NCBI RefSeq assembly: GCF_013122565.1
Contig: NZ_CP053258.1
Strand: one strand, 5' to 3'
Length of the DNA: 64,000 nucleotides
From: Escherichia coli
GTDB taxonomy: Bacteria > Pseudomonadota > Gammaproteobacteria > Enterobacterales > Enterobacteriaceae
Positions 1 through 64,000 of this stretch are shown here, piece after piece. Below the pieces are notes generated by a model, which saw only the letters and a list, made by a program, of their open reading frames with translations, ran no database searches and had not been told where the DNA came from. The position numbers were made by a program, and so were the translations under genes. Within the stretch, counting starts at the first letter, position 1. Each line of letters starts with the position of its first letter.

Positions 1-699
1 AAAGAAGTGCTCTTTGCCGTCATCCAGCAGCTTTTTACGGCTGAGGATTTTATTGTCGGCGGTGTCGATAGTAATCAATTCGCCGTCAGCGTTAGTGGTG
101 TAAAGACGTTTGCCTTTGCTATCCAACGCCAGACCGGTACTCATTTTACCGGTGTTCTGGATGGCGGTTTTCAGTTTGATATTCTCGCCATCAACGACCC
201 AAATCACGCTATCTTTACCAATACCACTGATGTAAACGGTGTTCGTGGCATCGTCAGCTACCAGCTCACGCGGTTGCAGCGGGCGCACCTCTTCCGTGCG
301 CTTACGCTCATCCAGCACCAGACGACCTTTCACCTCGCCCGTTTTGGCATCTATCGCCGTGACCGCGCTGTTTACGGTATTACCAAACCACAACGTCTGA
401 GTCGTGTTATTGATGGTGGCACCAAACGGCTTGAGATCGTTATGGATCGCCTGCGTCACTTCCAGAGTGACCGGATCAAGTCGATAAACCACACCACCTT
501 TATCCAGTTTGCGGCTTTGCGAAGTGGCGAGCCACAGCGCGTTTTCTTGCTGGCTATAAGCCATTTCGTAGGCGCCTTTACCTACCGCTTTACGCAGCAT
601 TTCTTCTGCGGCCTGCGTACTGAATGATGAAGCAACAAGCAATGAACCTAACAGTAATGAACCACGCAGGCGCGATGAAAACAGATGACGTAAATGCAT
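1..699 (-). CDS. yncE: YncE, secreted beta-propeller protein; N-terminal 233 codons, C-terminus lies beyond the window start
   Basis: Hand translation of the minus strand from the ATG at 699 gives MHLRHLFSSRLRGSLLLGSLLVASSFSTQAAEE... with a signal peptide; divergent from yncD as in E. coli. The plus-strand ORF 7..627 in the track is the antisense artefact. Confidence 0.85.
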   Translation of the reverse strand, partial: MHLRHLFSSRLRGSLLLGSLLVASSFSTQAAEEMLRKAVGKGAYEMAYSQQENALWLATSQSRKLDKGGVVYRLDPVTLEVTQAIHNDLKPFGATINNTTQTLWFGNTVNSAVTAIDAKTGEVKGRLVLDERKRTEEVRPLQPRELVADDATNTVYISGIGKDSVIWVVDGENIKLKTAIQNTGKMSTGLALDSKGKRLYTTNADGELITIDTADNKILSRKKLLDDGKEHFF

Positions 700-785
700 G
701 ACGACTCCCTTTGATGAACCGATATTTTTGCTGCTTCACAATGCTTCGCTAAGCGTAATCATCGTTACGCTCTTGTTATAAATGG

Positions 786-804
786 GAATGGTAATCATTA
801 TTTT
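786..804. promoter_or_regulatory. Candidate Fur box in the yncE/yncD divergent promoter region
   Basis: gaatggtaatcattatttt matches the Fur consensus GATAATGATAATCATTATC at about 14 of 16 core positions; a weaker cgtaatcatcgttacg lies at 754..770. Both flanking genes are iron-related. Confidence 0.55.
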
Positions 805-940
805 CTCAAATGTGGAGCATTTCTTGCCGTTACGACTACAATTTTCTCAATTACTTAACGTATCGTGCCGTTTCGTTTTCCATAAATTTACAATTTTATT
901 ACCATGACGGCGTTTTCCCATTCTTAACCTGGCTTTTTTC

Positions 941-3043
941 ATGAAGATTTTTTCCGTCCGACAGACCGTTTTGCCCGCACTGCTTGTCCTTTCACCCGTT
1001 GTTTTTGCCGCTGATGAACAGACCATGATTGTCAGTGCCGCACCGCAGATGGTTTCCGAGCTGGATACCCCAGCAGCCGTGAGCGTGGTGGATGGCGAGG
1101 AGATGCGCCTGGCAACACCGCGCATTAACTTGTCTGAATCACTGACCAGCGTGCCTGGTTTGCAGGTACAAAACCGGCAGAACTATGCGCAAGATTTACA
1201 GCTGTCGATTCGCGGATTTGGCTCCCGCTCCACTTATGGAATTCGCGGTATTCGCCTGTATGTGGACGGTATTCCCGCTACCATGCCCGACGGACAAGGG
1301 CAGACATCCAATATCGATTTAAGCAGTGTGCAAAATGTGGAAGCGCTGCGTGGTCCCTTCTCTGCCCTGTATGGCAACGCGTCTGGCGGTGTAATGAATG
1401 TCACCACCCAGACCGGACAACAGCCACCAACCATTGAAGCCAGTAGTTACTACGGCAGTTTTGGCAGCTGGCGCTATGGGCTGAAAGCAACGGGCGCAAC
1501 GGGCGACGGCACACAGCCCGGCGATGTCGATTACACCGTCTCAACCACGCGTTTTACGACCCACGGCTATCGTGACCATAGTGGCGCACAGAAAAATTTA
1601 GCCAATGCCAAACTGGGCGTACGCATTGATGAAGCCAGCAAATTAAGCCTGATTTTCAATAGCGTGGATATCAAAGCAGATGACCCAGGTGGATTAACCG
1701 AAGCAGAATGGAAGGCGAATCCGCAACAAGCGCCACGCGCTGAACAGTACGACACGCGAAAAACCATCAAGCAAACTCAGGCTGGGTTGCACTATGAGCG
1801 TAGCCTGAGCGCACAAGATGATATGAGTGTGATGATGTATGCCGGAGAGCGAGAAACGACCCAGTACCAGTCAATCCCGATGGCCCCCCAACTTAATCCG
1901 TCGCATGCGGGCGGCGTGATTACTCTGCAACGCCATTACCAGGGGATAGACAGTCGCTGGACACACCGCGGCGAGCTGGGCGTTCCGGTCACGTTCACTA
2001 CCGGCCTGAACTACGAAAACATGAGTGAAAACCGCAAGGGCTACAATAACTTCCGCCTGAATAGCGGCATGCCGGAGTACGGGCAAAAAGGTGAGTTGCG
2101 TCGCGACGAACGCAATCTGATGTGGAATGTCGATCCCTATTTACAGACGCAGTGGCAGCTGAGCGAAAAACTGTCGCTGGATGCTGGCGTGCGCTACAGC
2201 TCTGTATGGTTTGATTCCAACGATCATTACGTTACTGCGGGTAACGGCGATGACAGCGGTGATGCCAGTTATCACAAATGGCTACCTGCCGGTTCGTTAA
2301 AATATGCAATGACCGATGCCTGGAATATCTATCTGGCAGCCGGGCGTGGTTTTGAAACGCCGACGATTAATGAGCTGTCTTATCGCGCTGACGGGCAAAG
2401 CGGTATGAACTTTGGTTTAAAACCATCCACCAACGATACAATTGAGATCGGCAGTAAAACGCGTATTGGTGATGGGCTGCTTAGTCTCGCATTGTTCCAG
2501 ACCGACACCGATGATGAAATTGTTGTCGATAGCAGTAGCGGTGGGCGTACGACTTACAAAAATGCCGGAAAGACCCGTCGTCAAGGTGCTGAACTGGCAT
2601 GGGATCAACGTTTCGCGGGAGATTTTCGCATAAACGCGACCTGGACCTGGCTTGATGCGACCTATCGCAGCAATGTGTGCAATGAACAGGATTGTAACGG
2701 TAATCGGATGCCAGGGATCGCCCGTAATATGGGCTTTGCGTCGATAGGTTATGTACCGGAAGATGGCTGGTATGCAGGCACGGAGGCGCGTTATATGGGC
2801 GATATTATGGCAGATGATGAAAATACGGCCAAAGCGCCGTCTTATACTCTCGTCGGCTTATTCACCGGGTATAAATACAATTACCACAATTTAACTGTGG
2901 ATTTATTTGGTCGTGTCGATAATTTATTCGATAAAGAATACGTTGGTTCTGTCATTGTCAATGAGTCAAACGGGCGATATTACGAACCTGCGCCCGGGCG
3001 AAATTATGGTGTCGGCATGAATATTGCGTGGCGATTTGAGTAA
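941..3043 (+). CDS. yncD: TonB-dependent outer membrane receptor YncD
   Basis: 700-aa ORF with signal peptide, plug region and C-terminal aromatic residue (ends WRFE) typical of TonB-dependent transporters; length matches YncD. Confidence 0.9.
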   Translation: MKIFSVRQTVLPALLVLSPVVFAADEQTMIVSAAPQMVSELDTPAAVSVVDGEEMRLATPRINLSESLTSVPGLQVQNRQNYAQDLQLSIRGFGSRSTYGIRGIRLYVDGIPATMPDGQGQTSNIDLSSVQNVEALRGPFSALYGNASGGVMNVTTQTGQQPPTIEASSYYGSFGSWRYGLKATGATGDGTQPGDVDYTVSTTRFTTHGYRDHSGAQKNLANAKLGVRIDEASKLSLIFNSVDIKADDPGGLTEAEWKANPQQAPRAEQYDTRKTIKQTQAGLHYERSLSAQDDMSVMMYAGERETTQYQSIPMAPQLNPSHAGGVITLQRHYQGIDSRWTHRGELGVPVTFTTGLNYENMSENRKGYNNFRLNSGMPEYGQKGELRRDERNLMWNVDPYLQTQWQLSEKLSLDAGVRYSSVWFDSNDHYVTAGNGDDSGDASYHKWLPAGSLKYAMTDAWNIYLAAGRGFETPTINELSYRADGQSGMNFGLKPSTNDTIEIGSKTRIGDGLLSLALFQTDTDDEIVVDSSSGGRTTYKNAGKTRRQGAELAWDQRFAGDFRINATWTWLDATYRSNVCNEQDCNGNRMPGIARNMGFASIGYVPEDGWYAGTEARYMGDIMADDENTAKAPSYTLVGLFTGYKYNYHNLTVDLFGRVDNLFDKEYVGSVIVNESNGRYYEPAPGRNYGVGMNIAWRFE

Positions 3044-3051
3044 TTACCTTG

Positions 3052-3073
3052 ATGCCCGGTATTTGCCGGGCAT
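3052..3073. terminator. Hairpin between convergent yncD and mcbR, probable bidirectional terminator
   Basis: Inverted repeat atgcccgg / ccgggcat with a 6-nt loop immediately after the yncD stop and before the mcbR stop. Confidence 0.5.
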
Positions 3074-3078
3074 TTACC

Positions 3079-3744
3079 TTAACGATTGTATTGCTGGTAT
3101 AGAATAGCAATATTTTGTTGCATAATTTCAGCAAGACAATGTCTGCATCCCTCTTTGTCTTTTGCTTTTAGCGCGGCGAGTAATAGATGATAGTTTTCTA
3201 TACGCTCCCGTAATTCCGCTGGATTAATCGCTTCATAGAGATAATGTAAACCAGGTCCCATCCTGACCCACAGTTGCTCAATCATCTCACACAGAATGGG
3301 CATATTTGAACGATGATAAATTGCTAAGCGAAATAGCCTGTTCGCATTAATGATTCGTTCCATGTCGCCCTTTTCTTGCGCCTGCTGTAATTTCTCAAGC
3401 AATTCCTGAAGTTCCTCCAGGTCTGGCGGGGTGAGGTTTTCAACAGCCAGAGTAACTGCCATTAATTCCAGTTCGTAGCGGATCCGATTGATTTCGTCTA
3501 ATTGACATTTCCCCACTTCCGGAACTGTAAATGCTTGCGCTGGTGCGACAGAAAGCGCATTCACCGAAACCAGACGTAATAATGCTTCACGCACAGGTGT
3601 AATACTCATACCTAATTGCTCCGCCAGATTTTTAGTAATCAGGCGTGCGCCAGGTTTTAGTGCGCCAATACTAAGCTGATGTTTCAGGTCGTTCTCAACC
3701 TGCAGAGTCAAACTGACATGTTTCATTTTTCCCGTTCCAGGCAT
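3079..3744 (-). CDS. mcbR: GntR/FadR-family transcriptional regulator McbR (YncC)
   Basis: ORF 3079..3801 trimmed to the internal MPGTGKMKH start to give the 221 aa I recall; N-terminal HTH, FadR-like C-terminus. Confidence 0.8.
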   Translation of the reverse strand: MPGTGKMKHVSLTLQVENDLKHQLSIGALKPGARLITKNLAEQLGMSITPVREALLRLVSVNALSVAPAQAFTVPEVGKCQLDEINRIRYELELMAVTLAVENLTPPDLEELQELLEKLQQAQEKGDMERIINANRLFRLAIYHRSNMPILCEMIEQLWVRMGPGLHYLYEAINPAELRERIENYHLLLAALKAKDKEGCRHCLAEIMQQNIAILYQQYNR

Positions 3745-3941
3745 TTTAATTCCTTCGCGTGTTTTCTGTCCAACCCTGCCTGCATGGCAGAAGGAGTTCA
3801 CCTGGTGTATTAAAGTGAATAATCATAAACCACTCACCTTTGTTGTTATTAGCAGCAGAACAATGACGTGGTTAGTTAATTAAAGCTGAAAATAAGCTTT
3901 TTGCCTGGATTTTTATGGCGGCTTACGCCGCCGTTGAAACT

Positions 3942-4979
3942 TTAATCATCACCCGCCACGCGGATCACCACTTTGCCGAAGTTTTTACCCTTCAGCAGGC
4001 CGATAAACGTCTGTGGCGCATTCTCTAAACCGTCAGTAATTTCTTCGCGGTAGTGGATTTTATCCTCTTTCACCCATTGCCCCATCTCCTTCTGAAACTC
4101 ATGGATGCGGTGACCATAATCCTGAGCAATAATAAACCCTTGCAAGCGAATACGTTTTTTCAGCACCGTAGCCATCAACAAAGGTAATCGATCCGGACCG
4201 GGTGGTAGCTCTGTAGCGTTATAGCTGCTCACTAAGCCGCAGACGGGAATGCGCGCAGATGTATTAAGTAACGGTAGCACCGCATCAAATACCTTACCGC
4301 CCACGTTTTCATAATAGATATCAATACCTTTTGGGCACGCTTTCGCCAGTTGATCGGCAAAATCATCCGCGTGGTGATCAAGACAAACATCGAAGCCCAG
4401 CACCTCGGTAGCATGGCGGCATTTTTCCGCGCCACCGGCAACCCCCACCACCCTGCAACCTTTAAGTTTGCCGATTTGCCCCACCGTTGCTCCCACAGGA
4501 CCTGTCGCCGCCGCAACCACCAGCGTTTCGCCCTCTTTAGGCTGACCGATATCCAGCAGGCCCATATAAGCGGTAAAGCCTGGCATCCCCAGCACACCTA
4601 GCGACCACGATGGATTTTGCGGATGATCGCCAAGTTTCACCAGTTCATCACCATTGGATATGTCATAGTCCTGCCATCCACTGTAGCCCAGCACCCAGTC
4701 GCCAGGCTGATAATCAGGATGATTCGACTCCACGACACGGCTCACCGTACCGCCGACCATCACGCCGCCAATATCAACCGGCGGTGAATAAGATGGCTCA
4801 TCGCTCATACGTCCACGCATATACGGGTCCAGTGACAAATAAACTGTGCGCAGTAACACCTGTCCTTCACCCGGTGTGGCGACATCATCTTCTTCAAGAC
4901 GGAAATTCTCCGGAACCGGCGCGCCATGCGGACGCGAGGCCAGAACCCAACGGCGGTTACGCTGCTTTTGTTGCCCCAT
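3942..4979 (-). CDS. curA: NADPH-dependent curcumin/dihydrocurcumin reductase (zinc-independent MDR family)
   Basis: ORF 3942..5072 trimmed to the MGQQKQRNRRWVLASRPHGAP start (345 aa); Rossmann motif AAATGPVGATVGQIGK. Confidence 0.85.
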   Translation of the reverse strand: MGQQKQRNRRWVLASRPHGAPVPENFRLEEDDVATPGEGQVLLRTVYLSLDPYMRGRMSDEPSYSPPVDIGGVMVGGTVSRVVESNHPDYQPGDWVLGYSGWQDYDISNGDELVKLGDHPQNPSWSLGVLGMPGFTAYMGLLDIGQPKEGETLVVAAATGPVGATVGQIGKLKGCRVVGVAGGAEKCRHATEVLGFDVCLDHHADDFADQLAKACPKGIDIYYENVGGKVFDAVLPLLNTSARIPVCGLVSSYNATELPPGPDRLPLLMATVLKKRIRLQGFIIAQDYGHRIHEFQKEMGQWVKEDKIHYREEITDGLENAPQTFIGLLKGKNFGKVVIRVAGDD

Positions 4980-5159
4980 AATGCTCTCCTGTGCTTTTGG
5001 CATGAATCCATCAATAGTAGCAGGCTCGCAGGATTGGTTTTGTTTGCAGCCGTCACATCCCCTCTGCAACACGCAATAATTTCATCGAGGAATCCGTTGC
5101 TTCGGGCTGTTTTCGATAGTATTGATAACATCATCATCATTATTTTATCGAGGCCAGAC

Positions 5160-5678
5160 ATGTCCATCCGTTTTGCCCGCAAAGCCGATTGCGCTGCTAT
5201 TGCGGAAATTTTTAACCACGCCGTGTTGTATACGGCGGCTATCTGGAATGACCAAACGGTGGATGCAGATAACCGCATTGCCTGGTTTGAAGCGCGGACC
5301 ATAGCAGGTTATCCGGTGCTGGTAAGTGAAGAAGATGGCGTAGTGACGGGATATGCCTCGTTTGGCGACTGGCGTAGTTTCGATGGTTTTCGCCATACCG
5401 TGGAACATTCGGTTTATGTCCATCCCGATCATCAGGGCAAAGGTCTGGGGCGTAAATTGTTAAGCCGATTGATTGATGAAGCGCGGGATTGCGGGAAGCA
5501 TGTCATGGTCGCCGGGATCGAATCGCAAAACCAGGCCTCGCTGCATCTGCACCAGTCGCTGGGATTTGTCATCACCGCACAAATGCCGCAGGTAGGCACT
5601 AAATTTGGTCGTTGGCTGGATCTGACATTTATGCAGTTGCAACTCGACGAACGCACTGAACCGGACGCGATTGGATGA
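5160..5678 (+). CDS. mnaT: GNAT family L-amino acid N-acyltransferase MnaT (YncA)
   Basis: Internal start MSIRFARKADCAAIAEIF within ORF 4926..5678 gives 172 aa; GNAT acetyl-CoA motif region QGKGLGRKLL; divergent from curA. Confidence 0.85.
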   Translation: MSIRFARKADCAAIAEIFNHAVLYTAAIWNDQTVDADNRIAWFEARTIAGYPVLVSEEDGVVTGYASFGDWRSFDGFRHTVEHSVYVHPDHQGKGLGRKLLSRLIDEARDCGKHVMVAGIESQNQASLHLHQSLGFVITAQMPQVGTKFGRWLDLTFMQLQLDERTEPDAIG

Positions 5679-6124
5679 ATCAGTCGCTCACCCTTGCCTT
5701 TTTGATTGCCGCCGGAATTGGTCTGGTAGTCCAGAACACGCTGATGGTGCGCATCACCCAGACCTCCTCTACCATTCTCATCGCCATGTTGCTGAACTCA
5801 CTGGTGGGGATTGTGCTCTTTGTTTCTATTTTATGGTTTAAACAAGGTATGGCGGGGTTTGGCGAACTGGTGTCCAGCGTGCGCTGGTGGACACTTATAC
5901 CTGGCTTGCTGGGATCGTTTTTTGTCTTCGCCAGTATCAGCGGATATCAGAATGTGGGAGCGGCGACAACTATTGCAGTACTGGTCGCCAGCCAGCTGAT
6001 TGGCGGTCTGGTGCTGGATATCTTCCGCAGTCATGGCGTACCACTACGGGCGTTGTTCGGCCCAATTTGTGGCGCAATTTTACTTGTGGTTGGCGCCTGG
6101 CTGGTGGCCAGACGCTCATTTTAA
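5675..6124 (+). CDS. ydcZ: Inner membrane protein YdcZ (DMT-like, DUF606)
   Basis: 149-aa strongly hydrophobic ORF; its start overlaps the mnaT stop by 4 nt (ATGA), suggesting translational coupling. Confidence 0.85.
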   Translation: MNQSLTLAFLIAAGIGLVVQNTLMVRITQTSSTILIAMLLNSLVGIVLFVSILWFKQGMAGFGELVSSVRWWTLIPGLLGSFFVFASISGYQNVGAATTIAVLVASQLIGGLVLDIFRSHGVPLRALFGPICGAILLVVGAWLVARRSF

Positions 6125-6358
6125 TCACAGGATGGTGCCGCCTTTGGTTAACTGTTCGTGGCGCGCTTCCATATCTTCTTTATGCTTGCGACCGTGATGG
6201 GCGATCGCTGTGCGCAGACGTTGCTGCTGGGTGTAGCGATCTTCCCGACTTAACTCCGCGTCATCGCTCAGGGCGATTAATAATTCGTTCATATGGGCAA
6301 TGACGCTCTCTTCAATCGCGGCATCCACGCGCGCGATGACTTCATCCAGATGCGACAT
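6125..6358 (-). CDS. ydcY: Small uncharacterised protein YdcY
   Basis: 77-aa ORF MSHLDEVIARVDAAIEESVIAHMNELLIALSDDAELSREDRYTQQQRLRTAIAHH...; size and position match ydcY. Confidence 0.8.
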   Translation of the reverse strand: MSHLDEVIARVDAAIEESVIAHMNELLIALSDDAELSREDRYTQQQRLRTAIAHHGRKHKEDMEARHEQLTKGGTIL

Positions 6359-6443
6359 ACTTTCTCCTTAGCCACTTGTGAAATTTATCGATTCATCCAA
6401 ATGATATAAGTCTGCGTGGTGCCGTCAAGCCAGTGAGTAAGAT

Positions 6444-6617
6444 TTAAAACAGTGAAAACAACAGCGCCACCGGGAAACTCATCGGCCATGTTGCCCCCAC
6501 CAGAAAGGCGCTTAAGAAACGGATGCGTTTCTTATCGTGAGAAAGAAACCAGGTGATAAGAAATGCGATTGCTGCCATAACCGCATAAAAAACAAGCATG
6601 TGTTGATAGAGAGACAT
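6444..6617 (-). CDS. ortT: Orphan membrane toxin OrtT (YdcX), 57 aa, TisB/GhoT-like
   Basis: ORF 6444..6692 trimmed to MSLYQHMLVFYAVMAAIAFLITWFLSHDKKRIRFLSAFLVGATWPMSFPVALLFSLF; two predicted transmembrane helices. Confidence 0.75.
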   Translation of the reverse strand: MSLYQHMLVFYAVMAAIAFLITWFLSHDKKRIRFLSAFLVGATWPMSFPVALLFSLF

Positions 6618-6811
6618 GTACGGGCGTCCAGCCAGATGAATAAAACGCGCGCAAATATGCGTCATTTTTTGACATGCATCAAGTTTTTTCACCAGTTTGA
6701 GAAAAAATCATCAAACAGCAACTTGCCCTTATCCATCTTCAGAATGAGTATTATTGCGGATTTTCTTAACCCGTACTATACACATAGGGGCAATGATAAA
6801 AGGTGGCAAAA

Positions 6812-6907
6812 ATGAATGTTTCCAGTAGAACTGTAGTACTGATAAATGTCTTTGCTGCTGTTGGTTTGTTTACTCTTATCTCTATGAGATTTGGCTGGTT
6901 TATTTGA
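6812..6907 (+). CDS. yncL: Small membrane protein YncL (31 aa)
   Basis: Not in the ORF track (below the size cut-off). aggtgg Shine-Dalgarno 7 nt upstream of ATG; hand translation MNVSSRTVVLINVFAAVGLFTLISMRFGWFI then stop, with one hydrophobic helix. Confidence 0.7.
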   Translation: MNVSSRTVVLINVFAAVGLFTLISMRFGWFI

Positions 6908-6929
6908 TGTAGTGATTTTGCACGCAGCA

Positions 6930-6964
6930 CGTACTGTCAGAGAAAACAACTCTCTGACAGTACG
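6930..6964. terminator. Perfect 13-bp-stem hairpin between convergent yncL and patD, probable bidirectional terminator
   Basis: cgtactgtcagag (6930..6942), 9-nt loop, ctctgacagtacg (6952..6964); sits between the yncL stop (6907) and the patD stop (7004). Confidence 0.6.
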
Positions 6965-7003
6965 TAAGATCATCTCATACTCTTACGATCTGCAATATTA
7001 TCC

Positions 7004-8428
7004 TTAATGTTTAACCATGACGTGGCGGACGACGGTGTAATCCTCCAGCCCATAAAGTGACATATCCTTGCCGTAACCAGAAAGTTTCTGCCCACCGTGC
7101 GGCATTTCACTTACCAGCATGAAATGGGTATTGACCCAGGTACAACCATATTGCAGCCGTGCGCTGACGCGATGCGCCCTGCCCACATCTTTCGTCCATA
7201 CCGAAGATGCAAGTCCGTACTGGCTGTCATTCGCCCAGTTTACCACCTGTTCTTCGTTGTCGAAGAGCGTAACACTCACTACTGGACCAAATACCTCTTT
7301 TTGCACGATGGCATCGTCCTGTAATGCGCCAGCCAGCAGCGTCGGCGCATAGTAATAGCCATTACCCTTGCGCTTTTCACCGCCAGTGATCACTTTGATG
7401 TGCCCTGTCGCTTTCGCCTCTTCTACCGCTTTGCTAACGCGTTCGAGATGCGCCAGCGAGCTTAAAGGTCCAAGCTCCGTAGACTCGTCATCCGGCGCAC
7501 CAGATTTTAACGTTGCCACTGCAGCACCGAGTTTTTCCACCAGCGTATCGTAAATGCCTTTTTGCGCGTAGATCCGACAAGCCGCAGTACAATCCTGTCC
7601 GGCATTGTAATAGCCAAATGTACGTACACCTTCGACCACTGCTTCAATATCCGCATCATCAAAAACAATCACTGGCGCTTTGCCACCAAGTTCCATATGA
7701 GTTCGCTTAATGGACGGCGCGGTATGGCTGATGATGTGCTCGCCGGTGGCGATAGAGCCCGTCAGCGACGCCATCCGCACTTTGGGATGACCGGTCAGCG
7801 GATCGCCCACCGTTTTGCCTCTGCCAAACAGTACGTTAATCACGCCTGCCGGGAAGATATCTTTCGCCAGCTCTGCCAACTTCAACGCGGTCAGCGGGGT
7901 AATTTCTGATGGTTTAAGCACTACGCAGTTCCCTGCCGCCAGCGCCGGAGCCAATTTCCACGCTGCCATCATCAGCGGATAATTCCACGGTGCGATCGAA
8001 GCCACGACCCCCAATGGATCGCGACGGATCATCGAAGTATGACCTTCAAGATATTCACCTGCCGCCAGACCATTCAGACAGCGCGCCGCACCAGCGAAAA
8101 AGCGAAAAACATCGACAATCGCCGGGATTTCATCATTGAATGCACTATGCAGCGGTTTGCCACAATTACGGGATTCCAGTTCGGCAAAAACCTGACCATT
8201 TTCTTCGATAACATCCGCCAGTTTCAGCAGGCATTCCGCACGCGCTTTCGGCGTGGTTTGCCCCCATTCGGCAAATGCTGCATCTGCCGCGCGCACAGCA
8301 GCATCCACCTGCTCTACGGATGCCTCGGCAATCTCCAGTAAAACGTCCCCCGTTGCCGGATTATAAACAGGCTGTTTTTCCCCTTCGCCGCTAACCAGTT
8401 CTCCGTTAATCAGTAACTTATGTTGCAT
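7004..8428 (-). CDS. patD: Gamma-aminobutyraldehyde dehydrogenase (NAD-dependent aldehyde dehydrogenase)
   Basis: 474-aa ORF with aldehyde dehydrogenase motifs (ELGGKAP, catalytic-Cys region [11 protein letters not shown]); last gene of the ydcSTUV-patD cluster. Confidence 0.9.
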
Positions 8429-8449
8429 AGCATATTCCTGTATCAGTGG

Positions 8450-9244
8450 TTATTGACCATTGTCGCCTTCGCGGGTTAGCCACCAGGCCCCCAGGATCGG
8501 CAAGGTTGTTACCAACATAACCAGCAGTGCCACCACGTTGGTTACCGGTACATCACGCGGTCGCCCAAGCTGATTGAGCAACCACAACGGTAACGTTCGT
8601 TCATGACCTGCCGTAAAGGTCGTAACGATGATTTCATCGAACGACAAGGCAAACGCCAGCATTCCTCCTGCCAGTAGCGCCGAACTGAGATTCGGCAACA
8701 CTACGTAGCGGAAGGTTTGCCAGCCATTGGCCCCAAGATCCATTGACGCCTCAACCAGATTCCACGAGGTGCGGCGAAAACGGGCGATGACATTGTTAAA
8801 CACCACCACTACGCAAAAAGTCGCATGACCGACCACGATGGTGAAAAATCCCGGCTCCAGATTGATGGTTTTAAAAGCGGTTAATAGCGCCAGACCAGTG
8901 ACAATGCCCGGCAGCGCAATGGGCAGCAGCAGTAACAGCGAAATGGCGTTTTTGCCGAAAAAGTCTCGTCGCCACAGCGCGGCAGCTGCCAGCGTCCCTA
9001 ACACCAGCGCGATTAATGTCGCCAGCGCTGCCACTTTAAGTGACAGTGTCACTGCATCAAGAATATCACTACGCTGTGCTGCCACGCTAAACCAGCGCAG
9101 CGTCAGGCCTTGCGGTGGAAAACTAAACGCCGCATCTTCAGTGTTAAACGCATAGGCGGCGATAATCAGGATGGGAAAATGTAGGAAAACCACGCCGCCC
9201 CAGGCCGCCAGTTTGAGGAAAAACGGTGCGCGTTCAGAGTGCAT
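8450..9244 (-). CDS. ydcV: ABC transporter permease YdcV (polyamine-type, PotC-like)
   Basis: 264-aa polytopic membrane ORF with the ABC permease EAA-like loop ([20 protein letters not shown]). Confidence 0.85.
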
Positions 9245-10175
9245 CGAACGCTCCCAGACGTTTCACGAACGCCAGGTACAGTGCGATGAGAATAATCGGC
9301 ACCAGGGTGAATGCCGCCGCCATCGGCATATTGCCAATCGCCCCCTGCTGGGAATAAACCATATTGCCGATAAAATATCCTGGAGGACCAACCAGCTGCG
9401 GGACGATAAAATCGCCCAGTGTGAGTGAGAAGGTAAAGATAGAGCCAGCGGCAATACCCGGGATTGCCAGCGGCAGCACCACATAGCGAAAGGTTTGTCG
9501 TGGACGTGCGCCGAGATCAGCTGACGCCTGCAACAATGACGGAGGCAAACGCTCAAGCGCCGCCTGCACGGGCAGGATCATGAACGGCAGCCAGATATAG
9601 AGAAACACCAGAAAGCGCCCCAGCCCGGAAGTTGACAGAGTATTGCCGCCCACCGCAGGTAATGTAAGGAACGCAGTCAGCAGTGGTTCCAGCCCAAGAT
9701 GTTGTAAAAACCACTGAGCCACGCCATCTTTTGCCAGCAATAACGTCCAGGCATAGGCTTTCACAATGTAGCTCGCCCACATCGGCAACATTACCGCAAT
9801 ATAAAAAAACGCTTTCATTTTCCCGCTGGTATAGCGCGCCATATACCACGCCATTGGAAAAGCCAGAATACCGCTGGCGATAGTGACTGCCACAGCCATA
9901 GTCAGCGTGCGGAGAATGATGTCGTAATTCGCCGGATTAAACAGCGCACGGATATTCTCCAGCGTCAGCTCCGGCGTTACCGACATGGTGAAATCGTCAA
10001 AAGTATAAAATCCCTGCCATAACAGTGTCAGCAGCGAGCCGAAATAGACAATGCCAAACCACATTAGCGGGCCAAGCAGCAGTAAAAACAGCCCCAGCCC
10101 CGGATTACGCCAGAAGAAACCGGACACCTTACCCAGACCTGGACGTGAAGGTGATTGCAATACGTTCATCGCCAT
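9234..10175 (-). CDS. ydcU: ABC transporter permease YdcU (PotB-like)
   Basis: 313-aa membrane ORF with EAA loop ([20 protein letters not shown]); overlaps the ydcV start by 11 nt. Confidence 0.85.
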
Positions 10176-11189
10176 TCACCTCTCCTCAACCAGCGGCACC
10201 ATCACATCACGCGACCAGGAAACCATCACCTGTTGTCCGGGCGTGAGCGTGGAAGGCAGTTCTTCGCCTGTCATATTGGCCTGACTCACCAGCAGTTTTT
10301 CACCGCCGTTCAGTCTCAGTTCAAAACGGGTCGCCGCGCCCTGATACTGCACCGCCTGGATCGTGCCATTAGCCTGCACTTCGCCGGGGATGTTGAAGCG
10401 GATATGTTCCGGTCGCAGGGCGAAGCTTCCCGTCATGCCACAAAGTTTGTCTGCCATCAGTGCATCAAAAACATTCGATGTCCCGACGAACCCGGCAACA
10501 AACGGCGTGCGCGGGCGCATATAGAGATCGCGCGGGGAATCGACCTGTTCAATGCGTCCATTATTGAAAACCGCCACACGATCGGACATCGATAACGCTT
10601 CGCCCTGATCGTGGGTAACGAAGATAAAAGTGATACCGAGAGACTGTTGCAGCTTTTTCAGTTCCAGCTGCATCTGCTCACGCAATTTGAGATCCAGTGC
10701 GCCGAGCGGTTCATCCAACAGCAATACGCGCGGTTCATTCACCAATGCTCTGGCGATAGCAACCCGCTGGCGCTGACCACCAGAAAGTTGTGACGGTTTG
10801 CGTTGCTGAACAAAACCCAGCGCCACTTTCTCCAGCGCCTCTTGCGCCATTGCGTGCCGCTGCTTTTTATTCACGCCTTTGACCATCAGCCCGTAGCCTA
10901 CGTTGTCAAGAATCGACATATGCGGAAAAAGCGCGTAGTCCTGAAAGACGGTATTCACGTCCCGCTCCCACGGTGGCAGATTGCTGGCGGGTTTACCAAA
11001 GATAGAGATAGCCCCGCTGGAAAGCTGTTCGAAGCCAGCAATCAGGCGTAGGCAGGTGGTTTTGCCGGAGCCGGACGGCCCCAGCATAGAGAAGAACTCA
11101 CCATCTTTTATCGCAATACTGACGCCATCTACTGCGCGCACGTCACCGTACAACCGCGAGACGTTGTCAAACTCCACTGCGTACGTCAT
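10176..11189 (-). CDS. ydcT: ABC transporter ATP-binding protein YdcT (PotA-like)
   Basis: 337-aa ORF with Walker A GPSGSGKTT, signature LSGGQRQR and Walker B LLLDEP. Confidence 0.9.
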   Translation of the reverse strand: MTYAVEFDNVSRLYGDVRAVDGVSIAIKDGEFFSMLGPSGSGKTTCLRLIAGFEQLSSGAISIFGKPASNLPPWERDVNTVFQDYALFPHMSILDNVGYGLMVKGVNKKQRHAMAQEALEKVALGFVQQRKPSQLSGGQRQRVAIARALVNEPRVLLLDEPLGALDLKLREQMQLELKKLQQSLGITFIFVTHDQGEALSMSDRVAVFNNGRIEQVDSPRDLYMRPRTPFVAGFVGTSNVFDALMADKLCGMTGSFALRPEHIRFNIPGEVQANGTIQAVQYQGAATRFELRLNGGEKLLVSQANMTGEELPSTLTPGQQVMVSWSRDVMVPLVEER

Positions 11190-11206
11190 AAAGCACCCCA
11201 GCGAAG

Positions 11207-12352
11207 TTAGCGACCGCCCATAATGGCAATGTAATCCTGCGTCCAGCGACTGTAGGGAACAAACTTGCCCCCTTCTGCTATAGGCGTTTTCCAGAAGGCG
11301 ATTTTATCGAAATAGTTAAAACCGTTTGTTTCACACCCTTTCTCGCCTAATAACGGACTGGCTTTACATCCTTCCGGCACTACCGGTAACGAGCCAAACC
11401 AGGCCGCCACATCGCCCTGCACTTTTGGCGTTAATGACCAGTTCATCCATTTGTAGGCGCAAACCGGATGTTTCGCTTCGCTATGCAGCATGGTGGTATC
11501 AGCCCAACCGGTAACGCCCTCCTTCGGGAAAACGGTAGCAACAGGCTGGCCTTCGGCTTTCAGGGCGTTGGCCTGATAGGGCCATGCACTGGAAGCAACC
11601 ACACCCTCGTTTTTGAAATCGCTCATTTGCACGGTAGTGTCATGCCAGTAGCGATGGATCAAACTATGTTGATCGCGCAGCACTTTCAGCACCGACTGGT
11701 ACTGTTCTTCGGTGAGTTGATACGGATCGCTGATGCCCAACTGCGGCTGAGTGGCTTTAACGAACAACGCAGCGTCCGCAATGTAGATAGGGCCATCATA
11801 AGCCTGGACGCGGCCTTTATTGCTCTTGCCGTCCGGCAGATTCTGCTCAACAAAAACCACTTGCCAGCTATCCGGCGGCGTCGGGAAGGTTTTAGTGTTG
11901 TACATCAGCAGGTTCGGCCCCCATTGGTAAGGTGTGCCGTAAACTTTGCCGCCAACGTTAAACCAGTCGCCTTTAACCACGCGCGGATCGAGCGTTTTCC
12001 AGTTGGGAATCAAGGCGGTATTAATCGGCTGCACGCGTTTGCCCATAATCAAACGCAGCGAGGCATCGCCAGATGCCGTAACCAGATCGTAACCCCCTTT
12101 GGCCATCAGACTGACCATTTCATCGGAAGTCGCCGCAGTTTTCACATTCACCGCGCAACCTGTTTCTTTTTCAAATTGCGTCACCCAGTCGTATTGTTTA
12201 TCGGTTTGTCCGCGTTCGATGTATCCCGGCCAGGCGATAATATCCAGTCGCCCTTCCGGTTTATCTAAATTGGTAGGCGGTTCGGCGGCGTGAGCGGTCA
12301 TTATTGTCATGCTGAGCGCACACAGGCTGCTGCGGGCAAATGTCTTGCTCAT
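11207..12352 (-). CDS. ydcS: Periplasmic substrate-binding protein YdcS (polyamine-binding family)
   Basis: 381-aa ORF with an N-terminal signal peptide (MSKTFARSSLCALSMTIMTAHAA); first gene of the transporter cluster. Confidence 0.85.
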   Translation of the reverse strand: MSKTFARSSLCALSMTIMTAHAAEPPTNLDKPEGRLDIIAWPGYIERGQTDKQYDWVTQFEKETGCAVNVKTAATSDEMVSLMAKGGYDLVTASGDASLRLIMGKRVQPINTALIPNWKTLDPRVVKGDWFNVGGKVYGTPYQWGPNLLMYNTKTFPTPPDSWQVVFVEQNLPDGKSNKGRVQAYDGPIYIADAALFVKATQPQLGISDPYQLTEEQYQSVLKVLRDQHSLIHRYWHDTTVQMSDFKNEGVVASSAWPYQANALKAEGQPVATVFPKEGVTGWADTTMLHSEAKHPVCAYKWMNWSLTPKVQGDVAAWFGSLPVVPEGCKASPLLGEKGCETNGFNYFDKIAFWKTPIAEGGKFVPYSRWTQDYIAIMGGR

Positions 12353-12596
12353 AAGGTCTTACTCCTGTCGTAATTAATTGTTCAGCCGCCGTGCCGTAAA
12401 AATATCTCCTTGTTTAACCATAGACGGCGGCTTGCAGGCACACCTTCGCCCCTGAGAAAATTTAATCAGGTTGTGAGCTACCGCGCATTATGCCGTCTGT
12501 AAGGTTATCTTCTGGAGTATAGTCAAGGAGTTAGGAAATATGACTGCTATTCGAAATTCATATTACCCAATCTAAGAGGAATTAAATTAAACGCTA

Positions 12597-14003
12597 TTAC
12601 AGCCGTTCTTGAATAAGTTTGCCTAATTGTTTTACCGCCTGTTCTTCACGTTCTCCCCACTGCCACGCGGTATTAAAACGAAAAAAACGTGACCAGTTTT
12701 CACCGGTAGAAAACATTTTACCCGGCGCAATACTGATATGATGCGTCAGTGCCGCCAGGCTTAATTCGCCGGCATCTAACGGCTCGGGGAGCTCCAGCCA
12801 GAGAAAATAACCGCTGTCATTATGATGAATTTTCACTTCCGCAGGCAGATAACGCAGCAGTGCCTGCCAGGCACGTTGTTTACGTTCCGCAAGCTGGCGA
12901 CGCAGGCGACGAAGATGGGCGTCGTATCGGCGCGTGGAAAGGTAATCCACCAGCGCAAGCTGCATCGGTGAGCTGGTGGAAAGCGTACTCATCAACTGCA
13001 ATCGTTGAATTTTACGTGCATGTTTTCCGGCGGCGACCCAACCAATACGAAAACCAGGCACCAGACATTTCGAAAACGAAGAGCAATGCAAAACGCCATC
13101 GTGGCGATCCCACGCTTTCGCAGGCAGCGGTTTTTCCCGTCCAAAATAAAGTTCGCTGTAAACGTCATCTTCAATCAGCGTTACGTTGTACTGATTGAGC
13201 AACGCCACCAGTTGTGCTTTTTTTTGTGGCGTTAAGGTAAATCCGAGTGGATTCTGGCTATTAGTCATCAGCCAGCACGCTTTCACCGGATACTCCTGCA
13301 ACGCCAGTTCCAGCGCCTGAAGATCGATCCCTTCTTTAACATCCGTCGCCACCGATAACGCCTTCAGCCGTAGCCGCTCCAGCGCCTGCAACGCGCCGTA
13401 GAAACAAGGATTCTCTACTATCACCCAATCGCCCGGTTCAGTTACCGCTTGCAAACTGAGGTTTAATGCCTCTAACGCCCCGGCAGTAATGACAATTTCA
13501 TCAGGAGAAATGGTGATGCCCTGTAAGGCATAGCGACGGGCAATAGCCTGACGCAGTTCTGCGTTTCCTGGCGGCAAGTTTTCAATCACGCTCATCGCCG
13601 TGGCGGTTTTGCTTACCTGCGCCAGCGAGCGGTTTAGTTGTTGGAGGGGGAAAAGTCGCGGGTCGGGAAAGGCCGAGGCAAACGGAACTACCGACGGATC
13701 GCGACTGGCCTGCAACATATCAAAAATATAGGTGTTGATATCGACTGCTTCATCTCGAGTGACTGGAATGACTGGCGCTTTCGGCATTTTTATTGCCTGT
13801 GGCGCAACGTAATAACCCGACTGCGGTCGCGCGATAATATGTCCCTGACTTTCGAGCAACTGATAGGCATGGCTGACAGTCATAAAGCTCATGCCAGAAA
13901 GCGCCACCTGGTCACGCAACGAAGGCAAACGATCGCCGGATTGCCAGATACCAGACGCAATCTGTTCGCGTAATTGTTCTGCAAGCTGCTGATATTTTTT
14001 CAT
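12597..14003 (-). CDS. ydcR: MocR/GabR-type regulator YdcR (GntR HTH fused to a PLP aminotransferase-like domain)
   Basis: 468-aa ORF; N-terminal wHTH region, long aminotransferase-fold C-terminus containing SFSKCLVPGFRIGW (PLP-lysine region). Confidence 0.85.
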   Translation of the reverse strand: MKKYQQLAEQLREQIASGIWQSGDRLPSLRDQVALSGMSFMTVSHAYQLLESQGHIIARPQSGYYVAPQAIKMPKAPVIPVTRDEAVDINTYIFDMLQASRDPSVVPFASAFPDPRLFPLQQLNRSLAQVSKTATAMSVIENLPPGNAELRQAIARRYALQGITISPDEIVITAGALEALNLSLQAVTEPGDWVIVENPCFYGALQALERLRLKALSVATDVKEGIDLQALELALQEYPVKACWLMTNSQNPLGFTLTPQKKAQLVALLNQYNVTLIEDDVYSELYFGREKPLPAKAWDRHDGVLHCSSFSKCLVPGFRIGWVAAGKHARKIQRLQLMSTLSTSSPMQLALVDYLSTRRYDAHLRRLRRQLAERKQRAWQALLRYLPAEVKIHHNDSGYFLWLELPEPLDAGELSLAALTHHISIAPGKMFSTGENWSRFFRFNTAWQWGEREEQAVKQLGKLIQERL

Positions 14004-14081
14004 TATCGAATCGTAATTATGTGCAGATGATTCGGCAGTCTATATCAGTTGTTAAAAATGACAACTTTTCATTAACTGTTA

Positions 14082-14498
<417 letters not shown>

Positions 14499-14543
14499 AA
14501 TTTCGACTGTCTCTCGCATGTCATTAACCTTTTTAATTGGCGA

Positions 14544-14720
14544 TTAACTCAAACCGAGTTGTTTCTGGATTGCTTTACGCAATGGTTCTTTAATCTCATC
14601 GCAGGGGTGACGCGGCATGACACTGCGCATCCCATGAAACCTGACTTTCAAATGGTTGCTGCCATTCGCTACATCGACGCCCTGAGATTCGAGCCAACGT
14701 CTGAACTCGCTTTGTTTCAC
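14544..14720 (-). CDS. hicA: HicA mRNA-interferase toxin (58 aa, GTG start)
   Basis: Not in the ORF track. Hand translation of the minus strand from GTG: (M)KQSEFRRWLESQGVDVANGSNHLKVRFHGMRSVMPRHPCDEIKEPLRKAIQKQLGLS then stop. Confidence 0.75.
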   Translation of the reverse strand: MKQSEFRRWLESQGVDVANGSNHLKVRFHGMRSVMPRHPCDEIKEPLRKAIQKQLGLS

Positions 14721-14941
14721 ATCGCCTCCCTGCCGCTGAGTATATCAACAAAGTAAACATTAGTGTTTACCTCCGTGTGTAATTTGCTCGAAAATAGCAC
14801 TAAATTGCCGCAACGGCAGAATGCAATGCAAAATCAGGAAGGAAGATTCCAGAATTTCTTTGCGCTAATTTGCAAAACTGAATAATAACCTCAAGAAACG
14901 ATCGGCATCATAGCGGCAAAAGGTAAGAAAAAGGTGGCAGG

Positions 14942-15172
14942 ATGTTTACGAAGGCGTTATCGGTTGTCTTATTAACGTGTGCGCTGTTCTCAGGACAACT
15001 CATGGCAGGGCACAAAGGACATGAATTTGTGTGGGTAAAGAATGTGGATCATCAGCTGCGTCATGAAGCGGACAGCGATGAATTGCGTGCTGTGGCGGAA
15101 GAGTCGGCGGAAGGTTTGCGCGAGCATTTTTACTGGCAAAAATCGCGCAAACCAGAAGCGGGACAACGTTGA
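14942..15172 (+). CDS. yncJ: Small secreted protein YncJ (76 aa)
   Basis: ORF with signal peptide MFTKALSVVLLTCALFSGQLMA; matches YncJ in size and position. Confidence 0.8.
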   Translation: MFTKALSVVLLTCALFSGQLMAGHKGHEFVWVKNVDHQLRHEADSDELRAVAEESAEGLREHFYWQKSRKPEAGQR

Positions 15173-15180
15173 GTCGTTTG

Positions 15181-15215
15181 ATGCCGGATGCGGCGTAACG
15201 CCTTACCCGGCAGGC
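15181..15215. repeat. REP (repetitive extragenic palindrome) element
   Basis: tgccggatgcggcgtaacgccttacccggcaggc matches the canonical REP core (GCCGGATGCGGCGTNAACGCCTTATCCGGC) between convergent yncJ and ydcP. Confidence 0.7.
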
Positions 15216-15263
15216 AATATCATGCAGATTCAATAAGTTGTGAGTAACCAGAAAACTGGCGTT

Positions 15264-17225
15264 TTACCCTTTTCGCTTCGGCAATGTTTTCAGCAGCTCA
15301 TCCGGACTTACGGATGCCACTACGCTTCCCGGTAACGGCATTTTCAGTATGTGATTTTTGATTTTGCCAATGACGTGCATCTCGCATGGGCGGCAATCAA
15401 ACTTTAGCGTTAATACTTCATCGCCGTTAACCAGTTGCATTGGCGTCGCCTTCCAGCTTTTGATATTGCCTTTCGCCTGTTTCGGGCACAGATTAAAGGC
15501 AAAGCGCAGACAATGCTTGGTGATCATCACCGGGACTTCGCCCTTCTCTTCATGTGCCTCATACGCCGCGTCAATCAGCTGCACACCATAGCGATGATAA
15601 AATTCACGCGCTTTCTGGTTGTAAACGTTCGCGAGGAAACTCAGATGCGTTTGCGGATAAACCGGCGCAGGATCAGCAACCGGTTTACGGCTGCCGCGCT
15701 GGTAACTGGCAAGACGTGCAGCATCCAGCATGTCGGCGGCTTCGCGGCGGAACTGGTTTAACAGACTGTTTGGTACAAACAGCGCACCCGGCAAATTAAT
15801 TTGCACATCGCGGGCGTAATAGAGGGTTTGACCCAGTTTTGCAAGGCCATCCTTTAGATTGTTCATTGCTTTTTCGGCGTTATTGGCTTCGTCGAACTGC
15901 CCGTCCAGCGTATGCGTGATGCTGACACCCTCTTCACTGGTGAGGGTCAGAATCAGTTGTTCCTGCCAGCCGCCCAGTTCAATGTCTACCGCCACCCGAC
16001 GTTCGCTGGAGGTTTTTGTCAGTGCCTGCTGCCAGTTATGATCAAGATTACGGTTTAGTGGGTGATGCGGGCGAATTTTGTGCAAATCTGCTGGCATTTC
16101 ATTGGGCCAGACGCGGTACTGATTTTCTCCGGTTTTCTCGACCGTATTGGCACGAAAACCGACGACTTCACGTTTAATCAACACGTTCAGGCCATCGCCA
16201 TTTGCCAGTGGCTCGGTAACGGCAACATCGAGATGATCTTTCGCCACTTTCACTACTTCACCTACCGGCAGGCCGATAAATTTCGGCGAATCGAACGCGC
16301 CAATATCGCCTTTACGGGCATTCACAAAATAATCTGTGCTACCACGGTGGAAAGTCTTTTCCGTCGATGGAACAAAGAAATGTTCAGTACGACCTGATGA
16401 AGCGCGCGCCAGATCGCCACGTTCTTCAATAATGGCATCAAGCATCTGGCGATAATGGGCGGTGATATTCTTCACGTAGCTCATATCTTTGTAACGCCCT
16501 TCAATCTTGAAGGAACGTACGCCAGCATCAATCAGCGCGCCGAGGTTGGCAGTCTGATCGTTATCTTTCATCGACAGCAGATGTTTTTCATAGGAAACCA
16601 CCCGCCCCTGATCGTCTTTCAATGTGTATGGCAAACGGCACGCTTGCGAGCAATCGCCACGGTTGGCGCTACGCCCTGTTTGCGCATGAGAAATGTAGCA
16701 CTGACCCGAATAGGCCACGCACAGTGCGCCATGAATAAAGAATTCAATGGTCGCGTCCGTGGCCTGGTGAATCGCGCGGATCTGATCAAGATTCAGCTCT
16801 CGCGCCAGCACAATCTGCGTGAAGCCAACATCAGAGAGGAACTTCGCTTTTTCTACTGTACGAATGTCGCACTGCGTACTGGCGTGCAGTTCAATCGGCG
16901 GAATATCAAGTTCCAGAATCCCCATATCCTGAACAATCAGCGCATCGACGCCGGTCTGGTAGAGGTCGGTAATCAACCGTTGCGCGGGTTCCAGCTCATC
17001 ATCATGCAAAATGGTGTTAAGCGTGACGAAAATTTTTGCACCATAACGATGGGCAAACGGCACCAACTCGGCAATATCTTTCAGGCTATTACTGGCATTA
17101 TGACGGGCACCAAAACCAGGGCCGCCGATATAAACAGCATCGGCACCGTGCAAAATAGCTTCGCGGGCAATGGCGGCATCGCGTGCCGGGCTTAACAGTT
17201 CAAGTCGATGAGAAGATACGGTCAC
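15264..17225 (-). CDS. rlhA: Peptidase U32-family protein YdcP / RlhA (23S rRNA 5-hydroxycytidine synthesis)
   Basis: ORF 15264..17267 trimmed to a GTG start (VTVSSHRLELLSPARD) to give 653 aa; U32-family features with several conserved cysteines. Confidence 0.8.
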   Translation of the reverse strand: MTVSSHRLELLSPARDAAIAREAILHGADAVYIGGPGFGARHNASNSLKDIAELVPFAHRYGAKIFVTLNTILHDDELEPAQRLITDLYQTGVDALIVQDMGILELDIPPIELHASTQCDIRTVEKAKFLSDVGFTQIVLARELNLDQIRAIHQATDATIEFFIHGALCVAYSGQCYISHAQTGRSANRGDCSQACRLPYTLKDDQGRVVSYEKHLLSMKDNDQTANLGALIDAGVRSFKIEGRYKDMSYVKNITAHYRQMLDAIIEERGDLARASSGRTEHFFVPSTEKTFHRGSTDYFVNARKGDIGAFDSPKFIGLPVGEVVKVAKDHLDVAVTEPLANGDGLNVLIKREVVGFRANTVEKTGENQYRVWPNEMPADLHKIRPHHPLNRNLDHNWQQALTKTSSERRVAVDIELGGWQEQLILTLTSEEGVSITHTLDGQFDEANNAEKAMNNLKDGLAKLGQTLYYARDVQINLPGALFVPNSLLNQFRREAADMLDAARLASYQRGSRKPVADPAPVYPQTHLSFLANVYNQKAREFYHRYGVQLIDAAYEAHEEKGEVPVMITKHCLRFAFNLCPKQAKGNIKSWKATPMQLVNGDEVLTLKFDCRPCEMHVIGKIKNHILKMPLPGSVVASVSPDELLKTLPKRKG

Positions 17226-17297
17226 ATTCTTATCCAGTAGCTGAAAAATGGCGGCTATTTTAGCCACAAGCGCGACGTTGCGAAATAGTTTTCCCGC

Positions 17298-17834
17298 TTA
17301 ACTGCGCGGGTAATGGATGAGGGAATGAAAATGTACGGTTTGCTCCCCACCATTACGATAGACATGCGTGACGTCTGCAGCAAATCGAACGCCTTCCCCA
17401 CAATTAAGGCTCTGCCATTCACCATCAACGCACAGATCAAGTTGTCCATCAATGACGACGACATGTTCGATTACCCCCTTCTCATGGGGCGTCGATTCGC
17501 TTATTGCACCGGGTGCCATCTGAATCGAGAAGTGTTCAAAGCAGAGTTGTGGATCATAAGGAAACAGCGAAATGATCACCATCGCCTGCTGTTGTGGATC
17601 ATAAACTGAAGGCGTAGCGGACTGTGGCGGAGAAATAAATGTCGAAAATGGCACGTTCAACCCAGTGGCAATTTTCCATAATGTCGCGACCGTCGGGCTG
17701 GACTCATTACGCTCAATCTGCCCTAACATCGCTTTAGAAACGCCCGTCGCTTCTGCCAGTCGCGAAAGACTCCAGCCGCGCTGCTGGCGTAGTTGTTTAA
17801 GTGTGGTGGATAAAAAGCGAGCGAGATTTTCCAT
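17298..17834 (-). CDS. sutR: XRE-family HTH plus cupin-domain regulator YdcN (SutR)
   Basis: 178-aa ORF with an N-terminal HTH (LSRLAEATGVSKAMLGQIERNES) and a C-terminal cupin-like fold. Confidence 0.8.
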   Translation of the reverse strand: MENLARFLSTTLKQLRQQRGWSLSRLAEATGVSKAMLGQIERNESSPTVATLWKIATGLNVPFSTFISPPQSATPSVYDPQQQAMVIISLFPYDPQLCFEHFSIQMAPGAISESTPHEKGVIEHVVVIDGQLDLCVDGEWQSLNCGEGVRFAADVTHVYRNGGEQTVHFHSLIHYPRS

Positions 17835-17925
17835 GCGACTCCTCCGGCAAAACGGAAGTTTATCACTTGTGCGTTATAACGGACAAATGCTACGGTGCCT
17901 GTACGCTATAACGCACGAGGTGACT

Positions 17926-19098
17926 ATGCGTCTGTTTTCTGTTCCTCCACCCACGCTACTGGCGGGGTTTCTGGCGGTATTAATTGGCTACGCCAGTTCA
18001 GCGGCAATAATCTGGCAAGCAGCGATTGTCGCCGGAGCCACCACTGCACAAATCTCTGGCTGGATGACGGCGCTGGGGCTGGCAATGGGCGTCAGTACGC
18101 TGACTCTGACATTATGGTATCGCGTACCTGTTCTCACCGCATGGTCAACGCCTGGCGCGGCTTTGTTGGTCACCGGATTGCAGGGACTAACACTTAACGA
18201 AGCCATCGGCGTTTTTATTGTCACCAACGCGTTAATAGTCCTCTGCGGCATAACGGGACTCTTTGCTCGTCTGATGCGCATTATTCCGCACTCGCTTGCG
18301 GCGGCAATGCTTGCCGGGATTTTATTACGCTTTGGTTTACAGGCGTTTGCCAGTCTGGACGGTCAATTTACGTTGTGTGGAAGTATGTTGCTGGTATGGC
18401 TGGCAACCAAGGCCGTTGCGCCGCGCTATGCGGTAATTGCCGCGATGATTATTGGGATCGTGATCGTTATCGCGCAAGGTGACGTTGTCACAACTGATGT
18501 TGTCTTTAAACCCGTTCTCCCCACTTATATTACCCCTGATTTTTCGTTTGCTCACAGCCTGAGCGTTGCACTCCCCCTTTTTCTGGTGACGATGGCATCG
18601 CAAAACGCACCGGGTATCGCAGCAATGAAAGCCGCCGGATATTCAACTCCTGTTTCGCCATTAATTGTATTTACTGGATTGCTGGCACTGTTTTTTTCCC
18701 CTTTCGGCGTTTATTCAGTCGGTATTGCGGCAATCACCGCGGCTATTTGCCAAAGCCCGGAAGCGCATCCGGATAAAGATCAACGTTGGCTGGCAGCTGC
18801 CGTTGCAGGCATTTTCTATTTGCTCGCAGGTCTGTTTGGTAGTGCCATTACCGGGATGATGGCTGCCCTGCCCGTAAGTTGGATCCAGATGCTGGCAGGT
18901 CTGGCGCTGTTGAGTACCATTGGCGGCAGTTTATATCAGGCGCTGCATAATGAGCGTGAGCGCGACGCGGCGGTGGTGGCATTTCTGGTAACGGCAAGTG
19001 GATTGACGCTGGTCGGGATTGGTTCTGCGTTTTGGGGATTAATTGCCGGAGGTGTTTGTTACGTGGTGTTGAATTTAATCGCTGACAGAAACCGATAA
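17926..19098 (+). CDS. ydcO: BenE-family membrane transporter YdcO
   Basis: ORF 17665..19098 trimmed to the internal MRLFSVPPPTLLAGFLAVLIGY start (about 390 aa); polytopic membrane protein. The track ORF start would overlap the divergent ydcN. Confidence 0.8.
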   Translation: MRLFSVPPPTLLAGFLAVLIGYASSAAIIWQAAIVAGATTAQISGWMTALGLAMGVSTLTLTLWYRVPVLTAWSTPGAALLVTGLQGLTLNEAIGVFIVTNALIVLCGITGLFARLMRIIPHSLAAAMLAGILLRFGLQAFASLDGQFTLCGSMLLVWLATKAVAPRYAVIAAMIIGIVIVIAQGDVVTTDVVFKPVLPTYITPDFSFAHSLSVALPLFLVTMASQNAPGIAAMKAAGYSTPVSPLIVFTGLLALFFSPFGVYSVGIAAITAAICQSPEAHPDKDQRWLAAAVAGIFYLLAGLFGSAITGMMAALPVSWIQMLAGLALLSTIGGSLYQALHNERERDAAVVAFLVTASGLTLVGIGSAFWGLIAGGVCYVVLNLIADRNR

Positions 19099-19104
19099 TA
19101 AAAA

Positions 19105-19124
19105 GCGCCATCTAACGATGGCGC
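19105..19124. terminator. Hairpin between convergent ydcO and ydcL
   Basis: gcgccatc / gatggcgc stem with a taac loop, preceded by aaaa on the plus strand (a T-run for the minus-strand ydcL transcript). Confidence 0.6.
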
Positions 19125-19132
19125 GTCTGGAA

Positions 19133-19801
19133 CTACTTTTTGTTAACGTCAAACATGGTGGCATCGGTCGCCATGTCATCAATAACTTGTTTAATATTTT
19201 CGAAAGCCATTGGCGTACTTTCGTTATTCAGGTCTTTACCTTCGCCCTGACGAACGACTTTGATAACCGGTTTATTAGTCGCTGCATCAATCAGCTCACC
19301 TTCAAAATACAAGCGAGTATCCATGGTACGGTGGCCTGTAGCCATTTGCGTCCCCGCAACCACTAATGCAACAGGAACCACTTCATAGAATTGCAGCCCT
19401 TCTTTGCTGGTATCTACACCGGTAATGGCCCCACGGAAAATCAGACTACGCGGCCCCGCGGTGGTAACCAGTGGTTTACGCTGCGCTATCGCTTCTTTCA
19501 TTTCGGTGTTGGTATAGTTCAAAATTTTATCCAGAACTTTCTGCCCTACCTGGGTCGAAGGTTTCGGTACCGGATAATAAGTGATTGGGTTCCAGACGAT
19601 GCTGTCATATTTGCTTTGATCAAAACTCGGGTCTACCCAACGTAAAACCGGTTTACCTGTAGCCGAGGTTGTTTCTTTTAAATCAGAGTAATTGTTTAAA
19701 AAACCAGAATATTTATCTGGCTGGGTGATTTTAGAGGCACAACCAGACAGAGCCAACAAGCCGCATAAAGCTGCAACTTTCGCAAATGATGTGGTACGCA
19801 T
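19133..19801 (-). CDS. ydcL: Lipoprotein YdcL
   Basis: 222-aa ORF with a lipobox (LLALSGC ASK) after the signal peptide. Confidence 0.85.
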   Translation of the reverse strand: MRTTSFAKVAALCGLLALSGCASKITQPDKYSGFLNNYSDLKETTSATGKPVLRWVDPSFDQSKYDSIVWNPITYYPVPKPSTQVGQKVLDKILNYTNTEMKEAIAQRKPLVTTAGPRSLIFRGAITGVDTSKEGLQFYEVVPVALVVAGTQMATGHRTMDTRLYFEGELIDAATNKPVIKVVRQGEGKDLNNESTPMAFENIKQVIDDMATDATMFDVNKK

Positions 19802-20104
19802 GAATAGTTTCCTGAGATGATTATATTACTTTTTAAGTTATAGCAAAAAGCGCCGCTTCGTGTTGTGGCAAAAAAAGTGTTGGTGAAAATAAAATTTTTT
19901 AGCCCCTTTTCAGACGACATAGTCAATGCCGCAAAAGGGGCTAAGTCAATCATCAGTAGTTAAATTTCAGTAAGTTAAGCTGCTAAAAAACTTCGACTAC
20001 TGTGATTAATTTCACATCCCTTCGATAAAAAATATGCTTACCGAAAAGAAGGACAGTAAACCATCTCAGCGTGGGGAATTTTCACGCGCTTTGTTCTTAC
20101 CGGG

Positions 20105-20698
20105 TCATTTTTTACGTGCCAGCATCGTGGCGAAACGCAGTTTAATACGATTACCGTTGGCGTCGGTGCGGTGCAACTCGCCGACGTCTTCATTGTATTT
20201 CACCATCTCCAAGCCTTCGTAATATCGACGTAATTCTCCCTCTTTGAAGGCAAACGGGAAGCCGACGGTACATGGATAATCAGCGGTATCCATCGCCGCC
20301 ACAATCAGGTTGTAACCGCCAGGTTTAGTGCAACGTTGCATATTGGCAATCAGCCCTGGGATGGTTTTAGCCTCAAGGAACATCAGCACCACAGTCGAAA
20401 GAATAAAATCGTACTGTCCAGCAAATGTGAGGTTATTCAGATCAACGACCCGGGTGTGTAAATTATCCAGATTTTCAATAGATTTAATGCGCTCGACGTT
20501 GGCGATACTCATGGCATTTTTATCCCATGCGTCAACATCATAACCATTGGCTGCCAGGTAAAGACTGTTACGACCATTGCCACAGCCCAGATCCAGCGTT
20601 TTACCCGGTTTAACCACTTTCACCGCTTCCAGTACTTCAGAGTGTGTGCGGGTTAATTCATATTTATCAGTAAAATAGTTTTCGTCACGAATGATCAT
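20105..20698 (-). CDS. tehB: Tellurite resistance SAM-dependent methyltransferase TehB
   Basis: 197-aa ORF with the methyltransferase motif I ([15 protein letters not shown]). Confidence 0.9.
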
Positions 20699-21687
20699 TC
20701 TTTGTCCTCTGCTTTCATTAAAACGGCGCGCTCGGTTCTGACTAACAATTTTCCCTGCATCAGAAGCGCAAAAGTACGGATGAGCAGTATTGCAATAATA
20801 AAATTGGTAAAGATAAACAGCGGCACCGCCAGCGTATGGAAAAATCCATTATCGCTGCCACTCCCCAGATGCAAACCGGTGGTTGCCAGTGCAGATACGC
20901 CGAACGAGAAACTCCAGAATGAAGCATTAAATGGCTGGGAGAGATACCATGGCATCAGACGTAGCATAAACAGCAGTTGCAGCAGTCCATAACCGAAAAG
21001 CATTTTCGCCAGCGTGTCACCCTCGCCGCCGTTGACGCTCAGCCAGGCACTACAGGCCACCAGCGCAGGAGCGAGCTGAATGCCGAGTGATGTCCGCAGT
21101 GCCGTGGGTAATTCTCCCGAACTGCGCAGACGCTGCAAGATCACAGGTTCAAGGCTTAGCCATGAGAAAACGCCTGCGCCTAAAAACACCAGACCGGCGT
21201 CGGTGTAGCCCAACGCACCACAGGCCATTGCGCTGATAAAGTTGTTGGCAACTGTCGGCAGATACAGTCCAGGCGTGGTAGCTTCTTCAGGGTGAGATCC
21301 GCGCCATAATCCCGCAGTTTGCCAGGCGGCATAAGCCAACTGAACCACGACACCAAAACTGAACAGGCACACCGCCAGTGGGCGAAACCACGGAACAAAA
21401 CCAATCGCCACCAGCATCGTCGTTGCCGGAAACAAACTCACAAAACTGCTCAGCACTGGATGGCGAACTTCCGCCAGCACGCTATGCGGAAAGCGTATGA
21501 GTCGGGTAATAAATGCGCTAGTCAATAATCCCCAGATGATCATCGCCAGAATCACCAGCCCATCCCCTAACCAGTGGCTGACCTGCCAAACCTGACTGGC
21601 ATAGCGCCAGGCAAATCCCATCCCTATCGTCCCCAACACAATACCAAAGTAGCCTGCCGGCAAATTGAGCACTTTATCGCTCTGCAT
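20695..21687 (-). CDS. tehA: Tellurite resistance / dicarboxylate-type membrane transporter TehA
   Basis: ORF 20695..21795 trimmed to the [19 protein letters not shown] start (330 aa); polytopic membrane protein; its stop overlaps the tehB start by 4 nt. Confidence 0.85.
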
Positions 21688-21810
21688 CTTCTTACTCATT
21701 TTGTTTAATTTATAAAGTATATTTGAAATGCATTTTATGGAATTTTCTCGAGCATAGCCAGAGCCGCAGAATTTGCTACGGTTATAGTAAGTCACCTGTG
21801 GGAAAACGCT

Positions 21811-22791
21811 ATGCGCAAATATCGTCTAAGTGAAGAACAGCGAGCCTTTAGTTATCAGGATGATGGCACTAAAAAAAGTGTGTTATTACGGCAGATTATC
21901 GCCATGAGCGATTTTAACGATGTGATAGCAGGAACCGCTGGCGGCTGGATCGATCGCGAAACGGTGTTAGCACAGGAAGGAAATTGCTGGATTTACGACC
22001 AGAATGCTATTGCGTTCGGCGGAGCGGTGATTTCCGGTAATACGCGCATCACCGGCACCAGCGTGCTGTGGGGAGAGGTTTACGCAACGGATAATGTCTG
22101 GATCGATAATAGTGAAATCAGCCAGGGTGCATATATAAGTGACAGTGTCACCATTCATGACTCACTGGTTTGCGGGCAATGTAGAATATTTGGTCACGCC
22201 TTAATTAATCAACATTCTATGATCGTCGCAGCACAAGGCTTAACGCCTGACCATCAACTCCTGCTACAAATTTATGATCGCGCAAGGGTTAGCGCCTCGC
22301 GTATTGTCCACCAGGCACAAATTTATGGCGATGCCGTCATCCGGTATGCTTTTATTGAACATCGCGCCGAAGTTTTTGATTTTGCCAGTATTGAAGGTAA
22401 TGAAGAGAACAACGTCTGGCTATGCGATTGCGCTAAAGTCTACGGTCACGCGCAGGTGAAAGCTGGCATAGAAGAAGATGCTATTCCGACGATTCATTAC
22501 AGTTCACAGGTGGCGGAATATGCCATTGTGGAAGGTAATTGTGTGTTAAAACATCATGTCTTGATTGGCGGAAATGCCGTGGTACGTGGCGGACCGATTC
22601 TGCTCGACGAACACGTTGTAATACAAGGTAAGAGCCGTATTACAGGTGCGGTGATAATTGAAAACCATGTGGAGTTAACCGACCACGCCGTCGTTGAAGC
22701 CTTTGATGGCGACACGGTTCATGTCCGTGGTCCAAAAGTCATTAACGGCGAGGAGCGCATTACGCGAACGCCGCTGGCAGGGTTATTATGA
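21811..22791 (+). CDS. ydcK: Uncharacterised left-handed beta-helix (hexapeptide-repeat) protein YdcK
   Basis: 326-aa ORF rich in hexapeptide-like repeats (e.g. [43 protein letters not shown]). Confidence 0.8.
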
Positions 22792-23322
22792 ATCGATAAT
22801 ACGCGCGTATAAGTTCACATCATCATAGGCATCATTCAGGAACTCAGCCTGTTTCAGGCAACCTTCAAGGATAAAACCATTGCGCAAAGCGACCTGGTTG
22901 CTTTGCGGATTGTCCACCCGACATTTGATCACGAAGCGTCTAAGTTCACCAGACTGGGCGTAATGATGAATCAATGCCTGCAGCGCCTGAGAAATGATCC
23001 CCTGCCCCTGATGAGATTCGTCCAGCCAGTAGCCTATTTCAGCGGTTTTATTCAGTGGTTCAATACGATTAAACGAGATAACGCCGATAAGTTCATCTTC
23101 TTTGAAAATCATGAACATTTTGGCATAGCCGCGTTGATGCAACATCACATTACCCTGCACCGTTTTTCGCGTGTCCTCTTCACTCTGAACGAACTGCGGC
23201 CAGTTTAGCGACTGCTGTAACCAGGTTTTATTTTTACAGATTAACTGATAAAGAGGAGTGACGTGATTTTCTGCAACAGCATGTAATTCAAGTGATTTGC
23301 TTACTTTTATCGTTTCAGTCAT
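22786..23322 (-). CDS. rimL: Ribosomal protein L7/L12 serine N-acetyltransferase RimL (GNAT)
   Basis: ORF 22786..23337 with a probable internal MTETIKVS start; GNAT motif [10 protein letters not shown]. Its 3' end overlaps the convergent ydcK stop by 6 nt. The exact start is uncertain by a few codons. Confidence 0.8.
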
Positions 23323-23351
23323 CTTATCTCCAGTCAATCCATGCTGTTGTT

Positions 23352-23376
23352 AAAAAAGCCGCCTGGCTGGCGGCTT
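23352..23376 (-). terminator. Rho-independent terminator downstream of ydcH
   Basis: agccgcc / ggcggct stem preceded on the plus strand by aaaaaa (a U-run on the minus-strand transcript). Confidence 0.6.
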
Positions 23377-23384
23377 AGGAAAGT

Positions 23385-23609
23385 TTACACCTCTTTGACG
23401 CTCTCCTGCTGCAGGATTTTGAGCATCTCATCTTTTAACTGTAGCTTTTGTTTTTTCATGCGGACCACTTCCGCATTGTACCCTCGACCGTCGGAACCTT
23501 CCTTTCTGGCAATTTCATGATCAAGTTTATTGTGTTTATCGAACAAGGACATAAAGCGAGGATTTTCGTTTTTCAGACGGGATATTAAATCTCGGTATTC
23601 TGGAAACAT
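23385..23609 (-). CDS. ydcH: Small uncharacterised protein YdcH (DUF465)
   Basis: ORF 23385..23615 trimmed to MFPEYRDLISRLKNENPRF (74 aa). Confidence 0.75.
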   Translation of the reverse strand: MFPEYRDLISRLKNENPRFMSLFDKHNKLDHEIARKEGSDGRGYNAEVVRMKKQKLQLKDEMLKILQQESVKEV

Positions 23610-23748
23610 ACGCACTCCCTGTTAGTGGCTGACAAGGTGTATCTGAAATACACACCATCAGATTACTCATTTAACTTAGGGAAAAATGCGAGCGGGATCG
23701 TGTTTAACCAGACGGCACCTCCCGAAGAAGGTGCCGAAGAAAAAACGA

Positions 23749-25404
23749 TTAACTCATCACGCGGTCGTCAACATACTGACGTTTATCCGGCGCTGGCGGG
23801 AAATACTGATACAGCCATGTTTCACTGATAGCGTCCCCCTGACAACGTAGATACATCCGCATATCGACCGGATCAGTGGAGTCCGAAGTCGGATACCAGT
23901 CAAACTGAATACGATAACCATCGATGGGTTCAATATAGAGAATTTCGATTTGCTTCGCTTCCCCACTGGAAAGCGTAATCACCGGCTCAATGCCTTTTGG
24001 CGCGGCAGCTTTCAGATCACCACCAACGAAATCGACGGCAAAACGACGCGCCCATTTTTCGGGATAGTGTTCACCTGGCGCCCAACCTTCCGGGAAACCG
24101 CCCATGCCGGTACGCGTCGCCATAACGCGCGCTAATGGGCAATGAACAGGCGGTTGCGCACTCCAGTACAGACGATACTGGAATGCAAACTCATCACCTG
24201 CTTTTACAGCTTTTTCTGGCTGCCAGAAGCAGACAATGTTATCCAGCGTTTCGCCCGTTGTTGGGATTTCCATCAGGCCGATGGTGCCCTTACCCCACTT
24301 GTTACGCGGTTCCACCCACAGACTTGGGCGTTTGTTATACCAGCCCATAATGTCCTGATAATGGGAGAAATCACGATCCAGTTGCAATAAACCAAACCCT
24401 TTCGGGTTGTTGTCGGTGTAAGCATTGAACTGCAATTTTTGCGGATTATTCAGCGGACGGCAAATCCACTCGCCGTTGCCCCGCCACATGGACAGACGAT
24501 CAGAGTCATGAATTTGCGGATGAATGGTATCGCACATCCGACGTTCATTAGTACCGCAGCTGAACATACTGGTCATCGGCGCAATGCCCAGCTGTTTAAT
24601 GTCTTTGCGCGCATACAGGTGATTTTCCACATCCATAATCACCTGACTTTTCTCACAATGGATAGTGAACTTATAGGCACCAGTAATGCTGGCGCTATCG
24701 AGCAACGCATAAACGGTAAAGGTAGTTGCCCCCGGTTTTACCGTATCAAACCAGAAGGCGGTAAAGTCGGGGAACTCTTCTTTACTGTCGGTGTAAGTGT
24801 CAATCGCCAGGCCGCGGGCCGACAAACCGTATTGATATGTGTCATCAACGGCGCGGAAATAACTCGCTCCGAGGAATGATACTACATCACGGCGCGCCAG
24901 TTCGGGGGCTTTAAACACGCGAAAACCGGCAAAGCCGAGATCGCTTTGCCCTTCTAATTGTTTGGTATCAACACCTGCATCGTTGTATTTGAACAACTCC
25001 GGGCGAAAGTGAATTTCACGCGCCAGATGTGTTGCTGGATCTACAGAAAACATACGAACGCGGCGACGGAATCCCATTCCCATATGGAAGAACTGAGCGT
25101 CCAGTTGACGGTTCTCAACGTTATGCCAGAGCGATTTTTCGGCGTCGTATTGAATACTGTTATAAGCCTGCGGCGTCATTGTCGCCAGCGTGTCAGGTAA
25201 CGGACGAGGCGCACCACGCCACGCTGTTTGCGCTAAGTCGTGCGCCATTGACTGTAGAATGGAGAAGTCAAAACGCTGGGTTTGCCCGTCGGCAATATCA
25301 GAATCTGCCGCGAATGCCGCCTGAGAAAAAAGAGAAGCAATGCCGCTGGTACCGCACACGGCGGCCATAGCCATTGAACCTTTAATAAATCGTCTACGAT
25401 CCAT
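23749..25404 (-). CDS. opgD: Glucans biosynthesis protein D (OpgD/MdoD), Tat-exported
   Basis: 551-aa ORF with a twin-arginine signal peptide ([32 protein letters not shown]). Confidence 0.9.
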
Positions 25405-25628
25405 ACCTGAAAGTGAGTCCTTCTGGTGTTGTGAATGGTCCCGCGCTGGTCGTTTTCAGCGGCAAGAAAGTGCTTATTTATGACCGCTCACTCTAGACAA
25501 TATTTATTAATAATCCAATTGTTGAACTCAGAGAATATGCATAAATCGGCAATTTTTTTATGTCGATGGGATGAGCCTGATTCGTTTGTAAAATCAGGCA
25601 AATTTTTGCAAAGGCGGATGGTCAGAAT

Positions 25629-26972
25629 TTAAAGCAAACCACAGCGACGTTTACTGCGTTCTTCCGCTTCCTGATAAAGCTGGAACTCATCCAAAACCGG
25701 ACAACCCAACGCCTGCTCAAATGCCTCGCGACTGGCATTACCGTGATTGCGTGCCTGCGTTTCATTACCCAGATTTGACTGGAAGATCCCCGCCGCGCTA
25801 ACGGGCAAGAAATCTTCATAGGTAATGGGTTGCGCCGCGACCCATCCACGTTCAATTAAGGGCTGTGGATCGTCTCCGGGATGAATCGCCTGACGATGCG
25901 CCTCACCTGAAGGCGTCAGACGGTACCGGAACCATGCCAGCCCTTGCTGACGCATTAAAAACTCACTGTCAGGAAAAGTGCGGAAGGTTTCCTGTAAATG
26001 CATTTGGTGAGTGAGATTATCCTGCCCGGTTCCAGCGTTACGCAGAAGATCATCATACAGTTGTCGCCCTTTCGGCGTTAATGCCACGCCACGCTGCTCA
26101 ATTTCACCAAAGCGCGCGGTATGCGTGCCCTGTTTCTGCCCCGCAAACAACACCATCTCTTCCAGTGCCTTAAAGCTGGTCTGCCGTAGTAAAATCGGCA
26201 CCTCGCGGCGCGGCGGCCCTTCGATCAGAATTTTGGGTTCAATCCCGCATTCAGGCATCATCGACTGCACCCGGTCAATATCCAGCGTACGTGGCGTCAG
26301 GTGGTTGATATGGCATCCAGGGAAACAGACCACATCAGCAATCAACCGATGTTCGTTGTGCAAGGCGCGATAGGTTTCTTCATCTACCGTTGCTGACTGG
26401 TGCCAACGGAACGTTTCCAGGGCTTCCTGCACAAACTCCTGTGCCTGTGTTTCGTTAAAACCGCCCTGCTGCTCATATTCCTCTAACAGTTGTCGACAAC
26501 GTGGGGTGAAGATATCGCGCTGACGCAGAATCTCCGCCGCTTTCTGGCGCAAAATTTCGTTCTCGATAAGCTCAAGGCGGAGTAAGGAGGTAAAAACGCG
26601 GAAGGGATTACGCGCCAGAGAAGCATCATCAATGGGCCGAAATGCTGTCGAATGTACCGGCACCCCTGCCTGCGAGAGATCGTAATAGCTCACCGGGTAC
26701 ATCCCCATAATGGCAAACATCCGCCGAAGAGTAGCAAGCTCTTGTGCAGTCCCAACGCGAATCGCCCCATGACGTTCAACATTCAGTCGCGCCAGCTCGT
26801 CTGCATTTACCATTTTTTCGTGCAGTTGAGGATTGTTTTCCAGCACAGCCAGATTCACATCAGCTACCAGTTCCAGCAGCGTGCCATATTGCGGAACTTC
26901 TTGCTGGTACATGGCTGACATTGCCTGCGAAAACTGTTCCCGAATCTCATCCGCCGTGATGCTGTTCGCCAT
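25629..26972 (-). CDS. ydcJ: DUF1338 protein YdcJ (HglS-like non-heme iron enzyme family)
   Basis: 447-aa ORF matching YdcJ in length and position, divergent from ydcI. Confidence 0.8.
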   Translation of the reverse strand: MANSITADEIREQFSQAMSAMYQQEVPQYGTLLELVADVNLAVLENNPQLHEKMVNADELARLNVERHGAIRVGTAQELATLRRMFAIMGMYPVSYYDLSQAGVPVHSTAFRPIDDASLARNPFRVFTSLLRLELIENEILRQKAAEILRQRDIFTPRCRQLLEEYEQQGGFNETQAQEFVQEALETFRWHQSATVDEETYRALHNEHRLIADVVCFPGCHINHLTPRTLDIDRVQSMMPECGIEPKILIEGPPRREVPILLRQTSFKALEEMVLFAGQKQGTHTARFGEIEQRGVALTPKGRQLYDDLLRNAGTGQDNLTHQMHLQETFRTFPDSEFLMRQQGLAWFRYRLTPSGEAHRQAIHPGDDPQPLIERGWVAAQPITYEDFLPVSAAGIFQSNLGNETQARNHGNASREAFEQALGCPVLDEFQLYQEAEERSKRRCGLL

Positions 26973-27188
26973 AGTGTCTGCCTCCAGTGGTCAGTAATGT
27001 GGAGTGTAGGTAACCGCATTCACTCTGGCGGGAAGAATTTACAAACTGTGATCTCGCCGCGAAAACATCAATATTATCCATTTTGCTGTAACATAATTGC
27101 TTTAATTGTTAATAATATTTTGCAATCAAGTTATCATAATCAAACAACTCCACTTGTCAGCGACACCGCTTCGTTTTTAACATCGCTT

Positions 27189-28112
27189 ATGGAAAAAAAT
27201 AGTCTGTTTAGTCAGCGCATCCGTTTGCGCCACCTTCATACATTCGTAGCTGTCGCACAACAAGGAACTTTGGGGCGCGCGGCTGAAACCCTTAATTTGA
27301 GTCAACCTGCGCTCTCTAAGACATTGAATGAACTGGAGCAACTGACGGGCGCTCGCTTGTTTGAGCGTGGTCGTCAGGGGGCGCAACTTACCTTACCCGG
27401 CGAACAATTTTTAACGCATGCAGTCAGAGTTCTTGACGCCATCAACACTGCTGGACAGTCGCTTCATCGTAAAGAAGGTCTTAATAATGATGTCGTCAGG
27501 GTTGGTGCACTACCTACTGCGGCACTGGGGATATTACCTTCGGTTATAGGTCAGTTTCATCAGCAACAAAAAGAGACGACCTTGCAAGTTGCGACAATGA
27601 GTAACCCTATGATTCTGGCGGGTTTGAAAACCGGGGAAATCGATATCGGCATTGGTCGGATGTCAGATCCTGAACTGATGACCGGGCTTAATTACGAACT
27701 GCTGTTTCTTGAATCGCTGAAGCTGGTTGTCCGCCCTAATCACCCGCTACTTCAGGAGAACGTAACGCTAAGCCGAGTGCTGGAATGGCCGGTCGTTGTA
27801 TCACCAGAAGGCACTGCACCACGCCAGCATTCAGATGCATTAGTACAGAGCCAGGGATGTAAAATTCCTTCGGGTTGTATCGAAACGCTGTCTGCTTCGC
27901 TATCTCGTCAACTTACGGTTGAATACGACTACGTGTGGTTTGTCCCTTCAGGCGCGGTAAAAGACGACCTGCGTCATGCCACGCTGGTGGCCCTGCCTGT
28001 TCCGGGACATGGTGCAGGCGAACCGATTGGAATACTGACCCGCGTAGATGCGACGTTCTCTTCTGGTTGCCAGTTGATGATTAACGCTATTCGAAAATCA
28101 ATGCCGTTCTGA
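27189..28112 (+). CDS. ydcI: LysR-type transcriptional regulator YdcI
   Basis: ORF 26997..28112 trimmed to the MEKNSLFSQRIRLRHLHTFVAVAQ start (307 aa); LysR HTH (LHTFVAVAQQGTLGRAAETLNLSQPALSKTLNELE). Confidence 0.85.
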   Translation: MEKNSLFSQRIRLRHLHTFVAVAQQGTLGRAAETLNLSQPALSKTLNELEQLTGARLFERGRQGAQLTLPGEQFLTHAVRVLDAINTAGQSLHRKEGLNNDVVRVGALPTAALGILPSVIGQFHQQQKETTLQVATMSNPMILAGLKTGEIDIGIGRMSDPELMTGLNYELLFLESLKLVVRPNHPLLQENVTLSRVLEWPVVVSPEGTAPRQHSDALVQSQGCKIPSGCIETLSASLSRQLTVEYDYVWFVPSGAVKDDLRHATLVALPVPGHGAGEPIGILTRVDATFSSGCQLMINAIRKSMPF

Positions 28113-28149
28113 AAGGTGAAGGGATCTGTCGATCCCTCCTTTAACATTT

Positions 28150-29790
28150 TCACACCGTAGCGAAACTAACTGGTTCACCCGCTCCGCGAGGTTCTGCCAA
28201 CACAGATTGTTTGTTCAGACGGAATACGTCCACCGCCTCAGTTAATCGTGCCGCCTGTTCTTCAAGGGACACCGCCGCCGCTGAGGCCTCTTCTACCAGA
28301 GAAGCATTCTGTTGCGTCACCTTATCCATTTCAGAAATCGCCTGGCTAACCTGCGTTATGCCCCTACTTTGCTCATCCGAGGCGGCGGCAATTTCCTGCA
28401 TGATATGTGTGACACTCGCGACGGCATCAACAATAGTGCTCATGGTTTTCCCGGCCGTTGCCACCTCATCCGATCCCAGGTCAATTAACCTGACTGATTC
28501 ACTGATCAAGCCTTCAATTTCTTTTGCCGCCTGGGCGCTGCGGCTTGCGAGTGTCCGTACTTCGCTGGCGACAACGGCAAATCCACGCCCTTGCTCACCC
28601 GCTCGCGCAGCTTCAACGGCAGCATTCAGTGCCAGAATATTCGTCTGGAAAGCAATACTGTTGATGACGGCGGTGATCTCAGAAATTTTCTTCGAACTCG
28701 TGGAGATAGCGCCCATCGTTTTTACTACACCGGAAACCGTCTGCCCGCCATCGCTGGCTTTAATAGAAGCCTCTTGCGCCAGTTTGCTGGCATAATGCGC
28801 GTTATCCGCATTCTGTTTCACCGTCGCAGTGAGTTGCTCCATGCTGGCGGCAGTTTGTTCGATAGCCGCCGCTTGTTCTTCGGTGCGAGATGACAGGTCC
28901 GCATTGCCAGCTGAAATTTCGCTGGTGCCACGATAAATCTCTTCCGCACCCTGTCGAACAGTCCCTACGGTCATCCCCAGTGAATGCTGCATTTGCTGTA
29001 AATGACGACTTAAGCGACCGATTTCATTACGACCCGCCGGTTCATCCTTCATCGTCAGATCGCCACTAGCGATTTTTTCAATCCGTTGTGCGGCATGTTG
29101 CAGTGGACGAATGACGATCCGACGTAGCACCATAAATGTTATCAGCGTCATGACCAGGGCAAGCACAAACGCACCAATCATGAACATCCCGCCCAGGCGG
29201 GTGCGCTGATGGGCCAGTTCCGCCAGTTGGTTGGCTCTGGTGCTACGTATCTTAACGGCTTTGTTCAAAATATCGGTATAAGCATTATCCAGCGTTCGGA
29301 TCTGCTCACTTTCATGATTGATAATCGCTTCAAACATGCCATTTTTGGCATATTTCAACATAGGTTGCATACCCGTGATATAAGCCTGAAAGCGTTGATT
29401 TAATTCAGTGTCGAGGGCTTCATCAGCAGGTGTTTTCACCGGCCGATTCTGATAAGCACGATAACCTTGCTGCGACTGTTTAATCTCCGATTCGGCTTGC
29501 GCAATATTTCGCTTCATTGCTTCCATTTCCGCAATACGACTCGCAGCGCCGGCCTGAATCATATTGATCCGGGCTGAACGCAAAAAATCTGAACTGTTCG
29601 CTAACCCGGTCTGAATCTCAATCTCCGCAGTAACATCACGCTGATCGCGATCGGCCTGCCAGAGGAAATAGCCAGCCAGGGCTGAACTTAATGCGAATAG
29701 AACTAAGATACCGCCTAGAATGCAGGCAAATAACGGAACCAGCCTGATGTGATGCAAAAAACCTAATCGCTGTGAGGGAGTTGTATTCAT
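28150..29790 (-). CDS. trg: Methyl-accepting chemotaxis protein III (ribose/galactose transducer)
   Basis: 546-aa ORF with two transmembrane segments, a HAMP domain and the highly conserved MCP signalling region ([34 protein letters not shown]). Confidence 0.9.
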
Positions 29791-29828
29791 TACCGTTGTC
29801 TCTCGTCCAGGTTTACTCCTGATATAAA

Positions 29829-29856
29829 GTCATCGGCATTTGGCGGTAATTACTTA
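29829..29856 (-). promoter_or_regulatory. Candidate sigma-28 (FliA) promoter of trg
   Basis: Minus strand reads TAAGTAAT-N11-GCCGATGA, close to the FliA consensus TAAAGTTT-N11-GCCGATAA, about 40 nt upstream of the trg ATG. Confidence 0.55.
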
Positions 29857-30121
29857 CGACCAAAAACCTCTTTGCGTCACATTTTTACAACAATTATTGC
29901 AGAGAAGATTAATGCTATTGGAATGAAGAGAGTAACGAATGGCTAAACCGAATGACGAAAAATTCTGGAAAACAGCACGCAATTTCGTGAAGTGATTATT
30001 TTCGTCCCTAAGGAAACCTCATAGGATGCCTGCGGGTGCCTGAGACTTTCTGTTTTCAGGCTAACCGGGAATCAGAAAGACGAAGGCCCCGACCGATATT
30101 TCTATCAACCGAGGCCAACGA

Positions 30122-30329
<208 letters not shown>

Positions 30330-30400
30330 GGGCAAGCGCGGGGATTTTCCCCGCGCATCTGACTAGCAGATTCATTTTCTCATGGCACCCCTTTTACACT

Positions 30401-30574
30401 TCAGTTAGTGCATGTTTTTTTCGATGCACTAATAGAACCATCATTACAGACAAATTTGCCGCCTGCCGTACAGTGTGAGATCCCCCCTTTCGAACCAGAA
30501 CAGGGTTTGCGCCCGGCATCGGCATAAAAGGAAACAAGCGTTCCCATAAACAAAATAAGTGCCAGTTTTTTCAT
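30401..30574 (-). CDS. ydcA: Small secreted cysteine-containing protein YdcA (57 aa)
   Basis: Hand translation of the minus strand: MKKLALILFMGTLVSFYADAGRKPCSGSKGGISHCTAGGKFVCNDGSISASKKTCTN; GGAGG Shine-Dalgarno upstream. Confidence 0.75.
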   Translation of the reverse strand: MKKLALILFMGTLVSFYADAGRKPCSGSKGGISHCTAGGKFVCNDGSISASKKTCTN

Positions 30575-30745
30575 ATAACCTCCATGGTTTATCGAATCTT
30601 ATGTTCGATTTGAACGTTATACGCTGGTTTATTTTGATACCGTTGATGAGATCAAAGATCGGGTGAATTGATTAAAAATAAGGCAGATGGACGTATGGGC
30701 AAGGATTATGGTTTTATTTGTCATACAAATAAATATAATAGGCGC

Positions 30746-30809
30746 TTCCGATGTAGACCCGTATTCTTCGCCTGTACCACGGGTCGGTTTTAGTACAGGC
30801 GTTTTCTTT
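30746..30809 (+). ncRNA. rydC: RydC small RNA (Hfq-dependent pseudoknot sRNA)
   Basis: cttccgatgtagacccgtattcttcgcctgtaccacgggtcggttttagtacaggcgttttctt matches RydC as I recall it; TATAAT box about 8 nt upstream; ends in a hairpin (gcctgtac / gtacaggc) plus U-run. Confidence 0.65.
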
Positions 30810-30818
30810 AAATATCCT

Positions 30819-31349
30819 TCAGGAACGTTTACGCGGCATCATGCGTAGAAGTGTGTTGTCCTTCCAGAAATAGTGGTGTGCCAGTGCAGCCGCAGCGTGC
30901 AACCCGATGAGAAAATATCCCAGATTCGCCAGCGTCTCATGCCACGACTTTAAGCTATCAACCCGTTCGAAATTGGCCTCTGAAGCGTAAGGCATCGTCA
31001 AACCAAACGCAAACCACGGGTTGCCCCGGTTATACATCATCACCAAACCAATCACTGGCAGCGCAATAAACAGGAGATAAATCACCAAATGTCCCAAATG
31101 CGCCAGTCCCGTCATCATCGGTTTCGGCTTAGGTATAATCGGCGGGGTTGGGTATTTCAGTCTTAACAAAAGACGAACCACCATCAGCACGAGAATTGAG
31201 ATGCCACAGGAAACATGAATCATGTTGATGAGCGGCCGATCGCTACGTGGGAAGAAACCCCGAAACTCCATTGCGCAATACGCTGCGATAACCAGCAAAA
31301 AGACCAGCCAGTGAATGCTGATTTGTAACCTTGAGTATTTATTTTCCAT
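30819..31349 (-). CDS. cybB: Cytochrome b561
   Basis: ORF 30819..31385 trimmed to the MENKYSRLQISIHWLVFLL start (176 aa); four transmembrane helices with conserved histidines. Confidence 0.85.
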   Translation of the reverse strand: MENKYSRLQISIHWLVFLLVIAAYCAMEFRGFFPRSDRPLINMIHVSCGISILVLMVVRLLLRLKYPTPPIIPKPKPMMTGLAHLGHLVIYLLFIALPVIGLVMMYNRGNPWFAFGLTMPYASEANFERVDSLKSWHETLANLGYFLIGLHAAAALAHHYFWKDNTLLRMMPRKRS

Positions 31350-31537
31350 AACATTTCCTGCTTTAACATAATTTTCCGTTAACATAACGGGCTTTTCTCA
31401 AAATTTCATTAAATATTGTTCACCCGTTTTCAGTACGTTACGTTTCACTGTAAGAATGGAGATTGCCCATCCCACAATCCTGGGCTAAGCCTGGAAAGGA
31501 TCAATTTTCATCCGAACGTTCCTGACAGGAGAAAACC

Positions 31538-32539
31538 ATGAGTAAAGTTGGTATTAACGGTTTTGGTCGTATCGGTCGACTGGTGTTGCGTCGATTACTT
31601 GAAGTCAAAAGCAACATAGACGTTGTCGCTATTAATGATCTTACTTCCCCAAAAATTCTCGCCTATCTGCTGAAACATGATTCAAACTATGGTCCGTTCC
31701 CCTGGAGCGTTGATTTTACGGAAGATTCACTTATCGTTGATGGGAAAAGTATCGCGGTTTACGCCGAAAAAGAGGCTAAAAATATTCCGTGGAAAGCGAA
31801 AGGTGCAGAAATCATTGTCGAATGTACTGGCTTTTATACCTCCGCCGATAAATCGCAGGCGCATCTTGATGCTGGTGCGAAGAAGGTGTTGATTTCCGCT
31901 CCTGCCGGTGAAATGAAAACCATCGTTTATAACGTTAATGACGACACTCTGGATGGCAACGATACCATTGTTTCCGTGGCGTCATGCACCACTAACTGCC
32001 TTGCGCCGATGGCCAAAGCCTTGCATGACAGTTTCGGGATAGAAGTCGGCACGATGACGACCATTCATGCCTATACTGGCACCCAGTCACTGGTGGATGG
32101 CCCGCGTGGTAAAGATTTACGTGCTTCACGCGCCGCGGCAGAAAATATCATTCCCCACACTACGGGGGCGGCAAAAGCCATTGGTCTGGTGATCCCGGAA
32201 CTGAGCGGCAAACTGAAAGGTCATGCGCAACGCGTGCCGGTGAAAACAGGTTCGGTCACTGAACTGGTATCGATTCTCGGAAAAAAAGTGACTGCCGAAG
32301 AGGTGAATAACGCACTTAAACAAGCAACCACCAATAACGAGTCATTTGGTTATACCGATGAAGAAATAGTCTCTTCCGATATCATTGGCAGCCATTTCGG
32401 TTCGGTGTTTGATGCCACGCAAACGGAAATTACCGCCGTGGGCGATTTACAACTGGTGAAAACGGTCGCCTGGTACGATAACGAATATGGCTTCGTCACG
32501 CAGCTTATTCGCACCCTCGAAAAATTCGCTAAACTCTGA
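31538..32539 (+). CDS. gapC: Glyceraldehyde-3-phosphate dehydrogenase GapC, intact 333-aa reading frame
   Basis: Uninterrupted ORF with the NAD-binding N-terminus ([10 protein letters not shown]) and catalytic motif SCTTNCLAP. Confidence 0.85.
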
Positions 32540-32580
32540 CGCGCACAGGCGGAGGAAAAAACCTCCGCCTCTTTCACTCA

Positions 32581-34020
32581 TCAAGACTGTAAATAAACCA
32601 CCTGGGTCTGCAGATATTCATGCAGGCCATGTTTACCATCTGCGCCGCCAATACCGGATTTACGCCATCCGGCGTGGAAGCCTTGCATAGCTTCGAAGTT
32701 TTCACGGTTGATGTAAGTTTCACCAAACTTCAGCCCTTTAATGGCTTTCATCGCGACGTTCAGATTTTGGGTATAGATTGATGAGGTCAGGCCGTAATCA
32801 CTGTCATTAGCCATTGAGATAGCATCTTCCAGCGTGTCAAATGCGACAACTGGCAGCACCGGGCCAAAGGTTTCCTCATGCATAATCGACATTTCCTGGC
32901 GAACATCCAGCAGCAATGTCGGCGGATAATAATATCCTTTCCCCTCTACCGCTTTGCCACCCAACGCCACTCTCGCCCCTTCTTCTACTGCGCGCGCCAC
33001 TTTTTGCTCGACCCTTTCCAGCGCCGCGGCGTTAATCAACGGCCCCATCGCAATGTCGTTGCGTTCAGCGGGGTTACCAAATTGAACCGCCTGCATCGCT
33101 TCACCCAGCCGATTGACGAACTGATCATAAATGCCTTTCTGTACATAAACACGTTCTGCACAGTTACACACTTGCCCACTATTAATGACGCGTGAATCAA
33201 CGATGGCTTTGACTGCCAGTTCAAGATCGGCATCGTCCATTACGATAGCTGGTGCTTTACCACCCAATTCCAGACACACTTTAGTGATGTTTTTCGCCGC
33301 AGTCGCCATGATCTTCTCACCTGCAGAGACGCTGCCTGTCATACTGACCATTGCGACCTTTGGGTTACCCGCCAGTTCTTGCCCAACGGTTTCACCACGC
33401 CCCAGAACAAGGTTAAACACGCCGCGCGGAAGGCCTATTTCATCGACGATTTTGGCGAATGCAATCGCATTGTTTGGCGTAAATTCACTGGGTTTAATGA
33501 CGATGGTATTACCGGTCAAAAGAGCGGGAGCCATTTTGCGGGCAATGAGGAAGAACGGGAAGTTCCACGGCAGAATGCCGGTAGTCACGCCAAGTGCACG
33601 TTTAAACAGAAGAATATTTTCTCCTGGACGATCGCTTTGAATAATCTCGCCCTCGTAACGCCGTGCCCACTCCGCCATGTAATCGATATAGTCCGCAGTA
33701 AAAGCCACTTCGACTTCAGCCAGCTGCTGGATCTTGCCCCCTTCTTCAACAATCAGCGCACTGATTTCACTGGCGCGTTCGCGGATCCCGGCGGAGATTT
33801 TGCGCAACCAACTGGCGCGTTCAATGGCAGGCAACGCTTCCCATTCTGGTTGTGCACGTTCTGCTGCATCGATTGCCTTACGGGCATCCTCGGCCTGACC
33901 ATCGGGAATGCGGGAAATGACAGCCTCTGTAGCAGGGTTTACCACATCAATCCATGCGTCTCCACGCCAGGTAACAAACTGTCCATCAATATACATAGGA
34001 TGTTGAACGGGTACTGACAT
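32581..34020 (-). CDS. aldA: Lactaldehyde dehydrogenase (NAD-dependent aldehyde dehydrogenase A)
   Basis: 479-aa ORF with aldehyde dehydrogenase motifs (LELGGKAP, catalytic-Cys region GQVCNCAERVYV). Confidence 0.9.
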   Translation of the reverse strand: MSVPVQHPMYIDGQFVTWRGDAWIDVVNPATEAVISRIPDGQAEDARKAIDAAERAQPEWEALPAIERASWLRKISAGIRERASEISALIVEEGGKIQQLAEVEVAFTADYIDYMAEWARRYEGEIIQSDRPGENILLFKRALGVTTGILPWNFPFFLIARKMAPALLTGNTIVIKPSEFTPNNAIAFAKIVDEIGLPRGVFNLVLGRGETVGQELAGNPKVAMVSMTGSVSAGEKIMATAAKNITKVCLELGGKAPAIVMDDADLELAVKAIVDSRVINSGQVCNCAERVYVQKGIYDQFVNRLGEAMQAVQFGNPAERNDIAMGPLINAAALERVEQKVARAVEEGARVALGGKAVEGKGYYYPPTLLLDVRQEMSIMHEETFGPVLPVVAFDTLEDAISMANDSDYGLTSSIYTQNLNVAMKAIKGLKFGETYINRENFEAMQGFHAGWRKSGIGGADGKHGLHEYLQTQVVYLQS

Positions 34021-34216
34021 GGGCGACTCCTGTGATTTATATGTTTGTTTTTGGTAAATGCATTGTTAATTAACATCAATCATCAGAGAGACGGCATCGT
34101 GAAAGGACAATTCTGTGAAGGGCTTCATAAAAACAAGTGTAAAAGGAATAAAAGGCAGAAATAAAAGTCAGGAATCATGCCCGTTTGCAAACAAGTGGTT
34201 CACAAACGGGCAATTT

Positions 34217-35017
34217 TTAACGTAACGAGCGACTTTCCATCGCCTCGATGAGCACCGCATCGTGTTTAAGCGTTTGCCATGCCTGAATGACTTCTGCCGG
34301 AAAATCAACGTGAACGATAAAATCTCGCCCGCGGGGACCGTAGCCATCGCTATCATCGCGTAAACGCGGCAGCTCGCCAGTGAGTAGTGAGAGATAACGC
34401 TCAACCGGCCATAATCCTTGTAACTGATTAATAAAGATTACACTGTCTGCGTTATTTCCTAACTGAGGAACGAATCCGGGATAACTTAACCAGCGTGGTG
34501 CATCGGGATTGTCCCCGGTCATACGGCGGAACGTCGCCATCGTGCGCCGCTGCATGGTGGGGTCCTGTACAACGATAGCTGTGTGAACTCGTTCTACGGC
34601 CTGATTCAATAGCGCGATGCTAAAGCGTGCGTTTTCACCGCAGTTTGTTGACTGGTCTTCAATCCAGATTTTTTCATGCGGAATATGCCAGAACTGATGA
34701 GCGATATCCGCCAGGATGGTCGCTTCTGCTCTGCCAGTGGTGCGGATAGTGTTGTAGTGCGGATGCTGTGCGATGGCGCTATACAAAAAAGTTGTCGAGT
34801 GACCGATACCACCACTAATCAGTAAAGGAATTTGCTGATCGCGGGCAATCTTACATGCCGCATCGATAGTCGGCATAACCGCATTGCCTGCAAGGATCAC
34901 GCAATCGGCCTGATACGGCACCTCACCGGAGAAATCATCCTGCGCCAGCCACTGTCCGATAACATTTATGGCATCTATGGTTGCCGTCGAAAGCGTCGGA
35001 AACGGGGTATTGTTCAT
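34217..35017 (-). CDS. ydcF: DUF218-domain protein YdcF
   Basis: 266-aa ORF matching YdcF in size and position between aldA and hrpA. Confidence 0.8.
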
Positions 35018-35234
35018 GGTTCCTCCTTATCGTTCCCTTAAGAATACTGCGTGAGATAATAGTGAGAAGCGGAGCACTCTGAAAGGAGGAAGTCGTATTT
35101 CCTTAACCGCCACTCCGCAAGCCTGACATATCTTTTAAGGAAATGCTGTAGATAAACATTATTCATCTTGCAGCAGAGAATTGTATTTTTCTGAATTCCT
35201 GAATTTTTGCCCTTACCGTTTTAGAATTAATAAA

Positions 35235-35263
35235 AAACCCGGCGCTAAATGCTTACCGGGTTT
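35235..35263 (-). terminator. Rho-independent terminator downstream of hrpA
   Basis: aaacccgg / ccgggttt stem flanked by an A-run on one side and a T-run on the other, so a U-run follows on either strand. Confidence 0.55.
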
Positions 35264-35288
35264 TAGATTTATCAGGCAAATAGCCGCG

Positions 35289-38200
35289 TTAACCGCTAAT
35301 CTGCTCCATCGCCTGCAAAATACGCTTATCTGAAATCGGATAAGGTGTACCGAGTTGTTGGGCAAAATAGCTGACGCGCAGCTCTTCTATCATCCAGCGG
35401 ATCTCTTTCACGCCTTCATCCTCACGACGTGCGGGCGGGAGTTTGTTGATCCATTGCTGCCACGCCTGCTGGACGTTTTCGACTTTCAGCATCTGTGCAC
35501 GGTCGCGATGTGGATCAATCGCCAGTTTTTCCAGTCGTTTTTCAATCGCCTGCAAATATCGCAGCGTGTCGCCCAGCCGTTTGAAGCCGTTACCAGTCAC
35601 AAAACCGCGATACACCAACCCGCCCATCTGCGCTTTAATGTCAGAAAGCCCCAGCGCCATGGTCATATCCACCCGCCCTTTCAGACGTTTGTTGATATTG
35701 AACACCGCCGTAAGGATTTGCTCGACCTGCTTCGCAATATCCACCACCGTGTCATTCAGTTCGGCGCGCACTTTTTCATGCAGCGCAGCAAAGCCTTCTT
35801 CCGTCCAGACCGGGCCACCATTGGCGTCGATCAGTTGATCCACACCGCAGGAGATACAGTCGTCTATCAACTCCAGCACTTTGCCATACGGGTTAAAGTA
35901 CAGCCCCAGCTTGGCTTTGTTTGGTAACTTCTCATGCAAATACTTGATCGGCGATGGAATATTTAGCAGCAGTAGCCGGCGAAGACCGTTCCACATTGCC
36001 TGCTTTTGCTCCAGCGGGTTATCAAACAGTTTGATCGCCACACTGTCGCGCTCATCCACCAGCGCCGGCCACGCCTTCACTTTGTAGTTGCCGCGCTTCT
36101 GCTCGTAGCTTTCCGGCAGTTGCCCAAAACTCCAGATATGTAAGCCGCTCTGCTCGATACCGTCATCCGCCACCGCAGACAGCGTTTCCTGCACTTTGCC
36201 TTTCAGCGCATCTTTCAGATCTTGTAGCGAGCGCCCTTCTTTTAGCTTCTTGTTTTTGTCATCCACCACGCGGAAGGTGATTTTCAGGTGATCGGGCACC
36301 TGATCCCAGTGCCAGTCTTCGCGGTCAACGGTAACGCCGGTCATCCGCCGTAACTCGCGCTCAAGGCTGTCGAGCAACGGTAACTCCAGCGGTTTGACGC
36401 GGCCTAAAAACGCTTCGGCATAGTTTGGCGCAGGTACAAAATTACGGCGTACCGGTTTCGGCAACGATTTAATCAGAGCAATCACCAGTTCGCGGCGCAG
36501 ACCAGGGATCTGCCATTCAAACCCGCTTTCCTCAACCTGGTTAAGTAACGGCAGCGGAATATGTACGGTCACACCGTCCGCGTCCGCGCCTGGCTCAAAC
36601 TGATAGCTCAAACGCAGCTTGAGATTGCCCTGATGCCAGAAGTTCGGGTAATCCAGCTTGCTGATCTTTTCCGCCCCTTCTTTGATCAACATGCTCTTTT
36701 CAAAGTTGAGCAAATCAGGCGTTTCGCGGCTGACTTTTTTCCACCAGCTGTCGAAGTGACGAGCGGAGATTACATCGTGGCTGATGCGCTGGTCGTAGAA
36801 CTCAAACAGCGTTTCGTCATCAACCAGAATATCGCGGCGACGTGATTTGTGTTCAAGCTCTTCCACTTCGGCCCGCAGTTTCAGGTTTTCACGGAAGAAT
36901 GCGTGACGCGTCTGCCAGTCACCTTCCACCAGCGCGTGGCGAATAAAGAGTTCACGACATAACGCCGGATCGATCTGGCTGTAGTTGACCTTGCGCGCGG
37001 CAACAATCGGCAAACCATAAACGGTGACTTTTTCCGTTGCCATCACCGCGCCCTGCGCCCGTTCCCAGTGCGGTTCGCTGTAGGTACGTTTAATCAAATG
37101 CTGAGCGACGGGTTCCACCCATTCTGGATCGATGCGTGCCGCAATACGTCCCCACAGGCGGCTGGTTTCTACCAGTTCCGCCACCATTACCCATTTCGGC
37201 GGTTTTTTGAATAAACCTGAACCGGGGAAGATGGAGAAACGCGCGTTACGTGCGCCGGTATATTCTTGTTTATCGGCATCTTTCATGCCGATATGGGAAA
37301 GCAAACCCGTCAGCAACGCAATGTGAATTTCGCGATACTCCGCCGGTTCGCTGTTAACCGGAATGCCAAGCTCTTTCACCACCTGGCGCAACTGGGTGTA
37401 GATATCCTGCCATTCGCGCACGCGCAGATAGTTGAGATAATCGGTACGACACAGGCGACGGAAGGCGTTAGAAGAAAGCGCCTTTTGCTGCTCGCCAAGA
37501 TAATTCCACAGATTTACAAACGCGAGGAAGTCGGATTCTTTGTCGTGGAAGCGACGATGTTTTTCGTCCGATGCCTGCTGTTTGTCCATCGGACGTTCGC
37601 GCGGATCCTGAATGGAGAGCGCGGACGTGATAATCATCGCCTCACGCACGCAGCCATGTTTTTGCGCTTCCAGCACCATACGCGCCAGACGAGGGTCGAC
37701 AGGCAACTGCGAGAGCTGGCGACCGAGCGGCGTCAGTTTATAGGCGCTGGCCTGTTCATCAGTGGTGATCGCGCCCAGCTCTTCGAGCAGACGCACGCCA
37801 TCCTGGATATTGCGTTTATCCGGTGCTTCGACAAACGGGAACGCAGCGATATCGCCCAGCCCCAGCGCGGTCATCTGCAAAATAACCGAGGCCAGGTTGG
37901 TACGCAGAATCTCCGGATCGGTAAACTCCGGGCGCGAGAGGAAATCGTCTTCGGAATAGAGACGAATACAGATCCCTTCGGACACACGACCACAGCGGCC
38001 TTTACGCTGATTGGCAGACGCCTGGGAAATCGGCTCAATCGGCAAACGCTGCACTTTGGTGCGATAGCTGTAGCGGCTGATACGTGCTGTACCGGGGTCG
38101 ATAACGTATTTAATCCCCGGTACGGTCAGCGAGGTTTCCGCGACGTTGGTCGCCAGCACAATGCGTCGCCCGCTGTGCGACTGGAACACCCTATTTTGTT

Positions 38201-39191
38201 CGCTGTTCGAAAGCCGCGCATAAAGCGGCAAGATTTCGGTATGGCGTAAGTTCAGCTTGTTCAGCGCATCGGCGGTATCGCGGATTTCCCGCTCGCCGCT
38301 CATAAAGATCAGAATGTCGCCAGGGCTTTCCTGACTCAGTTCGTCTACGGCGTCAAAAATCGCCTGCAACTGATCGCGCTCGGTGTCATCGGCTTCTTCA
38401 ACTATCGGGCGATAGCGCACTTCCACCGGATAGGTCCGACCGGAGACTTCGATAATCGGCGCATTATTAAAGTGGCGCGAAAAGCGTTCCGGGTCGATAG
38501 TCGCGGAAGTGATAATGATTTTTAGGTCAGGACGCCGCGGCAGCAACTCTTTCAAATAGCCGAGCAGGAAATCGATATTCAGGCTACGTTCGTGCGCTTC
38601 GTCAATAATGATGGTGTCGTACTGCATCAGCAGGCGGTCTTGCTGGATCTCCGCCAGCAGGATACCGTCGGTCATCAGCTTGACCATCGTGTTATCACTT
38701 ACGTGATCGCTGAAACGCACTTTGTAACCGATGCAACCGCCCGGCTCCGTTTTCAGCTCTTCCGCAATACGGTTCGCCACTGTTCGTGCCGCCAGACGAC
38801 GCGGCTGGGTATGGCCGATCAGCCCTTTAATCCCACGCCCCAGTTCCATACAGATTTTCGGTAGCTGAGTCGTTTTACCGGAACCCGTTTCCCCCGCGAC
38901 GATCACTACCTGGTGGTCACGAATCGCTTCGAGTATGTCCTGCTTTTTCTGACTAACCGGCAAATTGTCCGGATAGGTAATTTCTGGTCGTGCCGCTTCA
39001 CGCAGCAGGACTTTTCCTGCCGCCTGGTCAATCTCTTTCGCCATCTCCTGGAAAATGGCCTGTTGTGCATCAGGATTTTTAACCTTCTTAACACCGTGCA
39101 GACGGCGAGAAAAACGCAGTCTGTCACGCAGCATCAGCGAATCCAGCCGCTGCTGCAAGGCAGTAAAGGTCAATTTTTGTTGTTCTGTCAT
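35289..39191 (-). CDS. hrpA: ATP-dependent RNA helicase HrpA (DEAH-box)
   Basis: 1300-aa ORF with Walker A GETGSGKTTQLP, DEAH box IIIDEAHERS and helicase C-terminal motifs. Confidence 0.92.
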   Translation of the reverse strand: MTEQQKLTFTALQQRLDSLMLRDRLRFSRRLHGVKKVKNPDAQQAIFQEMAKEIDQAAGKVLLREAARPEITYPDNLPVSQKKQDILEAIRDHQVVIVAGETGSGKTTQLPKICMELGRGIKGLIGHTQPRRLAARTVANRIAEELKTEPGGCIGYKVRFSDHVSDNTMVKLMTDGILLAEIQQDRLLMQYDTIIIDEAHERSLNIDFLLGYLKELLPRRPDLKIIITSATIDPERFSRHFNNAPIIEVSGRTYPVEVRYRPIVEEADDTERDQLQAIFDAVDELSQESPGDILIFMSGEREIRDTADALNKLNLRHTEILPLYARLSNSEQNRVFQSHSGRRIVLATNVAETSLTVPGIKYVIDPGTARISRYSYRTKVQRLPIEPISQASANQRKGRCGRVSEGICIRLYSEDDFLSRPEFTDPEILRTNLASVILQMTALGLGDIAAFPFVEAPDKRNIQDGVRLLEELGAITTDEQASAYKLTPLGRQLSQLPVDPRLARMVLEAQKHGCVREAMIITSALSIQDPRERPMDKQQASDEKHRRFHDKESDFLAFVNLWNYLGEQQKALSSNAFRRLCRTDYLNYLRVREWQDIYTQLRQVVKELGIPVNSEPAEYREIHIALLTGLLSHIGMKDADKQEYTGARNARFSIFPGSGLFKKPPKWVMVAELVETSRLWGRIAARIDPEWVEPVAQHLIKRTYSEPHWERAQGAVMATEKVTVYGLPIVAARKVNYSQIDPALCRELFIRHALVEGDWQTRHAFFRENLKLRAEVEELEHKSRRRDILVDDETLFEFYDQRISHDVISARHFDSWWKKVSRETPDLLNFEKSMLIKEGAEKISKLDYPNFWHQGNLKLRLSYQFEPGADADGVTVHIPLPLLNQVEESGFEWQIPGLRRELVIALIKSLPKPVRRNFVPAPNYAEAFLGRVKPLELPLLDSLERELRRMTGVTVDREDWHWDQVPDHLKITFRVVDDKNKKLKEGRSLQDLKDALKGKVQETLSAVADDGIEQSGLHIWSFGQLPESYEQKRGNYKVKAWPALVDERDSVAIKLFDNPLEQKQAMWNGLRRLLLLNIPSPIKYLHEKLPNKAKLGLYFNPYGKVLELIDDCISCGVDQLIDANGGPVWTEEGFAALHEKVRAELNDTVVDIAKQVEQILTAVFNINKRLKGRVDMTMALGLSDIKAQMGGLVYRGFVTGNGFKRLGDTLRYLQAIEKRLEKLAIDPHRDRAQMLKVENVQQAWQQWINKLPPARREDEGVKEIRWMIEELRVSYFAQQLGTPYPISDKRILQAMEQISG

Positions 39192-39382
39192 AACGTTAGT
39201 GGGCAGTAGGCTGCCTGATTAATTTTCTTTTAAATGATAGATATAGAGTACCACATCGCAGCTTTCTATGCGTTGTTCAATAAATTCGAACATAGGCTTC
39301 GATTTATTGCGCTATCTCTGTGGCAGGATTGTGAATAAAGTGTCAACAAGCAACGGGGCATCGCCCATTCAAACATCTATAA

Positions 39383-39997
<615 letters not shown>

Positions 39998-40011
39998 CCG
40001 GACACGATCTT

Positions 40012-40038
40012 GATGTGGACTGTAGTTCAGTCCACATC
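40012..40038. terminator. Perfect 11-bp hairpin between convergent azoR and ynbD
   Basis: gatgtggactg, tagtt loop, cagtccacatc. Confidence 0.6.
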
Positions 40039-40047
40039 TCAATCCAC

Positions 40048-43111
<3,064 letters not shown>

Positions 43112-43126
43112 TTTCTCTATTTTCCT

Positions 43127-44023
43127 TCAGTAACAGCAGTAGCGAATAAAATAAAAAAATACCGGAGCGGTGAAAATTAATGAGTCAATCCTGTCAAGGA
43201 GTCCGCCATGTCCTGGTAATAGTTTTCCACTATCTTTAACACCAATATCTCGTTTGATGGCTGACATCACTACATCGCCGCAAAAACCACTAATACCAAT
43301 TAACAAACCCGCTAATATTGCCTGTAATGTATTTAGCGGTGTCAGTAACGGTCCAATGATCATCGACGCTATCATGGTGGTGATTACGCCGCCGACCAGA
43401 CCTTCCAGCGTTTTTCCAGGGCTGACTTTGGGGACCACTTTTCTTCTGCCGCAGGATTTCCCCCATAAATACTGTGCAATATCGTTTGACTCGGTTAATG
43501 CCAAAAGAAATAACACCAGTAAGGCCCCGCCCTGGATATTTATGGATGGCAACATTAATAACCAGGCGGCATGACTCAAGGCGAAAACGGTCATTATCCA
43601 GCCCCAAAAAATGGCGCTCACGGTACGCAGAAAACCGGAGGGGTCACCCACAAAAACTCGCCAGGTGGCTAATATCAGAAACCCAGCCAAAGGTATAAAT
43701 AACAGAAACAGCTCAAAGCAATTAAAACCGATAAGCAAATAGTTAAGAGGAATAACCCAATATAACCACCGCGGAAAATGTACAGATATAAGCGTACAAT
43801 ATTCTTTCAATGCCAGAAAACTTATCAGCGCAAAAAACGTCAACGTCATCCAGCGTGGACCTGAAATCACCAGTGAAAAACAAATGACGATACCCCACCA
43901 GGTACGAATACGTAATGTAACTTCATCCCCTTTTCTCTCCGGTAACCGCCATACCAGAAAACGGTTTATCAGCGTTGCTAAAATTAACAACGCGAAAAGT
44001 GTTGCCAGAGACTTTTCCAGCAT
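43127..44023 (-). CDS. ynbB: YnbB, CDP-diglyceride synthase (CdsA) family membrane protein
   Basis: ORF 43127..44059 trimmed to the MLEKSLATLFALLIL start (298 aa); the C-terminal region resembles the cytidylyltransferase signature. Confidence 0.75.
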   Translation of the reverse strand: MLEKSLATLFALLILATLINRFLVWRLPERKGDEVTLRIRTWWGIVICFSLVISGPRWMTLTFFALISFLALKEYCTLISVHFPRWLYWVIPLNYLLIGFNCFELFLLFIPLAGFLILATWRVFVGDPSGFLRTVSAIFWGWIMTVFALSHAAWLLMLPSINIQGGALLVLFLLALTESNDIAQYLWGKSCGRRKVVPKVSPGKTLEGLVGGVITTMIASMIIGPLLTPLNTLQAILAGLLIGISGFCGDVVMSAIKRDIGVKDSGKLLPGHGGLLDRIDSLIFTAPVFFYFIRYCCY

Positions 44024-44628
44024 TATCTTACAGCGCTCATAAGAAGCACACTCCGACAACGATTAATCGCAGTCCAGATAAGCAGAATTGAAGCAATGCT
44101 CCATAAAAGATTATTCCATTGCATCCACTGTGGATAAATGGCAACGGTCAGACCCCACAGACCAAATAATAACGCGCGATCGCTTTTGCCAAATGGACCG
44201 GCATAACTGCGAACACCGTTAATCGTCTGCGCGAGTAAACCACAATACTCGGTCAATATGGTGCAAAATAACATGAGTATCACGAGTGATGCGTTACTTT
44301 CCGGTAAAAATAAAAATGGTAAATAGAGCGCAATATCGGAAATAACATCGCCAGTCTCATTCAAAATCGCCCCCAGACGTGTTTGCTGGTTGCACTCACG
44401 CGCCAACATGCCATCCAGCGCATTGAGCGCCATACGGATAAAAAGCACGATGGGCAATAGCAAAAAGAGGATGGGTTGTGCCGCCAACATCAACAGCAAT
44501 CCGGTAAGAAGAGAAAGCGCCAGTGCATCAAGAGTGATGTGATTCGCTGTAACGTGGTGCTTATAAAGCCAAAACATCGTCGGCCTTAACAGCGACTGAA
44601 AGAGCGGTTTTATCTGGTAGAGCGTCAT
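44023..44628 (-). CDS. ynbA: YnbA, CDP-alcohol phosphatidyltransferase family membrane protein
   Basis: About 201 aa; contains the CDP-alcohol phosphatidyltransferase motif region (DGMLARECNQQTRLGAILNETGDVISD); its stop overlaps the ynbB start by 1 nt. Confidence 0.75.
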   Translation of the reverse strand: MTLYQIKPLFQSLLRPTMFWLYKHHVTANHITLDALALSLLTGLLLMLAAQPILFLLLPIVLFIRMALNALDGMLARECNQQTRLGAILNETGDVISDIALYLPFLFLPESNASLVILMLFCTILTEYCGLLAQTINGVRSYAGPFGKSDRALLFGLWGLTVAIYPQWMQWNNLLWSIASILLIWTAINRCRSVLLMSAVR

Positions 44629-44798
44629 TATCAATCCTTGATAATTCGGTTTGCGCTATGGTGCATCAATTCCCCTGACGGAGATATCGCAACACGCCGC
44701 TTCATTAAAAATTCAGAATATATCAAGGTATTGGGGACTCACCGTCAGGAATGATTATCCCCAATAAATCAAGTGGTTAAAAATTATTACGCTGTTAT

Positions 44799-47105
44799 TC
44801 AATACAACTCATCAAGTTTTCTCATCGCTTGTTCCCGTATTGCGCGCGTCTTACCGTTAAGCGCCAGCTGCCGAACTAAATCCAGTTCAGGGTTAACAAG
44901 CTCTAACGCCAGCAAAGGATCACGTTTCAGCCTCGCCTTTAATACATCAACTGGAAAACGGGGATTATTCATCGCCACAATCCACCACTCGGGATCAATT
45001 TCTGCCGCCAGTACTGCAGGCGGTGTGTGGCGGTTGTTAAGTGCGCCGAACTTGAAAAATGTGAGATTGCTTTTCGCCAGTGTACTCCACCATATACGAT
45101 CCGGTTGTTTTGCCAGTACATCCAGTTGTGCTAACGCATCGGGGTCTAGTGCATAATAAACACGTAACGCTTCGTTAACCTGCGCACGGGAACTGTTTTC
45201 CTGCCTCAGAAAAAACTTCGCCCAAATATCATTGCGTGGCGTGTTTTGCTGTAATTCCTTGAGAACAACAGCGGGTAAATTATCCCAACTAATTAATGCA
45301 CTCTCTAAAAAGTCCCAGTCGTCCGAACGTATCAGAGAGGTGGCATTTAATAGCATCTGGTCATCAACTTCACCGTAGCTGATAAGCTCAGACAAAATCA
45401 TATCAGCGCTGGTTTCATATGCAGCTGAATCTGCTTTGGGATTATTTTTCCGATGCGATAAAGCACGTTGCCAAATTTTTTGTTTCATTGACGTGCTCAG
45501 ATACTGATTTTTCGCCAGATTACTCCACCCCTCAGGATCGTTGAAACGTGTCAATAACCGTTGTAAAGCAGCGTCAGAGTGAATTACCTGCATATCCCGA
45601 CAGCAAAAGTAGGCAGGGGATTTTTTCTCCATCCTTTTAACAAAATTAAACTGTAAGTTATCTGGCAATGCTAAAAATAACACACGTATTAGATCATCGT
45701 CATTCTCGAATTTTTGGTATAAATATACTGCTATTTTGTCACTCTCTTGTGGCGTCATCCGCAACAATTGACCATGGTGTTTCATCTCTGCCAGCTTTGA
45801 CGCTAAGCTTGTGACAACATCGTTTGATGAATCGTTCGCCAACTGCATTGCCTGATTGTAGGTGAGTTGTCCTCCAGCACCGACCTGACGAATAGAGGAA
45901 TCATCACTGCGGATATAGCCATCAATAATGGATTCGGGCAATAACCACGCATCTTTATAAAGCTCCTGAATGATCATATCCCAATCTCTTTTCGCCAGAG
46001 TCATGACGATATCCAGAGGGAGATTTTCACGTAGCGCAAGATTCAACGGACCGACACCATCAGGTAGATGACTCATTCGCGTCATTATTTCGACAGAGAG
46101 CGGTTCACGGTCGAGCAACCCCAGAACAACAGGCTGGTAACCCAATTGCTGATCGGTCAACTCCAGAATCTCATTGTCAGGCATATATCTCGCCATACTT
46201 TCAATCGTTTGTCCATCATTGCTATTAATAAGTTGTTTGCGTAGGTTAGCTGAAATTCCTTTAAGCCTTGGGAGAGTTCGCATTATGGCAAGATCAAATG
46301 TCGCAATATCTCGTCCTTCAAATGCAGCAACGTTGCCTTCATCCAGCATTTGCAATTCCTGCACTAACTCAGGAGCAGGCTTAGGGCGAAACAGCGCTTC
46401 TTTTTTCATCAGATTACAGACATTCCCTGCCATGCGAATATTGCTTCGCTTAAAAATTTCTTTCAGAGCATCTTCATCATTTATTAGACCCCAATAATAT
46501 GCATCAGGATTTATTATCATCAGCGCTTTTTTGACATTTTCAGTGTCATTTTTGTCACTCGCACGGACCATGAATTCACTATTTGTCGAAGACGCAACAA
46601 CAGGTGCAATTATGTCATTGATAAATATCCCACGCGCATTAATACTCCCCTTAATTGTAGACGGATTATCGTAATATGAGTCGATAAATACCAGTCCACT
46701 TGCATTTATCGAACCGGTAATTAACAGTGGTGAATCCGTAACTATATTCGTTGCCGTCACGTTACCGAGAATAACCCATGGATTAGAAAGAGAGAAAGTG
46801 GAAATATTACCTTTGACTGTCAAATTGCCAAGAACAATCAATTTTTGATTACTCTCTATATTACCGTCTACCACTAAATCGCCACGATGCACTTTCCAGT
46901 CCGATGCAGATAAACCGAAGGGGACAAGATTCACGCTACTGTTGATAGCTTGTTCAACTTGTTGTTTATCTTCAGCGGTAGCCGCAGAAAAAAATGGTTC
47001 AATATCAACTGCATTTGCAACACATCGAAGGTCCGCCTGTACTGGAAGACTCAGCATAAACAGGGGAAGTAAACCTATCCAGCCGCAAATCCTGGCCTTA
47101 AACAT
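44799..47105 (-). CDS. ydbD: Large uncharacterised secreted protein YdbD (DUF2773)
   Basis: About 768 aa with a signal peptide (ICGWIGLLPLFMLSLPVQA). The start is chosen among MHMFKAR; the first ATG (47111) is also possible. Confidence 0.75.
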   Translation of the reverse strand: MFKARICGWIGLLPLFMLSLPVQADLRCVANAVDIEPFFSAATAEDKQQVEQAINSSVNLVPFGLSASDWKVHRGDLVVDGNIESNQKLIVLGNLTVKGNISTFSLSNPWVILGNVTATNIVTDSPLLITGSINASGLVFIDSYYDNPSTIKGSINARGIFINDIIAPVVASSTNSEFMVRASDKNDTENVKKALMIINPDAYYWGLINDEDALKEIFKRSNIRMAGNVCNLMKKEALFRPKPAPELVQELQMLDEGNVAAFEGRDIATFDLAIMRTLPRLKGISANLRKQLINSNDGQTIESMARYMPDNEILELTDQQLGYQPVVLGLLDREPLSVEIMTRMSHLPDGVGPLNLALRENLPLDIVMTLAKRDWDMIIQELYKDAWLLPESIIDGYIRSDDSSIRQVGAGGQLTYNQAMQLANDSSNDVVTSLASKLAEMKHHGQLLRMTPQESDKIAVYLYQKFENDDDLIRVLFLALPDNLQFNFVKRMEKKSPAYFCCRDMQVIHSDAALQRLLTRFNDPEGWSNLAKNQYLSTSMKQKIWQRALSHRKNNPKADSAAYETSADMILSELISYGEVDDQMLLNATSLIRSDDWDFLESALISWDNLPAVVLKELQQNTPRNDIWAKFFLRQENSSRAQVNEALRVYYALDPDALAQLDVLAKQPDRIWWSTLAKSNLTFFKFGALNNRHTPPAVLAAEIDPEWWIVAMNNPRFPVDVLKARLKRDPLLALELVNPELDLVRQLALNGKTRAIREQAMRKLDELY

Positions 47106-47168
47106 ATGCACTCCATGCCATTAAAAAAGAAACAAAAGGGAAATGCATCTTTCCCTTTTGTATATTCG

Positions 47169-48029
47169 TTATTCTCGCGAAATACCATCCAACGTAGACA
47201 ACACTTCCTCAGAAAGATGCAATTTTTCAGCAGCCATATTCTCCCGTAAATGCGCAACAGAAGACGTCCCTGGGATCAGCAAAATATTCGGTGAACGTTG
47301 TAACAGCCACGCCAGCGCCACCTGCATTGGTGTTGCACCCAGGCTCGCAGCAACATCGGAAAGCGTGGAGGATTGCAGCGGCGTAAAGCCCCCGAGCGGG
47401 AAGAACGGCACGTAGGCAATGCCATCGCGGGCCAAAGCATCAATCATTGCATCATCCGCACGATGAGCAATGTTGTATTCGTTTTGCACACAGACGATTT
47501 CGGTAATCTTACGCGCCTCTGCAACCTGCGTCGGTGTAACGTTGCTCAGACCAATATGTTTCACCAGGCCTTGTTGTTGCATCTCTGCCAGCACTGTCAG
47601 GCTGGCTTCAATCGAGCCTTCCGCTGGGCCATGACCATCCCCCATCATAATGCGCAAGTTAACCACATCCAGTACGTCCAGCCCGAGATTACGTAGATTA
47701 TCGTGCACCGCTTTTTGCAGCTCTGCCGGAGAAAAGGCAGGCAACCAGGATGCGTCCTCTCCACGCCGCGCACCAATTTTAGTGACAATTGTCAGGTCGT
47801 CAGAGTAAGGATAAAGCGCTTCGCGGATAATCTGATTGGTGACGTGCGGACCATAAAAGTCGCTGGTATCAATGTGATTGACGCCCAATGCCAGCGCCTC
47901 ACGCAGCACGGTAATAGCGACGTGGCGATCTCTTGGGGGGCCAAAAACCCCAGGACCTGCCAGTTGCATCGCGCCATAACCGAGACGGTTAACGGATTTT
48001 GTACCGAGAGTAAATGTATTGCTGCTCAT
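47169..48029 (-). CDS. pdxI: Aldo/keto reductase YdbC (pyridoxine 4-dehydrogenase PdxI)
   Basis: 286-aa ORF with the aldo-keto reductase fold (LGYGAMQLAG near the N-terminus, IPGTSSVAHLREN near the C-terminus). Confidence 0.85.
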   Translation of the reverse strand: MSSNTFTLGTKSVNRLGYGAMQLAGPGVFGPPRDRHVAITVLREALALGVNHIDTSDFYGPHVTNQIIREALYPYSDDLTIVTKIGARRGEDASWLPAFSPAELQKAVHDNLRNLGLDVLDVVNLRIMMGDGHGPAEGSIEASLTVLAEMQQQGLVKHIGLSNVTPTQVAEARKITEIVCVQNEYNIAHRADDAMIDALARDGIAYVPFFPLGGFTPLQSSTLSDVAASLGATPMQVALAWLLQRSPNILLIPGTSSVAHLRENMAAEKLHLSEEVLSTLDGISRE

Positions 48030-48188
48030 CGCACCCTGCCCTGTAATAAAACGGATTAAGAAAAATCAGTATAGAAACGAAAAGAGATAAATAATGCGAA
48101 GGTGTAAACAAGATTGCTTGATGAGTTGCTCTGTTATCCTGAAAGACACCAAAACAAAACGCGTAAAGCGCCGCATCCGGCAATAAAA

Positions 48189-48218
48189 AAACCGCAACCT
48201 GTATCAGCGTTGCGGTTT
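48189..48218 (-). terminator. Rho-independent terminator downstream of ydbA, next to a REP-like sequence
   Basis: aaaccgcaac / gttgcggttt stem preceded on the plus strand by aaaaaa (a U-run for the minus-strand transcript); REP-like gcgccgcatccggca at about 48165..48180. Confidence 0.6.
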
Positions 48219-48237
48219 AGGGATCACATGCTAAAAA

Positions 48238-51200
48238 TTAGAACGTTTTCTTGAAGTTCAGCATCACGCCTTTGTCGCTGATGCCGTCCTCTTTCCAGTT
48301 GTACGCATCCAGGTTCAGTGAGCTTTCTTTGCTGCTGTACTTCACGCCGACGCTTGCCAGGCTGTTGATGCCGCCACCCTTCTGACCGTCATCGACGTTA
48401 AAGTGCTGACTGCCTGCGCCTGCCAGGCTTGCCGTGCGCTGGCTCTTCGCGTAGCTCAGATTCGGCCCGCCTTCCAGCGTGGCGCTAGCGCTCCAGCCGT
48501 CTTTACCTGCGTAATCCAGTTTCAACCCGACGATGCTGTCCACCGCCGTTTCGCTGCCACTGTTCATATTCAGGTTAAAGTCTCCGGCATTGCGCTCCTG
48601 ATAGCCACCTTCCAGTGTGTGACGCAGTTTAACACCCGCATATGGCGTAACCTTCAGTCCTTCGCTCGGTTCGAAAGTCTTCGCCCCTTCGCTGCGGAAC
48701 TCCAGGTACTGCTGCTTCACGTCGGTATCAGCCGTTTTGTTTGTGTTGCTAAATGCAATCGAACGGCTGCTGTCAAGGTTGTGAACGTCATAACGCAATG
48801 CGTTATTCCAGTTCATGCCGTTGTCGAAGGACATCTGATGTTTCAGGCCAAAGAACTGGCTGTAGCCGCCGGTTACGCCGTTGTCGCCCGCTTTCTGCGC
48901 ACCATCGCCATCCAGACGCGCAATACCGTATTCCAGGCTCATGCTCTGGCTTTCGCTCAGGTCGATGGTTTTACGCAATGCCAGCATGTCGTACTCGGTA
49001 TTATTACCTAACTCGGCACGCGGATCGCCTTTCGCCACCACGTTGAACGCCAGACCATTGCCCACTTTCGGCGCGGCATCCGCCAGCATACTAAAGCGGT
49101 TGCTTAACACGCGCGCTTCACGGAACACCGTGGTCGCCAGGCTACCGCTGACCTGTTTCAGGGCGCTGTTCAGTTCGGCGGTGGTGCCAACGTTCAGGCT
49201 GGTATACAGCTCGTTGTTGGTGTAACCCGCATCCAGTGCCTTCGCGACGTCATTTACCGAAGCATCGGTTGCGACATCGGTGTAGGCATTTTTGCTCATG
49301 GTAACGTCAACGTTACCGTTGGCATCGGTGCTGCCTTTGGCGTTCCATACGACCGTAGAGGAAACGATGTTGTCCACACCGCTGATGTTTTCGCCTTTGA
49401 ATACATCGTTAACGACAACGGTGGTATCCGCTGTTCCTGCACTAAACCCGGCATTAACACTCACGTTGTCGCCAATCACCAGGTTATTCGCGCTGAGCGT
49501 ACCGGAACTCCCGTCGCTATTGGTACCGATGGTATAGTTGCTCAGCAGTTGCGGCGCATTTGAATCAGCAGGCGGGGTTGGAACATCACCTTGTGACGGC
49601 GTAGTTGATGCGTCTGGTACGGTGATATCCACAGTACCGTTGTGGTCGTTTTGTGTACCCGTTGTTCCAGGAGCATAAATATCGCATCCGGTATCACACA
49701 GCAGGTTAATTTCACCGTTGTTAATGATGGCTTTCGTTTGCCCACCAAACGCCCAGGAATTATCGGCATAGACATTAATCACACCCGTTTGCGTGTTATT
49801 AATTGTTGTTTCCCGACCATTGCCTTTAATACCAATTAAACCTTCGCCATTGGTTCCATCCTGTTGCCCCTGCTCAGTACCCACATTAATGGTGCCACTG
49901 TTCACCAACTGAACAACATAACTGGTTGTGCCGCCACTGATGCCCACCGCATTATCGCCCTGAACATTAATAACGCCAGCGTTAGCAAAGTTATAACCTC
50001 GTCCTAAATCAACCAACGGAGCCGCAGGGTTAATACCATTGATTACCCCTGTTTCTGTGTTCCAGATCCATTTACCTTTACTGTTCGAGCCAGTACTTTC
50101 GGTTTTGATCGCGCTGTAGCCATTTGTAGCCGTAATGGTTCCACGGTTAACCTGAGATACAGAATCCCCGGTTCTGGTTACATGAATAATCGCGTTTTCA
50201 CCGCCCGTTACCGCATTACCACTATTCGTCAGGGTCGCACCCGCTTCGTTGAAGAACAGGAAACTCCCGTTGATGAGTGATTGCCCATCTTCGGTCACCG
50301 TCATTTCACCGGTATTCACTACGTTCTGTTGATAGCTGTTGCCGGTAATTGAACCGCTGAACTCACCTTCGTTAAAGAAGGAAACCGCACCATTCAACGT
50401 AAGGAGATCTGTTGTCATGCTCCCGGTTTCACGGTTATAGATCGTGGTTTTGCTGTTAATACTGTCAACATCCAGGGTCCCACTATTCTCCAACCCTTGA
50501 GTGACACTCAGTTCGCCATTGATGGTCAGACTGGCATCAGGTTGGTTATATAACCAGCCGTTTGCATCAACATTGCCATTAAGCGTTTCATCTCCGTAGT
50601 TTGCCAGGTTATTAACAACGACAAAACCGTCGGTAGTTGTGGTTTTGCTGATGCTCTCCCCGCTACCAGACAACTCGCTAAGAACATCTTTGTCATCCGG
50701 CGTCACCCCCATATGGGAATCACTTTCATCCATTGGATTACCGAAAAGAGTAATTTTTCCGTAGTTGAGAATGGTACCGGTGCTATCTTTATAAAACGCC
50801 TGACCAATATCAGTATTAATATTAATCACACCATCCTGGTCATTAATGGCCAGACCACCTTGAATTGCCCCCATCGCGAACAACTGGTTATCTTGCTGCT
50901 TCGTCACACCCTCATCGGCGGTGAGATTGATCGTTCCCTGGTTGACAACGGTCCCGCCGCTCATCGCCAGCATACCAAAACCTTCGTTATTAACATTGAT
51001 GGTTCCGGTATTTAACCCACTGGCATCGCCATTTCCGATATCGGTTGACCCTACAACAACGCCACCGGACATAAGATAAGGATGGGGTGGTTGCCAGTAG
51101 GATTTACTAATGATATTGCCATCTTCATCAAGTTCGGGAACAAAACCATCGACATTGATTTCCCCGGCATTTGTCGCCGTGCCTTTAGATGCTGCAGCAG

Positions 51201-54200
51201 CATAGTTTCCCGCGCCTTGCAAATTAATGGTGGCGTCAGATTCATTCACTGTGATGCCGTAATCACTGGCCCACAGCCCGTAGTTGACACCGAAATACCA
51301 TTTCAGGGGGGATTCAGACATCCCGCCTGCGTATGCAGGTGTCGTTACAGAGATCAGATTAATAACCCCACCCGACGCATTCGTAACCTGAGAATTCTGG
51401 CCACGAGCACGCATTGTCCCCCCCCTGGAGAATTCCTCACCGCTAGGTTTGACATTAATAATTCCACTATTAGTGATATGTGCACCATTGTTAGCCGTCA
51501 TTAAATCCTGGCTATCCATTGTGTTAATCACACCTTTGTTTTCAACGCTGGACTGACTGCCAATAGCAGAAATAAGCGCACGTTCAAAGAAGAAAAAGTC
51601 GGTTTCCCTGGCTTTACTGGATATATCCGTTACAGCGTTTTCATCAAATATAACTTTTCCACCGTCCGCCACCGAGACCAACGTAAAGGCACCCAATTCC
51701 TGACGGGTATCCATTGTCGAATGACCACTAATGTTAACGGTATTGTCACCAATAACCGATACGCCATCTATAACATGTGCGGCGCTATCACCACTAATAT
51801 TAATACCGCCATCAATATTAACGGTATTCTTCTCGCCAGAAACAATTATGCCACTCACTAAATTTTCCTGGTGTAGCAGCTCCCCTTGTACGGTGATATC
51901 AACATGGCCACTAATATCTACAGTGTTATTTTTACCACTAATCGTTCCACCTGTTAATGCTGTGATTTGTGCATCAGGGTTATCGCCGAGGATGGAATTA
52001 ACATTGATGCTTCCGTCAACGCTAATATGGCTGTCATTACCCGTCAGACTGAAACCTGTAGCACCCGGCGCATTGCCCTCGCTGTCTGGTTGCTGGAATA
52101 CGTTAATATCGCCGCTTAATTGAACCTGTTCACGGTCACCCGCAATGGATACCCCAGTTCCGTACCGTGAAACATCAATTTCGCCCACGTTACCGAAAAC
52201 TTCATCATCACCATCAATCAGAATCCCCACAGAACCGGAATCCGTGACAACAATTTTGCCTTTATTACTTAACTGCGAGTTATTACCGGCAATATCAATA
52301 CCCGTTGCCCCTCCGCTGACGTAGAGGTCACCTTCCTGGCTAATTGTTGCATTGTGACCGGCAACTTTTGTCCCTACTGCATTCGCACCGTCAACCGTCA
52401 TATCCCCGGCGATATTCATCTCATTGCCATCGCCAGTGATGGTTATACCTGTGGCATTTTCACCCAAAATATTAAGATCATAGGTTGCCAGGGTTATACT
52501 ATTGTTGTCGCCGATAATCTCCATGCCAGTCGTATCGTCTTTAACCAGCATTGAGCCAGCAAGAGAAATACTGCTGCTGTCCCCGGTGATTTTTACACCA
52601 GTACCGCTATTTGTTGTGGTGATGTCTCCCACATTGACAAAGGTAGTATTATCACCATTGATTAACACGCCGTAGGGGTTTCCGTCACTGTCCGCCTGAC
52701 CTACATTGATATCACCAATGTTCATAAAGGTTGTTTGATCGCCATCCAGCAATACACCGATGGAAGTATCATCCACCACAGTAACATTACCCTTATTACT
52801 GACGAGAGTACCTTTACCCTCGGCGTCAATACCGTGTGCGCCACCGCTGACGTATAAATCACCCTGTTGCCTTACAATGGCATCTTCGCCGATAATTTTT
52901 GATCCCGTTGAATTTGCACCATCGACGGTCATGTCGCCTTTGATTTCAATGCGGGCATCATCCCCTGTAATCACACTCCCCGTGCCACCATTCGTGATTT
53001 CGACATCACCAACGGTGTTCAACGTAGTACGATCGCCATTGACAATAACGGCCGTACCACCATCGACATCTGTCTCACCATTATTAGTAATGGTGATATC
53101 GTCACCGGTAAGAATACCTACCACCGAACCTTCACCAATCGCGGTAGTTTGACCGTCGTTGTTCAGGGTGATGTCGTTACCGTCAACGTTTATCACAACG
53201 CCGCCATTCAGCGCGATGTTGCCGCCATGGTCGGTAATAGTGGCATCGTTAATATGGAAATGTTCGCCAGTTGTACCGTCTGCGGTGGTGAGTGACTCTA
53301 TGATTATTTCGATTTTTCCCGCTTCGTCATAGCGCCAGGTGGAGGTTCCGCTCGGATTGACGCCATTGAACGAAGCAGTGTTAGCCGCCTCGTCGACTAA
53401 CCAATCCTTTACGATTGTGGTAGTGCCGCCAGGTCCGGTAAGCGTATAGCTGCCATCGTCATTTTTGGTGTAGGTAAAGGTGGTATCACGTAATTTTAGG
53501 GTCTTCGCGTCCTGATCCCAGGTGACATCGTTTTTATAGACCACTGGATCGTGTTTAACTGGCGTGTCATCGCCACCGTCATCCGGGGTGTCATCGCCGC
53601 CATCATCTGGCGGGACGGGGGTGTCGCCGCCATCATCCGGCGGGACTGGTGTGTCGCCGCCATCATCCGGCGGGACTGGTGTATCACCGCCATCATCCGG
53701 CGGGACTGGTGTGTCGCCGCCATCATCCGGCGGGACTGGTGTGTCACCGCCATCATCCGGCGGGACAGGTGTATCACTGCCATCGTCTGGCGGGACTGGC
53801 GTGTCGCCGCCATCATCCGGCGGGATGGGTGTATCACCGCCATCATCCGGCGGGACGGGTGTATCACCGCCATCATCCGGCGGGACTGGCGTGTCGCCGC
53901 CATCATCCGGCGGGACGGGTGTATCACCACCATCATCCGGCGGGACTGGCGTGTCGCCGCCATCATCCGGCACCGGAGACGAATCGTCATGATGATTATT
54001 ATTATCGTGGAGTGCATATACTGCGACACCTGTGACTGCCGCTGCCAGCCCCACTGCAGCCCAGGGTAATAACTCATTATCTTCAACTGATTTACACTCT
54101 GCCGGCAGCTTTTCTAGCTGTTCTTTACTTAGTGATTTAATATTGGCCGGGCAGCTAATCTTGCTGGATTTACGAGATTCATCCGATGTTTCCGCTATCG

Positions 54201-54273
54201 ACGTATCTGCCGCCCATGTCTGGCTGCTTAACGCCATTGCAACACAGACACTGAGCAATTTTTTCCTTTGCAT
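48238..54273 (-). CDS. ydbA: YdbA, giant type Va autotransporter (AIDA-like), intact 2011-aa reading frame
   Basis: Single 6036-nt ORF: signal peptide, Pro/Asp/Gly decapeptide repeat stalk, very long Gly/Thr/Asn-rich beta-helical passenger with pervasive internal repeats, and a C-terminal beta-barrel translocator ending MLNFKKTF. Confidence 0.9.
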   Translation of the reverse strand: MQRKKLLSVCVAMALSSQTWAADTSIAETSDESRKSSKISCPANIKSLSKEQLEKLPAECKSVEDNELLPWAAVGLAAAVTGVAVYALHDNNNHHDDSSPVPDDGGDTPVPPDDGGDTPVPPDDGGDTPVPPDDGGDTPVPPDDGGDTPIPPDDGGDTPVPPDDGSDTPVPPDDGGDTPVPPDDGGDTPVPPDDGGDTPVPPDDGGDTPVPPDDGGDTPVPPDDGGDDTPDDGGDDTPVKHDPVVYKNDVTWDQDAKTLKLRDTTFTYTKNDDGSYTLTGPGGTTTIVKDWLVDEAANTASFNGVNPSGTSTWRYDEAGKIEIIIESLTTADGTTGEHFHINDATITDHGGNIALNGGVVINVDGNDITLNNDGQTTAIGEGSVVGILTGDDITITNNGETDVDGGTAVIVNGDRTTLNTVGDVEITNGGTGSVITGDDARIEIKGDMTVDGANSTGSKIIGEDAIVRQQGDLYVSGGAHGIDAEGKGTLVSNKGNVTVVDDTSIGVLLDGDQTTFMNIGDINVGQADSDGNPYGVLINGDNTTFVNVGDITTTNSGTGVKITGDSSSISLAGSMLVKDDTTGMEIIGDNNSITLATYDLNILGENATGITITGDGNEMNIAGDMTVDGANAVGTKVAGHNATISQEGDLYVSGGATGIDIAGNNSQLSNKGKIVVTDSGSVGILIDGDDEVFGNVGEIDVSRYGTGVSIAGDREQVQLSGDINVFQQPDSEGNAPGATGFSLTGNDSHISVDGSINVNSILGDNPDAQITALTGGTISGKNNTVDISGHVDITVQGELLHQENLVSGIIVSGEKNTVNIDGGINISGDSAAHVIDGVSVIGDNTVNISGHSTMDTRQELGAFTLVSVADGGKVIFDENAVTDISSKARETDFFFFERALISAIGSQSSVENKGVINTMDSQDLMTANNGAHITNSGIINVKPSGEEFSRGGTMRARGQNSQVTNASGGVINLISVTTPAYAGGMSESPLKWYFGVNYGLWASDYGITVNESDATINLQGAGNYAAAASKGTATNAGEINVDGFVPELDEDGNIISKSYWQPPHPYLMSGGVVVGSTDIGNGDASGLNTGTINVNNEGFGMLAMSGGTVVNQGTINLTADEGVTKQQDNQLFAMGAIQGGLAINDQDGVININTDIGQAFYKDSTGTILNYGKITLFGNPMDESDSHMGVTPDDKDVLSELSGSGESISKTTTTDGFVVVNNLANYGDETLNGNVDANGWLYNQPDASLTINGELSVTQGLENSGTLDVDSINSKTTIYNRETGSMTTDLLTLNGAVSFFNEGEFSGSITGNSYQQNVVNTGEMTVTEDGQSLINGSFLFFNEAGATLTNSGNAVTGGENAIIHVTRTGDSVSQVNRGTITATNGYSAIKTESTGSNSKGKWIWNTETGVINGINPAAPLVDLGRGYNFANAGVINVQGDNAVGISGGTTSYVVQLVNSGTINVGTEQGQQDGTNGEGLIGIKGNGRETTINNTQTGVINVYADNSWAFGGQTKAIINNGEINLLCDTGCDIYAPGTTGTQNDHNGTVDITVPDASTTPSQGDVPTPPADSNAPQLLSNYTIGTNSDGSSGTLSANNLVIGDNVSVNAGFSAGTADTTVVVNDVFKGENISGVDNIVSSTVVWNAKGSTDANGNVDVTMSKNAYTDVATDASVNDVAKALDAGYTNNELYTSLNVGTTAELNSALKQVSGSLATTVFREARVLSNRFSMLADAAPKVGNGLAFNVVAKGDPRAELGNNTEYDMLALRKTIDLSESQSMSLEYGIARLDGDGAQKAGDNGVTGGYSQFFGLKHQMSFDNGMNWNNALRYDVHNLDSSRSIAFSNTNKTADTDVKQQYLEFRSEGAKTFEPSEGLKVTPYAGVKLRHTLEGGYQERNAGDFNLNMNSGSETAVDSIVGLKLDYAGKDGWSASATLEGGPNLSYAKSQRTASLAGAGSQHFNVDDGQKGGGINSLASVGVKYSSKESSLNLDAYNWKEDGISDKGVMLNFKKTF
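53565..53975 (-). repeat. About 13 to 14 near-identical 30-bp tandem repeats inside ydbA, encoding PVPPDDGGDT units
   Basis: Directly visible periodicity: (ggtgtcgccgccatcatccggcgggactgg)n with only a few substitutions; in-frame units (PVPPDDGGDT, PIPPDDGGDT, PVPPDDGSDT) at about residues 100 to 240. Confidence 0.9.
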
Positions 54274-54674
54274 ATGAAATTCCTCATAAATAGATGCTTA
54301 CGCAGCCCAGATAAACTGCACAGGGTTAAATAGTTAAAAATATTCGAAATCTGGATATTGTTTTTAACAGAATAAATATATTGATTTAGTGAATGTATTT
54401 ATTCATTAAGTCAATATATCTTTTCTTTAATTTATATTTTTAACGCATTTATTTCAACTTAAAATATGGCGTAATTGAGATTAAATCCGATAACACCGAT
54501 GAATTAAATAATGCAATTAATTCATGAAATAAATAAATTATCATGTGAATGAAGCATTCATCATCGGCATCTATATGAAATTAAATGAAAAATAATTCTC
54601 TATAGCATTGCAGTTAATATTGAATATTTCAGGAGGTACAACCAGGCAGATTTTTCTCGACGAATACCGACTTA

Positions 54675-55001
54675 TTATTTTTGCAACCACATTCCGTTTA
54701 TCCCGCGAATGTATTCTCCCGGCTTAGCTTTTGCTACCAGTTTCTGCCCCGCCAATTTTTCCACTTCCGCAACCGGCAGATTATTTTTCATGGCGAGTTG
54801 TTGATAGCTCTTATTACGCGATTCATTAATCCTTTTGACTAACATCTGTGTTTCGGTATCCGCCTTTAATGCAACCAGATAACCATTATACGTTTCGCCA
54901 ACACGCCCCTGAGTTCGAGCGTCATCCAGCGTCAGAGCCATCGCACTGGTGCTAAATAAGGCATTAATGACAAAACACAGTATTAAACTTCTCTTCATCA
55001 T
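54675..55001 (-). CDS. ydbL: Periplasmic protein YdbL (DUF1318)
   Basis: ORF 54675..55079 trimmed to the MMKRSLILCFVINALFSTSAMA start (108 aa) with a signal peptide; third gene of ydbH-ynbE-ydbL. Confidence 0.8.
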   Translation of the reverse strand: MMKRSLILCFVINALFSTSAMALTLDDARTQGRVGETYNGYLVALKADTETQMLVKRINESRNKSYQQLAMKNNLPVAEVEKLAGQKLVAKAKPGEYIRGINGMWLQK

Positions 55002-55005
55002 CGCC

Positions 55006-55191
55006 TCAGAAAAGATCGCTACGAGTTTCAAGCAGCTCTTCGACATCTTTGTCTGCCTTGATGATGATCTCATGCTCAATTTTAACGTTCATATTGATAG
55101 TGATCGGTTCCTTAGGTGCAGCGACTTCAATGCGAGGCGTACAGCCAACCAGCATAAAAGATGACGTCAACGCAGCCAGTAAAATTTTCAT
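55006..55191 (-). CDS. ynbE: Small lipoprotein YnbE (61 aa)
   Basis: MKILLAALTSSFMLVGCTPRIEV... with a lipobox (LVGC); its start overlaps the ydbH stop by 4 nt. Confidence 0.8.
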   Translation of the reverse strand: MKILLAALTSSFMLVGCTPRIEVAAPKEPITINMNVKIEHEIIIKADKDVEELLETRSDLF

Positions 55192-57827
55192 TGTTTTTCC
55201 TCACACTCTTTTCCTTGCGGACAGTCATTTCCCGGCAGACGTGCGTTCTGCTCCAACCATGCCTGGAGATTATCGCCAAAGCGTAAACTGCGCCACAGCG
55301 TAAAAATATTCTCTTCATGATGGTAATTAAGGTTTACCGTACCGCTTTTACCATCAACGCGACTGGTACCTGTAATGTTGGCCTGCATGGTTAATAAACC
55401 GAGATTATCTAAATTAATATTTGTCGATGAACGGCTAATTTCCATATAGCGCAACCAGTTAATTGCTGAACCCGCAGTCATATTGTCTTTCACCACCGCA
55501 TCTGCGGTGTCTTTATCCAGCCGCAAGGTCATTGGCCCGCTATTTGCCAGCCAACCATCTTTCACAATCCATTTTTCGTTGTTTAGCCATAACGGCAATG
55601 CACCACTAAATGCCCCGGACATGGCGAATTGTTTCGGATTGATGGCGCTAACCAGTTCGCTGGATGAGAGATTATTCAGCCGCAACAGCGCCGGGTCATG
55701 TTGCGGCATACGTAATTGTTTCATCAGCACGTTACCGCCTAACACATCGACGCTAACATCAGTCAACAGCAATGGTTCTTCTTCTGTCCACGGATAGCGC
55801 CCTTGCAAATCAGCCGTAATATTTTTCGCTGTCACCAGATTAATCACTTCGGCAATTCGCAACGTAACGGGGCCGCGAGTCCCCAGATGCCAGGCTCCAT
55901 CGGCAAAACGGAAAGGCAGGACAAAATCGACACCGTTAACCTGATTATCTGGCATCCAGGCACTACCGCCTTTCAACACGCCGTGCCCTCCCGCGCGGAA
56001 TCCTTGTTCAGGCGCAGCAGAAAATGCAACCTGAGCATACAGTTCACCATCGCGTAAGTTCATCTTCCAGTCGGGTGGCACCAGCGGCTGGAATACAGTC
56101 AGTGATTGTTTAGGCCACCAGGCGTTACCGCGCAGACGAATACCGTCCCAGCGACCATTTACCCGAACCGGGCCAATCTCACCAGCATGTAAATCGCCTT
56201 TAAAGAGGAAATAGGTAGGATCGCGCCCATCGACACTAAATTTTAAGGTTGATGGCGGTAACAGACTGCCGCCAGTGAACAGCGTTTGCCCGGCGTCCAG
56301 TGACAGCGCGCCGCTGAAGGAGGGATGCTGTGCGTCACGTACCCAGACGACGGGCTTGTCGAGAATTAGTCGCGGCTTTTCTACCGTCATCGTACCGTAT
56401 TGTAACTGGTCGAAACCGGTGGAGAGATCGGTCAGCGTAATCGTGCTGTCATGCCACTCACCTTTTCCTGCGACATCCCAGGTGGCATTCATCGGTGTAA
56501 AACTGCCTTTTCCCCAGTAGCGCCACTGCCAGCGGCCAGCGTCAGGGAGAAAATCATTCGCCAGCCCATCCATATGCAGCACGAAATCGCCCAGTTCATT
56601 TTCATGCGCCTGCAAGATGGCCTGCAAACGTCCGTCAACACCACGTTGGGTGACTTTTACACCCGCTAAAGGCCAGCGGATTTCATCGATGTCCAGCGAA
56701 TCGATGACTCTTCCCTTCGAACGTAATAACGCGCCTGGCTCAAAGGCTAACGTTGGGTCAGTCAGACTTCCACTTAGCTGCGCGGGTAAGCGGGCATATA
56801 AAATGAGGTCCGCCTGTTTCGCTTCACCGGTCAGCTGCAGAGGCAGCTGACTGTTATCCATGCTTAATTTTCCTGGGCCAAAATTAAGCACCGCGTTGCC
56901 CTTACCCGCTTGCCCCTGGGTCAGCACACTCAGTCGTCCGCTGACCACTGCGTTCTCGATACCTGCCTGCCAGTTGTCGACTTTGACACCCAGTCGTCCA
57001 CTCAAAGGAAAACCTACATACGGCCAGCTCCAGCGACCATCGCTTACCGTCAATTGTTGACGAGTAATTTGCCACGGCAAATCGAGCAACGGATCGCCGT
57101 TATCCCGTGCCAGCACAATCAATTGCCCGCTATTTTCCTGCCAGTCCAGCTCGGCATCCACCAGTGACGGTTCCTGCGGCAAGTTTAACGTCGCAGTAGC
57201 ATGCCCACTTACAGGAAGTCCATCCGGCACTAGCGGCATAGTAAATTCCCCCACCAGTTTTACCGGCGGCTGATTTTCAAACGCGGCGACATCCAGTTCG
57301 CTGACTGTAAGTTGTTGCCCTTTCAACTGGCCTTGAAATTTAACTTTTTCGCCCTGATAACGCAGTTGCTGGATATCAGAGGTTAATGCGAGAGAGAGTT
57401 TTCCCTGCCATTCCTGCCAAGGAGAAAAAATCAGTTTATCGATATTGATCCAGGTGTTAGGCAGCATGGACTGCCACTGCGCGAGGGTTTTTGGAGCGGC
57501 TGGCGATTGCTCCGTCTGCGGCAATTTCGCCAGACAAGCAGAATCAAGTTCTACCGTGCCGACGTTCAATAACCAGCGGCTGGGATGTGAAAGGCTGGCG
57601 TTGGTGATATGCGCAAGCTGACAATCTCCCACCAGATAACGGAGATCGGGAATGATTAAACCTTTACGCGTAATGCGTGGGCTTTCATCTAATGCAATAC
57701 GTGTCCCGAGCGGTAGCCAGATGCCCGCCAGCGTGGGAACCCACAGCCCGAGCGTCATCAGCAGCGTCAACGGCACAAGAATAATCAGTAATAACAGCGC
57801 GAGAACGGCTTTATATTTACCCAGCAT
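55188..57827 (-). CDS. ydbH: AsmA-like large envelope protein YdbH
   Basis: 879-aa ORF with an N-terminal membrane anchor (MLGKYKAVLALLLLIILVPLTLLMTLGLWV) followed by a long predicted periplasmic domain. Confidence 0.85.
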   Translation of the reverse strand: MLGKYKAVLALLLLIILVPLTLLMTLGLWVPTLAGIWLPLGTRIALDESPRITRKGLIIPDLRYLVGDCQLAHITNASLSHPSRWLLNVGTVELDSACLAKLPQTEQSPAAPKTLAQWQSMLPNTWINIDKLIFSPWQEWQGKLSLALTSDIQQLRYQGEKVKFQGQLKGQQLTVSELDVAAFENQPPVKLVGEFTMPLVPDGLPVSGHATATLNLPQEPSLVDAELDWQENSGQLIVLARDNGDPLLDLPWQITRQQLTVSDGRWSWPYVGFPLSGRLGVKVDNWQAGIENAVVSGRLSVLTQGQAGKGNAVLNFGPGKLSMDNSQLPLQLTGEAKQADLILYARLPAQLSGSLTDPTLAFEPGALLRSKGRVIDSLDIDEIRWPLAGVKVTQRGVDGRLQAILQAHENELGDFVLHMDGLANDFLPDAGRWQWRYWGKGSFTPMNATWDVAGKGEWHDSTITLTDLSTGFDQLQYGTMTVEKPRLILDKPVVWVRDAQHPSFSGALSLDAGQTLFTGGSLLPPSTLKFSVDGRDPTYFLFKGDLHAGEIGPVRVNGRWDGIRLRGNAWWPKQSLTVFQPLVPPDWKMNLRDGELYAQVAFSAAPEQGFRAGGHGVLKGGSAWMPDNQVNGVDFVLPFRFADGAWHLGTRGPVTLRIAEVINLVTAKNITADLQGRYPWTEEEPLLLTDVSVDVLGGNVLMKQLRMPQHDPALLRLNNLSSSELVSAINPKQFAMSGAFSGALPLWLNNEKWIVKDGWLANSGPMTLRLDKDTADAVVKDNMTAGSAINWLRYMEISRSSTNINLDNLGLLTMQANITGTSRVDGKSGTVNLNYHHEENIFTLWRSLRFGDNLQAWLEQNARLPGNDCPQGKECEEKQ

Positions 57828-58034
57828 GGGTAGTTAATATCCTGATTTAGCGAAAAATTAAGCATTCAATACGGGTATTGTGGCATGTTTAACCGTTCAG
57901 TTGAAGGTTGCGCCTACACTAAGCATAGTTGTTGATGAATTTTTCAATATCACCATGACTTTCAATTATATTTGAAATTTTGTAAAATATTTTTAGTAGC
58001 TTAAATGTGATTCAACATCACTGGAGAAAGTCTT

Positions 58035-59024
58035 ATGAAACTCGCCGTTTATAGCACAAAACAGTACGACAAGAAGTACCTGCAACAGGTGAACGAGTCC
58101 TTTGGCTTTGAGCTGGAATTTTTTGACTTTCTGCTGACGGAAAAAACCGCTAAAACTGCCAATGGCTGCGAAGCGGTATGTATTTTCGTAAACGATGACG
58201 GCAGCCGCCCGGTGCTGGAAGAGCTGAAAAAGCACGGCGTTAAATATATCGCCCTGCGCTGTGCCGGTTTCAATAACGTCGACCTTGACGCGGCAAAAGA
58301 ACTGGGGCTGAAAGTAGTCCGTGTTCCAGCCTATGATCCAGAAGCCGTTGCTGAACACGCCATCGGTATGATGATGACGCTGAACCGCCGTATTCACCGC
58401 GCGTATCAGCGTACCCGTGACGCTAACTTCTCTCTGGAAGGTCTGACCGGCTTTACTATGTATGGCAAAACGGCAGGCGTTATCGGTACCGGTAAAATCG
58501 GTGTGGCGATGCTGCGCATTCTGAAAGGTTTTGGTATGCGTCTGCTGGCGTTCGATCCGTATCCAAGTGCGGCGGCGCTGGAACTCGGTGTGGAGTATGT
58601 CGATCTGCCAACCCTGTTCTCTGAATCAGACGTTATCTCTCTGCACTGCCCACTGACACCGGAAAACTACCATCTGTTGAACGAAGCCGCCTTCGATCAG
58701 ATGAAAAATGGTGTGATGATCGTCAATACCAGTCGCGGTGCATTGATTGATTCTCAGGCGGCAATTGAAGCGCTGAAAAATCAGAAAATTGGTTCGTTGG
58801 GTATGGACGTGTATGAGAACGAACGCGATCTGTTCTTTGAAGATAAATCCAACGACGTAATTCAGGATGACGTATTCCGTCGCCTGTCTGCCTGCCACAA
58901 CGTGCTGTTTACCGGGCACCAGGCATTCCTGACAGCAGAAGCTCTGACCAGTATTTCTCAGACTACGCTGCAAAACTTAAGCAATCTGGAAAAAGGCGAA
59001 ACCTGCCCGAACGAACTGGTTTAA
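58035..59024 (+). CDS. ldhA: Fermentative D-lactate dehydrogenase (D-2-hydroxyacid dehydrogenase family)
   Basis: 329-aa ORF with the NAD-binding GXGXXG motif (GVIGTGKIGVA); divergent from ydbH. Confidence 0.9.
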   Translation: MKLAVYSTKQYDKKYLQQVNESFGFELEFFDFLLTEKTAKTANGCEAVCIFVNDDGSRPVLEELKKHGVKYIALRCAGFNNVDLDAAKELGLKVVRVPAYDPEAVAEHAIGMMMTLNRRIHRAYQRTRDANFSLEGLTGFTMYGKTAGVIGTGKIGVAMLRILKGFGMRLLAFDPYPSAAALELGVEYVDLPTLFSESDVISLHCPLTPENYHLLNEAAFDQMKNGVMIVNTSRGALIDSQAAIEALKNQKIGSLGMDVYENERDLFFEDKSNDVIQDDVFRRLSACHNVLFTGHQAFLTAEALTSISQTTLQNLSNLEKGETCPNELV

Positions 59025-59134
59025 TCTTGCCGCTCCCCTGCATTCCAGGGGAGCTTATTCAGATAATCCCCAAAGACCTTTCATCCTCTATTCTTAAAAT
59101 AGCCCTGAGTCAGAAACTGTAATTGAGAACCACA

Positions 59135-59557
59135 ATGAAGAAAGTAGCCGCGCTTGTTGCGCTCAGCCTGCTGATGGCGGGATGTGTAAGTAATGACAAA
59201 ATTGCTGTAACGCCAGAACAGTTACAGCATCATCGTTTTGTGCTGGAAAGCGTAAACGGTAAGCCCGTGACCAGCGATAAAAATCCGCCAGAAATCAGCT
59301 TTGGTGAAAAAATGATGATTTCCGGCAGCATGTGTAACCGCTTTAGCGGTGAAGGCAAACTGTCTAATGGTGAACTGACCGCCAAAGGGCTGGCCATGAC
59401 CCGTATGATGTGCGCTAACCCGCAGCTTAATGAACTCGATAACACCATTAGCGAAATGCTGAAAGAAGGTGCACAAGTGGATCTGACCGCGAACCAGTTA
59501 ACGCTGGCAACCGCGAAACAGACATTAACTTATAAGCTAGCGGATTTAATGAATTAA
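59135..59557 (+). CDS. hslJ: Heat-shock lipoprotein HslJ
   Basis: Internal start MKKVAALVALSLLMAGCVSN within ORF 59123..59557 (140 aa) with a lipobox (LMAGC). Confidence 0.85.
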   Translation: MKKVAALVALSLLMAGCVSNDKIAVTPEQLQHHRFVLESVNGKPVTSDKNPPEISFGEKMMISGSMCNRFSGEGKLSNGELTAKGLAMTRMMCANPQLNELDNTISEMLKEGAQVDLTANQLTLATAKQTLTYKLADLMN

Positions 59558-59820
59558 TAGCTGCCACAGCTTCCGGCGGCAAGTGACTGTTCGCTACAGC
59601 GTTTGCCGTTGGGTAATGCACACATCCCAATCGCCGTACCATCCAGTTGACGGGCAACAGAAAGCGAACCGCCGATCATTGCACAATTTGCTTCTCCACT
59701 ACTGGACATCGACGCTTTTAAACCTGGCGCTACGTGCGCCGCAGTCGCCTGCTGAACAGGTTCACTACTACACGCCGACAACAATAAAGCGGCACCCCCT
59801 ACCCAAAACGCTGCTCGCAT
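59554..59820 (-). CDS. ydbJ: Small lipoprotein YdbJ (DUF333)
   Basis: 88-aa ORF with a lipobox (LLLSACSSE); its stop overlaps the convergent hslJ stop. Confidence 0.75.
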   Translation of the reverse strand: MRAAFWVGGAALLLSACSSEPVQQATAAHVAPGLKASMSSSGEANCAMIGGSLSVARQLDGTAIGMCALPNGKRCSEQSLAAGSCGSY

Positions 59821-60093
59821 CTTTTCTTCCTCTGATCTTCAAGCCAAACGACACCGCCATAAATAATAGGCAGCACAGAGGGCGACGTCGAGAGCTGTCC
59901 TGCGCGTTGCCCCGCATTTTTACTTTTTTATGGCTATTTTTTTGCCCTCTGTTTGATCAAAACATTCATTACGCTGATGTGGGGGACACAAAAGCGAAAA
60001 TGCAGAAGAAAGCCATTTGCTAAAATTGAAAGATTACTACTGGGCGCGCAGCAATTTCGTGCGCCCCTCATTTGCGCAATGTAAGGGTGTCAT

Positions 60094-63000
60094 ATGATTA
60101 CTATTGACGGTAATGGCGCGGTTGCTTCGGTGGCGTTTCGCACCAGTGAAGTTATCGCCATCTACCCTATTACCCCCAGTTCCACGATGGCAGAACAGGC
60201 AGATGCCTGGGCCGGAAACGGCTTAAAGAACGTTTGGGGAGACACACCACGCGTGGTTGAAATGCAGTCGGAAGCGGGTGCTATCGCTACCGTGCATGGC
60301 GCTTTGCAGACGGGTGCCCTTTCAACATCGTTTACGTCATCGCAGGGTTTGCTGCTGATGATACCGACGCTGTACAAACTGGCAGGCGAACTCACACCGT
60401 TTGTCCTGCATGTAGCGGCACGTACCGTTGCCACACATGCACTCTCTATTTTTGGCGATCATTCCGACGTTATGGCGGTGCGCCAGACGGGTTGCGCGAT
60501 GTTGTGTGCAGCAAACGTCCAGGAAGCGCAAGACTTTGCTCTCATTTCGCAAATCGCGACGCTGAAAAGCCGCGTGCCATTTATTCATTTCTTTGATGGT
60601 TTCCGCACGTCCCACGAAATCAATAAAATTGTCCCGCTGGCCGATGACACGATTCTTGATCTCATGCCGCAGGCCGAAATTGATGCTCATCGCGCCCGGG
60701 CGCTCAACCCGGAACATCCGGTGATCCGCGGTACGTCCGCCAATCCTGACACTTATTTCCAGTCACGCGAAGCCACCAACCCATGGTACAACGCAGTCTA
60801 TGACCATGTTGAACAGGCGATGAATGATTTCGCTGCCGCGACAGGTCGTCAGTATCAGCCGTTTGAGTATTACGGGCATCCGCAAGCGGAACGGGTGATA
60901 ATCCTGATGGGCTCTGCCATTGGCACCTGTGAAGAAGTGGTTGATGAATTGCTAACCCGTGGCGAAAAAGTCGGCGTGCTGAAAGTTCGCCTGTACCGCC
61001 CCTTCTCCGCCAAACACTTGCTACAAGCTCTGCCGGGATCCGTACGCAGCGTGGCGGTACTGGACAGAACCAAAGAACCCGGTGCCCAGGCAGAACCGCT
61101 CTATCTGGATGTAATGACCGCACTGGCAGAAGCCTTTAATAATGGCGAGCGCGAAACTCTGCCCCGTGTCATTGGTGGGCGCTATGGTCTTTCATCCAAA
61201 GAATTTGGCCCGGACTGTGTACTGGCGGTATTTGCCGAGCTCAACGAGGCTAAACCGAAAGCACGCTTTACGGTTGGTATTTACGATGATGTAACCAATC
61301 TGTCACTACCGTTGCCGGAAAACACCCTGCCAAACTCGGCGAAACTTGAAGCCTTGTTTTATGGCCTTGGTAGTGATGGCAGCGTTTCCGCGACCAAAAA
61401 CAATATCAAGATTATCGGTAATTCCACGCCGTGGTACGCACAGGGCTATTTTGTTTACGACTCCAAAAAGGCGGGCGGCCTGACAGTTTCTCACCTTCGC
61501 GTGAGCGAACAGCCGATTCGTTCCGCTTATCTCATTTCCCAGGCTGATTTTGTTGGCTGCCACCAGTTGCAGTTTATCGATAAATATCAGATGGCTGAGC
61601 GTTTAAAACCTGGCGGCATTTTCCTGCTCAACACGCCATACAGCGCAGATGAAGTGTGGTCGCGCTTGCCGCAAGAAGTTCAGGCCGTGCTAAACCAGAA
61701 AAAAGCGCGCTTCTATGTGATTAACGCAGCGAAAATCGCCCGCGAATGTGGGCTGGCGGCCCGTATTAATACCGTCATGCAGATGGCTTTTTTCCATCTG
61801 ACGCAAATTCTGCCTGGCGATAGCGCCCTCGCAGAATTGCAGGGTGCGATTGCCAAAAGTTACAGTAGCAAAGGCCAGGATCTGGTGGAGCGCAACTGGC
61901 AGGCTCTGGCGCTGGCGCGTGAATCCGTAGAAGAAGTTCCGTTGCAGCCGGTTAATCCGCACAGCGCCAGTCGACCGCCTGTGGTTTCCGATGCCGCTCC
62001 TGATTTCGTGAAAACCGTAACCGCTGCGATGCTCGCCGGGCTTGGTGATGCCCTCCCCGTTTCGGCGCTGCCGCCAGACGGCACCTGGCCGATGGGCACC
62101 ACGCGCTGGGAAAAACGCAATATCGCCGAAGAGATCCCCATCTGGAAAGAGGAACTCTGTACCCAATGTAACCACTGCGTCGCTGCTTGCCCACACTCCG
62201 CTATTCGCGCAAAAGTGGTACCACCTGAAGCGATGGAAAACGCCCCTGCCAGCCTGCATTCGCTGGATGTGAAATCGCGTGATATGCGCGGGCAGAAATA
62301 TGTCTTGCAGGTGGCACCGGAAGATTGCACCGGTTGTAACCTGTGCGTCGAAGTTTGCCCGGCGAAAGACCGTCAGAATCCAGAGATTAAAGCCATCAAT
62401 ATGATGTCTCGCCTGGAACATGTCGAAGAAGAGAAAATCAATTACGATTTCTTCCTCAACCTGCCAGAAATCGACCGTAGCAAACTGGAACGTATTGATA
62501 TTCGTACATCGCAGCTGATTACACCGCTGTTTGAATATTCCGGTGCTTGTTCCGGTTGTGGCGAGACGCCGTATATTAAATTGCTGACTCAGCTCTATGG
62601 CGACCGGATGTTGATCGCTAACGCCACCGGCTGTTCTTCAATTTATGGCGGTAACCTGCCCTCCACACCGTATACTACCGATGCCAATGGTCGTGGACCG
62701 GCATGGGCGAACTCGCTGTTTGAAGATAACGCCGAATTTGGCCTGGGTTTCCGCCTGACGGTCGATCAACACCGTGTCCGGGTGCTGCGTCTGCTGGATC
62801 AATTTGCCGATAAAATCCCTGCGGAATTACTGACGGCGTTGAAATCAGACGCTACGCCAGAGGTTCGTCGAGAACAGGTCGCAGCTTTACGCCAGCAACT
62901 CAACGATGTTGCCGAAGCACATGAACTGCTGCGTGACGCAGATGCTCTGGTGGAAAAATCAATCTGGCTGATTGGTGGCGACGGCTGGGCTTACGATATC

Positions 63001-63618
63001 GGCTTTGGCGGTCTGGATCATGTATTGAGTTTGACGGAAAACGTCAACATTCTGGTGCTGGATACGCAATGCTATTCCAACACCGGTGGTCAGGCGTCGA
63101 AAGCGACACCGCTGGGTGCAGTAACTAAGTTCGGCGAGCACGGCAAACGTAAAGCGCGTAAAGATCTTGGCGTCAGTATGATGATGTACGGTCATGTTTA
63201 TGTGGCGCAGATTTCTCTCGGCGCGCAGCTGAACCAGACGGTGAAAGCGATTCAGGAAGCGGAAGCGTATCCGGGACCATCGCTTGTCATTGCTTATAGC
63301 CCGTGTGAAGAGCATGGTTACGATCTGGCTCTCAGCCACGACCAGATGCGCCAACTCACTGCTACCGGCTTCTGGCCGCTATATCGCTTCGATCCTCGTC
63401 GTGCCGATGAAGGCAAACTGCCGCTGGCGCTGGATTCACGCCCGCCGTCAGAAGCACTGGAAGAAACGTTACTTCATGAGCAGCGTTTCCGTCGTCTGAA
63501 TTCGCAGCAGCCAGAAGTGGCAGAACAGTTATGGAAAGATGCTGCAGCTGATTTGCAAAAACGCTATGACTTCCTGGCACAAATGGCCGGAAAAGCGGAA
63601 AAAAGCAACACCGATTAA
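60094..63618 (+). CDS. pfo: Pyruvate:flavodoxin/ferredoxin oxidoreductase (YdbK/Pfo, NifJ-like)
   Basis: 1174-aa ORF with two 4Fe-4S ferredoxin motifs (CTQCNHCVAACP and CTGCNLCVEVCP) and a thiamine-diphosphate-binding C-terminal domain (GGDGWAYDIGFGGLDH). Confidence 0.92.
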   Translation: MITIDGNGAVASVAFRTSEVIAIYPITPSSTMAEQADAWAGNGLKNVWGDTPRVVEMQSEAGAIATVHGALQTGALSTSFTSSQGLLLMIPTLYKLAGELTPFVLHVAARTVATHALSIFGDHSDVMAVRQTGCAMLCAANVQEAQDFALISQIATLKSRVPFIHFFDGFRTSHEINKIVPLADDTILDLMPQAEIDAHRARALNPEHPVIRGTSANPDTYFQSREATNPWYNAVYDHVEQAMNDFAAATGRQYQPFEYYGHPQAERVIILMGSAIGTCEEVVDELLTRGEKVGVLKVRLYRPFSAKHLLQALPGSVRSVAVLDRTKEPGAQAEPLYLDVMTALAEAFNNGERETLPRVIGGRYGLSSKEFGPDCVLAVFAELNEAKPKARFTVGIYDDVTNLSLPLPENTLPNSAKLEALFYGLGSDGSVSATKNNIKIIGNSTPWYAQGYFVYDSKKAGGLTVSHLRVSEQPIRSAYLISQADFVGCHQLQFIDKYQMAERLKPGGIFLLNTPYSADEVWSRLPQEVQAVLNQKKARFYVINAAKIARECGLAARINTVMQMAFFHLTQILPGDSALAELQGAIAKSYSSKGQDLVERNWQALALARESVEEVPLQPVNPHSASRPPVVSDAAPDFVKTVTAAMLAGLGDALPVSALPPDGTWPMGTTRWEKRNIAEEIPIWKEELCTQCNHCVAACPHSAIRAKVVPPEAMENAPASLHSLDVKSRDMRGQKYVLQVAPEDCTGCNLCVEVCPAKDRQNPEIKAINMMSRLEHVEEEKINYDFFLNLPEIDRSKLERIDIRTSQLITPLFEYSGACSGCGETPYIKLLTQLYGDRMLIANATGCSSIYGGNLPSTPYTTDANGRGPAWANSLFEDNAEFGLGFRLTVDQHRVRVLRLLDQFADKIPAELLTALKSDATPEVRREQVAALRQQLNDVAEAHELLRDADALVEKSIWLIGGDGWAYDIGFGGLDHVLSLTENVNILVLDTQCYSNTGGQASKATPLGAVTKFGEHGKRKARKDLGVSMMMYGHVYVAQISLGAQLNQTVKAIQEAEAYPGPSLVIAYSPCEEHGYDLALSHDQMRQLTATGFWPLYRFDPRRADEGKLPLALDSRPPSEALEETLLHEQRFRRLNSQQPEVAEQLWKDAAADLQKRYDFLAQMAGKAEKSNTD

Positions 63619-63646
63619 ATGCACTGGATAAGGATTATCCAATTCT

Positions 63647-63684
63647 AAAAAAAAGCCCGGACGACTGTTCGGGCTTGTCTTTTT
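63647..63684. terminator. Bidirectional Rho-independent terminator shared by pfo and micC
   Basis: GC-rich hairpin (gcccg ... cgggc, 63654..63676) flanked by A8 upstream and gtcttttt downstream, so a U-run follows on either strand. Confidence 0.7.
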
Positions 63685-63756
63685 ATATGTTAGAAAATCA
63701 GTGGCAATGCAATGGCCCAACAGAAAATAAAATCTGTGACAATAAAGGCATATAAC
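63648..63756 (-). ncRNA. micC: MicC small RNA (Hfq-dependent repressor of ompC/ompD)
   Basis: Reverse complement reads gttatatgcctttattgtcacagattttattttctgttgggccattgcattgccactgatttt...aagcccgaacagtcgtccgggctttttttt, matching MicC as I recall it; divergent from ompN. Confidence 0.7.
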
Positions 63757-63983
63757 CCGCGCAGAATAACGTATAGCAAATTAAAAGTATAATTTTTATT
63801 TTGTATGTATTATCTTCGATACATTCACCAGACTTATTATCATTTCAGAAGAATTATTTGATTAAGGTTTTACTTAAGGCGTAACAAATGATATTTATCG
63901 GCTAACTGAACTTCTCCTTTAGGATGTTTTCACTCCCCGAAATGGGGATAAAAGGCAAATAAAATAACTAAAGGATTTATTCA

Positions 63984-64000
63984 ATGAAAAGCAAAGTACT
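63984..64000 (+). CDS. ompN: Outer membrane porin OmpN, first 5 to 6 codons only (window ends)
   Basis: ATGAAAAGCAAAGTACT encodes MKSKV, the typical porin signal-peptide start, preceded by an aaggat Shine-Dalgarno; the call rests mostly on synteny. Confidence 0.45.

Follow-up and report, generated by a model that had tools for sequence, protein, structure and literature searches.

The csiD-lhgO-gabDTP operon of Escherichia coli is a sigma-S-dependent, cAMP-CRP-activated unit of lysine/glutarate catabolism that leads to L-2-hydroxyglutarate. In Pseudomonas putida, as in many further proteobacteria, hglS sits with genes of D-lysine/2-aminoadipate catabolism and is induced by lysine and 2-aminoadipate; the P. 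putida enzyme (PP_5260; PDB 6W1G/6W1H) is strictly specific for 2-oxoadipate. PcaQ, a regulator of protocatechuate catabolism, activates the pca genes of Agrobacterium, Sinorhizobium, Ralstonia and Pseudomonas syringae, and CatM and BenM of Acinetobacter are sensors of cis,cis-muconate. In E. coli, YdcI, a LysR-type regulator, has been studied widely (acid-stress, persistence, biofilm and long-term-starvation phenotypes); published descriptions make it a dual regulator with pleiotropic effects on pH, acetate and stress genes, its trigger being given as unknown (PMC7049120). A ydcI mutation as the cause of the hipQ persister phenotype has been contradicted by a 2026 study and was not built on here. 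The spacer between ydcI and its divergent neighbor ydcJ has been reported to contain RpoD constitutive promoters and an H-NS site (Shimada 2014).

In the window analyzed here, i.e., the whole stretch of 64,000 nt, the list of ORFs placed ydcJ (447 aa) on the negative strand at 25629-26972 and an ORF corresponding to ydcI, ending at 28112, on the positive strand. The genes, positions and divergent orientation described in a previous sequence-only reading were thus borne out, but the 25 bp that it placed between them were not: this gap is an artefact, because the longest ORF (start 26997, 371 aa) had been taken as ydcI. In RefSeq strains and in K-12 the gene is annotated with 307 aa and the N-terminus MEKNSLF..., which corresponds to window position 27189, so that ydcI occupies 27189-28112 and the true spacer is 26973-27188, 216 bp long. 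The N-terminus MEKN... was kept in about 27 other Enterobacterales, most of which lacked the ORF extension upstream of it. The in-frame extension in the window (26997-27188, positive strand) is read as non-coding, in agreement with the annotation and with the orthologues, which start at MEKN, and it holds conserved non-coding blocks (see below). Of 5426 complete E. coli genomes, 5417 carried the locus, flanked by opgD and trg, and ydcI and ydcJ are core genes of the species. Both are real and already known, the enzyme having been assayed and its structure solved, and the regulator having been profiled by ChIP-exo.

The assignment of YdcJ to the DUF1338/HglS proteins was confirmed by its matches to Pfam HGLS (PF07063; E 3.2e-161, model positions 1-386 of 386) and to the NCBIfam HglS equivalog NF049974 (742.7 bits, cutoff 550); the RefSeq name of the gene is now hglS. 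Full-length alignments were obtained with PDB 2RJB (E 1e-301, ~99% identical, ~5 residues different) and with P. putida HglS 6W1G (E 2e-157). When the metal-binding His/Glu residues were compared with those of HglS, all were present in YdcJ: H68, H224 and E290/E292 aligned with HglS H70, H226 and E294/E296. Among 27 diverse homologues, taken from a 50%-cluster search, H68, H224 and E292 were invariant and E290 was at least 90% conserved; a direct homologue search returned near-identical E. coli proteins only. By this alignment, H68, H224 and one of E290/E292 are the predicted His-His-Glu metal triad of YdcJ. The specificity arginine of HglS, Arg74, corresponded to R72 (motif ERHGAIRVG), and the substrate loop Val402/Ser403 to V391/S392 (motif FLPVSAAG). 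The view that the substrate of YdcJ is unknown was out of date, as its conversion of 2-oxoadipate into 2-hydroxyglutarate had already been shown in vitro by LC-MS (Thompson et al. 2020; PMC7286885). YdcJ would be an Fe(II)/O2-dependent 2-oxoadipate dioxygenase/decarboxylase of the vicinal-oxygen-chelate fold, in which O2 and 2-oxoadipate give D-2-hydroxyglutarate by decarboxylation and hydroxylation. Genes of the lysine/2-aminoadipate pathway (transaminase, YdiJ, AmaA/AmaB), which are neighbors of hglS in loci of Halomonas, Rhizobium and others, were absent within 6 kb of hglS in every Enterobacterales locus; such a context is no strict criterion for the HglS family.

YdcI also proved to be what had been proposed, a LysR-type regulator, and belongs to the PcaQ clade. 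Its best NCBIfam match was PcaQ (TIGR02424) with 287.7 bits, below the cutoff of 303.8, and the next family scored 136.6 bits; the orthologues of Kluyvera (299.7 bits) and Pantoea (286.9 bits) were likewise below the cutoff. YdcI was 47.5-48.6% identical to annotated PcaQ of Ralstonia, whose gene is divergent from pcaHG, and 50.5% identical to a LysR-type regulator (LTTR) encoded on a Pantoea plasmid in the order pcaH-pcaG-LTTR within a full pca cluster. The closest solved structures were CatM and BenM (E 1e-28 and 2e-21, respectively).

Results of the comparison of gene order showed that a YdcI orthologue adjoins hglS in 27 of the 29 loci compared within Enterobacterales and in none of the ~50 from outside this order; in the latter, hglS is often divergent from a different LysR regulator of the GcvA type. 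In 10 of the fetched loci, other genes lay between ydcI and hglS: pcaHG, in the order pcaH-pcaG-ydcI (Pseudocitrobacter, RIT691, Cedecea, Kluyvera and Klebsiella), a gene for a PcaK-like MFS transporter (Mixta and Pantoea), or ppaC. The interposed pcaG and pcaH were well above their family cutoffs (257.8 bits, cutoff 126; 369.9 bits, cutoff 296). Neither the window nor the loci of E. coli, E. albertii, Salmonella and Citrobacter had pca genes beside ydcI. In two genera without pcaHG, a vestige of the promoter element on the pcaH side has survived, an indication that pcaHG was lost and not gained. The outer flanks of ydcI-hglS varied by genus, with at least five left neighbors and at least three right neighbors. 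That the adjacency survives although these flanks differ between genera hints at selection for linkage and speaks against a mere relic.

In a classical LysR pair, the regulator recognizes a T-N11-A dyad that lies between the two genes, ~65 bp upstream of the promoter of its target. The generic pattern AT-N11-AT had no discriminating power, because 314 matches were found in the window versus 321 expected, and the search for inverted repeats in the spacer gave one 8-nt AT-rich pair, AATATTAT/ATAATATT, 34 nt apart, without conservation support. Comparison with relatives revealed a better defined element: in 17 of their loci, 122-141 bp upstream of hglS, the box ATAAC-N5-GTTAT formed a conserved island in the alignment. 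The K. pneumoniae pcaH-hglS spacer carries it as ATAACCCATAGTTATG, and in Klebsiella it is placed centrally, with 120 bp to either start codon. The box agrees with GGTTATG, the core obtained for PcaQ by HT-SELEX, and with ATA-N10-TAT, the site in S. meliloti. A perfect copy was present in 5 of 6 loci with pcaHG versus 2 of 25 without (Fisher p = 0.0007, uncorrected for phylogeny). One-mismatch copies were kept at a constant distance from hglS in many genera without pcaHG, where, against the reading of the pair as a relic, they could serve hglS. Of 6 published target regions of YdcI in E. coli, 5 contained the same box, with 6 occurrences in total versus 0.17 expected, an enrichment matched by none of 2000 shuffles; the gltP site, for instance, is CATAACAAATGGTTAT. 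As ATA-N9-TAT boxes are common to several LysR proteins, e.g., Nac, YdcI is only the candidate protein for recognizing this box. In the E. coli spacer (26973-27188) no ATAAC-N5-GTTAT was found, even with two mismatches. The sequence ATAAT-ATTGAT-GTTTT (27062-27077, negative strand), which has a wrong N6 spacing and a mutated right half, may be a decayed remnant of the PcaQ-type box. A three-mismatch version, ATCAC-N5-GTAAA, lies in the ydcJ promoter block described below as Block B, and YdcI could bind non-canonical sites in this block or in Block A, on the ydcI side, a further point against a relic.

Block A (27105-27188, positive strand), the putative promoter and leader of ydcI, was conserved in all ydcI-bearing loci. 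It presented the hexamers TTAATA (27109-27114) and TATCAT (27132-27137), separated by a 17-nt spacer and followed downstream by conserved CTTGTCA and GTTTTTAACAT, and it stayed with ydcI whether pcaG, ppaC, an MFS gene or hglS lay beyond. Block B travels with hglS, also behind ppaC or an MFS gene. On the negative strand it contains GATCACA (27047-27053), 81 nt upstream of the ydcJ ATG and equal to the right half of the CRP consensus. Of 33 hglS upstream regions from Enterobacterales, 31 had this element, at a distance from the ATG of 76-83 nt, or of 98 nt in Erwinia. A search for a full CRP site showed that the left half TGTGA was not conserved across the aligned loci, and for this reason only a half-site is claimed. 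At a fixed 43-44 nt from GATCACA there is a -10-like element, which is CCTACACT in E. coli (27003-27010, negative strand) and TCTAC(A/G)CT in relatives. The -10 consensus of sigma-S is KCTAYRCT. It was matched exactly in 22 of the 33 loci, E. coli deviating at the first base, and the candidate pattern had only 4 matches in the whole window on both strands. From this match and its conservation, CCTACACT is a candidate sigma-S-type -10 element of the ydcJ promoter. A conserved Shine-Dalgarno sequence, GGAGG, was read at 26981-26985 (negative strand). A hairpin sequestering it in the ydcJ leader (CUCCAG...CUGGAGG) was rejected: 72% of the cells were paired versus 67.8% in shuffles, 58 of 500 shuffles reached its covariation score, and the E. 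coli fold had -6.6 kcal/mol (z = -0.14). For the conserved CTACACTCC, a -10 element is a better reading than a part of this hairpin.

The gene hglS would form a separate transcription unit driven throughout the Enterobacterales by this block, i.e., GATCACA, 43-44 nt, a CTACACT -10 element of the sigma-S type and GGAGG. Expression of ydcJ is predicted for stationary phase or carbon starvation, with CRP possibly acting at the GATCACA half-site; these sigma-S and CRP readings come from consensus matches and conservation only, which is to be set against the relic model below. At the entry to stationary phase in O157, ydcJ was up 3.64-fold and ydcI 3.35-fold. This joint rise of the two genes also runs counter to a relic.

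We propose that the ancestor of the Enterobacteriaceae would have carried hglS divergent from pcaH-pcaG-ydcI, with the PcaQ operator ATAAC-N5-GTTATG in the pcaH-hglS spacer and with ydcI encoding a LysR regulator derived from PcaQ, which governs protocatechuate catabolism. The genes pcaHG would have been lost in E. coli, Salmonella, Citrobacter and many Enterobacter, a loss that would have brought ydcI beside hglS and after which the operator would have decayed. E. coli YdcI would now act on the same type of box at scattered promoters, with putative binding at gltP, lldP, iraP, dtpA and gltA. Because the ancestral pcaHG would have been lost and the operator would have decayed, the ydcI-ydcJ arrangement would be mainly a relic of gene loss. 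Control of ydcJ by YdcI through a canonical operator probably does not take place in E. coli, and any direct control is unlikely. Taken as a whole, the model (HglS identity, own promoter, orphaned PcaQ-type regulator and adjacency resulting from pcaHG loss) lies, in our judgment, just on the probable side of even.

A reading that goes further, and that we consider tentative, with the balance against it, concerns what YdcI has kept. It would be an orphaned PcaQ that retained operator recognition, and perhaps the sensing of protocatechuate-derived carboxymuconate or of C6 dicarboxylates, and that in E. coli and Salmonella was rewired onto scattered housekeeping promoters, hglS having belonged to the same ancestral plant-aromatic module. 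If true, protocatechuate/quinate catabolism would have to be connected metabolically with 2-oxoadipate, or with a related 2-oxoacid, in a way not yet described.

A functional pair is the alternative proposed in the sequence-only reading, for which the divergent regulator controls its neighbor in a small inducible catabolic unit. We regard it as improbable, both in that YdcI would sense the YdcJ substrate or one of its precursors, be it 2-oxoadipate, 2-aminoadipate or another C6 dicarboxylate of this kind, and, to the same degree, in that it would activate ydcJ from the shared spacer. The divergent pairing kept in 27 of 29 loci despite variable flanks and the co-induction of both genes in stationary phase are consistent with such a unit. 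The nearest characterized relatives of YdcI, i.e., PcaQ, CatM and BenM, sense C6 di- or tricarboxylates resembling 2-oxoadipate, and the GcvA-type regulators often divergent from hglS outside the order make LysR control of hglS a recurring theme. As stated, however, control of the neighbor came out weak and was not supported: YdcI is of the PcaQ family, and the cognate neighbors of its relatives are pcaHG or the PcaK-like transporter gene. The regulator-target unit fared no better, since the E. coli spacer lacks the box of the published YdcI targets and hglS has its own conserved promoter block, which is kept even behind ppaC or an MFS gene. In the relatives, the box is best preserved where pcaHG is present, and its distance upstream from the inferred start of hglS is ~90-110 bp, more than for a usual LysR site. 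The actual spacer of 216 bp, in place of 25 bp, also argues against this alternative, and the article texts consulted here do not list ydcJ among the targets of YdcI.

According to the last alternative, Enterobacterales hglS is a true member of a protocatechuate/quinate (PcaQ-type) gene set, the HglS substrate there comes from plant aromatic-acid catabolism and not from lysine, and the central box controls both pcaH and hglS in species with pcaHG, the E. coli version having decayed. Evidence for it is found in gene neighborhoods: hglS is always beside a PcaQ-type module (pcaHG in five genera, the PcaK-like transporter in Erwiniaceae), and the block of Klebsiella and Pseudocitrobacter is flanked by genes for a PQQ quinate/shikimate-family dehydrogenase and a carboxylesterase. 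In Vreelandella/Halomonas, the neighbors of hglS are genes for a regulator of the PcaR/PobR type (301 bits versus a cutoff of 285) and for a putative type II dehydroquinase (aroQ), read from its N-terminal sequence; being a single lineage, the Halomonadaceae loci amount to about one independent observation. The central position of the Klebsiella box, equidistant from both start codons, and the lysine-pathway partners (2-aminoadipate transaminase, YdiJ, AmaA/B) missing from the enterobacterial loci agree with it as well. We nevertheless find each of these three propositions very doubtful, as E. coli YdcJ shares the 2-oxoadipate activity, to which P. putida HglS is strictly confined, as we know of no 2-oxoacid bearing a distal carboxylate in the protocatechuate 3,4-cleavage pathway, and as the co-localization may be merely inherited.

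Under the relic model, a divergent LysR neighbor alone would be no evidence of a regulator-target pair. The comparison gives handles on two questions, what HglS does in the physiology of E. coli and which signal YdcI senses: it names candidate ligands (carboxymuconates of the protocatechuate pathway and C6 dicarboxylates), it defines a candidate operator (ATAAC-N5-GTTATG), and it points to natural test organisms with pcaHG beside ydcI, e.g., Klebsiella and Kluyvera. A further prediction is a dependence of E. coli ydcJ expression on RpoS, perhaps also on CRP, rather than on YdcI.

Compared with the described systems, YdcJ resembles P. putida HglS in family, metal triad, Arg74 equivalent, Val402/Ser403 loop and the in vitro reaction reported for the E. 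coli enzyme. Unlike the lysine setting of P. putida, the E. coli locus lacks the catabolic partner genes, and E. coli has no known source of 2-oxoadipate (PMC7286885). Among the families, PcaQ scores best for YdcI, with a margin of 150 bits, and the identity to annotated PcaQ proteins is 37-49%; the YdcI orthologues of Klebsiella, Kluyvera and others are encoded directly behind pcaHG, and the box found at the targets of YdcI agrees with the core of PcaQ. E. coli YdcI differs in scoring just below the equivalog cutoff and in having no pca genes nearby. With CatM and BenM it shares the two-domain architecture and a broad clade of C6-dicarboxylate sensors, whereas its scores are far lower than for PcaQ (~103 bits versus a cutoff of 580) and its target genes are others. 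The proteins of the csiD-lhgO-gabDTP operon are not homologous to YdcJ, their product is the L-isomer and that of YdcJ the D-isomer, and for ydcJ the RpoS/CRP regulation is only predicted. The operon may nevertheless serve as a working analogy for ydcJ expression, as a promoter type of stationary phase and carbon starvation in front of a lysine-related enzyme that forms 2-hydroxyglutarate; the ydcJ side resembles it in its sigma-S-like -10 element, its conserved CRP-like half-site and its stationary-phase induction.

In the window, ydcJ occupies 25629-26972 on the negative strand (ORF scan, 447 aa) and ydcI occupies 27189-28112 on the positive strand (307 aa in the annotation of the closest strain and of K-12). 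The divergent pair described in the sequence-only reading is thus real, with ORFs of the expected orientation, but its 25-bp spacing is wrong: that figure originated from the longest ORF for ydcI, which starts at 26997, whereas the annotated 307-aa start leaves a spacer of 216 bp (26973-27188). The annotated start is backed by the N-terminus MEKNxLFxQRIRLRHLHTF, kept in YdcI orthologues, most of which show no further upstream extension of the ORF. Of 5426 complete E. coli genomes, 5417 contained the 25400-28200 stretch in a megablast search, bordered by opgD and trg; most E. coli records now name ydcJ hglS. Both genes were already known, and the finding as first written is ordinary and partly outdated. 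Elsewhere in the window, an intact 333-aa ORF (31538-32539, positive strand) stands where the 99.8%-identical strain PapM-32-1 has an annotated 333-aa gap gene (type I GAPDH); gapC is a pseudogene in K-12.

The DUF1338/HglS-like assignment of YdcJ was upheld: the protein matched Pfam HGLS over the entire model (E 3e-161), scored 742.7 bits against the cutoff of 550 for the NCBIfam HglS equivalog, and aligned over its full length with P. putida HglS (6W1G, E 2e-157). The Shigella YdcJ structure (PDB 2RJB) is nearly identical to the window protein. Residues R72, V391 and S392 correspond to HglS Arg74, Val402 and Ser403 in the 6W1G alignment, whose numbering agrees with the HglS paper. Among 27 YdcJ homologues (35-59% identity) H68, H224 and E292 were invariant, and E290 and R72 nearly so; the metal-binding residues are therefore conserved. 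The substrate, considered unknown in the sequence-only reading, has been published: in vitro, the E. coli enzyme forms 2-hydroxyglutarate from 2-oxoadipate, its role remaining open because no 2-oxoadipate route is known in E. coli (Thompson et al. 2020, PMC7286885). The P. putida enzyme requires Fe(II), yields the D-isomer and accepted only 2-oxoadipate of seven 2-oxoacids tested. YdcJ is thus HglS, producing 2-hydroxyglutarate from 2-oxoadipate.

The best NCBIfam family for YdcI was PcaQ (287.7 bits, just under the cutoff of 303.8; next family, 136.6 bits), and its closest solved structures were CatM and BenM. Searches with tblastn against plasmids and megaplasmids retrieved annotated Ralstonia PcaQ (47.5-48.6% identity), encoded divergently from pcaHG, and Sinorhizobium replicon matches of ~37% identity, unannotated in PLSDB. 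A Pantoea plasmid carried pcaH-pcaG-LTTR within a complete pca cluster, the LTTR being 50.5% identical to YdcI. Published work on E. coli YdcI describes 18 ChIP-exo sites (Gao et al. 2018), acid sensitivity of ydcI mutants with an effect on gadBC, the sweep of loss-of-function ydcI alleles in long-term starvation cultures, iraP as an agreed target, and a link to persisters that has since been disputed.

A scan with the HglS profile, one genome per species, gave 80 loci. A full-length YdcI orthologue (65-97% identity) was encoded divergently upstream of hglS in 27 of the 29 Enterobacterales loci and beside it in none of the ~50 loci from other orders. In those orders hglS was accompanied by genes for 2-aminoadipate transaminase (738 bits, cutoff 650), YdiJ D-2-hydroxyglutarate dehydrogenase (1537 bits, cutoff 1350), AmaB (818 bits, cutoff 730) and an AmaA-like oxidase, often with a GcvA-type LysR regulator nearby. 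In Enterobacterales the outer neighbours were highly variable while ydcI and hglS remained linked, and genes intervened between the two in ten fetched loci. In Pseudocitrobacter, RIT691, Cedecea sulfonylureivorans and Kluyvera these were pcaH (369.9 bits, cutoff 296) and pcaG (257.8 bits, cutoff 126) on the strand of ydcI, a placement shared by a separately fetched Klebsiella pneumoniae record (L009 4428-5785, L013, L021, L022 4416-5773, and L084 7466-8823). A PcaK-like aromatic-acid/H+ symporter was encoded directly upstream of hglS, on its strand, in Mixta, Pantoea and Erwinia (L028 about 4600-5860, L029 4593-5933, and L031), ydcI being missing from the Erwinia locus; in Citrobacter a Mn-dependent pyrophosphatase gene stood in between.

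Other features of these loci deserve mention. A type-B carboxylesterase/lipase gene (~500 aa) is located co-directionally downstream of hglS in most Enterobacteriaceae except Escherichia and Citrobacter (L006-L027 and L076, at about 7385-8900), and a PQQ quinate/shikimate-family dehydrogenase gene follows ydcI in Klebsiella and Pseudocitrobacter; the two resemble parts of an island for the use of plant phenolics. The hglS gene of Klebsiella pneumoniae strain 176 (L084 5887-7226) has no listed CDS; its tblastn match was split into two overlapping segments, aa 1-171 and aa 157-447, that lie in separate frames, so it carries either a frameshift or a sequencing error. Eight Vreelandella/Halomonas loci (L045, L046, L048, L053, L056, L057, L060 and L070) had a PcaR/PobR-family IclR regulator beside hglS, and most of them a gene whose N-terminal sequence suggests a type II 3-dehydroquinate dehydratase; hglS would thereby keep company with quinate/protocatechuate genes in a second, independent setting. 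In the pca cluster of a Pantoea agglomerans plasmid (L083 3460-5352) a QuiC-like fusion of sugar-phosphate isomerase and 4-hydroxyphenylpyruvate-dioxygenase-like domains diverges from pcaH-pcaG-LTTR; perhaps by coincidence, hglS, also VOC-fold, has the same relative position on chromosomes of enterobacteria.

Alignment of the ydcI-hglS spacers revealed two conserved blocks behaving independently. Block A (ATGTTAAAAAC...TGACAAG...TTTGATAAC...GCAAAATATTATTAACATTT) always adjoins ydcI, whichever gene stands beyond, and contains the TTAATA-17-TATCAT promoter that a promoter scan detected and that has been listed along with an H-NS site (Shimada 2014). A near-consensus promoter, CTGACA-16-TATGAT (27133-27160, negative strand), points away from ydcI and overlaps the -10 of the ydcI promoter (27109-27137, positive strand). 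Its -35, TGACAAG, is conserved even where it would read into the 3' end of pcaG; it may belong to the ydcI leader or drive antisense transcription. No recognisable Shine-Dalgarno was seen before the ydcI ATG (aacatcgcttATG, 27180-27191), GTTTTTAACAT upstream of it is highly conserved, and translational regulation of YdcI under acid stress has been reported from ribosome profiling. Block B always adjoins hglS, also where ppaC or the MFS gene comes next. Its GATCACA, identical to the right half of a consensus CRP site whose left half shows no conservation here, was present 76-83 nt before the ATG in 31 of 33 hglS loci. Its TCTAC(A/G)CT matched KCTAYRCT, the sigma-S -10 consensus, in 22 of the 33, the E. 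coli form being CCTACACT, and the distance between both elements was fixed at 43-44 nt across 21 genera. Upstream of ydcJ they map to 27047-27053 and 27003-27010 (negative strand). On entry of O157 into stationary phase ydcJ rose 3.64-fold and ydcI 3.35-fold. We infer a sigma-S type ydcJ promoter with an upstream activator site.

Between the two blocks, 122-141 bp upstream of the hglS ATG, many genera presented CATAAY-N5-GTTATG, a conserved island amid otherwise unalignable sequence (17 loci at ≤2 mismatches). Within the box is GGTTATG, the core defined for P. syringae PcaQ by HT-SELEX. The box was perfect (ATAAC-N5-GTTATG) in five of six loci keeping pcaHG, where it lies in the pcaH-hglS spacer, versus 2 of 25 without (Fisher p = 0.0007, uncorrected for phylogeny); the Klebsiella box, itself perfect, is 120 bp away from each of pcaH and hglS. 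The Mixta ydcI-MFS spacer has a symmetric variant, ATAGC-GTTTC-GCTAT. An independent test on the regions upstream of the six genes that papers name as YdcI targets in E. coli (≤1 mismatch, 2000 dinucleotide shuffles) found the box six times in five of the six regions versus 0.17 expected, a count reached by none of the shuffles; gltP had a perfect box, CATAACAAATGGTTAT, and another site 29 bp beyond it. In the spacer between E. coli ydcI and ydcJ there was no match even at 2 mismatches, and the two one-mismatch matches in the window, a chance-level number, fell outside it. The pcaH-side element TGTTAATTTAAAGTGAATTT persists as a relic in Superficieibacter and Enterobacter sp. Ag1, both without pcaHG. 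Together with the tie between perfect boxes and pcaHG, this points to loss of pcaHG followed by operator decay.

We lean slightly towards an explanation that joins a PcaQ-derived YdcI, lost pcaHG or PcaK-like targets and a self-promoted hglS. YdcI would probably recognise ATAAC-N5-GTTAT, its ancestral local targets probably being pcaHG in Enterobacteriaceae or the PcaK-like transporter in Erwiniaceae; ydcI probably came to stand beside hglS in E. coli because these targets were lost. Transcription of hglS may well proceed from its own sigma-S-like promoter with the conserved upstream site, and in E. coli YdcI may well not use a canonical operator to control it. Three observations count against this explanation: the linkage of ydcI and hglS despite frequent breakpoints on both sides, the co-induction of ydcI and ydcJ, and the persistence, in genera that lack pcaHG, of one-mismatch boxes at an unvarying distance from hglS. 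Direct control of ydcJ by YdcI in E. coli, to be weighed with that co-induction and with the box-less spacer, is unlikely; none of the article texts consulted on YdcI names ydcJ as a target. That hglS is functionally tied to the aromatic module seems quite improbable.

In the literature that could be searched, YdcI was not described as an orphan PcaQ recognising a defined operator, nor was a constant pairing of hglS with protocatechuate/quinate genes; both are leads rather than established results. Compared with known systems, YdcJ agrees with the HglS family in every sequence criterion and in published biochemistry. The box has the same form as the S. meliloti PcaQ site and, read as ATAA-N7-TTAT, fits the YdcI motif described by Gao et al. 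YdcI resembles PcaQ in its predicted DNA recognition, but the E. coli protein is not assignable as PcaQ because it scores below the equivalog cutoff, lacks pca neighbours and has no known ligand.

Follow-up and report, generated by a model that had tools for sequence, protein, structure and literature searches.

The window, as the whole 64-kb stretch of Escherichia coli DNA analysed here is called, carries the gene of the small RNA RydC on its plus strand, divergent from ydcA on one side and convergent with cybB on the other (Table 1). An Rfam scan of the whole window returned RydC (RF00505) at 30745-30808 on the plus strand with a score of 92.5 bits against a gathering threshold of 48 (E = 5.2e-17), and the match is full length, covering positions 1-64 of the 64 positions of the model. 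The only other gathering-level Rfam matches in the 64 kb were sok and MicC. In an alignment, all 65 of the 65 nt between 30745 and 30809 are identical to rydC of K-12 (b4597), which the MG1655 record places at NC_000913.3 1491442-1491506 between cybB (b1418) and ydcA (b1419). The original prediction, read from the sequence alone, had put a RydC sRNA at 30746-30809 between ydcA and cybB and had named a covariance-model search as its check; the Rfam match, the identity with b4597 and the synteny all bear out the gene. The predicted 3' end is that of the 65-nt form, whereas the predicted start lay one base too far 3', the first base of the RNA being the C at 30745.

Table 1. Features of the rydC locus and its surroundings, with coordinates in the window.
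Feature	Position	Strand	Basis and remarks
sok RNA	30034-30185	+	Rfam, 109.7 bits
HokB, 49-aa ORF	30180-30329	+	ORF
yncP small ORF	30307-30375	-	ORF/annotation; opposite HokB
ydcA, 57-aa periplasmic protein	30401-30574	-	57-aa ORF; K-12 annotation; divergent from rydC
Palindrome ATTTGTCATACAAAT, probable operator of YieP (GntR/FadR-type repressor)	30716-30730	.	15/15 motif match; -29 to -15
-10 box TATAAT, sigma-70 rydC promoter	30734-30739	+	Read from sequence; 5 nt before +1
rydC small RNA, 64-nt and 65-nt forms	30745-30809	+	Rfam RF00505, K-12 identity, Term-seq ends
5' seed CUUCCGAUGUAG	30745-30756	+	Invariance and PMC4337610; single-stranded, pairs with targets
Pseudoknot helix S1, GACCCGU/ACGGGUC	30756-30762 with 30779-30785	+	Rfam consensus structure
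Helix S2 (terminator stem), CGCCUGUAC/GUACAGGCG	30769-30777 with 30793-30801	+	Minimum-free-energy stem
3' U-rich tail UUUUCUUU	30802-30809	+	Read from sequence; terminator U tract, Hfq proximal-face site (literature)
cybB (cytochrome b561 / superoxide oxidase)	30819-31349	-	ORF ...MMPRKRS*; K-12 and XH990 annotation; convergent with rydC
MicC sRNA	63639-63759	-	Full-length Rfam match, 121 bits; adjoins ompN

With a probability of about 0.97, the feature is the known rydC gene, which encodes an Hfq-dependent, trans-acting enterobacterial sRNA. Every RydC family feature that can be checked by sequence is present, namely the model score, the seed, the pseudoknot pairing, the terminator with its tail, the synteny and the target complementarity, and no evidence was found against the identification. 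A 301-nt query around the rydC locus matched 5415 of 5426 complete E. coli genomes at an identity of at least 95%. Short plus-strand ORFs over rydC (41 and 53 aa) were considered as coding sequences and rejected, since the sRNA explains the sequence fully and the ORFs lack support. As a discovery, rydC is minor: RydC has been known since 2003-2005 and has an Rfam family, a crystal structure with Hfq, targets and, since 2024, a repressor. What the case does illustrate is that a 64-nt sRNA was recognised from raw sequence almost to the base.

Several other features of the window were noted in passing. A hokB/mokB/sokB type I toxin-antitoxin locus (30034-30375) lies just beyond ydcA. At 31538-32539 there is an intact ORF for gapC (glyceraldehyde-3-phosphate dehydrogenase, 333 aa), which is a pseudogene (b4493) in K-12 MG1655. 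An intact 2011-aa ORF (48238-54273, minus strand) occupies the position of the ydbA autotransporter gene, which in K-12 is interrupted by IS elements.

Homologues were sought with the pattern CTTCCGATGTNGACCCGT against one genome per species, and 13 loci were returned. Three of these, from unrelated MAGs (L006, L009 and L015; Clostridia, Terrabacteria and Kiritimatiellae), had no Rfam RydC match and were dropped as chance matches; one further locus (L013) is truncated where its sequence ends. The RNA alignment comprises nine RydC homologues from three genera and the upstream comparison ten homologous loci, and every RydC copy, whether from Escherichia, Salmonella or Citrobacter, exceeds the Rfam threshold. 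The 3' neighbour of rydC is cybB at nine of the ten homologous loci, that of Citrobacter koseri having been recognised by its 3'-terminal sequence rather than by the ORF scan. This cybB/ydcA context of rydC has been described before (Bianco et al., 2024; PMC11340327). The C. koseri locus (L007) also holds a fluoride riboswitch (RF01734, 50.2 bits) at 3981-4053 on its minus strand, about 4.6 kb from rydC and unrelated to the rydC finding.

The pseudoknot, the 5' seed, the UU steps and the Hfq contacts of RydC are known from a crystal structure (Dimastrogiovanni et al., 2014; PMC4337610). The published pseudoknot was mapped onto the nine-homologue alignment and its pairs were counted, with the 3' partners slid along as the control. 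Standard pairs filled 99.3% of the cells for the two-helix pseudoknot in the nine homologues, compared with 26-44% when the partners were slid. Helix S2 carries the covariation, with all nine pairs formed in all nine homologues and compensatory double changes at four of them. For S1, all seven pairs form in nine of nine homologues and no pair varies; being invariant, the helix is consistent with the structure but uninformative as to covariation. An eighth S1 pair is found as A11-U in the other eight homologues and is A-G in the window and K-12. Both UU steps are present, U23/U24 at 30767-30768 and U46/U47 at 30790-30791, which in the crystal structure contact the rim of Hfq, while the 3' U tail touches its central channel (PMC4337610). 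With these sequence features in place, Hfq would be expected, as in the literature, to hold RydC by its 3' U tail and the UU steps of its loops.

The second helix of the pseudoknot is also the stem of the terminator. Folding gives a hairpin with a 9-bp stem and a 16-nt loop followed by UUUUCUUU, at about -14 kcal/mol. For K-12 RydC, Term-seq placed very strong 3' ends at 1491443 and 1491442 (Adams et al., 2021; PMC7815308 supplement), the equivalent bases of the identical sequence being 30808 and 30809 in the window; these are the ends of the 64-nt and 65-nt forms and the last two U residues of the UUUUCUUU tail. RydC would as such be a transcript of 64-65 nt that stops at its own intrinsic terminator, and the pseudoknot to which the terminator stem belongs would keep roughly the first 11 nt unpaired, available as a seed. 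The original prediction had spoken of a strong intrinsic terminator; the terminator is indeed intrinsic, but the scan for terminators missed its stem and the nested fold scored a z of only -0.69, neither of which speaks for the word strong. Both results have a structural explanation. The simple consensus scan allows loops of up to 8 nt and so passed over the true terminator of RydC (the S2 stem), whose loop has 16 nt; the 6-bp hairpin that it called instead at 30770-30784 is spurious, and folding, covariation and Term-seq were relied on in its place. The nested minimum-free-energy fold of the RydC 65-mer was no better than those of its shuffles, as is to be expected of a pseudoknot, and the nested fold was therefore rejected as a test.

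Nucleotides 1-18 of RydC are invariant in the nine homologues of three genera and include the conserved seed CUUCCGAUGUA, which the pseudoknot model leaves unpaired; the role of the 5' end as a seed is established in the literature (PMC4337610). According to published work, the seed pairs with target mRNAs; the main target is the long cfa 5' UTR, which RydC stabilises and shields from Rho termination, leading to more cyclopropane fatty acid synthesis. Repression of pheA, trpE, csgD and yejABEF is likewise attributed to RydC in the literature. Here, an unbroken run of 11 pairs, one of them G-U, can form between nt 2-12 of RydC and the stretch at about -109 to -99 in the 5' UTR of K-12 cfa. At -19.5 kcal/mol, the most stable RydC-cfa duplex was equalled by 17 of 500 shuffles, which suggests a complementarity only modestly above chance, supportive rather than decisive.

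Upstream of the RNA, the TATAAT box that had been predicted is present, and it is kept in nine of ten homologues, with TATACT in C. koseri. The rydC promoter has no recognisable -35 box, and a consensus scan found no -35/-10 pair for it, in agreement with its description as a sigma-70 promoter whose -10 box is perfect and which lacks a -35 box (Bianco et al., 2024; PMC11340327). The same study identified the GntR-family protein YieP as a repressor of rydC: a rydC'-lacZ fusion rose 20-fold in a yieP deletion, and by Northern blot RydC was detectable only in the deletion, the gene being nearly silent in wild type (PMC11340327). No YieP site at rydC was named there, and it was noted there that the YieP regulon of one ChIP-exo study does not contain rydC. 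In Nguyen-Vo et al. (2020; PMC7642389), rydC and ydcA are among the ChIP-exo-derived candidate targets of YieP, and the idea that a match to a YieP site at rydC would be unreported was rejected on that ground.

The palindrome ATTTGTCATACAAAT is centred at -22, inside the rydC core promoter and 3 nt from the -10 box, and its reverse complement is identical to the YieP motif atTTGTaTGAcaAAT derived from ChIP-exo (Nguyen-Vo et al., 2020; PMC7642389). In the 64-kb window, 30716-30730 is the sole site that fits the YieP motif with no or one mismatch. The identical 15-mer stands upstream of K-12 ykgE and a version with three mismatches upstream of yohJ, and the ykgE and yohJ operons (ykgEFG and yohJK) are the two that YieP represses most strongly. 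Across the ten homologues, the -10 box and the palindrome are the parts of the upstream region that have been kept, the remainder having diverged. The exact palindrome is found 3 nt from the -10 box in seven of the ten; its centre is inverted in C. koseri, and variants with one or two mismatches occur in E. coli E69 and Citrobacter Awk 4. On this footing YieP most likely acts directly at 30716-30730, occluding the rydC promoter, where it would block RNA polymerase and hold rydC nearly silent until relieved. The palindrome thereby offers a concrete, testable site for a repression reported from genetics, and it adds little to what is already published.

A natural variant falls within this putative operator. 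At 30720 the window has a G in the left half-site, which makes the palindrome perfect, and K-12 and E. coli E69 have an A at this base. The K-12 operator is accordingly the one-base variant ATTTATCATACAAAT, with ATTTAT in place of the ATTTGT of the window. With this variant, K-12 rydC is still repressed 20-fold; the G/A difference might nevertheless change how tightly rydC is repressed.

At the other end of the gene, only 9 nt (30810-30818) separate the 3' end of RydC from the cybB stop codon (30819-30821), and four Escherichia sequences have gaps of 7-9 nt at this place. The geometry that had been predicted, with the terminator abutting a stop codon of the opposite strand, is thus right. Nine nucleotides cannot accommodate a terminator for cybB as well, so that transcription of cybB has to continue into rydC in the antisense direction. 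In E. coli, cybB thus has neither the space nor a canonical signal for a terminator of its own. The original prediction had supposed that the two convergent transcripts probably share termination signals; this was not supported, in view of the tail that follows the hairpin on the cybB strand, the missing Term-seq end and a separate terminator in Citrobacter.

On the cybB strand the hairpin does form (11 pairs, -16.9 kcal/mol), and it is followed by AAGAAUAC and not by a U tract. The terminator scan found no minus-strand terminator between cybB and ydcA (30575-30819). Moreover, Term-seq in three growth conditions (Adams et al., 2021; PMC7815308) has no listed 3' end for the cybB strand at the hairpin or beyond it; the sole cybB-strand end listed is weak and internal to the ORF, at K-12 1491416, equivalent to 30835 in the window. 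This weak end on the minus strand falls 16 nt short of the cybB ORF end and 26 nt short of the RydC 3' end, in the loop of a hairpin at 30828-30849, and it could be a decay product or the footprint of a polymerase roadblock. In Citrobacter, cybB has its own canonical terminator, a GC-rich hairpin with a U tract, between its stop codon and rydC, in a gap of 47 nt (two species) or about 35 nt (C. koseri). A dedicated cybB terminator in Citrobacter means that sharing is not a conserved feature of the rydC locus.

Two readings of the cybB end can be set against these observations. The one that fares better, and that we hold at slightly below even odds, is that cybB transcripts cross rydC antisense and are ended by Rho in the spacer between cybB and ydcA, or run on into ydcA, with no part played by the hairpin. 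It accords with the minus strand having neither a U tract after the hairpin nor a detected terminator down to ydcA, and with the fact that untranslated RNA past the cybB stop would be open to Rho. The composition also fits: the plus-strand GC skew is +0.39 to +0.53 across 30600-30739, which gives the minus-strand RNA about three C per G, and such C-rich, G-poor RNA is typical of Rho loading sites. Against it, Adams et al. (2021; PMC7815308) tabulate no region of Rho termination with coordinates in the interval, and the spacer has no listed cybB-strand 3' ends either, although low expression of cybB could explain the absence of both kinds of entry.

It is unlikely, in our judgement, that the RydC hairpin works both ways, ending rydC on the plus strand and cybB on the minus strand, whether as a true intrinsic terminator or as a site of pausing and collision. 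The narrow gap does send cybB transcription into the hairpin region, the structure forms on the minus-strand RNA as well, and in Escherichia the scan detects no other minus-strand terminator from cybB to ydcA. Furthermore, bidirectional terminators unlike intrinsic ones have been described between convergent E. coli genes, with pausing and head-on collision proposed as their mode of action (bioRxiv 10.1101/2022.10.23.513370), and the weak end at 30835, which stops short of the RydC 3' end, could fit a roadblocked polymerase. A bidirectional intrinsic terminator would, however, carry a U tract on both strands, and here UUUUCUUU on the plus strand is opposed by AAGAAUAC on the minus strand, which lacks the defining part of such a terminator. 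Mapped 3' ends of both transcripts would also be expected, and in the one dataset used, in which cybB may be poorly expressed, no cybB-strand end appears at or after the hairpin in any of the three conditions. Collisions would be rare with rydC nearly silent in wild type, the 30835 end sits in the loop of a small cybB-internal hairpin and may be a product of decay, and the separate canonical terminator kept by Citrobacter indicates that sharing is not ancestral to the locus.

A further reading, in our view rather improbable, is that Escherichia lost the cybB terminator still kept in Citrobacter, so that cybB transcription now runs antisense through rydC and its promoter and the two genes regulate each other in cis. 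Such interference could take the form of collision at the RydC hairpin, of promoter occlusion, or of pairing between RydC and a fully complementary 3' extension of the cybB transcript. If true, it would tie the level of a membrane superoxide oxidase to an sRNA that remodels membrane lipids.

The most similar genome found for the locus, XH990 (NZ_CP019359.1), is 100% identical over the 301 nt of the rydC query, and over the stretch shown its RefSeq record annotates none of rydC, sokB and micC. As the locus is identical and yet unannotated, the missing annotation is no evidence of absence. The supposition that the RF00505 match is a relic or a chance resemblance, with no functional sRNA in the source strain, can draw on that annotation and on the expression evidence being all from K-12, but it is close to untenable in the face of a covariance-model E of 5e-17, complete identity with the K-12 gene that experiments have characterised, a -10 box and operator that are intact, near-universal presence in E. 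coli and compensatory changes across genera.

Over the window as a whole, collinearity with XH990, the best match of the 301-nt query, was considered and rejected, as identity is about 98% and there are an IS-sized indel and a divergent autotransporter gene; the XH990 annotation was used only where coordinates had been verified. Compared with XH990, the window lacks about 1.75 kb at about 19097/19098, which in XH990 is an IS200/IS605 element (insQ/tnpB and a tnpA pseudogene) between ydcO and ydcL. The stretch of the autotransporter gene at about 49350-54780 gave no BLAST match to XH990, and its flanks are 97-98% identical. Near about 54300-55200, the nearest annotated genome has ydbL directly beside the autotransporter gene, and in the window no more than about 33 kb lies between rydC and MicC. 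In K-12, the paa/tynA/feaRB cluster lies between these two genes of the autotransporter region, and it thus appears to be absent from the window at this point.

Returning to rydC as the known sRNA gene, its locus can be compared with several known systems. The bidirectional terminators mapped by SEnd-seq, for example that of ynaJ-uspE, resemble the rydC-cybB arrangement in having a hairpin element between convergent units with no room for two terminators. Unlike that class, rydC-cybB has neither a mapped cybB-strand 3' end nor a U tract on that strand, and rydC is normally repressed. With regard to the promoter, ykgEFG and yohJK are, like rydC, derepressed on deletion of yieP, and ykgE shares ATTTGTCATACAAAT with the window; these are protein operons, whereas rydC is an sRNA gene whose candidate site lies in the core promoter at -22.

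The rydC gene of K-12 has in common with the window all 65 nt of the RNA, the -10 box, the ydcA and cybB neighbours, the 9-nt gap and the helices of the pseudoknot, and it differs by just two substitutions in the 100 nt upstream of the gene in the alignment, one of them the G/A difference in the palindrome. Salmonella RydC, the one crystallised with Hfq and an activator of cfa, likewise has the invariant seed at its 5' end, an unchanged helix 1, both loops with their UU steps and the U tail, and its gene is convergent with cybB and has the palindrome in its promoter. The gap to cybB is 79 nt in S. arizonae as against 9 nt in the window, and the 5' neighbour in Salmonella is also different. The second helix is preserved between the two by compensatory changes, with GUAC/GUAC in the window RydC and GCGU/ACGC in Salmonella RydC.

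Follow-up and report, generated by a model that had tools for sequence, protein, structure and literature searches.

We found that gapC is intact in the Escherichia coli genome analysed here. In the stretch of 64,000 nucleotides that we examined (the window), the gene occupies a single, unbroken reading frame at 31538–32539 on the + strand, with an ATG start, 333 codons and a TGA stop, as seen in both the list of open reading frames and the raw sequence. We estimate a probability of about 0.9 that this is an ordinary functional allele that provides a second chromosomal GAPDH gene; in this reading the activity is that of a near-identical protein, and we infer the expression and role of the gene in this strain. 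An intact gapC is already known, from literature that dates back to 1996–1998, and purification, assays and crystal structures of the enzyme have been published. In PMC10614358, which cites UniProt P58072 (O157:H7 GapC) and Hidalgo (1996), gapC serves as a qPCR marker of E. coli as a species.

The gene lies between cybB (cytochrome b561/superoxide oxidase; 30819–31349) and aldA (aldehyde dehydrogenase A; 32581–34020), which were identified from their open reading frames and annotated relatives. Both neighbours are on the − strand, in agreement with the preliminary description, which had gapC diverging from cybB and converging with aldA. A Shine–Dalgarno sequence, AGGAG (31527–31531, + strand), was read off 6 nt 5′ of the gapC ATG. 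The divergent intergenic region between cybB and gapC (31350–31537), the presumed promoter region, differs from that of K-12 at 5 of 188 nt. A σ70 consensus scan of this region gave no convincing site. The sole match on the + strand (31343–31372) overlaps the start of cybB and, at one match found against a shuffle mean of 2.3, is no better than shuffled sequence; we therefore assigned no promoter to gapC. A σS ChIP-seq peak is reported in the K-12 gapC/cybB intergenic region (PMC4447067). At the other end, the 41-nt spacer between gapC and aldA folds into a G+C-rich hairpin with a 9-bp stem (32547–32570; −18.3 kcal/mol, z = −4.5), a stability equalled by none of 200 shuffles. As judged from its fold and position, this hairpin is a probable shared (bidirectional) terminator; a simple terminator scan passed it over on account of its weak T-tail.

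Several further features of this region were recorded. The longest cybB frame (30819–31385, − strand) starts at an ATG at 31385 and would encode 188 amino acids; all annotated relatives start at 31349 (176 amino acids, 531 bp). Rfam matches at gathering score were obtained for the sok antitoxin RNA (30034–30185, + strand), which adjoins hokB, for the RydC small RNA (30745–30808, + strand), directly downstream of cybB, and, far from gapC, for the MicC small RNA (63639–63759, − strand). All three RNAs are expected E. coli features.

The encoded protein is a type I GAPDH by profile. GapC scored 446.4 bits against the type I GAPDH equivalog NCBIfam TIGR01534 (cut-off 367.2), with residues 3–325 aligned to positions 1–330 of the 330 in the profile, and it contains both Pfam domains of the family, Gp_dh_N (PF00044; residues 3–102, E = 7e-36) and Gp_dh_C (PF02800; residues 155–313, E = 7e-58), each far above its gathering score. 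These matches place the family assignment far beyond chance and correspond to the two-domain architecture of the type I enzymes, an N-terminal NAD-binding Rossmann domain followed by a C-terminal catalytic domain. The N-terminal motif INGFGRIGR (residues 6–14; 31553–31579, + strand) contains the GxGxxG signature together with Arg11 and Ile12, which are among the NAD ligands given in PMC8615399. The codon for the catalytic Cys150 (TGC; 31985–31987, + strand) lies in the SCTTNCLAP motif stretch (residues 148–157), and that for the catalytic His177 (CAT) lies at 32066–32068 on the same strand. We found all of the catalytic residues (S149, C150, T151 and H177), all of the NAD residues (Arg11, Ile12, Asp34, Lys78, Ser120 and Asn315) and all of the phosphate-site residues (Thr180, Thr182, Arg232 and Thr209), so that 14 of the 14 residues named in PMC8615399 for catalysis and for the NAD, Ps and ‘new Pi’ sites are kept. 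The preliminary description had proposed an intact 333-residue GAPDH that retains its NAD-binding N terminus and catalytic cysteine motif; these data bear it out, and no active-site residue is lost.

The product of this gene has been characterised biochemically. The window protein is identical at 332 of 333 residues to the chains of PDB entries 7C5F, 7C5H, 7C5P and 7C7K, with D104E as the sole difference. These entries, together with the corresponding mutant entries and UniProt P58072 (O157:H7), represent the E. coli GapC known as EcGAPDH1. They derive from the same gene as window gapC, which occupies the same genomic position in O157:H7, CFT073 and B strains; the allele that was crystallised is that of the B strains. 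EcGAPDH1 shares the catalytic, NAD-, Ps- and ‘new Pi’-site residues of the window protein and differs from it only in having Glu104 in place of Asp104. Codon 104 (31847–31849, + strand) is GAT (Asp) in the window and in the baboon isolate PapM-32-1, and encodes Glu in all other alleles examined, including those of PDB 7C5F and K-12. The change is conservative.

According to PMC8615399, purified EcGAPDH1 is a tetramer that uses NAD+ to oxidise G3P, for which its Km is 0.73 mM. The assays were done at pH 10 and 50 °C and say little about physiological contribution. In the same paper, the C150A mutation abolished activity, C150S and H177A lowered it approximately 10^4-fold (approximately 8,000-fold for H177A), and the solved structures show NAD, phosphate and G3P as well as the thioacyl intermediate. 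By analogy, the D104 allele would be expected to catalyse the reaction published for the 332/333-identical protein, in which G3P is oxidised to 1,3-bisphosphoglycerate with NAD+ and phosphate. GapC would thus be a phosphorylating, NAD-dependent type I GAPDH that acts as a homotetramer, in which Cys150 would attack G3P to form a thioacyl intermediate with His177 as the base, hydride would pass to NAD+, and phosphate would then release 1,3-bisphosphoglycerate. The gene would be translated from its own ribosome-binding site and would share its hairpin terminator with aldA. Its expression, which published work describes as dependent on conditions (fresh water, σS), may be so in this strain as well, and GapC would then serve as an accessory isozyme beside the near-invariant housekeeping gapA.

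Considering that the preliminary description had contrasted the gene with a split K-12 gapC pseudogene, we aligned the window gene with its K-12 counterpart. The orthologue in MG1655 is indeed a pseudogene (b4493, 1,001 bp, formerly gapC_1/gapC_2), and the copy in JM109, identical to b4493, is annotated ‘frameshifted; internal stop’. Orthology is indicated by position, divergent from cybB and convergent with aldA, and by high nucleotide identity to b4493. The alignment has 17 differences over 1,002 positions (approximately 98.3% identity) and revealed two lesions in K-12. Codon 39 (31652–31654, + strand), which is AAA (Lys) here, is a TAA stop (K39*) in K-12, and a run of seven A residues across codons 248–250 (A7; 32281–32287, + strand) is shortened to six (A6) in K-12, a −1 frameshift. 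In addition, codon 18 (31589–31591, + strand) is CGT (Arg) here and GGT (Gly; R18G) in K-12 and in all of the K-12-type pseudogene alleles that we sampled. The window and K-12 genes differ by four amino acids, the fourth at residue 104, where K-12 has Glu. The K-12 gene therefore carries K39*, A7>A6 and R18G, none of which is present in the window, in an otherwise shared setting: the same neighbours flank gapC in MG1655, JM109, PapM-32-1, O157:H7 and CFT073, and the order trg–hokB–ydcA–cybB–gapC–aldA–ydcF is common to K-12 and PapM-32-1.

To place both alleles in the species, we searched 5,426 complete E. coli genomes. A 1,201-bp query comprising gapC and its flanks found the locus in 5,417 of them, nearly always once per chromosome, and large deletions were rare, with at least 80% of the query covered in 5,408 of the 5,417. 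The best match was PapM-32-1 (99.9%); the K-12 derivative JM109 was 98.2% identical, and overall the window gapC was 95–99% identical in 5,270 genomes and 90–95% identical in 106. The K-12 frameshift haplotype (A6, 40-mer) was present in 1,049 of the 5,426 genomes. The nonsense haplotype (TAA, 30-mer) was matched exactly in 1,153, a count that covers the K-12 haplotype only. This 30-mer matched a further class of 3,235 genomes with one mismatch, which pools AAA-plus-C and TAA-plus-T haplotypes and of which the sole genome sampled (NEBExpress) has AAA at codon 39, and 1,026 genomes with two mismatches, the class to which the window's own AAA/T haplotype would belong. A 41-nt query for the A7 allele, searched by short-word blastn, matched 5,266 genomes, 1,565 of them exactly; the exact count is a lower bound, the surroundings of the A-run being more polymorphic than expected. 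A reasonable estimate from these counts is that intact gapC is the usual state, present in about four in five E. coli, and that the broken K-12 form is a minority (approximately 20%).

The genomes that we sampled without the K-12 lesions agreed with this estimate. All 11 annotate an intact 1,002-bp gapC (333 amino acids), and five were confirmed by translation. They are PapM-32-1, O157:H7 ECP19-598, CFT073, NEBExpress (a B-strain derivative), the river isolate KFu014, an ExPEC from a mussel, an O111:H8 strain, the poultry strain E4, AR_0104, the meningitis strain MCJCHV-1 and the bloodstream isolate GN06156; most were taken at even spacing from the ranking of the locus search, and CFT073 and NEBExpress were chosen from the allele-specific rankings. 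Several loci had peculiarities of their own. In O111:H8 1056-1, the adjoining aldA is annotated as frameshifted (1282–1401 of the extracted locus) and gapC is intact. In NEBExpress_Iq, an IS1A lies in the cybB–gapC intergenic region, approximately 170 bp upstream of the start of the intact gapC (229–926 of the extracted locus), and could alter gapC expression there. In the raw-milk strain SCPM-O-B-7615, an IS1A has taken the place of the 3′ part of gapC together with the 3′ end of aldA (3139–5316 of the extracted locus); such an IS1-mediated deletion is an independent route to gapC loss. Of 5,435 gapC matches, five are in records that carry a plasmid label; these could be mis-assigned replicons or plasmid-borne chromosomal segments.

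We also compared the window with PapM-32-1 beyond the gapC locus. The two are collinear only as far as 48244, at 98.55% identity. Past this point PapM-32-1 has paaY–paaA, paaZ and tynA, and the window has a large autotransporter gene, ydbH, ldhA, ydbK and MicC (48244–64000); the window strain appears to be without the phenylacetate (paa) and tynA block. The autotransporter frame (48238–54273, − strand; 2,011 amino acids) is unbroken and scored 2,053 bits against the BigA autotransporter-adhesin model, below the cut-off of 3,400. At this position K-12 has ydbA, presumably a pseudogene disrupted by an insertion sequence. If so, the frame would be the second case, after gapC, of a gene that is unbroken in the window and a pseudogene in K-12.

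Three other explanations for the intact frame were weighed, of which two concern its identity and its accuracy. GapC might be an enzyme of GAPDH fold with another job, either Epd-like, or coupled to ArsJ in arsenate detoxification, or dependent on NADP. Epd (GapB, the erythrose-4-phosphate dehydrogenase of E. coli) does share the two-domain GAPDH fold and the cysteine-based chemistry with GapC, and the matches to its models and to that of the ArsJ-associated GAPDH are significant in themselves. They nevertheless fall far below the curated cut-offs, at 279 bits for the Epd model NF010058 (cut-off 539), 276 bits for TIGR01532 (cut-off 530.55) and 306 bits for the ArsJ-associated model NF033735 (cut-off 450), so that GapC is not a member of Epd; all scores against other NCBIfam GAPDH sub-models were likewise below their cut-offs, and only the type I equivalog exceeded its own. 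We found no arsJ adjoining gapC, its neighbours being cybB and aldA. The aspartate that corresponds to Asp34 in this enzyme favours NAD over NADP in GAPDHs. Asp34 is kept in GapC and is listed as an NAD+ ligand of EcGAPDH1 in PMC8615399, and the near-identical protein, as described above, oxidises G3P with NAD+ and has crystal structures in which NAD, G3P and the thioacyl intermediate are present. Another job for GapC is thus very unlikely. Alternatively, the integrity of the frame could be an artefact of sequencing or assembly, such as a miscounted homopolymer that masks a frameshift; the A7/A6 site is a homopolymer and a classic site of error. The K-12 nonsense codon, however, is also absent from the window, and its site is one of substitution. 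Moreover, a further 16 positions distinguish the window haplotype from that of K-12, the independent complete genome of PapM-32-1 has the identical protein (WP_000048653.1) from a gene that differs by 1 nt, and the exact protein occurs on at least 1,000 contigs in a public protein collection. We regard such an artefact as exceedingly improbable.

It is also conceivable that the frame is intact and the gene is a silent relic, unexpressed or useless and not yet mutated, on the same path as K-12. The loss of gapC by point lesions in approximately 20% of genomes, the occasional IS1-mediated deletions, the lack of a clear promoter in the consensus scan and the tolerance of an IS1 just upstream of gapC in B-strain derivatives would all fit this explanation. 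Against it, the five intact alleles (that of the window and four others) gave dN/dS values of 0.012–0.056 in 10 of 10 pairwise comparisons, with dS of up to 0.15 and dN of no more than 0.005. Such low values across deep E. coli lineages argue for long-term purifying selection on the GapC protein. The gene is also intact in 11 of the 11 sampled genomes, which cover varied pathotypes and sources, and its expression has been reported. PMC6333774 describes a gapC transcript that was detected, and was CsrA-dependent, in EPEC; PMC2949598 and PMC1796617 cite Espinosa-Urgel & Kolter (1998) for the finding that environmental isolates have an intact gapC, expressed preferentially in fresh water. On this evidence a silent relic is unlikely, and a functional allele remains our preferred reading.

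A functional GapC would act beside GapA. The preliminary description had suggested a second GAPDH besides gapA as a possibility. gapA itself falls outside the 64-kb window, and we therefore turned to the species: gapA (b1779) was found in 5,425 of the 5,426 complete genomes, at no less than 99% identity to the K-12 gene in 5,424. This near-invariant presence indicates that gapC is an additional gene and not a replacement, and makes it very probable that a strain with intact gapC has two GAPDH genes, which strengthens the earlier suggestion. GapA, the housekeeping glycolytic GAPDH, has the same family, fold, chemistry and SCTTNCLAP motif as GapC, yet the two are only 46% identical. Solved GAPDHs of other organisms score 410–482 bits against GapC, compared with 278 bits for GapA by blastp, although these scores come from different programs. 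Synonymous diversity at gapC is much above that at gapA, which is consistent with a weakly expressed gapC beside a highly expressed paralogue. Unlike near-invariant gapA, gapC is done without by approximately 20% of the species, so that some niches, at least, do not require it. gapC has been called ‘laterally acquired’ (PMC1796617). We saw no sign of a recent horizontal acquisition: the G+C content of the gene is 47.8%, compared with 49.6% for the window, and the gene is near-universal in the species.

Finally, we asked where the K-12 lesions arose. The literature that cites Espinosa-Urgel & Kolter (1998) attributes them to laboratory strains. Among 30 evenly spaced carriers of the A6 allele, however, approximately half came from people, dogs, pigs, cattle, a lake or sediment. 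Both lesions are present in canine 1283, duck SF10 and PJ-T13, natural isolates whose gapC alleles match that of K-12 exactly, and in the sediment isolate ET82, whose allele differs from it at two positions. That wild isolates share them indicates that both lesions arose before K-12 was isolated. A strain with only part of this set was found in ES4, from frog-farm sediment, which has R18G and K39* yet retains A7 and the full 1,002 bp (1096–2097 of the extracted locus). The 3′ half of the ES4 gene has variants of the B allele that are absent from K-12, a pattern suggestive of the ancestral state or of recombination within the gene. The nonsense haplotype also exceeds the frameshift haplotype by about 100 genomes (1,153 compared with 1,049). 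Together, the ES4 intermediate and the larger number of nonsense haplotypes imply that R18G and K39* preceded the A7>A6 frameshift. These data indicate that gapC decayed in two steps, R18G/K39* and then A7>A6, to give the K-12 pseudogene, a natural allele carried by a minority of strains, and that this decay happened in nature and not by laboratory passage. It is possible, although doubtful, that GapC is a niche-specific isozyme (σS-dependent, and suited to fresh water, to low temperature or to stationary phase) and that the K-12-like lineage lost it in the course of ecological specialisation rather than through laboratory domestication.

K-12 is thus an atypical reference for gapC, a point of little consequence outside correct annotation. 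Two GAPDH genes are the rule in E. coli, including O157:H7, the B2 uropathogens and B strains of the BL21 type, and this bears on metabolic models, on the design of gapA knock-outs and on flux engineering in hosts other than K-12. The presence of the K-12 lesions in approximately 1,050–1,150 complete genomes, many of them of animal, human or sediment origin, together with the nonsense-only intermediate ES4, corrects the usual account of these mutations as ‘accumulated’ by laboratory strains, and a modest addition of this work is that the K-12 gapC pseudogene represents a natural two-step polymorphism of a lineage, present in roughly one in five sequenced E. coli genomes.

Follow-up and report, generated by a model that had tools for sequence, protein, structure and literature searches.

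Known bactofilins are cytoplasmic proteins. They (PF04519; Caulobacter BacA, PDB 2N3D; Thermus, PDB 6RIA) are built on a right-handed triangular β-helix that they have in common with Escherichia coli YdbD, but YdbD has a signal peptide whereas bactofilins have a cytoplasmic N-terminal tail, and its β-helix, unlike theirs, is joined to a 520-aa α-solenoid and has structured segments flanking it at both ends. The same β-helix resembles small secreted adhesin-type domains, i.e. the C-terminal domain of tapirin (4WA0/6N2B), the TPS domains of FHA (1RWR) and HxuA (4I84), and the Bacteroides "putative adhesins" (3LJY/3PET/4YGU), at a sequence identity of only 8–14%. YdbD lacks the TPS secretion motif, and its gene has no partner transporter gene close by; unlike the adhesin-type β-helix domains, the protein combines a plain Sec signal with an α-solenoid tail. 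Approximately 520 residues of YdbD are predicted to form stacked helical hairpins as in the LRV/HEAT/ARM scaffolds (PF01816; LRV_2, PF25591; HEAT, PF02985; PP2A A subunit; karyopherin-β2), most characterised examples of which are cytoplasmic or eukaryotic.

The gene itself is an already catalogued, ordinary E. coli gene without characterised function. Its orthologue in K-12, YdbD (b1407), has the same length and 97% protein identity over 768 aa, and lies in the same pdxI-ydbD-ynbA order with nearly identical intergenic regions; the two proteins show allelic differences only. At the DNA level, the gene shares 99.4% identity with annotated E. coli ydbD and 98.0% with b1407. With moderate confidence, we favour reading YdbD as a Sec-exported, non-enzymatic envelope repeat protein composed of a β-helix and an LRV/HEAT solenoid, whose gene shares no ancestral unit with either pdxI or ynbABCD, and whose transcription may run on into ynbA-D.

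Organisation of the ydbD locus

We analysed a 64,000-nucleotide stretch of E. coli DNA (the window), in which the following features surround ydbD:

47169..48029, minus strand: pdxI, earlier named ydbC, encoding an aldo-keto reductase (pyridoxal reductase); gene upstream of ydbD and a unit of its own (Pfam, NCBIfam, RefSeq annotation)
47122..47161, minus strand: pdxI intrinsic terminator, 12-bp stem, 6-nt loop, then TTCTTTTTTA (terminator scan and RNA fold)
47111..47114, minus strand: Shine-Dalgarno sequence GGAG, 5 nt 5' of the ydbD ATG (direct sequence reading)
44799..47105, minus strand: ydbD CDS, 768 aa plus stop (ORF list)
44729..44766, minus strand: hairpin just 3' of the ydbD stop, no U-tract (RNA fold; conserved in K-12, lost in the EC100 deletion)
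44713..44720, minus strand: TATTCTGA, matching the core of the BglJ-RcsB motif at every position (script search; identical in K-12)
44629..44798, minus strand: ydbD-ynbA intergenic region with the ynbA promoter (97% identical to K-12)
40048..44628, minus strand: ynbA-ynbB-ynbC-ynbD lipid-type operon, downstream neighbour (domains and annotation)

The ORF of roughly 768 aa described in an earlier sequence-only reading, which left its strand unstated, is genuine and runs on the minus strand from an ATG at 47105 to its end at 44799; an in-frame GTG lies 6 nt 5' of this ATG. The gene order given there, ydbC (pdxI), ydbD and ynbA-D, all on the minus strand, was also confirmed. In K-12 the autotransporter gene ydbA, located upstream, is interrupted by IS2 and IS30; in the window it is intact.

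The same reading had raised a functional connection between ydbC, ydbD and ynbA-D, most of which does not hold, while read-through between ydbD and ynb is possible. The pdxI terminator folds at -18.6 kcal/mol (z -3.07), ends 16 nt 5' of the ydbD ATG, is conserved in K-12, and is kept in a ydbD-deleted strain. This canonical terminator at 47161-47122 contradicts pdxI-ydbD co-transcription without an intervening terminator, and together with the unrelated cytoplasmic role of pyridoxal reductase in B6 salvage (PMC9997740), it argues against a pdxI-ydbD link. An Rfam scan of both gaps flanking ydbD gave only a far-sub-threshold match, on the terminator hairpin, and a search of the 600 nt upstream of ydbD for σE/σ70 consensus promoters returned nothing convincing. 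Leak-through past the pdxI terminator has to be reckoned with, as the search gave no promoter for ydbD; and because no σE promoter was found within these 600 nt, the σE induction reported for ydbD may be indirect.

On the other side, the gap between ydbD and ynbA carries an independent BglJ-RcsB-dependent promoter for ynbA, mapped in K-12 by promoter-lacZ fusion, 5'-RACE, and binding-site mutagenesis (PMC3950696). The motif core defined in that study, wwTTCykA, is matched perfectly by TATTCTGA, which is probably the published, mutated BglJ-RcsB site of ynbA. The gap is nearly identical in the window. This independent promoter speaks against the proposed connection, and the main text of the same paper does not name ydbD among BglJ-RcsB targets. 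This promoter is taken from the literature; the ORF, domain architecture, terminator, comparative gene order, and presence or absence of genes come from our own analysis. The terminator scan returned no minus-strand intrinsic terminator between ydbD and ynbA, as for a single transcription unit, yet ynbA has its own mapped promoter. Full separation of the genes, with promoters and terminators between all of them and no shared regulation, was therefore found only in part: the pdxI terminator and the ynbA promoter agree with it, while the missing ydbD-ynbA terminator, the lack of a recognisable ydbD promoter, and the unusual phenotypes that ydbD and ynbB have in common in published screens do not. 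Because of these last three observations, read-through co-transcription of ydbD with ynbA-D is possible.

Gene order across genomes and the relation to ynbABCD

The pdxI-ydbD-ynbABC synteny is conserved between E. coli and E. whittamii, and E. albertii has its pdxI-ydbD part. Elsewhere, in Citrobacter, Salmonella (S. bongori), and Snodgrassella, the ynb genes stay together as a conserved cluster with neither ydbD nor pdxI, and the genes next to seven distant ydbD relatives are unrelated, never ynb or AKR genes. A scan of the genome collection with closer alignment returned only Escherichia orthologues and actinomycete proteins that share the β-helix alone; distant full-length YdbD relatives are rare metagenomic proteins. 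Within E. coli, the pdxI, ydbD, and ynb units differ in prevalence, with at least 635 complete genomes matching ynbABCD without ydbD, and natural deletions of ydbD occur. Specifically, E. coli EC100 has a clean ydbD deletion that spares both neighbours and leaves ynbA-D and the ynbA promoter intact. This distribution argues against the three-way link: the ynb operon appears to be ancestrally independent of ydbD, and the position of ydbD beside pdxI and ynb, as judged from comparative gene order, appears to be an Escherichia-specific accident rather than a conserved functional unit. Because the synteny does hold at the level of Escherichia, a genus-specific functional link of pdxI, ydbD, and ynb is possible.

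One such link would make ydbD a working partner of ynbABCD in Escherichia, both transcribed as one read-through unit; YdbD would then be a factor that handles the lipid or glycolipid product of ynb in the periplasm. The two lie on the same strand with 170 nt and no terminator between them, ydbD, ynbA, and ynbB form a single AT-rich block (43–46% GC), and their synteny extends to E. whittamii. In addition, a published screen placed YdbD and YnbB on its short list of proteins that are below 1 ppm yet fitness-relevant, ydbD and ynbC are both up in a persister-strain transcriptome, and a methylglyoxal screen (Kim et al. 2007), as cited by two later papers, is reported to have hit ydbD and the operon of BglJ, the activator of ynbA. 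However, polarity explains the shared phenotypes equally well. Methylglyoxal sensitivity and minimal-medium fitness, the sole phenotypes linked to ydbD, come from insertion mutants and, because there is no terminator 3' of ydbD and two genome-wide screens converge on the locus, they may be cis effects on ynb; the published ydbD insertion phenotypes may thus partly reflect altered ynb expression. Considering also that the ynb cluster occurs without ydbD in other genera and ydbD relatives occur without ynb, that so many E. coli genomes (including EC100) keep ynbABCD without ydbD, and that ynbA has its own promoter under regulators whose named targets in PMC3950696 do not include ydbD, we regard this partnership as unlikely.

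Architecture of YdbD

The protein is divided into the following parts:

47034..47105, minus strand: signal peptide, aa 1-24 (MFKARICGWIGLLPLFMLSLPVQA), predicted to be cleaved behind VQA (hydropathy and layout)
46563..46898, minus strand: right-handed β-helix, aa 70-181, more conserved than the other modules, beginning with an H73-x-G75-D76-L77 motif
46650..46832, minus strand: region aa ~92-152, deleted in frame in a natural 711-aa allele (BLASTP)
44802..46367, minus strand: α-helical solenoid, aa 247-768, putatively of the LRV/HEAT class (model pLDDT about 90–97, Foldseek)
44802..45044, minus strand: Pfam DUF2773 (PF10971), aa 688-768, corresponding to the C-terminal helical hairpins of the solenoid (Pfam E 9e-46)

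The N-terminus, MFKARICGWIGLLPLFMLSLPVQA followed by DL, is laid out like a Sec/signal-peptidase-I signal, with a K3/R5 basic region, a hydrophobic core within the 10–15-residue range (ICGWIGLLPLFMLSL; hydropathy 2.04 in a 12-residue window, maximum 2.31 over 11 residues), small -3/-1 residues (V-Q-A ahead of D25), and no lipobox. YdbD has no other strongly hydrophobic segment, and in the AlphaFold model this one is disordered (pLDDT 30–45). Signal-like N-termini were also found in 25 of 39 distant relatives, while the other 14 have no obvious signal peptide, some perhaps because of mis-called starts. The hydropathy, layout, and relatives bear out the signal peptide proposed earlier, and YdbD is probably exported via Sec with cleavage of the signal. 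The possibility of a lipoprotein was rejected because there is no L-x-x-C lipobox.

The "unknown fold" assigned to YdbD earlier does not stand. In AlphaFold models of the protein (pLDDT 88) searched with Foldseek, both modules are confidently predicted and recognisable, as a right-handed β-helix and an LRV/HEAT-type α-solenoid, and RefSeq already labels the product "DUF2773 domain-containing bactofilin". The β-helix has ~6 rungs in the model; its ends, as read from secondary structure, would be capped by a helix at 44-53 on one side and on the other by a helix at 188-197, followed by the 520-aa solenoid. The 711-aa natural allele has 55 residues fewer in this domain (168 instead of 223 aa), corresponding to roughly three rungs. 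DUF2773 scores 154.3 bits against a gathering cutoff of 25 with full profile coverage, and coincides with the helices spanning 682-767 in the model. Foldseek matches of the solenoid are generic and comprise PP2A-A, karyopherin-β2, and designed ARM proteins (E 5e-5 to 1e-3); because the TM-scores are only 0.1–0.3, the curvature differs and homology with LRV/HEAT/ARM proteins is not established. Among 43 family members, 17 match LRV_2, 14 LRV, 12 HEAT, and seven HEAT_2, while PF01816, PF25591, PF02985, and PF13646 gave no match to E. coli YdbD itself. A self-similarity scan of its solenoid found no clear sequence periodicity, suggesting that the repeats are too diverged, and a whole-protein sequence search of the PDB gave no match.

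Four polar residues of the β-helix, H73, D76, D146, and D164, are kept family-wide. These could form a catalytic or metal site. In an enzymatic reading, the β-helix would be a small enzyme, carbohydrate-active or metal-dependent, with an envelope glycan (peptidoglycan, ECA, LPS, or MPIase) as its target, and the solenoid would serve to recognise the substrate or a partner. Against this, Asp/Asn at β-helix turns is often structural, the modelled helix has few rungs and no obvious cleft-forming loops, and E. coli YdbD has lost conserved polar residues of the family (Y to I101, D to T103, and N to Y145). Pfam and NCBIfam scans found no catalytic domain, and family-conserved residues are mostly Gly/Leu/Val, in line with the absence of a catalytic motif noted previously. 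An enzyme is in our view unlikely.

Another alternative is that YdbD is a true polymerising bactofilin, forming a periplasmic filament, or a cytoplasmic membrane-bound one if the N-terminus is a membrane-targeting segment that stays uncleaved, with the solenoid as a recruitment platform. Its β-helix superposes on solved bactofilins at 1.9–2.5 Å, but the adhesin and TPS β-helices match it structurally as well or better. In a Pfam Bactofilin scan, the N-terminal 240 aa alone scored 18.3 bits, below the gathering cutoff of 27.9, the whole protein gave no match, and none of the 43 family members matched at E<=0.01; likewise, when a profile built from 52 N-domain sequences was run on the full set of PDB sequences, no bactofilin came up at E<=10. 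A classical signal peptide, kept in relatives, stands against the cytoplasmic location of bactofilins, and the structured flanks at both helix ends would be expected to block end-to-end polymerisation. We conclude that the RefSeq label reflects fold resemblance without demonstrable family membership, and we consider a true bactofilin quite unlikely.

Retention and proposed role of YdbD

In complete E. coli genomes, ydbD is missing from 26% and kept as a full-length ORF in about 71%; deletion, IS-disrupted, and truncated alleles all occur. The gene could have been acquired horizontally and silenced, a passenger of little use to E. coli that is gradually disappearing, as its patchy presence, low GC (43%; GC3 40%), expression below 1 ppm, lack of a recognisable promoter, and a dN/dS 10–30x that of flanking housekeeping genes would fit. 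However, the dN/dS itself (0.18 versus E. whittamii; overall range 0.18–0.30) indicates that purifying selection acts on ydbD, the full-length ORF is present in three Escherichia species, and phenotypes and σE induction have been reported for it. A mere passenger is thus quite improbable. PADLOC and PHROGs model scans for anti-phage defence and phage proteins matched no family at E<=0.01. It is very unlikely that YdbD and its mostly signal-bearing relatives are the first extracytoplasmic bactofilin-type proteins, with a self-associating periplasmic β-helix and a solenoid organising the envelope under σE-type stress, although this, if true, would carry bactofilin-like scaffolding from the cytoplasm into the periplasm.

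Our working hypothesis therefore remains the exported, non-enzymatic repeat protein. The signal peptide would direct Sec export; next would come the short capped right-handed β-helix, with a cross-section like those of bactofilins and small β-helical adhesins, and then the LRV/HEAT-type α-solenoid of ~520 residues ending in DUF2773. Because β-helices and solenoids are classic ligand- or protein-binding scaffolds, YdbD would most likely act in the periplasm as a binding or adaptor protein, possibly tied to envelope stress, and would be neither an enzyme nor a cytoskeletal filament. In Escherichia the AT-rich gene is dispensable and very weakly expressed, presumably through H-NS silencing. Given that no promoter for it could be recognised, its transcription probably depends on leak-through past the pdxI terminator or on a weak promoter within the pdxI gene, and may continue into ynbA-D.

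These results overturn nothing in the current understanding of ydbD. They do affect users of annotation: ydbD insertions sit directly upstream of a BglJ-RcsB-controlled operon, so that phenotypes attributed to ydbD may belong to ynbABCD. Guilt by association with pdxI and the ynb lipid operon, tempting and misleading, is now removed, and ydbD, among the remaining E. coli genes without a function, gains a testable architecture in which an exported β-helix precedes an LRV/HEAT-type solenoid.

The ydbD locus and pdxI

The window is an E. coli-type chromosome segment in reversed orientation relative to K-12, and from hrpA to ydbA only azoR lies on the plus strand.

Genes from hrpA to ydbA in the window
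35289-39191, minus, hrpA
39392-39997, plus, azoR
44628 down to 40048, minus, ynbA, ynbB, ynbC and ynbD
47105 to 44799, minus, ydbD, 768 codons
48029 to 47169, minus, pdxI (formerly ydbC)
54273 to 48238, minus, ydbA, intact autotransporter gene, 2011 aa

Because ydbD is an exact minus-strand ORF, starting at ATG 47105 with GGAG 5 nt upstream, and its DNA is 99.4% identical to annotated ydbD of strain C8 and 98.0% to K-12 b1407, the feature is a real and known gene, with the length of ~768 aa and the same-strand position between ynbABCD and ydbC that the sequence-only reading had given it. The neighbouring ydbA carries, near the N-terminus, ~13 copies of 'PDDGGDTPVP' in tandem; in K-12 IS2 and IS30 divide it and leave a pseudogene, in EC100 it encodes 2360 aa, and it is missing from strain C8, where paaY comes after pdxI. 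The start of ynbD (40048-41436, minus) is ambiguous: the longest ORF, from ATG 41436, has 462 aa and overlaps ynbC by 83 nt, and RefSeq gives 438 aa in strain C8 and 430 aa in K-12.

The position of ydbC and ydbD had raised the question of a functional connection; the shared strand stands, and the connection itself is mostly unsupported. Directly after the pdxI stop lies a canonical intrinsic terminator (12-bp stem, 6-nt loop, then TTCTTTTTTA; fold energy -18.6 kcal/mol, z -3.07), which stops 16 nt short of the ydbD ATG; it is conserved in K-12 and is kept even where ydbD is deleted. The pdxI product is an NADPH-dependent pyridoxal reductase of vitamin B6 salvage (Ito & Downs 2020, as cited in PMC9997740), a cytoplasmic role, and among 5426 complete E. 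coli genomes pdxI is present in 5210 and ydbD in 3990. Because no σ70 or σE consensus was found within 600 nt upstream of ydbD, any transcription of the gene must cross the pdxI terminator, which fits the reported YdbD abundance of <1 ppm (10.1101/038851); ydbD may thus be served by weak leak-through from pdxI.

The gene is maintained but weakly constrained: its dN/dS is 0.18 in comparison with E. whittamii and 0.30 with K-12, where hrpA has 0.01 and pdxI 0.04-0.06. This fits its lack in 26% of genomes and the occurrence of truncated, IS-disrupted and shortened alleles. In E. coli MARGA_4 (NZ_CM169475.1 2460945-2464451), an IS5-like ISKpn26 element interrupts ydbD, and the protein database holds many truncated or chimeric ydbD gene calls. 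Divergence is mosaic between 44023-47105 and its flanks: against the 99.4% of ydbD to strain C8, the best matches of pdxI and ynbABCD among the 5426 genomes reach only 97.6% identity, and dS to K-12 is 0.014 for ynbA, 0.044 for ydbD and 0.10-0.13 for the flanks. The pattern points to a recombination tract over ydbD-ynbA and to a host lineage with few representatives among complete genomes.

ydbD and the ynb operon

Four observations speak against an ancestral ydbD-ynbABCD unit, and the genomic independence of ydbD is well supported. In the cloned ynbA upstream intergenic region, Salscheider et al. found a BglJ-RcsB-activated promoter, whose start they located by 5'-RACE; activation was lost when a site centred 65-68 bp upstream was mutated (PMC3950696). 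The ynbA upstream region in the window is nearly identical to the published one, and TATTCTGA at 44720-44713 matches the motif core wwTTCykA perfectly. YnbC orthologues (70-78% identity) occur in many genera, and the ynb cluster of Citrobacter, Salmonella bongori and Snodgrassella is compact (ynbA, ynbB, acyltransferase, ynbC, ynbD, small ORF) and contains neither ydbD nor pdxI; in the first two it lies directly between ydbH-ynbE-ydbL and azoR-hrpA. Conversely, no ynb or aldo-keto-reductase homologue stands beside seven distant ydbD relatives, which occupy seven unrelated contexts, the closest (31% identity) having sprT on one side and a galP-like gene on the other, in a block that is otherwise of enterobacterial type. 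Within E. coli we saw pdxI-ydbD-ynbABCD, pdxI-ynbABCD (EC100) and pdxI-azoR (AH21H052). In EC100 the terminator, the ribosome-binding site and ydbD codons 1-10 are still there at the junction, and the sequence picks up again a short way upstream of the BglJ-RcsB core, indicating that ydbD was deleted and the ynbA promoter spared.

Several observations concern details of these loci. At the EC100 junction (L018, the EC100 locus, 8802-8907), ~106 bp have no match to ydbD or the intergenic region of the window. The additional ynb-cluster genes of the three other genera are a PF01553 acyltransferase, which separates ynbB from ynbC, and an ORF of ~135 aa that follows ynbD; both are missing in E. coli (ynbB/ynbC junction 43111-43127, compared with 7364-8026 of the three loci L020-L022), making its operon a reduced version. 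E. whittamii (L011, its locus, 13749-14002) keeps pdxI-ydbD-ynbABC with essentially no ynbD: the ynbC-azoR gap is only ~250 bp, and tblastn gave no hit.

What stands of the proposed link to ynbA-D is the single strand and the lack of any detected intrinsic terminator between ydbD and ynbA. Just downstream of the ydbD stop lies a conserved GC-rich hairpin (44766-44729, minus; TTGGGGATAATCATTCCTGACGGTGAGTCCCCAA) without a U-tract, for which Rfam has no family and which falls inside the segment lost by EC100. Separate promoters and terminators for each gene were found in part, namely the pdxI terminator and the ynbA promoter, and a ydbD promoter and a ydbD-ynbA terminator were not found. Moreover, ydbD shares one AT-rich block with ynbA and ynbB (43-46% GC, compared with 52-54% for pdxI and hrpA), consistent with H-NS-silenced acquired DNA, in agreement with H-NS/BglJ biology (PMC3950696), and synteny with ydbD is conserved in E. 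coli and E. whittamii, its pdxI-ydbD part also in E. albertii.

Two genome-wide studies also point to the ydbD-ynb locus. YdbD and YnbB both appear among six proteins listed as below 1 ppm yet fitness-relevant (10.1101/038851), and the transposon screen behind the 'methylglyoxal' label of ydbD is reported to have picked out yjjQ-bglJ as well, the operon that encodes the ynbA activator. Most simply, ydbD insertions would act in cis on ynbABCD. The alternative, a genus-specific functional partnership, draws on the same unterminated junction, AT-rich block, Escherichia synteny and pair of studies. Published data add that ydbD rises 3.9-fold under σE overexpression (PMC2731931), is a ChIP-exo target of YciT and is up in a persister strain, as is ynbC.

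Probable export, fold and likely role of YdbD

The N-terminus of YdbD (MFKARICGWIGLLPLFMLSLPVQA, followed by DL) has the basic residues, single hydrophobic core and V-Q-A cleavage-type motif of the signal peptide noted from the sequence; the core is the only strongly hydrophobic stretch of the protein, and the N-terminus has no lipobox. An exhaustive HMMER search gave 168 relatives, dozens of them full-length (750-820 aa, 21-31% identity). Because 25 of 39 distant full-length relatives begin with a comparable segment, export is probably a trait of the family. Pfam matched only DUF2773 (aa 688-768), and NCBIfam, PADLOC and PHROGs gave no match. Family-wide conserved positions are mainly Gly, Leu and Val, with a few conserved polar residues on the β-helix (H73, D76, D146, D164), and the protein is thus still without a recognisable catalytic motif.

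The fold, previously called unknown, could be assigned. An AlphaFold2 model from a 43-sequence alignment (mean pLDDT 88, pTM 0.78) has a disordered start (aa 1-27), a small cap with a helix (28-69), a regular series of short β-strands (70-181), linker helices (188-245) and helical hairpins throughout 247-768; aa 28-250 modelled separately reach pLDDT 87.9 and pTM 0.87. With the C-terminal 520 residues, Foldseek retrieved the PP2A A subunit, karyopherin-β2 and a designed armadillo protein at low TM-scores, a generic match to HEAT/ARM scaffolds. In distant relatives among 43 family members, Pfam matched LRV_2 in 17, LRV in 14, HEAT in 12 and HEAT_2 in 7. In the model, DUF2773 is the last few hairpins of the solenoid. 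No solved structure combines two such modules, and the architecture is well supported.

RefSeq names YdbD a 'DUF2773 domain-containing bactofilin', and its β-helix does have the bactofilin fold. Sequence comparisons did not support membership of that family: the Pfam Bactofilin model scored 18.3 bits (cutoff 27.9), and this on the isolated N-terminus only, none of 43 family members matched at E<=0.01, and a profile of 52 N-domain sequences found no solved bactofilin at E<=10. Known bactofilins are cytoplasmic and polymerise end-to-end, whereas YdbD has a signal peptide and appears to carry a large fused solenoid, with structured segments flanking its helix on either side. We therefore call the module bactofilin-like in shape. 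It also occurs in short proteins, alone in proteins of Streptomyces and Microbispora, and joined to ankyrin repeats in one from Myxococcales (loci L013-L017; P0140), behaving as an independent domain; with no Pfam model of its own, it looks like a mobile domain that is not yet catalogued. In a natural E. coli allele of 711 aa, 55 residues (about aa 92-152, ~3 rungs) are missing in frame, as expected for a modular helix.

YdbD is most likely an exported, non-enzymatic envelope binding or scaffold protein. It would combine a bactofilin-shaped β-helix with an LRV/HEAT solenoid, and its gene would have been gained in the Escherichia lineage beside the ynb operon and pdxI, as part of neither. Gene and family are already catalogued; what is useful here is the assigned fold and caution on the 'bactofilin' and 'methylglyoxal' labels. 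The neighbour-based functional hypothesis is rejected, save for a possible cis link between ydbD and ynbABCD.

Follow-up and report, generated by a model that had tools for sequence, protein, structure and literature searches.

An intact allele of the ydbA/bigA-family autotransporter gene in an Escherichia coli genome

Described relatives and the locus under study

The BigA/YdbA autotransporters are covered by curated models in Pfam and NCBIfam, and their architecture is conserved across Enterobacterales. The BigA passenger has been termed 'AIDA-I-like' on a NalP-type barrel (Celik et al. 2012, PMC3419190), BigA is still listed only as a candidate adhesin (2026 preprint), and full-length ydbA has been reported in ~42% of phylogroup A (2016 paper). 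In Escherichia coli K-12, the annotation of ydbA gives two pseudogene pieces (ydbA_1 and ydbA_2) with IS30 and IS2 between them. A literature search for functional work on YdbA or on BigA of Salmonella returned none, the mentions of ydbA/BigA being genomic only, which agrees with a first, sequence-only reading of this DNA that had called the function essentially unstudied.

In the current study, we analysed a 64,000-nt stretch of an E. coli genome (the window; contig NZ_CP053258.1), in which ydbA sits between pdxI (ydbC) and ydbL. Comparison with the annotated VE-T9, 7/2 and K-12 loci places it at the position of K-12 ydbA, bounded by pdxI and, on the other side, by the ydbL or paaY end of a variable region, as an allele of that locus and a positional orthologue of the K-12 gene. 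We consider it very probable that the window carries the accessory gene ydbA in intact form, that this allele encodes a type Va autotransporter of the BigA/YdbA family, and that it is maintained by selection.

Membership of the family is indicated by the BigA_N (PF25784) and BigA_beta (PF25783) domains that flank the beta-helix. The closest match considered, P0001 (GCA_018578885.1), is 98% identical over 100% of the length of the window protein, and BigA_3rd and BigA_4th are recorded for it. It shares the mosaic and the locus, with 99.2-99.7% identity in the surrounding 18 kb of DNA, and differs in its length (1971 vs 2011 aa), being short of four 10-aa repeat units, and by a few substitutions. 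The window protein scored 2053 bits against the NCBIfam model NF033178 (auto_BigA), below its cut-off of 3400 bits; this is a narrow model of the 'exception' type, and NCBI still names P0001 'autotransporter adhesin BigA'. Salmonella enterica BigA (NF033178) has the same domain order (BigA_N, BigA_3rd, BigA_4th, BigA_beta) and the same N-terminal module, the window module at aa 1100-1650 is BigA-like (49-76% identical), and the barrel is 82-88% identical, whereas overall identity is about 58%. Salmonella bigA presumably lies at a chromosomal locus different from that of ydbA.

The self-associating autotransporters of the AIDA-I type (Ag43, TibA, AIDA-I) are likewise type Va proteins whose passenger is a long right-handed beta-helix. 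The window protein differs from them in being ~2x as long and in carrying the BigA-specific N-terminal module and BigA_beta, and no Pfam match to AIDA or pertactin-type repeats was found in it at E up to 10. With the translocators of NalP, EspP and EstA it shares a 12-strand barrel following a putative pore-crossing helix (Foldseek E 1e-7 to 1e-5), whereas identity is 12-17% and their passengers (proteases, esterase) are unrelated. On reading the linker sequence, no SPATE-type cleavage motif was noticed. The most probable role predicted for the window protein is in adhesion or aggregation, as a surface factor that would be kept attached to the cell.

Predicted architecture of the window protein

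The gene is a single frame that starts with ATG and has zero internal stops in 2011 codons (Table 1). The chance of a stop-free run of this length is ~(61/64)^2011, roughly 1e-42, and the homologues share the same start Met in the alignment. The unbroken 6-kb frame described by the sequence-only reading was hence confirmed, as was its richness in Gly, Thr, Asn and Asp (G 13.4%, T 9.7%, D 9.6%, N 8.7%). The signal peptide (by inspection), the C-terminal barrel of 12 strands and the linker helix (both in AlphaFold2, AF2, models) identify the product as a type Va autotransporter.

Table 1. Features of the ydbA gene and its product in the window
Feature	Position	Strand	Basis or remark
Promoter-like site TTGAAA-17-TAAATT, 5' of ydbA	54457..54429	-	putative promoter, from the letters
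Imperfect 21-nt tandem repeat	54370-54430		within the region 5' of ydbA
AT-rich intergenic region 5' of ydbA	54274..54675	-	~38% GC, about 390 nt
Ribosome-binding site GAGGA	54285..54281	-	7 nt 5' of the ydbA ATG
ydbA/bigA-family autotransporter ORF, 2011 aa + stop	48238..54273	-	ORF listing, translation
Sec signal peptide, aa 1-21	54211..54273	-	inspection; conserved in homologues; cleavage expected after TWA
Conserved Cys loop C41...C60, CPxxxxxLSxEQxxKLPxEC	54094..54153	-	alignment of family members
Gly/Ala-rich hydrophobic helix candidate, aa 67-88	54010..54075	-	hydropathy, alignment
In-frame 30-nt tandem repeat array	53594..53971	-	12.6 copies; encodes DDGGDTPVPP, acidic Pro-rich spacer
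BigA_N beta-barrel cap domain, aa 244-323	53305..53544	-	Pfam PF25784 E 4.2e-26; AF2 pLDDT 83-91
Beta-helical passenger, aa ~324-1545	49639..53304	-	AF2; Foldseek
BigA_beta sandwich domain, aa 1579-1663	49285..49539	-	Pfam PF25783 E 1.6e-24; AF2
Helical linker region, aa 1664-1732	49078..49284	-	AF2 secondary structure
12-strand outer-membrane translocator barrel, aa 1741-2011	48241..49053	-	Pfam Autotransporter PF03797 E 2.1e-18; AF2
Terminator-like hairpin + T-run	48157..48178	-	60 nt past the ydbA stop; consensus scan only

Structure prediction of the passenger and the barrel, proposed as a check by that same reading, yielded a beta-helix and a 12-strand barrel. The models are of high confidence over residues 244-2011 (pLDDT mostly above 85-90), where they show a beta-helix, then the sandwich domain, the linker helix and, last, the barrel. 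A long helix (1715-1732) directly precedes the first barrel strand in the model and, by analogy with the structures of NalP and EspP, would occupy the pore. The barrel was predicted at 1741-2009 with a pLDDT of about 90 (mean of the AlphaFold2 model, 91.3), and Foldseek matched it to the solved translocators AaaA, EstA, NalP, EspP, BrkA and Hbp at E 1e-7 to 1e-4, with a TM of 0.66-0.68 for NalP. The proposed C-terminal translocator is thus supported by the Pfam match, the model and the Foldseek matches; the whole protein, searched against the sequences of solved structures, gave no match at E up to 0.01.

The passenger is built in the AF2 model of rungs with three strands and ~24 residues each. 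These rungs account, at the protein level, for the short internal repeats that had been described as pervasive, whereas in the DNA of the gene the 30-nt array is the only repeat. Foldseek matches to the passenger were right-handed beta-helix proteins only, with Ag43 first; the fold resemblance to Ag43 and TibA is weak (E 2e-3, TM 0.15-0.22). An enzyme of the pectate-lyase fold that cleaves polysaccharides, as a lyase or hydrolase, instead of an adhesin, is suggested by the RefSeq name of some alleles ('pectate lyase-fold domain-containing protein') and by Foldseek, whose top matches include PL6 alginate lyases and phage tailspike depolymerases. Those matches are, however, weak (E 1e-2 to 0.5, TM 0.1-0.25, 8-14% identity), no lyase or hydrolase family of Pfam or NCBIfam matched the protein, and no catalytic motif was identified. 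We regard an enzymatic passenger as very improbable and rejected the lyase assignment, the similarity being that of the generic beta-helix fold.

Based on knowledge of the family, Sec would export the protein via its N-terminal signal peptide and BAM would place the C-terminal 12-strand barrel in the outer membrane. The ~1700-aa passenger would be threaded out with its C-terminal end first and its N-terminal end last, folding as a long right-handed beta-helix atop the BigA_beta domain. The tip most distant from the cell would consist of the BigA_N cap, the acidic and Pro-rich spacer with its variable length, and the hydrophobic helix together with the Cys loop.

The N-terminal module

A signal peptide had been proposed from the sequence alone, and inspection supports it: MQRKKLLSVCVAMALSSQTWA, followed by AD, begins with positive charges (RKK), continues with a hydrophobic core and has TWA before the A at the expected cleavage site, and it is conserved among homologues. 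It opens a family-wide N-terminal module, present in the window protein, that continues with a CPx17-18C loop, a Gly/Ala-rich hydrophobic helix and a His/Asp and Pro-rich spacer; this module is a family description drawn up in the current analysis rather than a published criterion. Among 35 diverged family members sharing 27-91% overall identity, C41 and C60 are invariant and conservation reaches at least 90% at P42, L48 and L56; the helix, too, is conserved. The segment at aa 67-88 contains the most hydrophobic 19-aa stretch of the window protein (KD 1.77). In 27 sequences, charged residues are absent across ~19 aligned helix columns (66-83), and the residue is small at columns 71, 75 and 79 in 96%, 93% and 96% of sequences, giving a small-xxx-small pattern. 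To our knowledge, no role is accepted for such a conserved hydrophobic helix in the passenger of a type Va protein. The disulfide loop and the Gly/Ala-rich helix are the one unexplained feature of the window gene, and the single feature that could yield novelty. A full-text literature search for autotransporters whose N-terminus combines a hydrophobic with a proline-rich region gave no match.

In the autotransporter toxin VacA, an N-terminal hydrophobic region inserts into the membrane or drives oligomerisation. If the passenger were likewise more than an adhesin, with a tip of loop, glycine-zipper-like helix and flexible tether that inserts into membranes or drives oligomerisation, the invariant cysteines, the charge-free helix with its small residues and the position of this segment at the hydrophobicity maximum of the protein would fit. 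This is nevertheless unlikely: the window protein resembles VacA neither in sequence nor in structure, the helix has an AF2 pLDDT <50 within the first 240 residues, which were not confidently modelled, and a simple Hessa sum of +2.5 kcal/mol speaks against the helix entering a membrane spontaneously. A profile of the 71-aa module, searched against 5.8 billion proteins, returned three partial BigA fragments only, a result that is silent on occurrence outside the family since the prefilter was probably swamped by low-complexity words. We hold it to be quite unlikely that the disulfide loop, the charge-free glycine-zipper-like helix and the length-polymorphic acidic Pro-rich tether form a conserved, undescribed tip module that inserts into a target or neighbouring membrane or oligomerises. 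If it did, the BigA/YdbA 'adhesins' would be contact-dependent membrane-active proteins with a VacA-like N-terminal region, and the intact allele of the window would be a ready template for a test. The helix was also considered as an inner-membrane stop-transfer anchor, which is unlikely given its acidic residues on both flanks and the Hessa sum, and given that passenger and barrel would then stay cytoplasmic.

The spacer that follows the helix contains 14 DDGGD-type units as counted in the protein (aa 103-240), and the copy number of the unit ranges from 0 to 22 across 120 homologues. These repeats had been taken for a stalk, which they cannot be at the cell surface, because the N-terminus of a type Va protein is the end farthest from the barrel.

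K-12 ydbA, allele classes and selection

The disruption of K-12 ydbA by IS2 and IS30, which the sequence-only reading had stated, is borne out by annotation and by mapping. The two elements map as simple insertions ~50 bp apart in flanking gene sequence that is otherwise continuous, at a point corresponding to about aa 917 of the window protein (nt ~51520, approximate), and the K-12 gene is not intact and collinear. Both genes have the same position by pdxI (ydbC) and the same architecture, from signal peptide, Cys loop, hydrophobic helix and Pro-rich region to BigA_N, beta-helix, BigA_beta and barrel. The K-12 gene differs in being disrupted, in a C-terminal passenger module of another type, and in having the paa-tynA-fea cluster upstream, whereas ydbL-ynbE-ydbH lie directly upstream in the window.

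The shared locus and architecture, the barrel (98-100% identical in protein) and the simple nature of the K-12 insertions would suit the earlier proposal that the window gene is the functional ancestor of the K-12 pseudogene, so that removal of the IS elements from K-12 would restore the window protein. The passenger, however, is just 19-47% identical per 100-aa bin to the concatenated K-12 pieces, neither collinear with nor closely similar to the K-12 allele, and the DNA can be aligned only in the last 1354 nt, at 94% identity. Even the barrel has a dS of 0.26 vs K-12, while the flanking core genes show 1-2% nucleotide divergence. The C-terminal passenger module of K-12 belongs to another allele class, being 74-80% identical to P0002, P0107 and P0117 and 50-53% identical to the class of the window. 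The real intact counterpart of K-12 ydbA is the type of P0126/MRSN346595; P0126, an intact K-12-type allele, is 99.8% identical to ydbA_2. Since passenger identity, DNA alignment and module typing all contradict it, the proposed ancestry is refuted, and we give it next to no credence.

The window allele is instead a recombinant of two allele classes, not a precursor of the K-12 pseudogene. In the per-100-aa identity table, the first ~1100 aa match the E. coli class of VE-T9/P0002, and aa ~1100-1650 match the P0003/P0008 class, which is closest to Salmonella BigA. The switch between classes, a recombination junction, lies at aa ~1100-1200 (nt ~50670-50970), and the barrel is conserved in all ydbA alleles. 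Over the ydbA region, identity to E. coli is only ~92-95%, which prompted consideration of another Escherichia species as the origin of the DNA; this was rejected, because the 24-kb flank shows 98-99% identity to many E. coli genomes. K-12 is no guide to a locus with several deeply diverged, recombining allele classes that are often lost or broken.

The locus is present in ~47% of complete E. coli genomes and absent from ~53%, and its copies are intact or independently broken. Among the sampled loci, ydbA was inactivated in four separate ways, the IS, frameshift and stop disruptions having arisen independently; the gene is dispensable. A frame that is intact but cryptic, silent in most conditions (e.g., H-NS-repressed), contributing little and heading for loss, would be consistent with this pattern of absence and disruption, with the AT-rich upstream region, with the complete lack of ydbA in the closest backbone relative, PapM-32-1, and with the increased transcription of K-12 ydbA in an rpoZ mutant alongside horizontally acquired genes (PMC5811629). 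Such a state is possible, if doubtful. Against it, dN/dS is 0.02 for the barrel and ranges from 0.09 to 0.25 across the passenger, over hundreds of codons and at dS up to 0.36, and values in this range indicate long-term purifying selection on intact ydbA alleles. The architecture is moreover kept across Enterobacterales, and silencing in the laboratory is compatible with a function in the host. A selected, intact autotransporter accordingly remains our preferred reading, and intact alleles under purifying selection are suitable templates for a first functional study of this Enterobacterales-wide family.

The rarity of an intact allele, implied at the outset, did not hold, since intact alleles like that of the window are common, already catalogued and not new; the finding of an intact ydbA is correct and ordinary, and its importance is modest. 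The appropriate annotation is that of an intact autotransporter of the ydbA/bigA family, and a label that relates it to the EntS/YbdA transporter does not apply. Names in RefSeq vary: besides the alleles named after the pectate lyase fold, some records mislabel the ydbA/bigA-family protein as a relative of EntS/YbdA.

Reading frame, family and predicted fold

The ydbA gene of the window, a member of the bigA family, has no internal stop in the translation of its 2011 codons, a run whose chance of being stop-free is, by simple arithmetic, (61/64)^2011 or ~1e-42. Thus, the single uninterrupted frame proposed in the sequence-only reading is confirmed, and all the parts listed there (signal peptide, repeats, a passenger rich in Gly/Thr/Asp/Asn and a C-terminal barrel) were found. 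The start Met is common to homologues, GAGGA lies 7 nt 5' of the ATG, and a terminator-like hairpin follows 60 nt 3' of the stop codon. By inspection, the signal peptide is MQRKKLLSVCVAMALSSQTWA, cleaved before AD. An AT-rich intergenic region of ~390 nt (~38% GC) separates ydbA from the upstream ydbL. It contains an imperfect 21-nt tandem repeat close to the sole promoter-like site upstream of ydbA, which could be a regulator-binding array or a chance occurrence in AT-rich DNA.

Features of the window and of the YdbA protein
Feature	Nucleotides	Residues	Strand	Details
sok antitoxin RNA	30034-30185		+	hok/sok-type locus; Rfam, gathering-level
RydC sRNA	30745-30808		+	Rfam, gathering-level
ydbD	44799-47111		-	DUF2773 "bactofilin"; intact 770-aa ORF
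ydbA/bigA	48238..54273		-	single ORF, 2011 codons, ATG start
ydbA barrel DNA	48241-49170			
Second Cys pair	~49684-49698	1526, 1530		LLCDTGCDIY
In-frame repeat array	53594-53971			30-nt period; encodes DDGGDTPVPP
Site of missing feaR/feaB-tynA-paa cluster	54274-55188			~20 kb in K-12
21-nt tandem repeat	54370-54430			2.9 copies, 75% matches
Promoter-like site	54457..54429			
MicC sRNA	63639-63759		-	Rfam, gathering-level
BigA_N		244-323		Pfam, E 4.2e-26
BigA_beta		1579-1663		Pfam, E 1.6e-24
Autotransporter domain		C-terminal barrel		PF03797; Pfam, E 2.1e-18

The protein belongs to a curated family and is already known and annotated. P0001, a homologue recorded as "autotransporter adhesin BigA [Escherichia coli]", matches it along the entire length at 98% identity. 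The main difference is that P0001 lacks four of the repeat units; across 18 kb, its locus and the window share 99.2-99.7% identity. Pfam includes four BigA domain families, and the NCBIfam BigA model scores the protein at 2053 bits, under its 3400-bit cut-off. With 211 clusters (50% identity) at E <=1e-3 among 1.84 billion representatives, the family is compact; it extends across the Enterobacterales, including Salmonella, Enterobacter, Citrobacter, Rahnella, Erwinia, E. albertii and E. ruysiae. Several autotransporters at the ydbA locus are labelled "EntS/YbdA MFS transporter" in RefSeq (e.g., NZ_CP139039.1, and the homologue P0119), which looks like a confusion of the names ydbA and ybdA spread via annotation.

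We ran AlphaFold2 on the protein as two halves, with 35 and 59 family members in the respective input alignments. A beta-helix with three-stranded rungs was predicted for residues 244-1020 (pLDDT mostly >90). In the model of residues 1001-2011 (mean pLDDT 91.3), this beta-helix extends to approximately residue 1545; next come the BigA_beta sandwich, a helical linker at 1664-1732 and, at 1741-2009, a barrel of 12 strands. These models favor the beta-helix passenger and barrel expected in the sequence-only reading. Foldseek searches against the PDB matched the C-terminal half to the translocators of AaaA, EstA, NalP, EspP, BrkA and Hbp (E 1e-7 to 1e-4; TM 0.66-0.68 on target for NalP), while the matches of the N-terminal half were weak and all to right-handed beta-helix proteins, with Ag43 at the top (E 2e-3), followed by PL6 lyases, TibA, pertactin, Hbp and Fap2. 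This pattern agrees with the description of BigA as an AIDA-I-like passenger with a NalP-type barrel (Celik et al. 2012, PMC3419190).

The second closely spaced Cys pair, near the passenger end, is conserved among E. coli and Salmonella alleles within their BigA-like module. Cys pairs tend to be closely spaced in autotransporter passengers competent for translocation.

The N-terminal module

Apart from the Cys-loop stretch (residues ~41-62, pLDDT ~56) and a few scattered positions, residues 1-240 were modeled with pLDDT <50. All 35 aligned diverged family members share an N-terminal module, with its parts in the same order: signal peptide, Cys loop, short acidic stretch, hydrophobic helix, His/Asp/Gly stretch and Pro-rich repeats. 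The Cys loop is closed by the invariant C41 and C60 (CPxxxxxL[ST]xEQxxKLPxxC). Hydrophobicity along the protein peaks in the helix (KD 1.77), which is Trp-initiated and Gly/Ala-rich. Its ~19 aligned columns (66-83) contain no charged residue in 27 sequences, and at columns 71, 75 and 79 the residue is small in 96%, 93% and 96% of the sequences, respectively. An inner-membrane anchor is unlikely: it would leave the barrel cytoplasmic, the helix is flanked by acidic stretches on both sides, and a simple Hessa sum gives +2.5 kcal/mol. The N-terminus of VacA has a membrane-inserting or oligomerising role; by analogy, a similar role might be imagined for this module, with low probability.

The Pro-rich array had been regarded as a "repeat stalk". 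The type Va (classical autotransporter) topology places the N-terminal module at the cell-distal tip, so that the array would be a tip tether, not a stalk. Among 120 homologues, the number of 10-aa repeat units varies between 0 and 22. Since each unit keeps the reading frame, the variation is a length polymorphism and not an on/off switch.

Allele mosaicism and the K-12 gene

Judged by identity along the protein, the window allele is a mosaic of allele classes. Residues 1-~1100 are closest to the class of strain VE-T9 and homologue P0002 (86-99%, outside the repeat array at 101-200 and one 71% bin at 801-900), and residues ~1100-1650 to that of homologues P0003 and P0008 (90-98%), with 49-76% identity to Salmonella BigA. 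VE-T9, P0002 and K-12 are only 23-37% identical to the window protein at residues 1200-1600. None of 5426 complete E. coli genomes covered at least 80% of the ORF at megablast level; by contrast, the 24-kb flank is 98-99% identical to thousands of genomes.

The statement that K-12 ydbA is split by IS2 and IS30 proved correct: a K-12 derivative is annotated with two pseudogene pieces and both elements between, and alignment to MRSN346595, a strain with the same allele type, resolved two simple insertions separated by ~50 bp. A 55-nt piece of the gene lies between the two elements, the junctions show short overlaps and the rest of the gene is continuous. The further proposal that the window carries the ancestral form of this gene found no support in the suggested K-12 alignment. 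The window protein is 32% identical to ydbA_1 and 50% to ydbA_2; in 100-aa bins, passenger identity is 19-47%, 98-100% is reached in the last ~300 residues only, and the DNA is alignable in the last 1354 nt only (94%). The second passenger module of K-12 belongs to another class, that of P0002: identity is 74-80% with P0002, P0107 and P0117, and 99.8% with P0126.

Selection, distribution and locus states

Nei-Gojobori estimates for the barrel against VE-T9, K-12 and strain 7/2 gave a dN/dS of 0.02 (dS 0.23-0.29), and for the passenger against VE-T9 and 7/2 a dN/dS of 0.09-0.25 (dS 0.05-0.36). These low ratios indicate that intact alleles are kept by purifying selection. In the barrel, dS amounts to about 10 times the nucleotide divergence of flanking core genes, suggesting old allelic lineages that have been exchanged by recombination. 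This very high synonymous divergence from other E. coli alleles, in a barrel whose protein sequence is 98-100% identical and beside genes that differ by only 1-2%, suggests an old allelic lineage or an import from a distant Escherichia lineage.

Barrel DNA is present in 2529 of the 5426 complete genomes. Intact genes were sampled in VE-T9 (6156 bp) and 7/2 (6081 bp), both in a paa-less context like the window. Besides the K-12 gene, broken forms occur in O157:H7, where the gene is split into two ORFs, in MP1, whose 8.4-kb allele carries a frameshift, and in MRSN346595, with IS3 close to the 5' end. A 2016 paper described ydbA as "an autotransporter pseudogene in MG1655", full-length in ~42% of phylogroup A (PMC4951805).

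The feaR/feaB-tynA-paa cluster, located between ydbL and ydbA in K-12, is missing in the window, so that ydbL lies directly upstream of ydbA. PapM-32-1, the closest backbone relative, has the paa cluster without ydbA; thus, the two vary independently. The ydbA/paa site is a multi-state hotspot (see also PMC4951805).

The sok, RydC and MicC matches are ordinary E. coli features. The ydbD gene, intact in the window, has an internal stop in VE-T9, the strain that shares the ydbA N-terminal allele class of the window.
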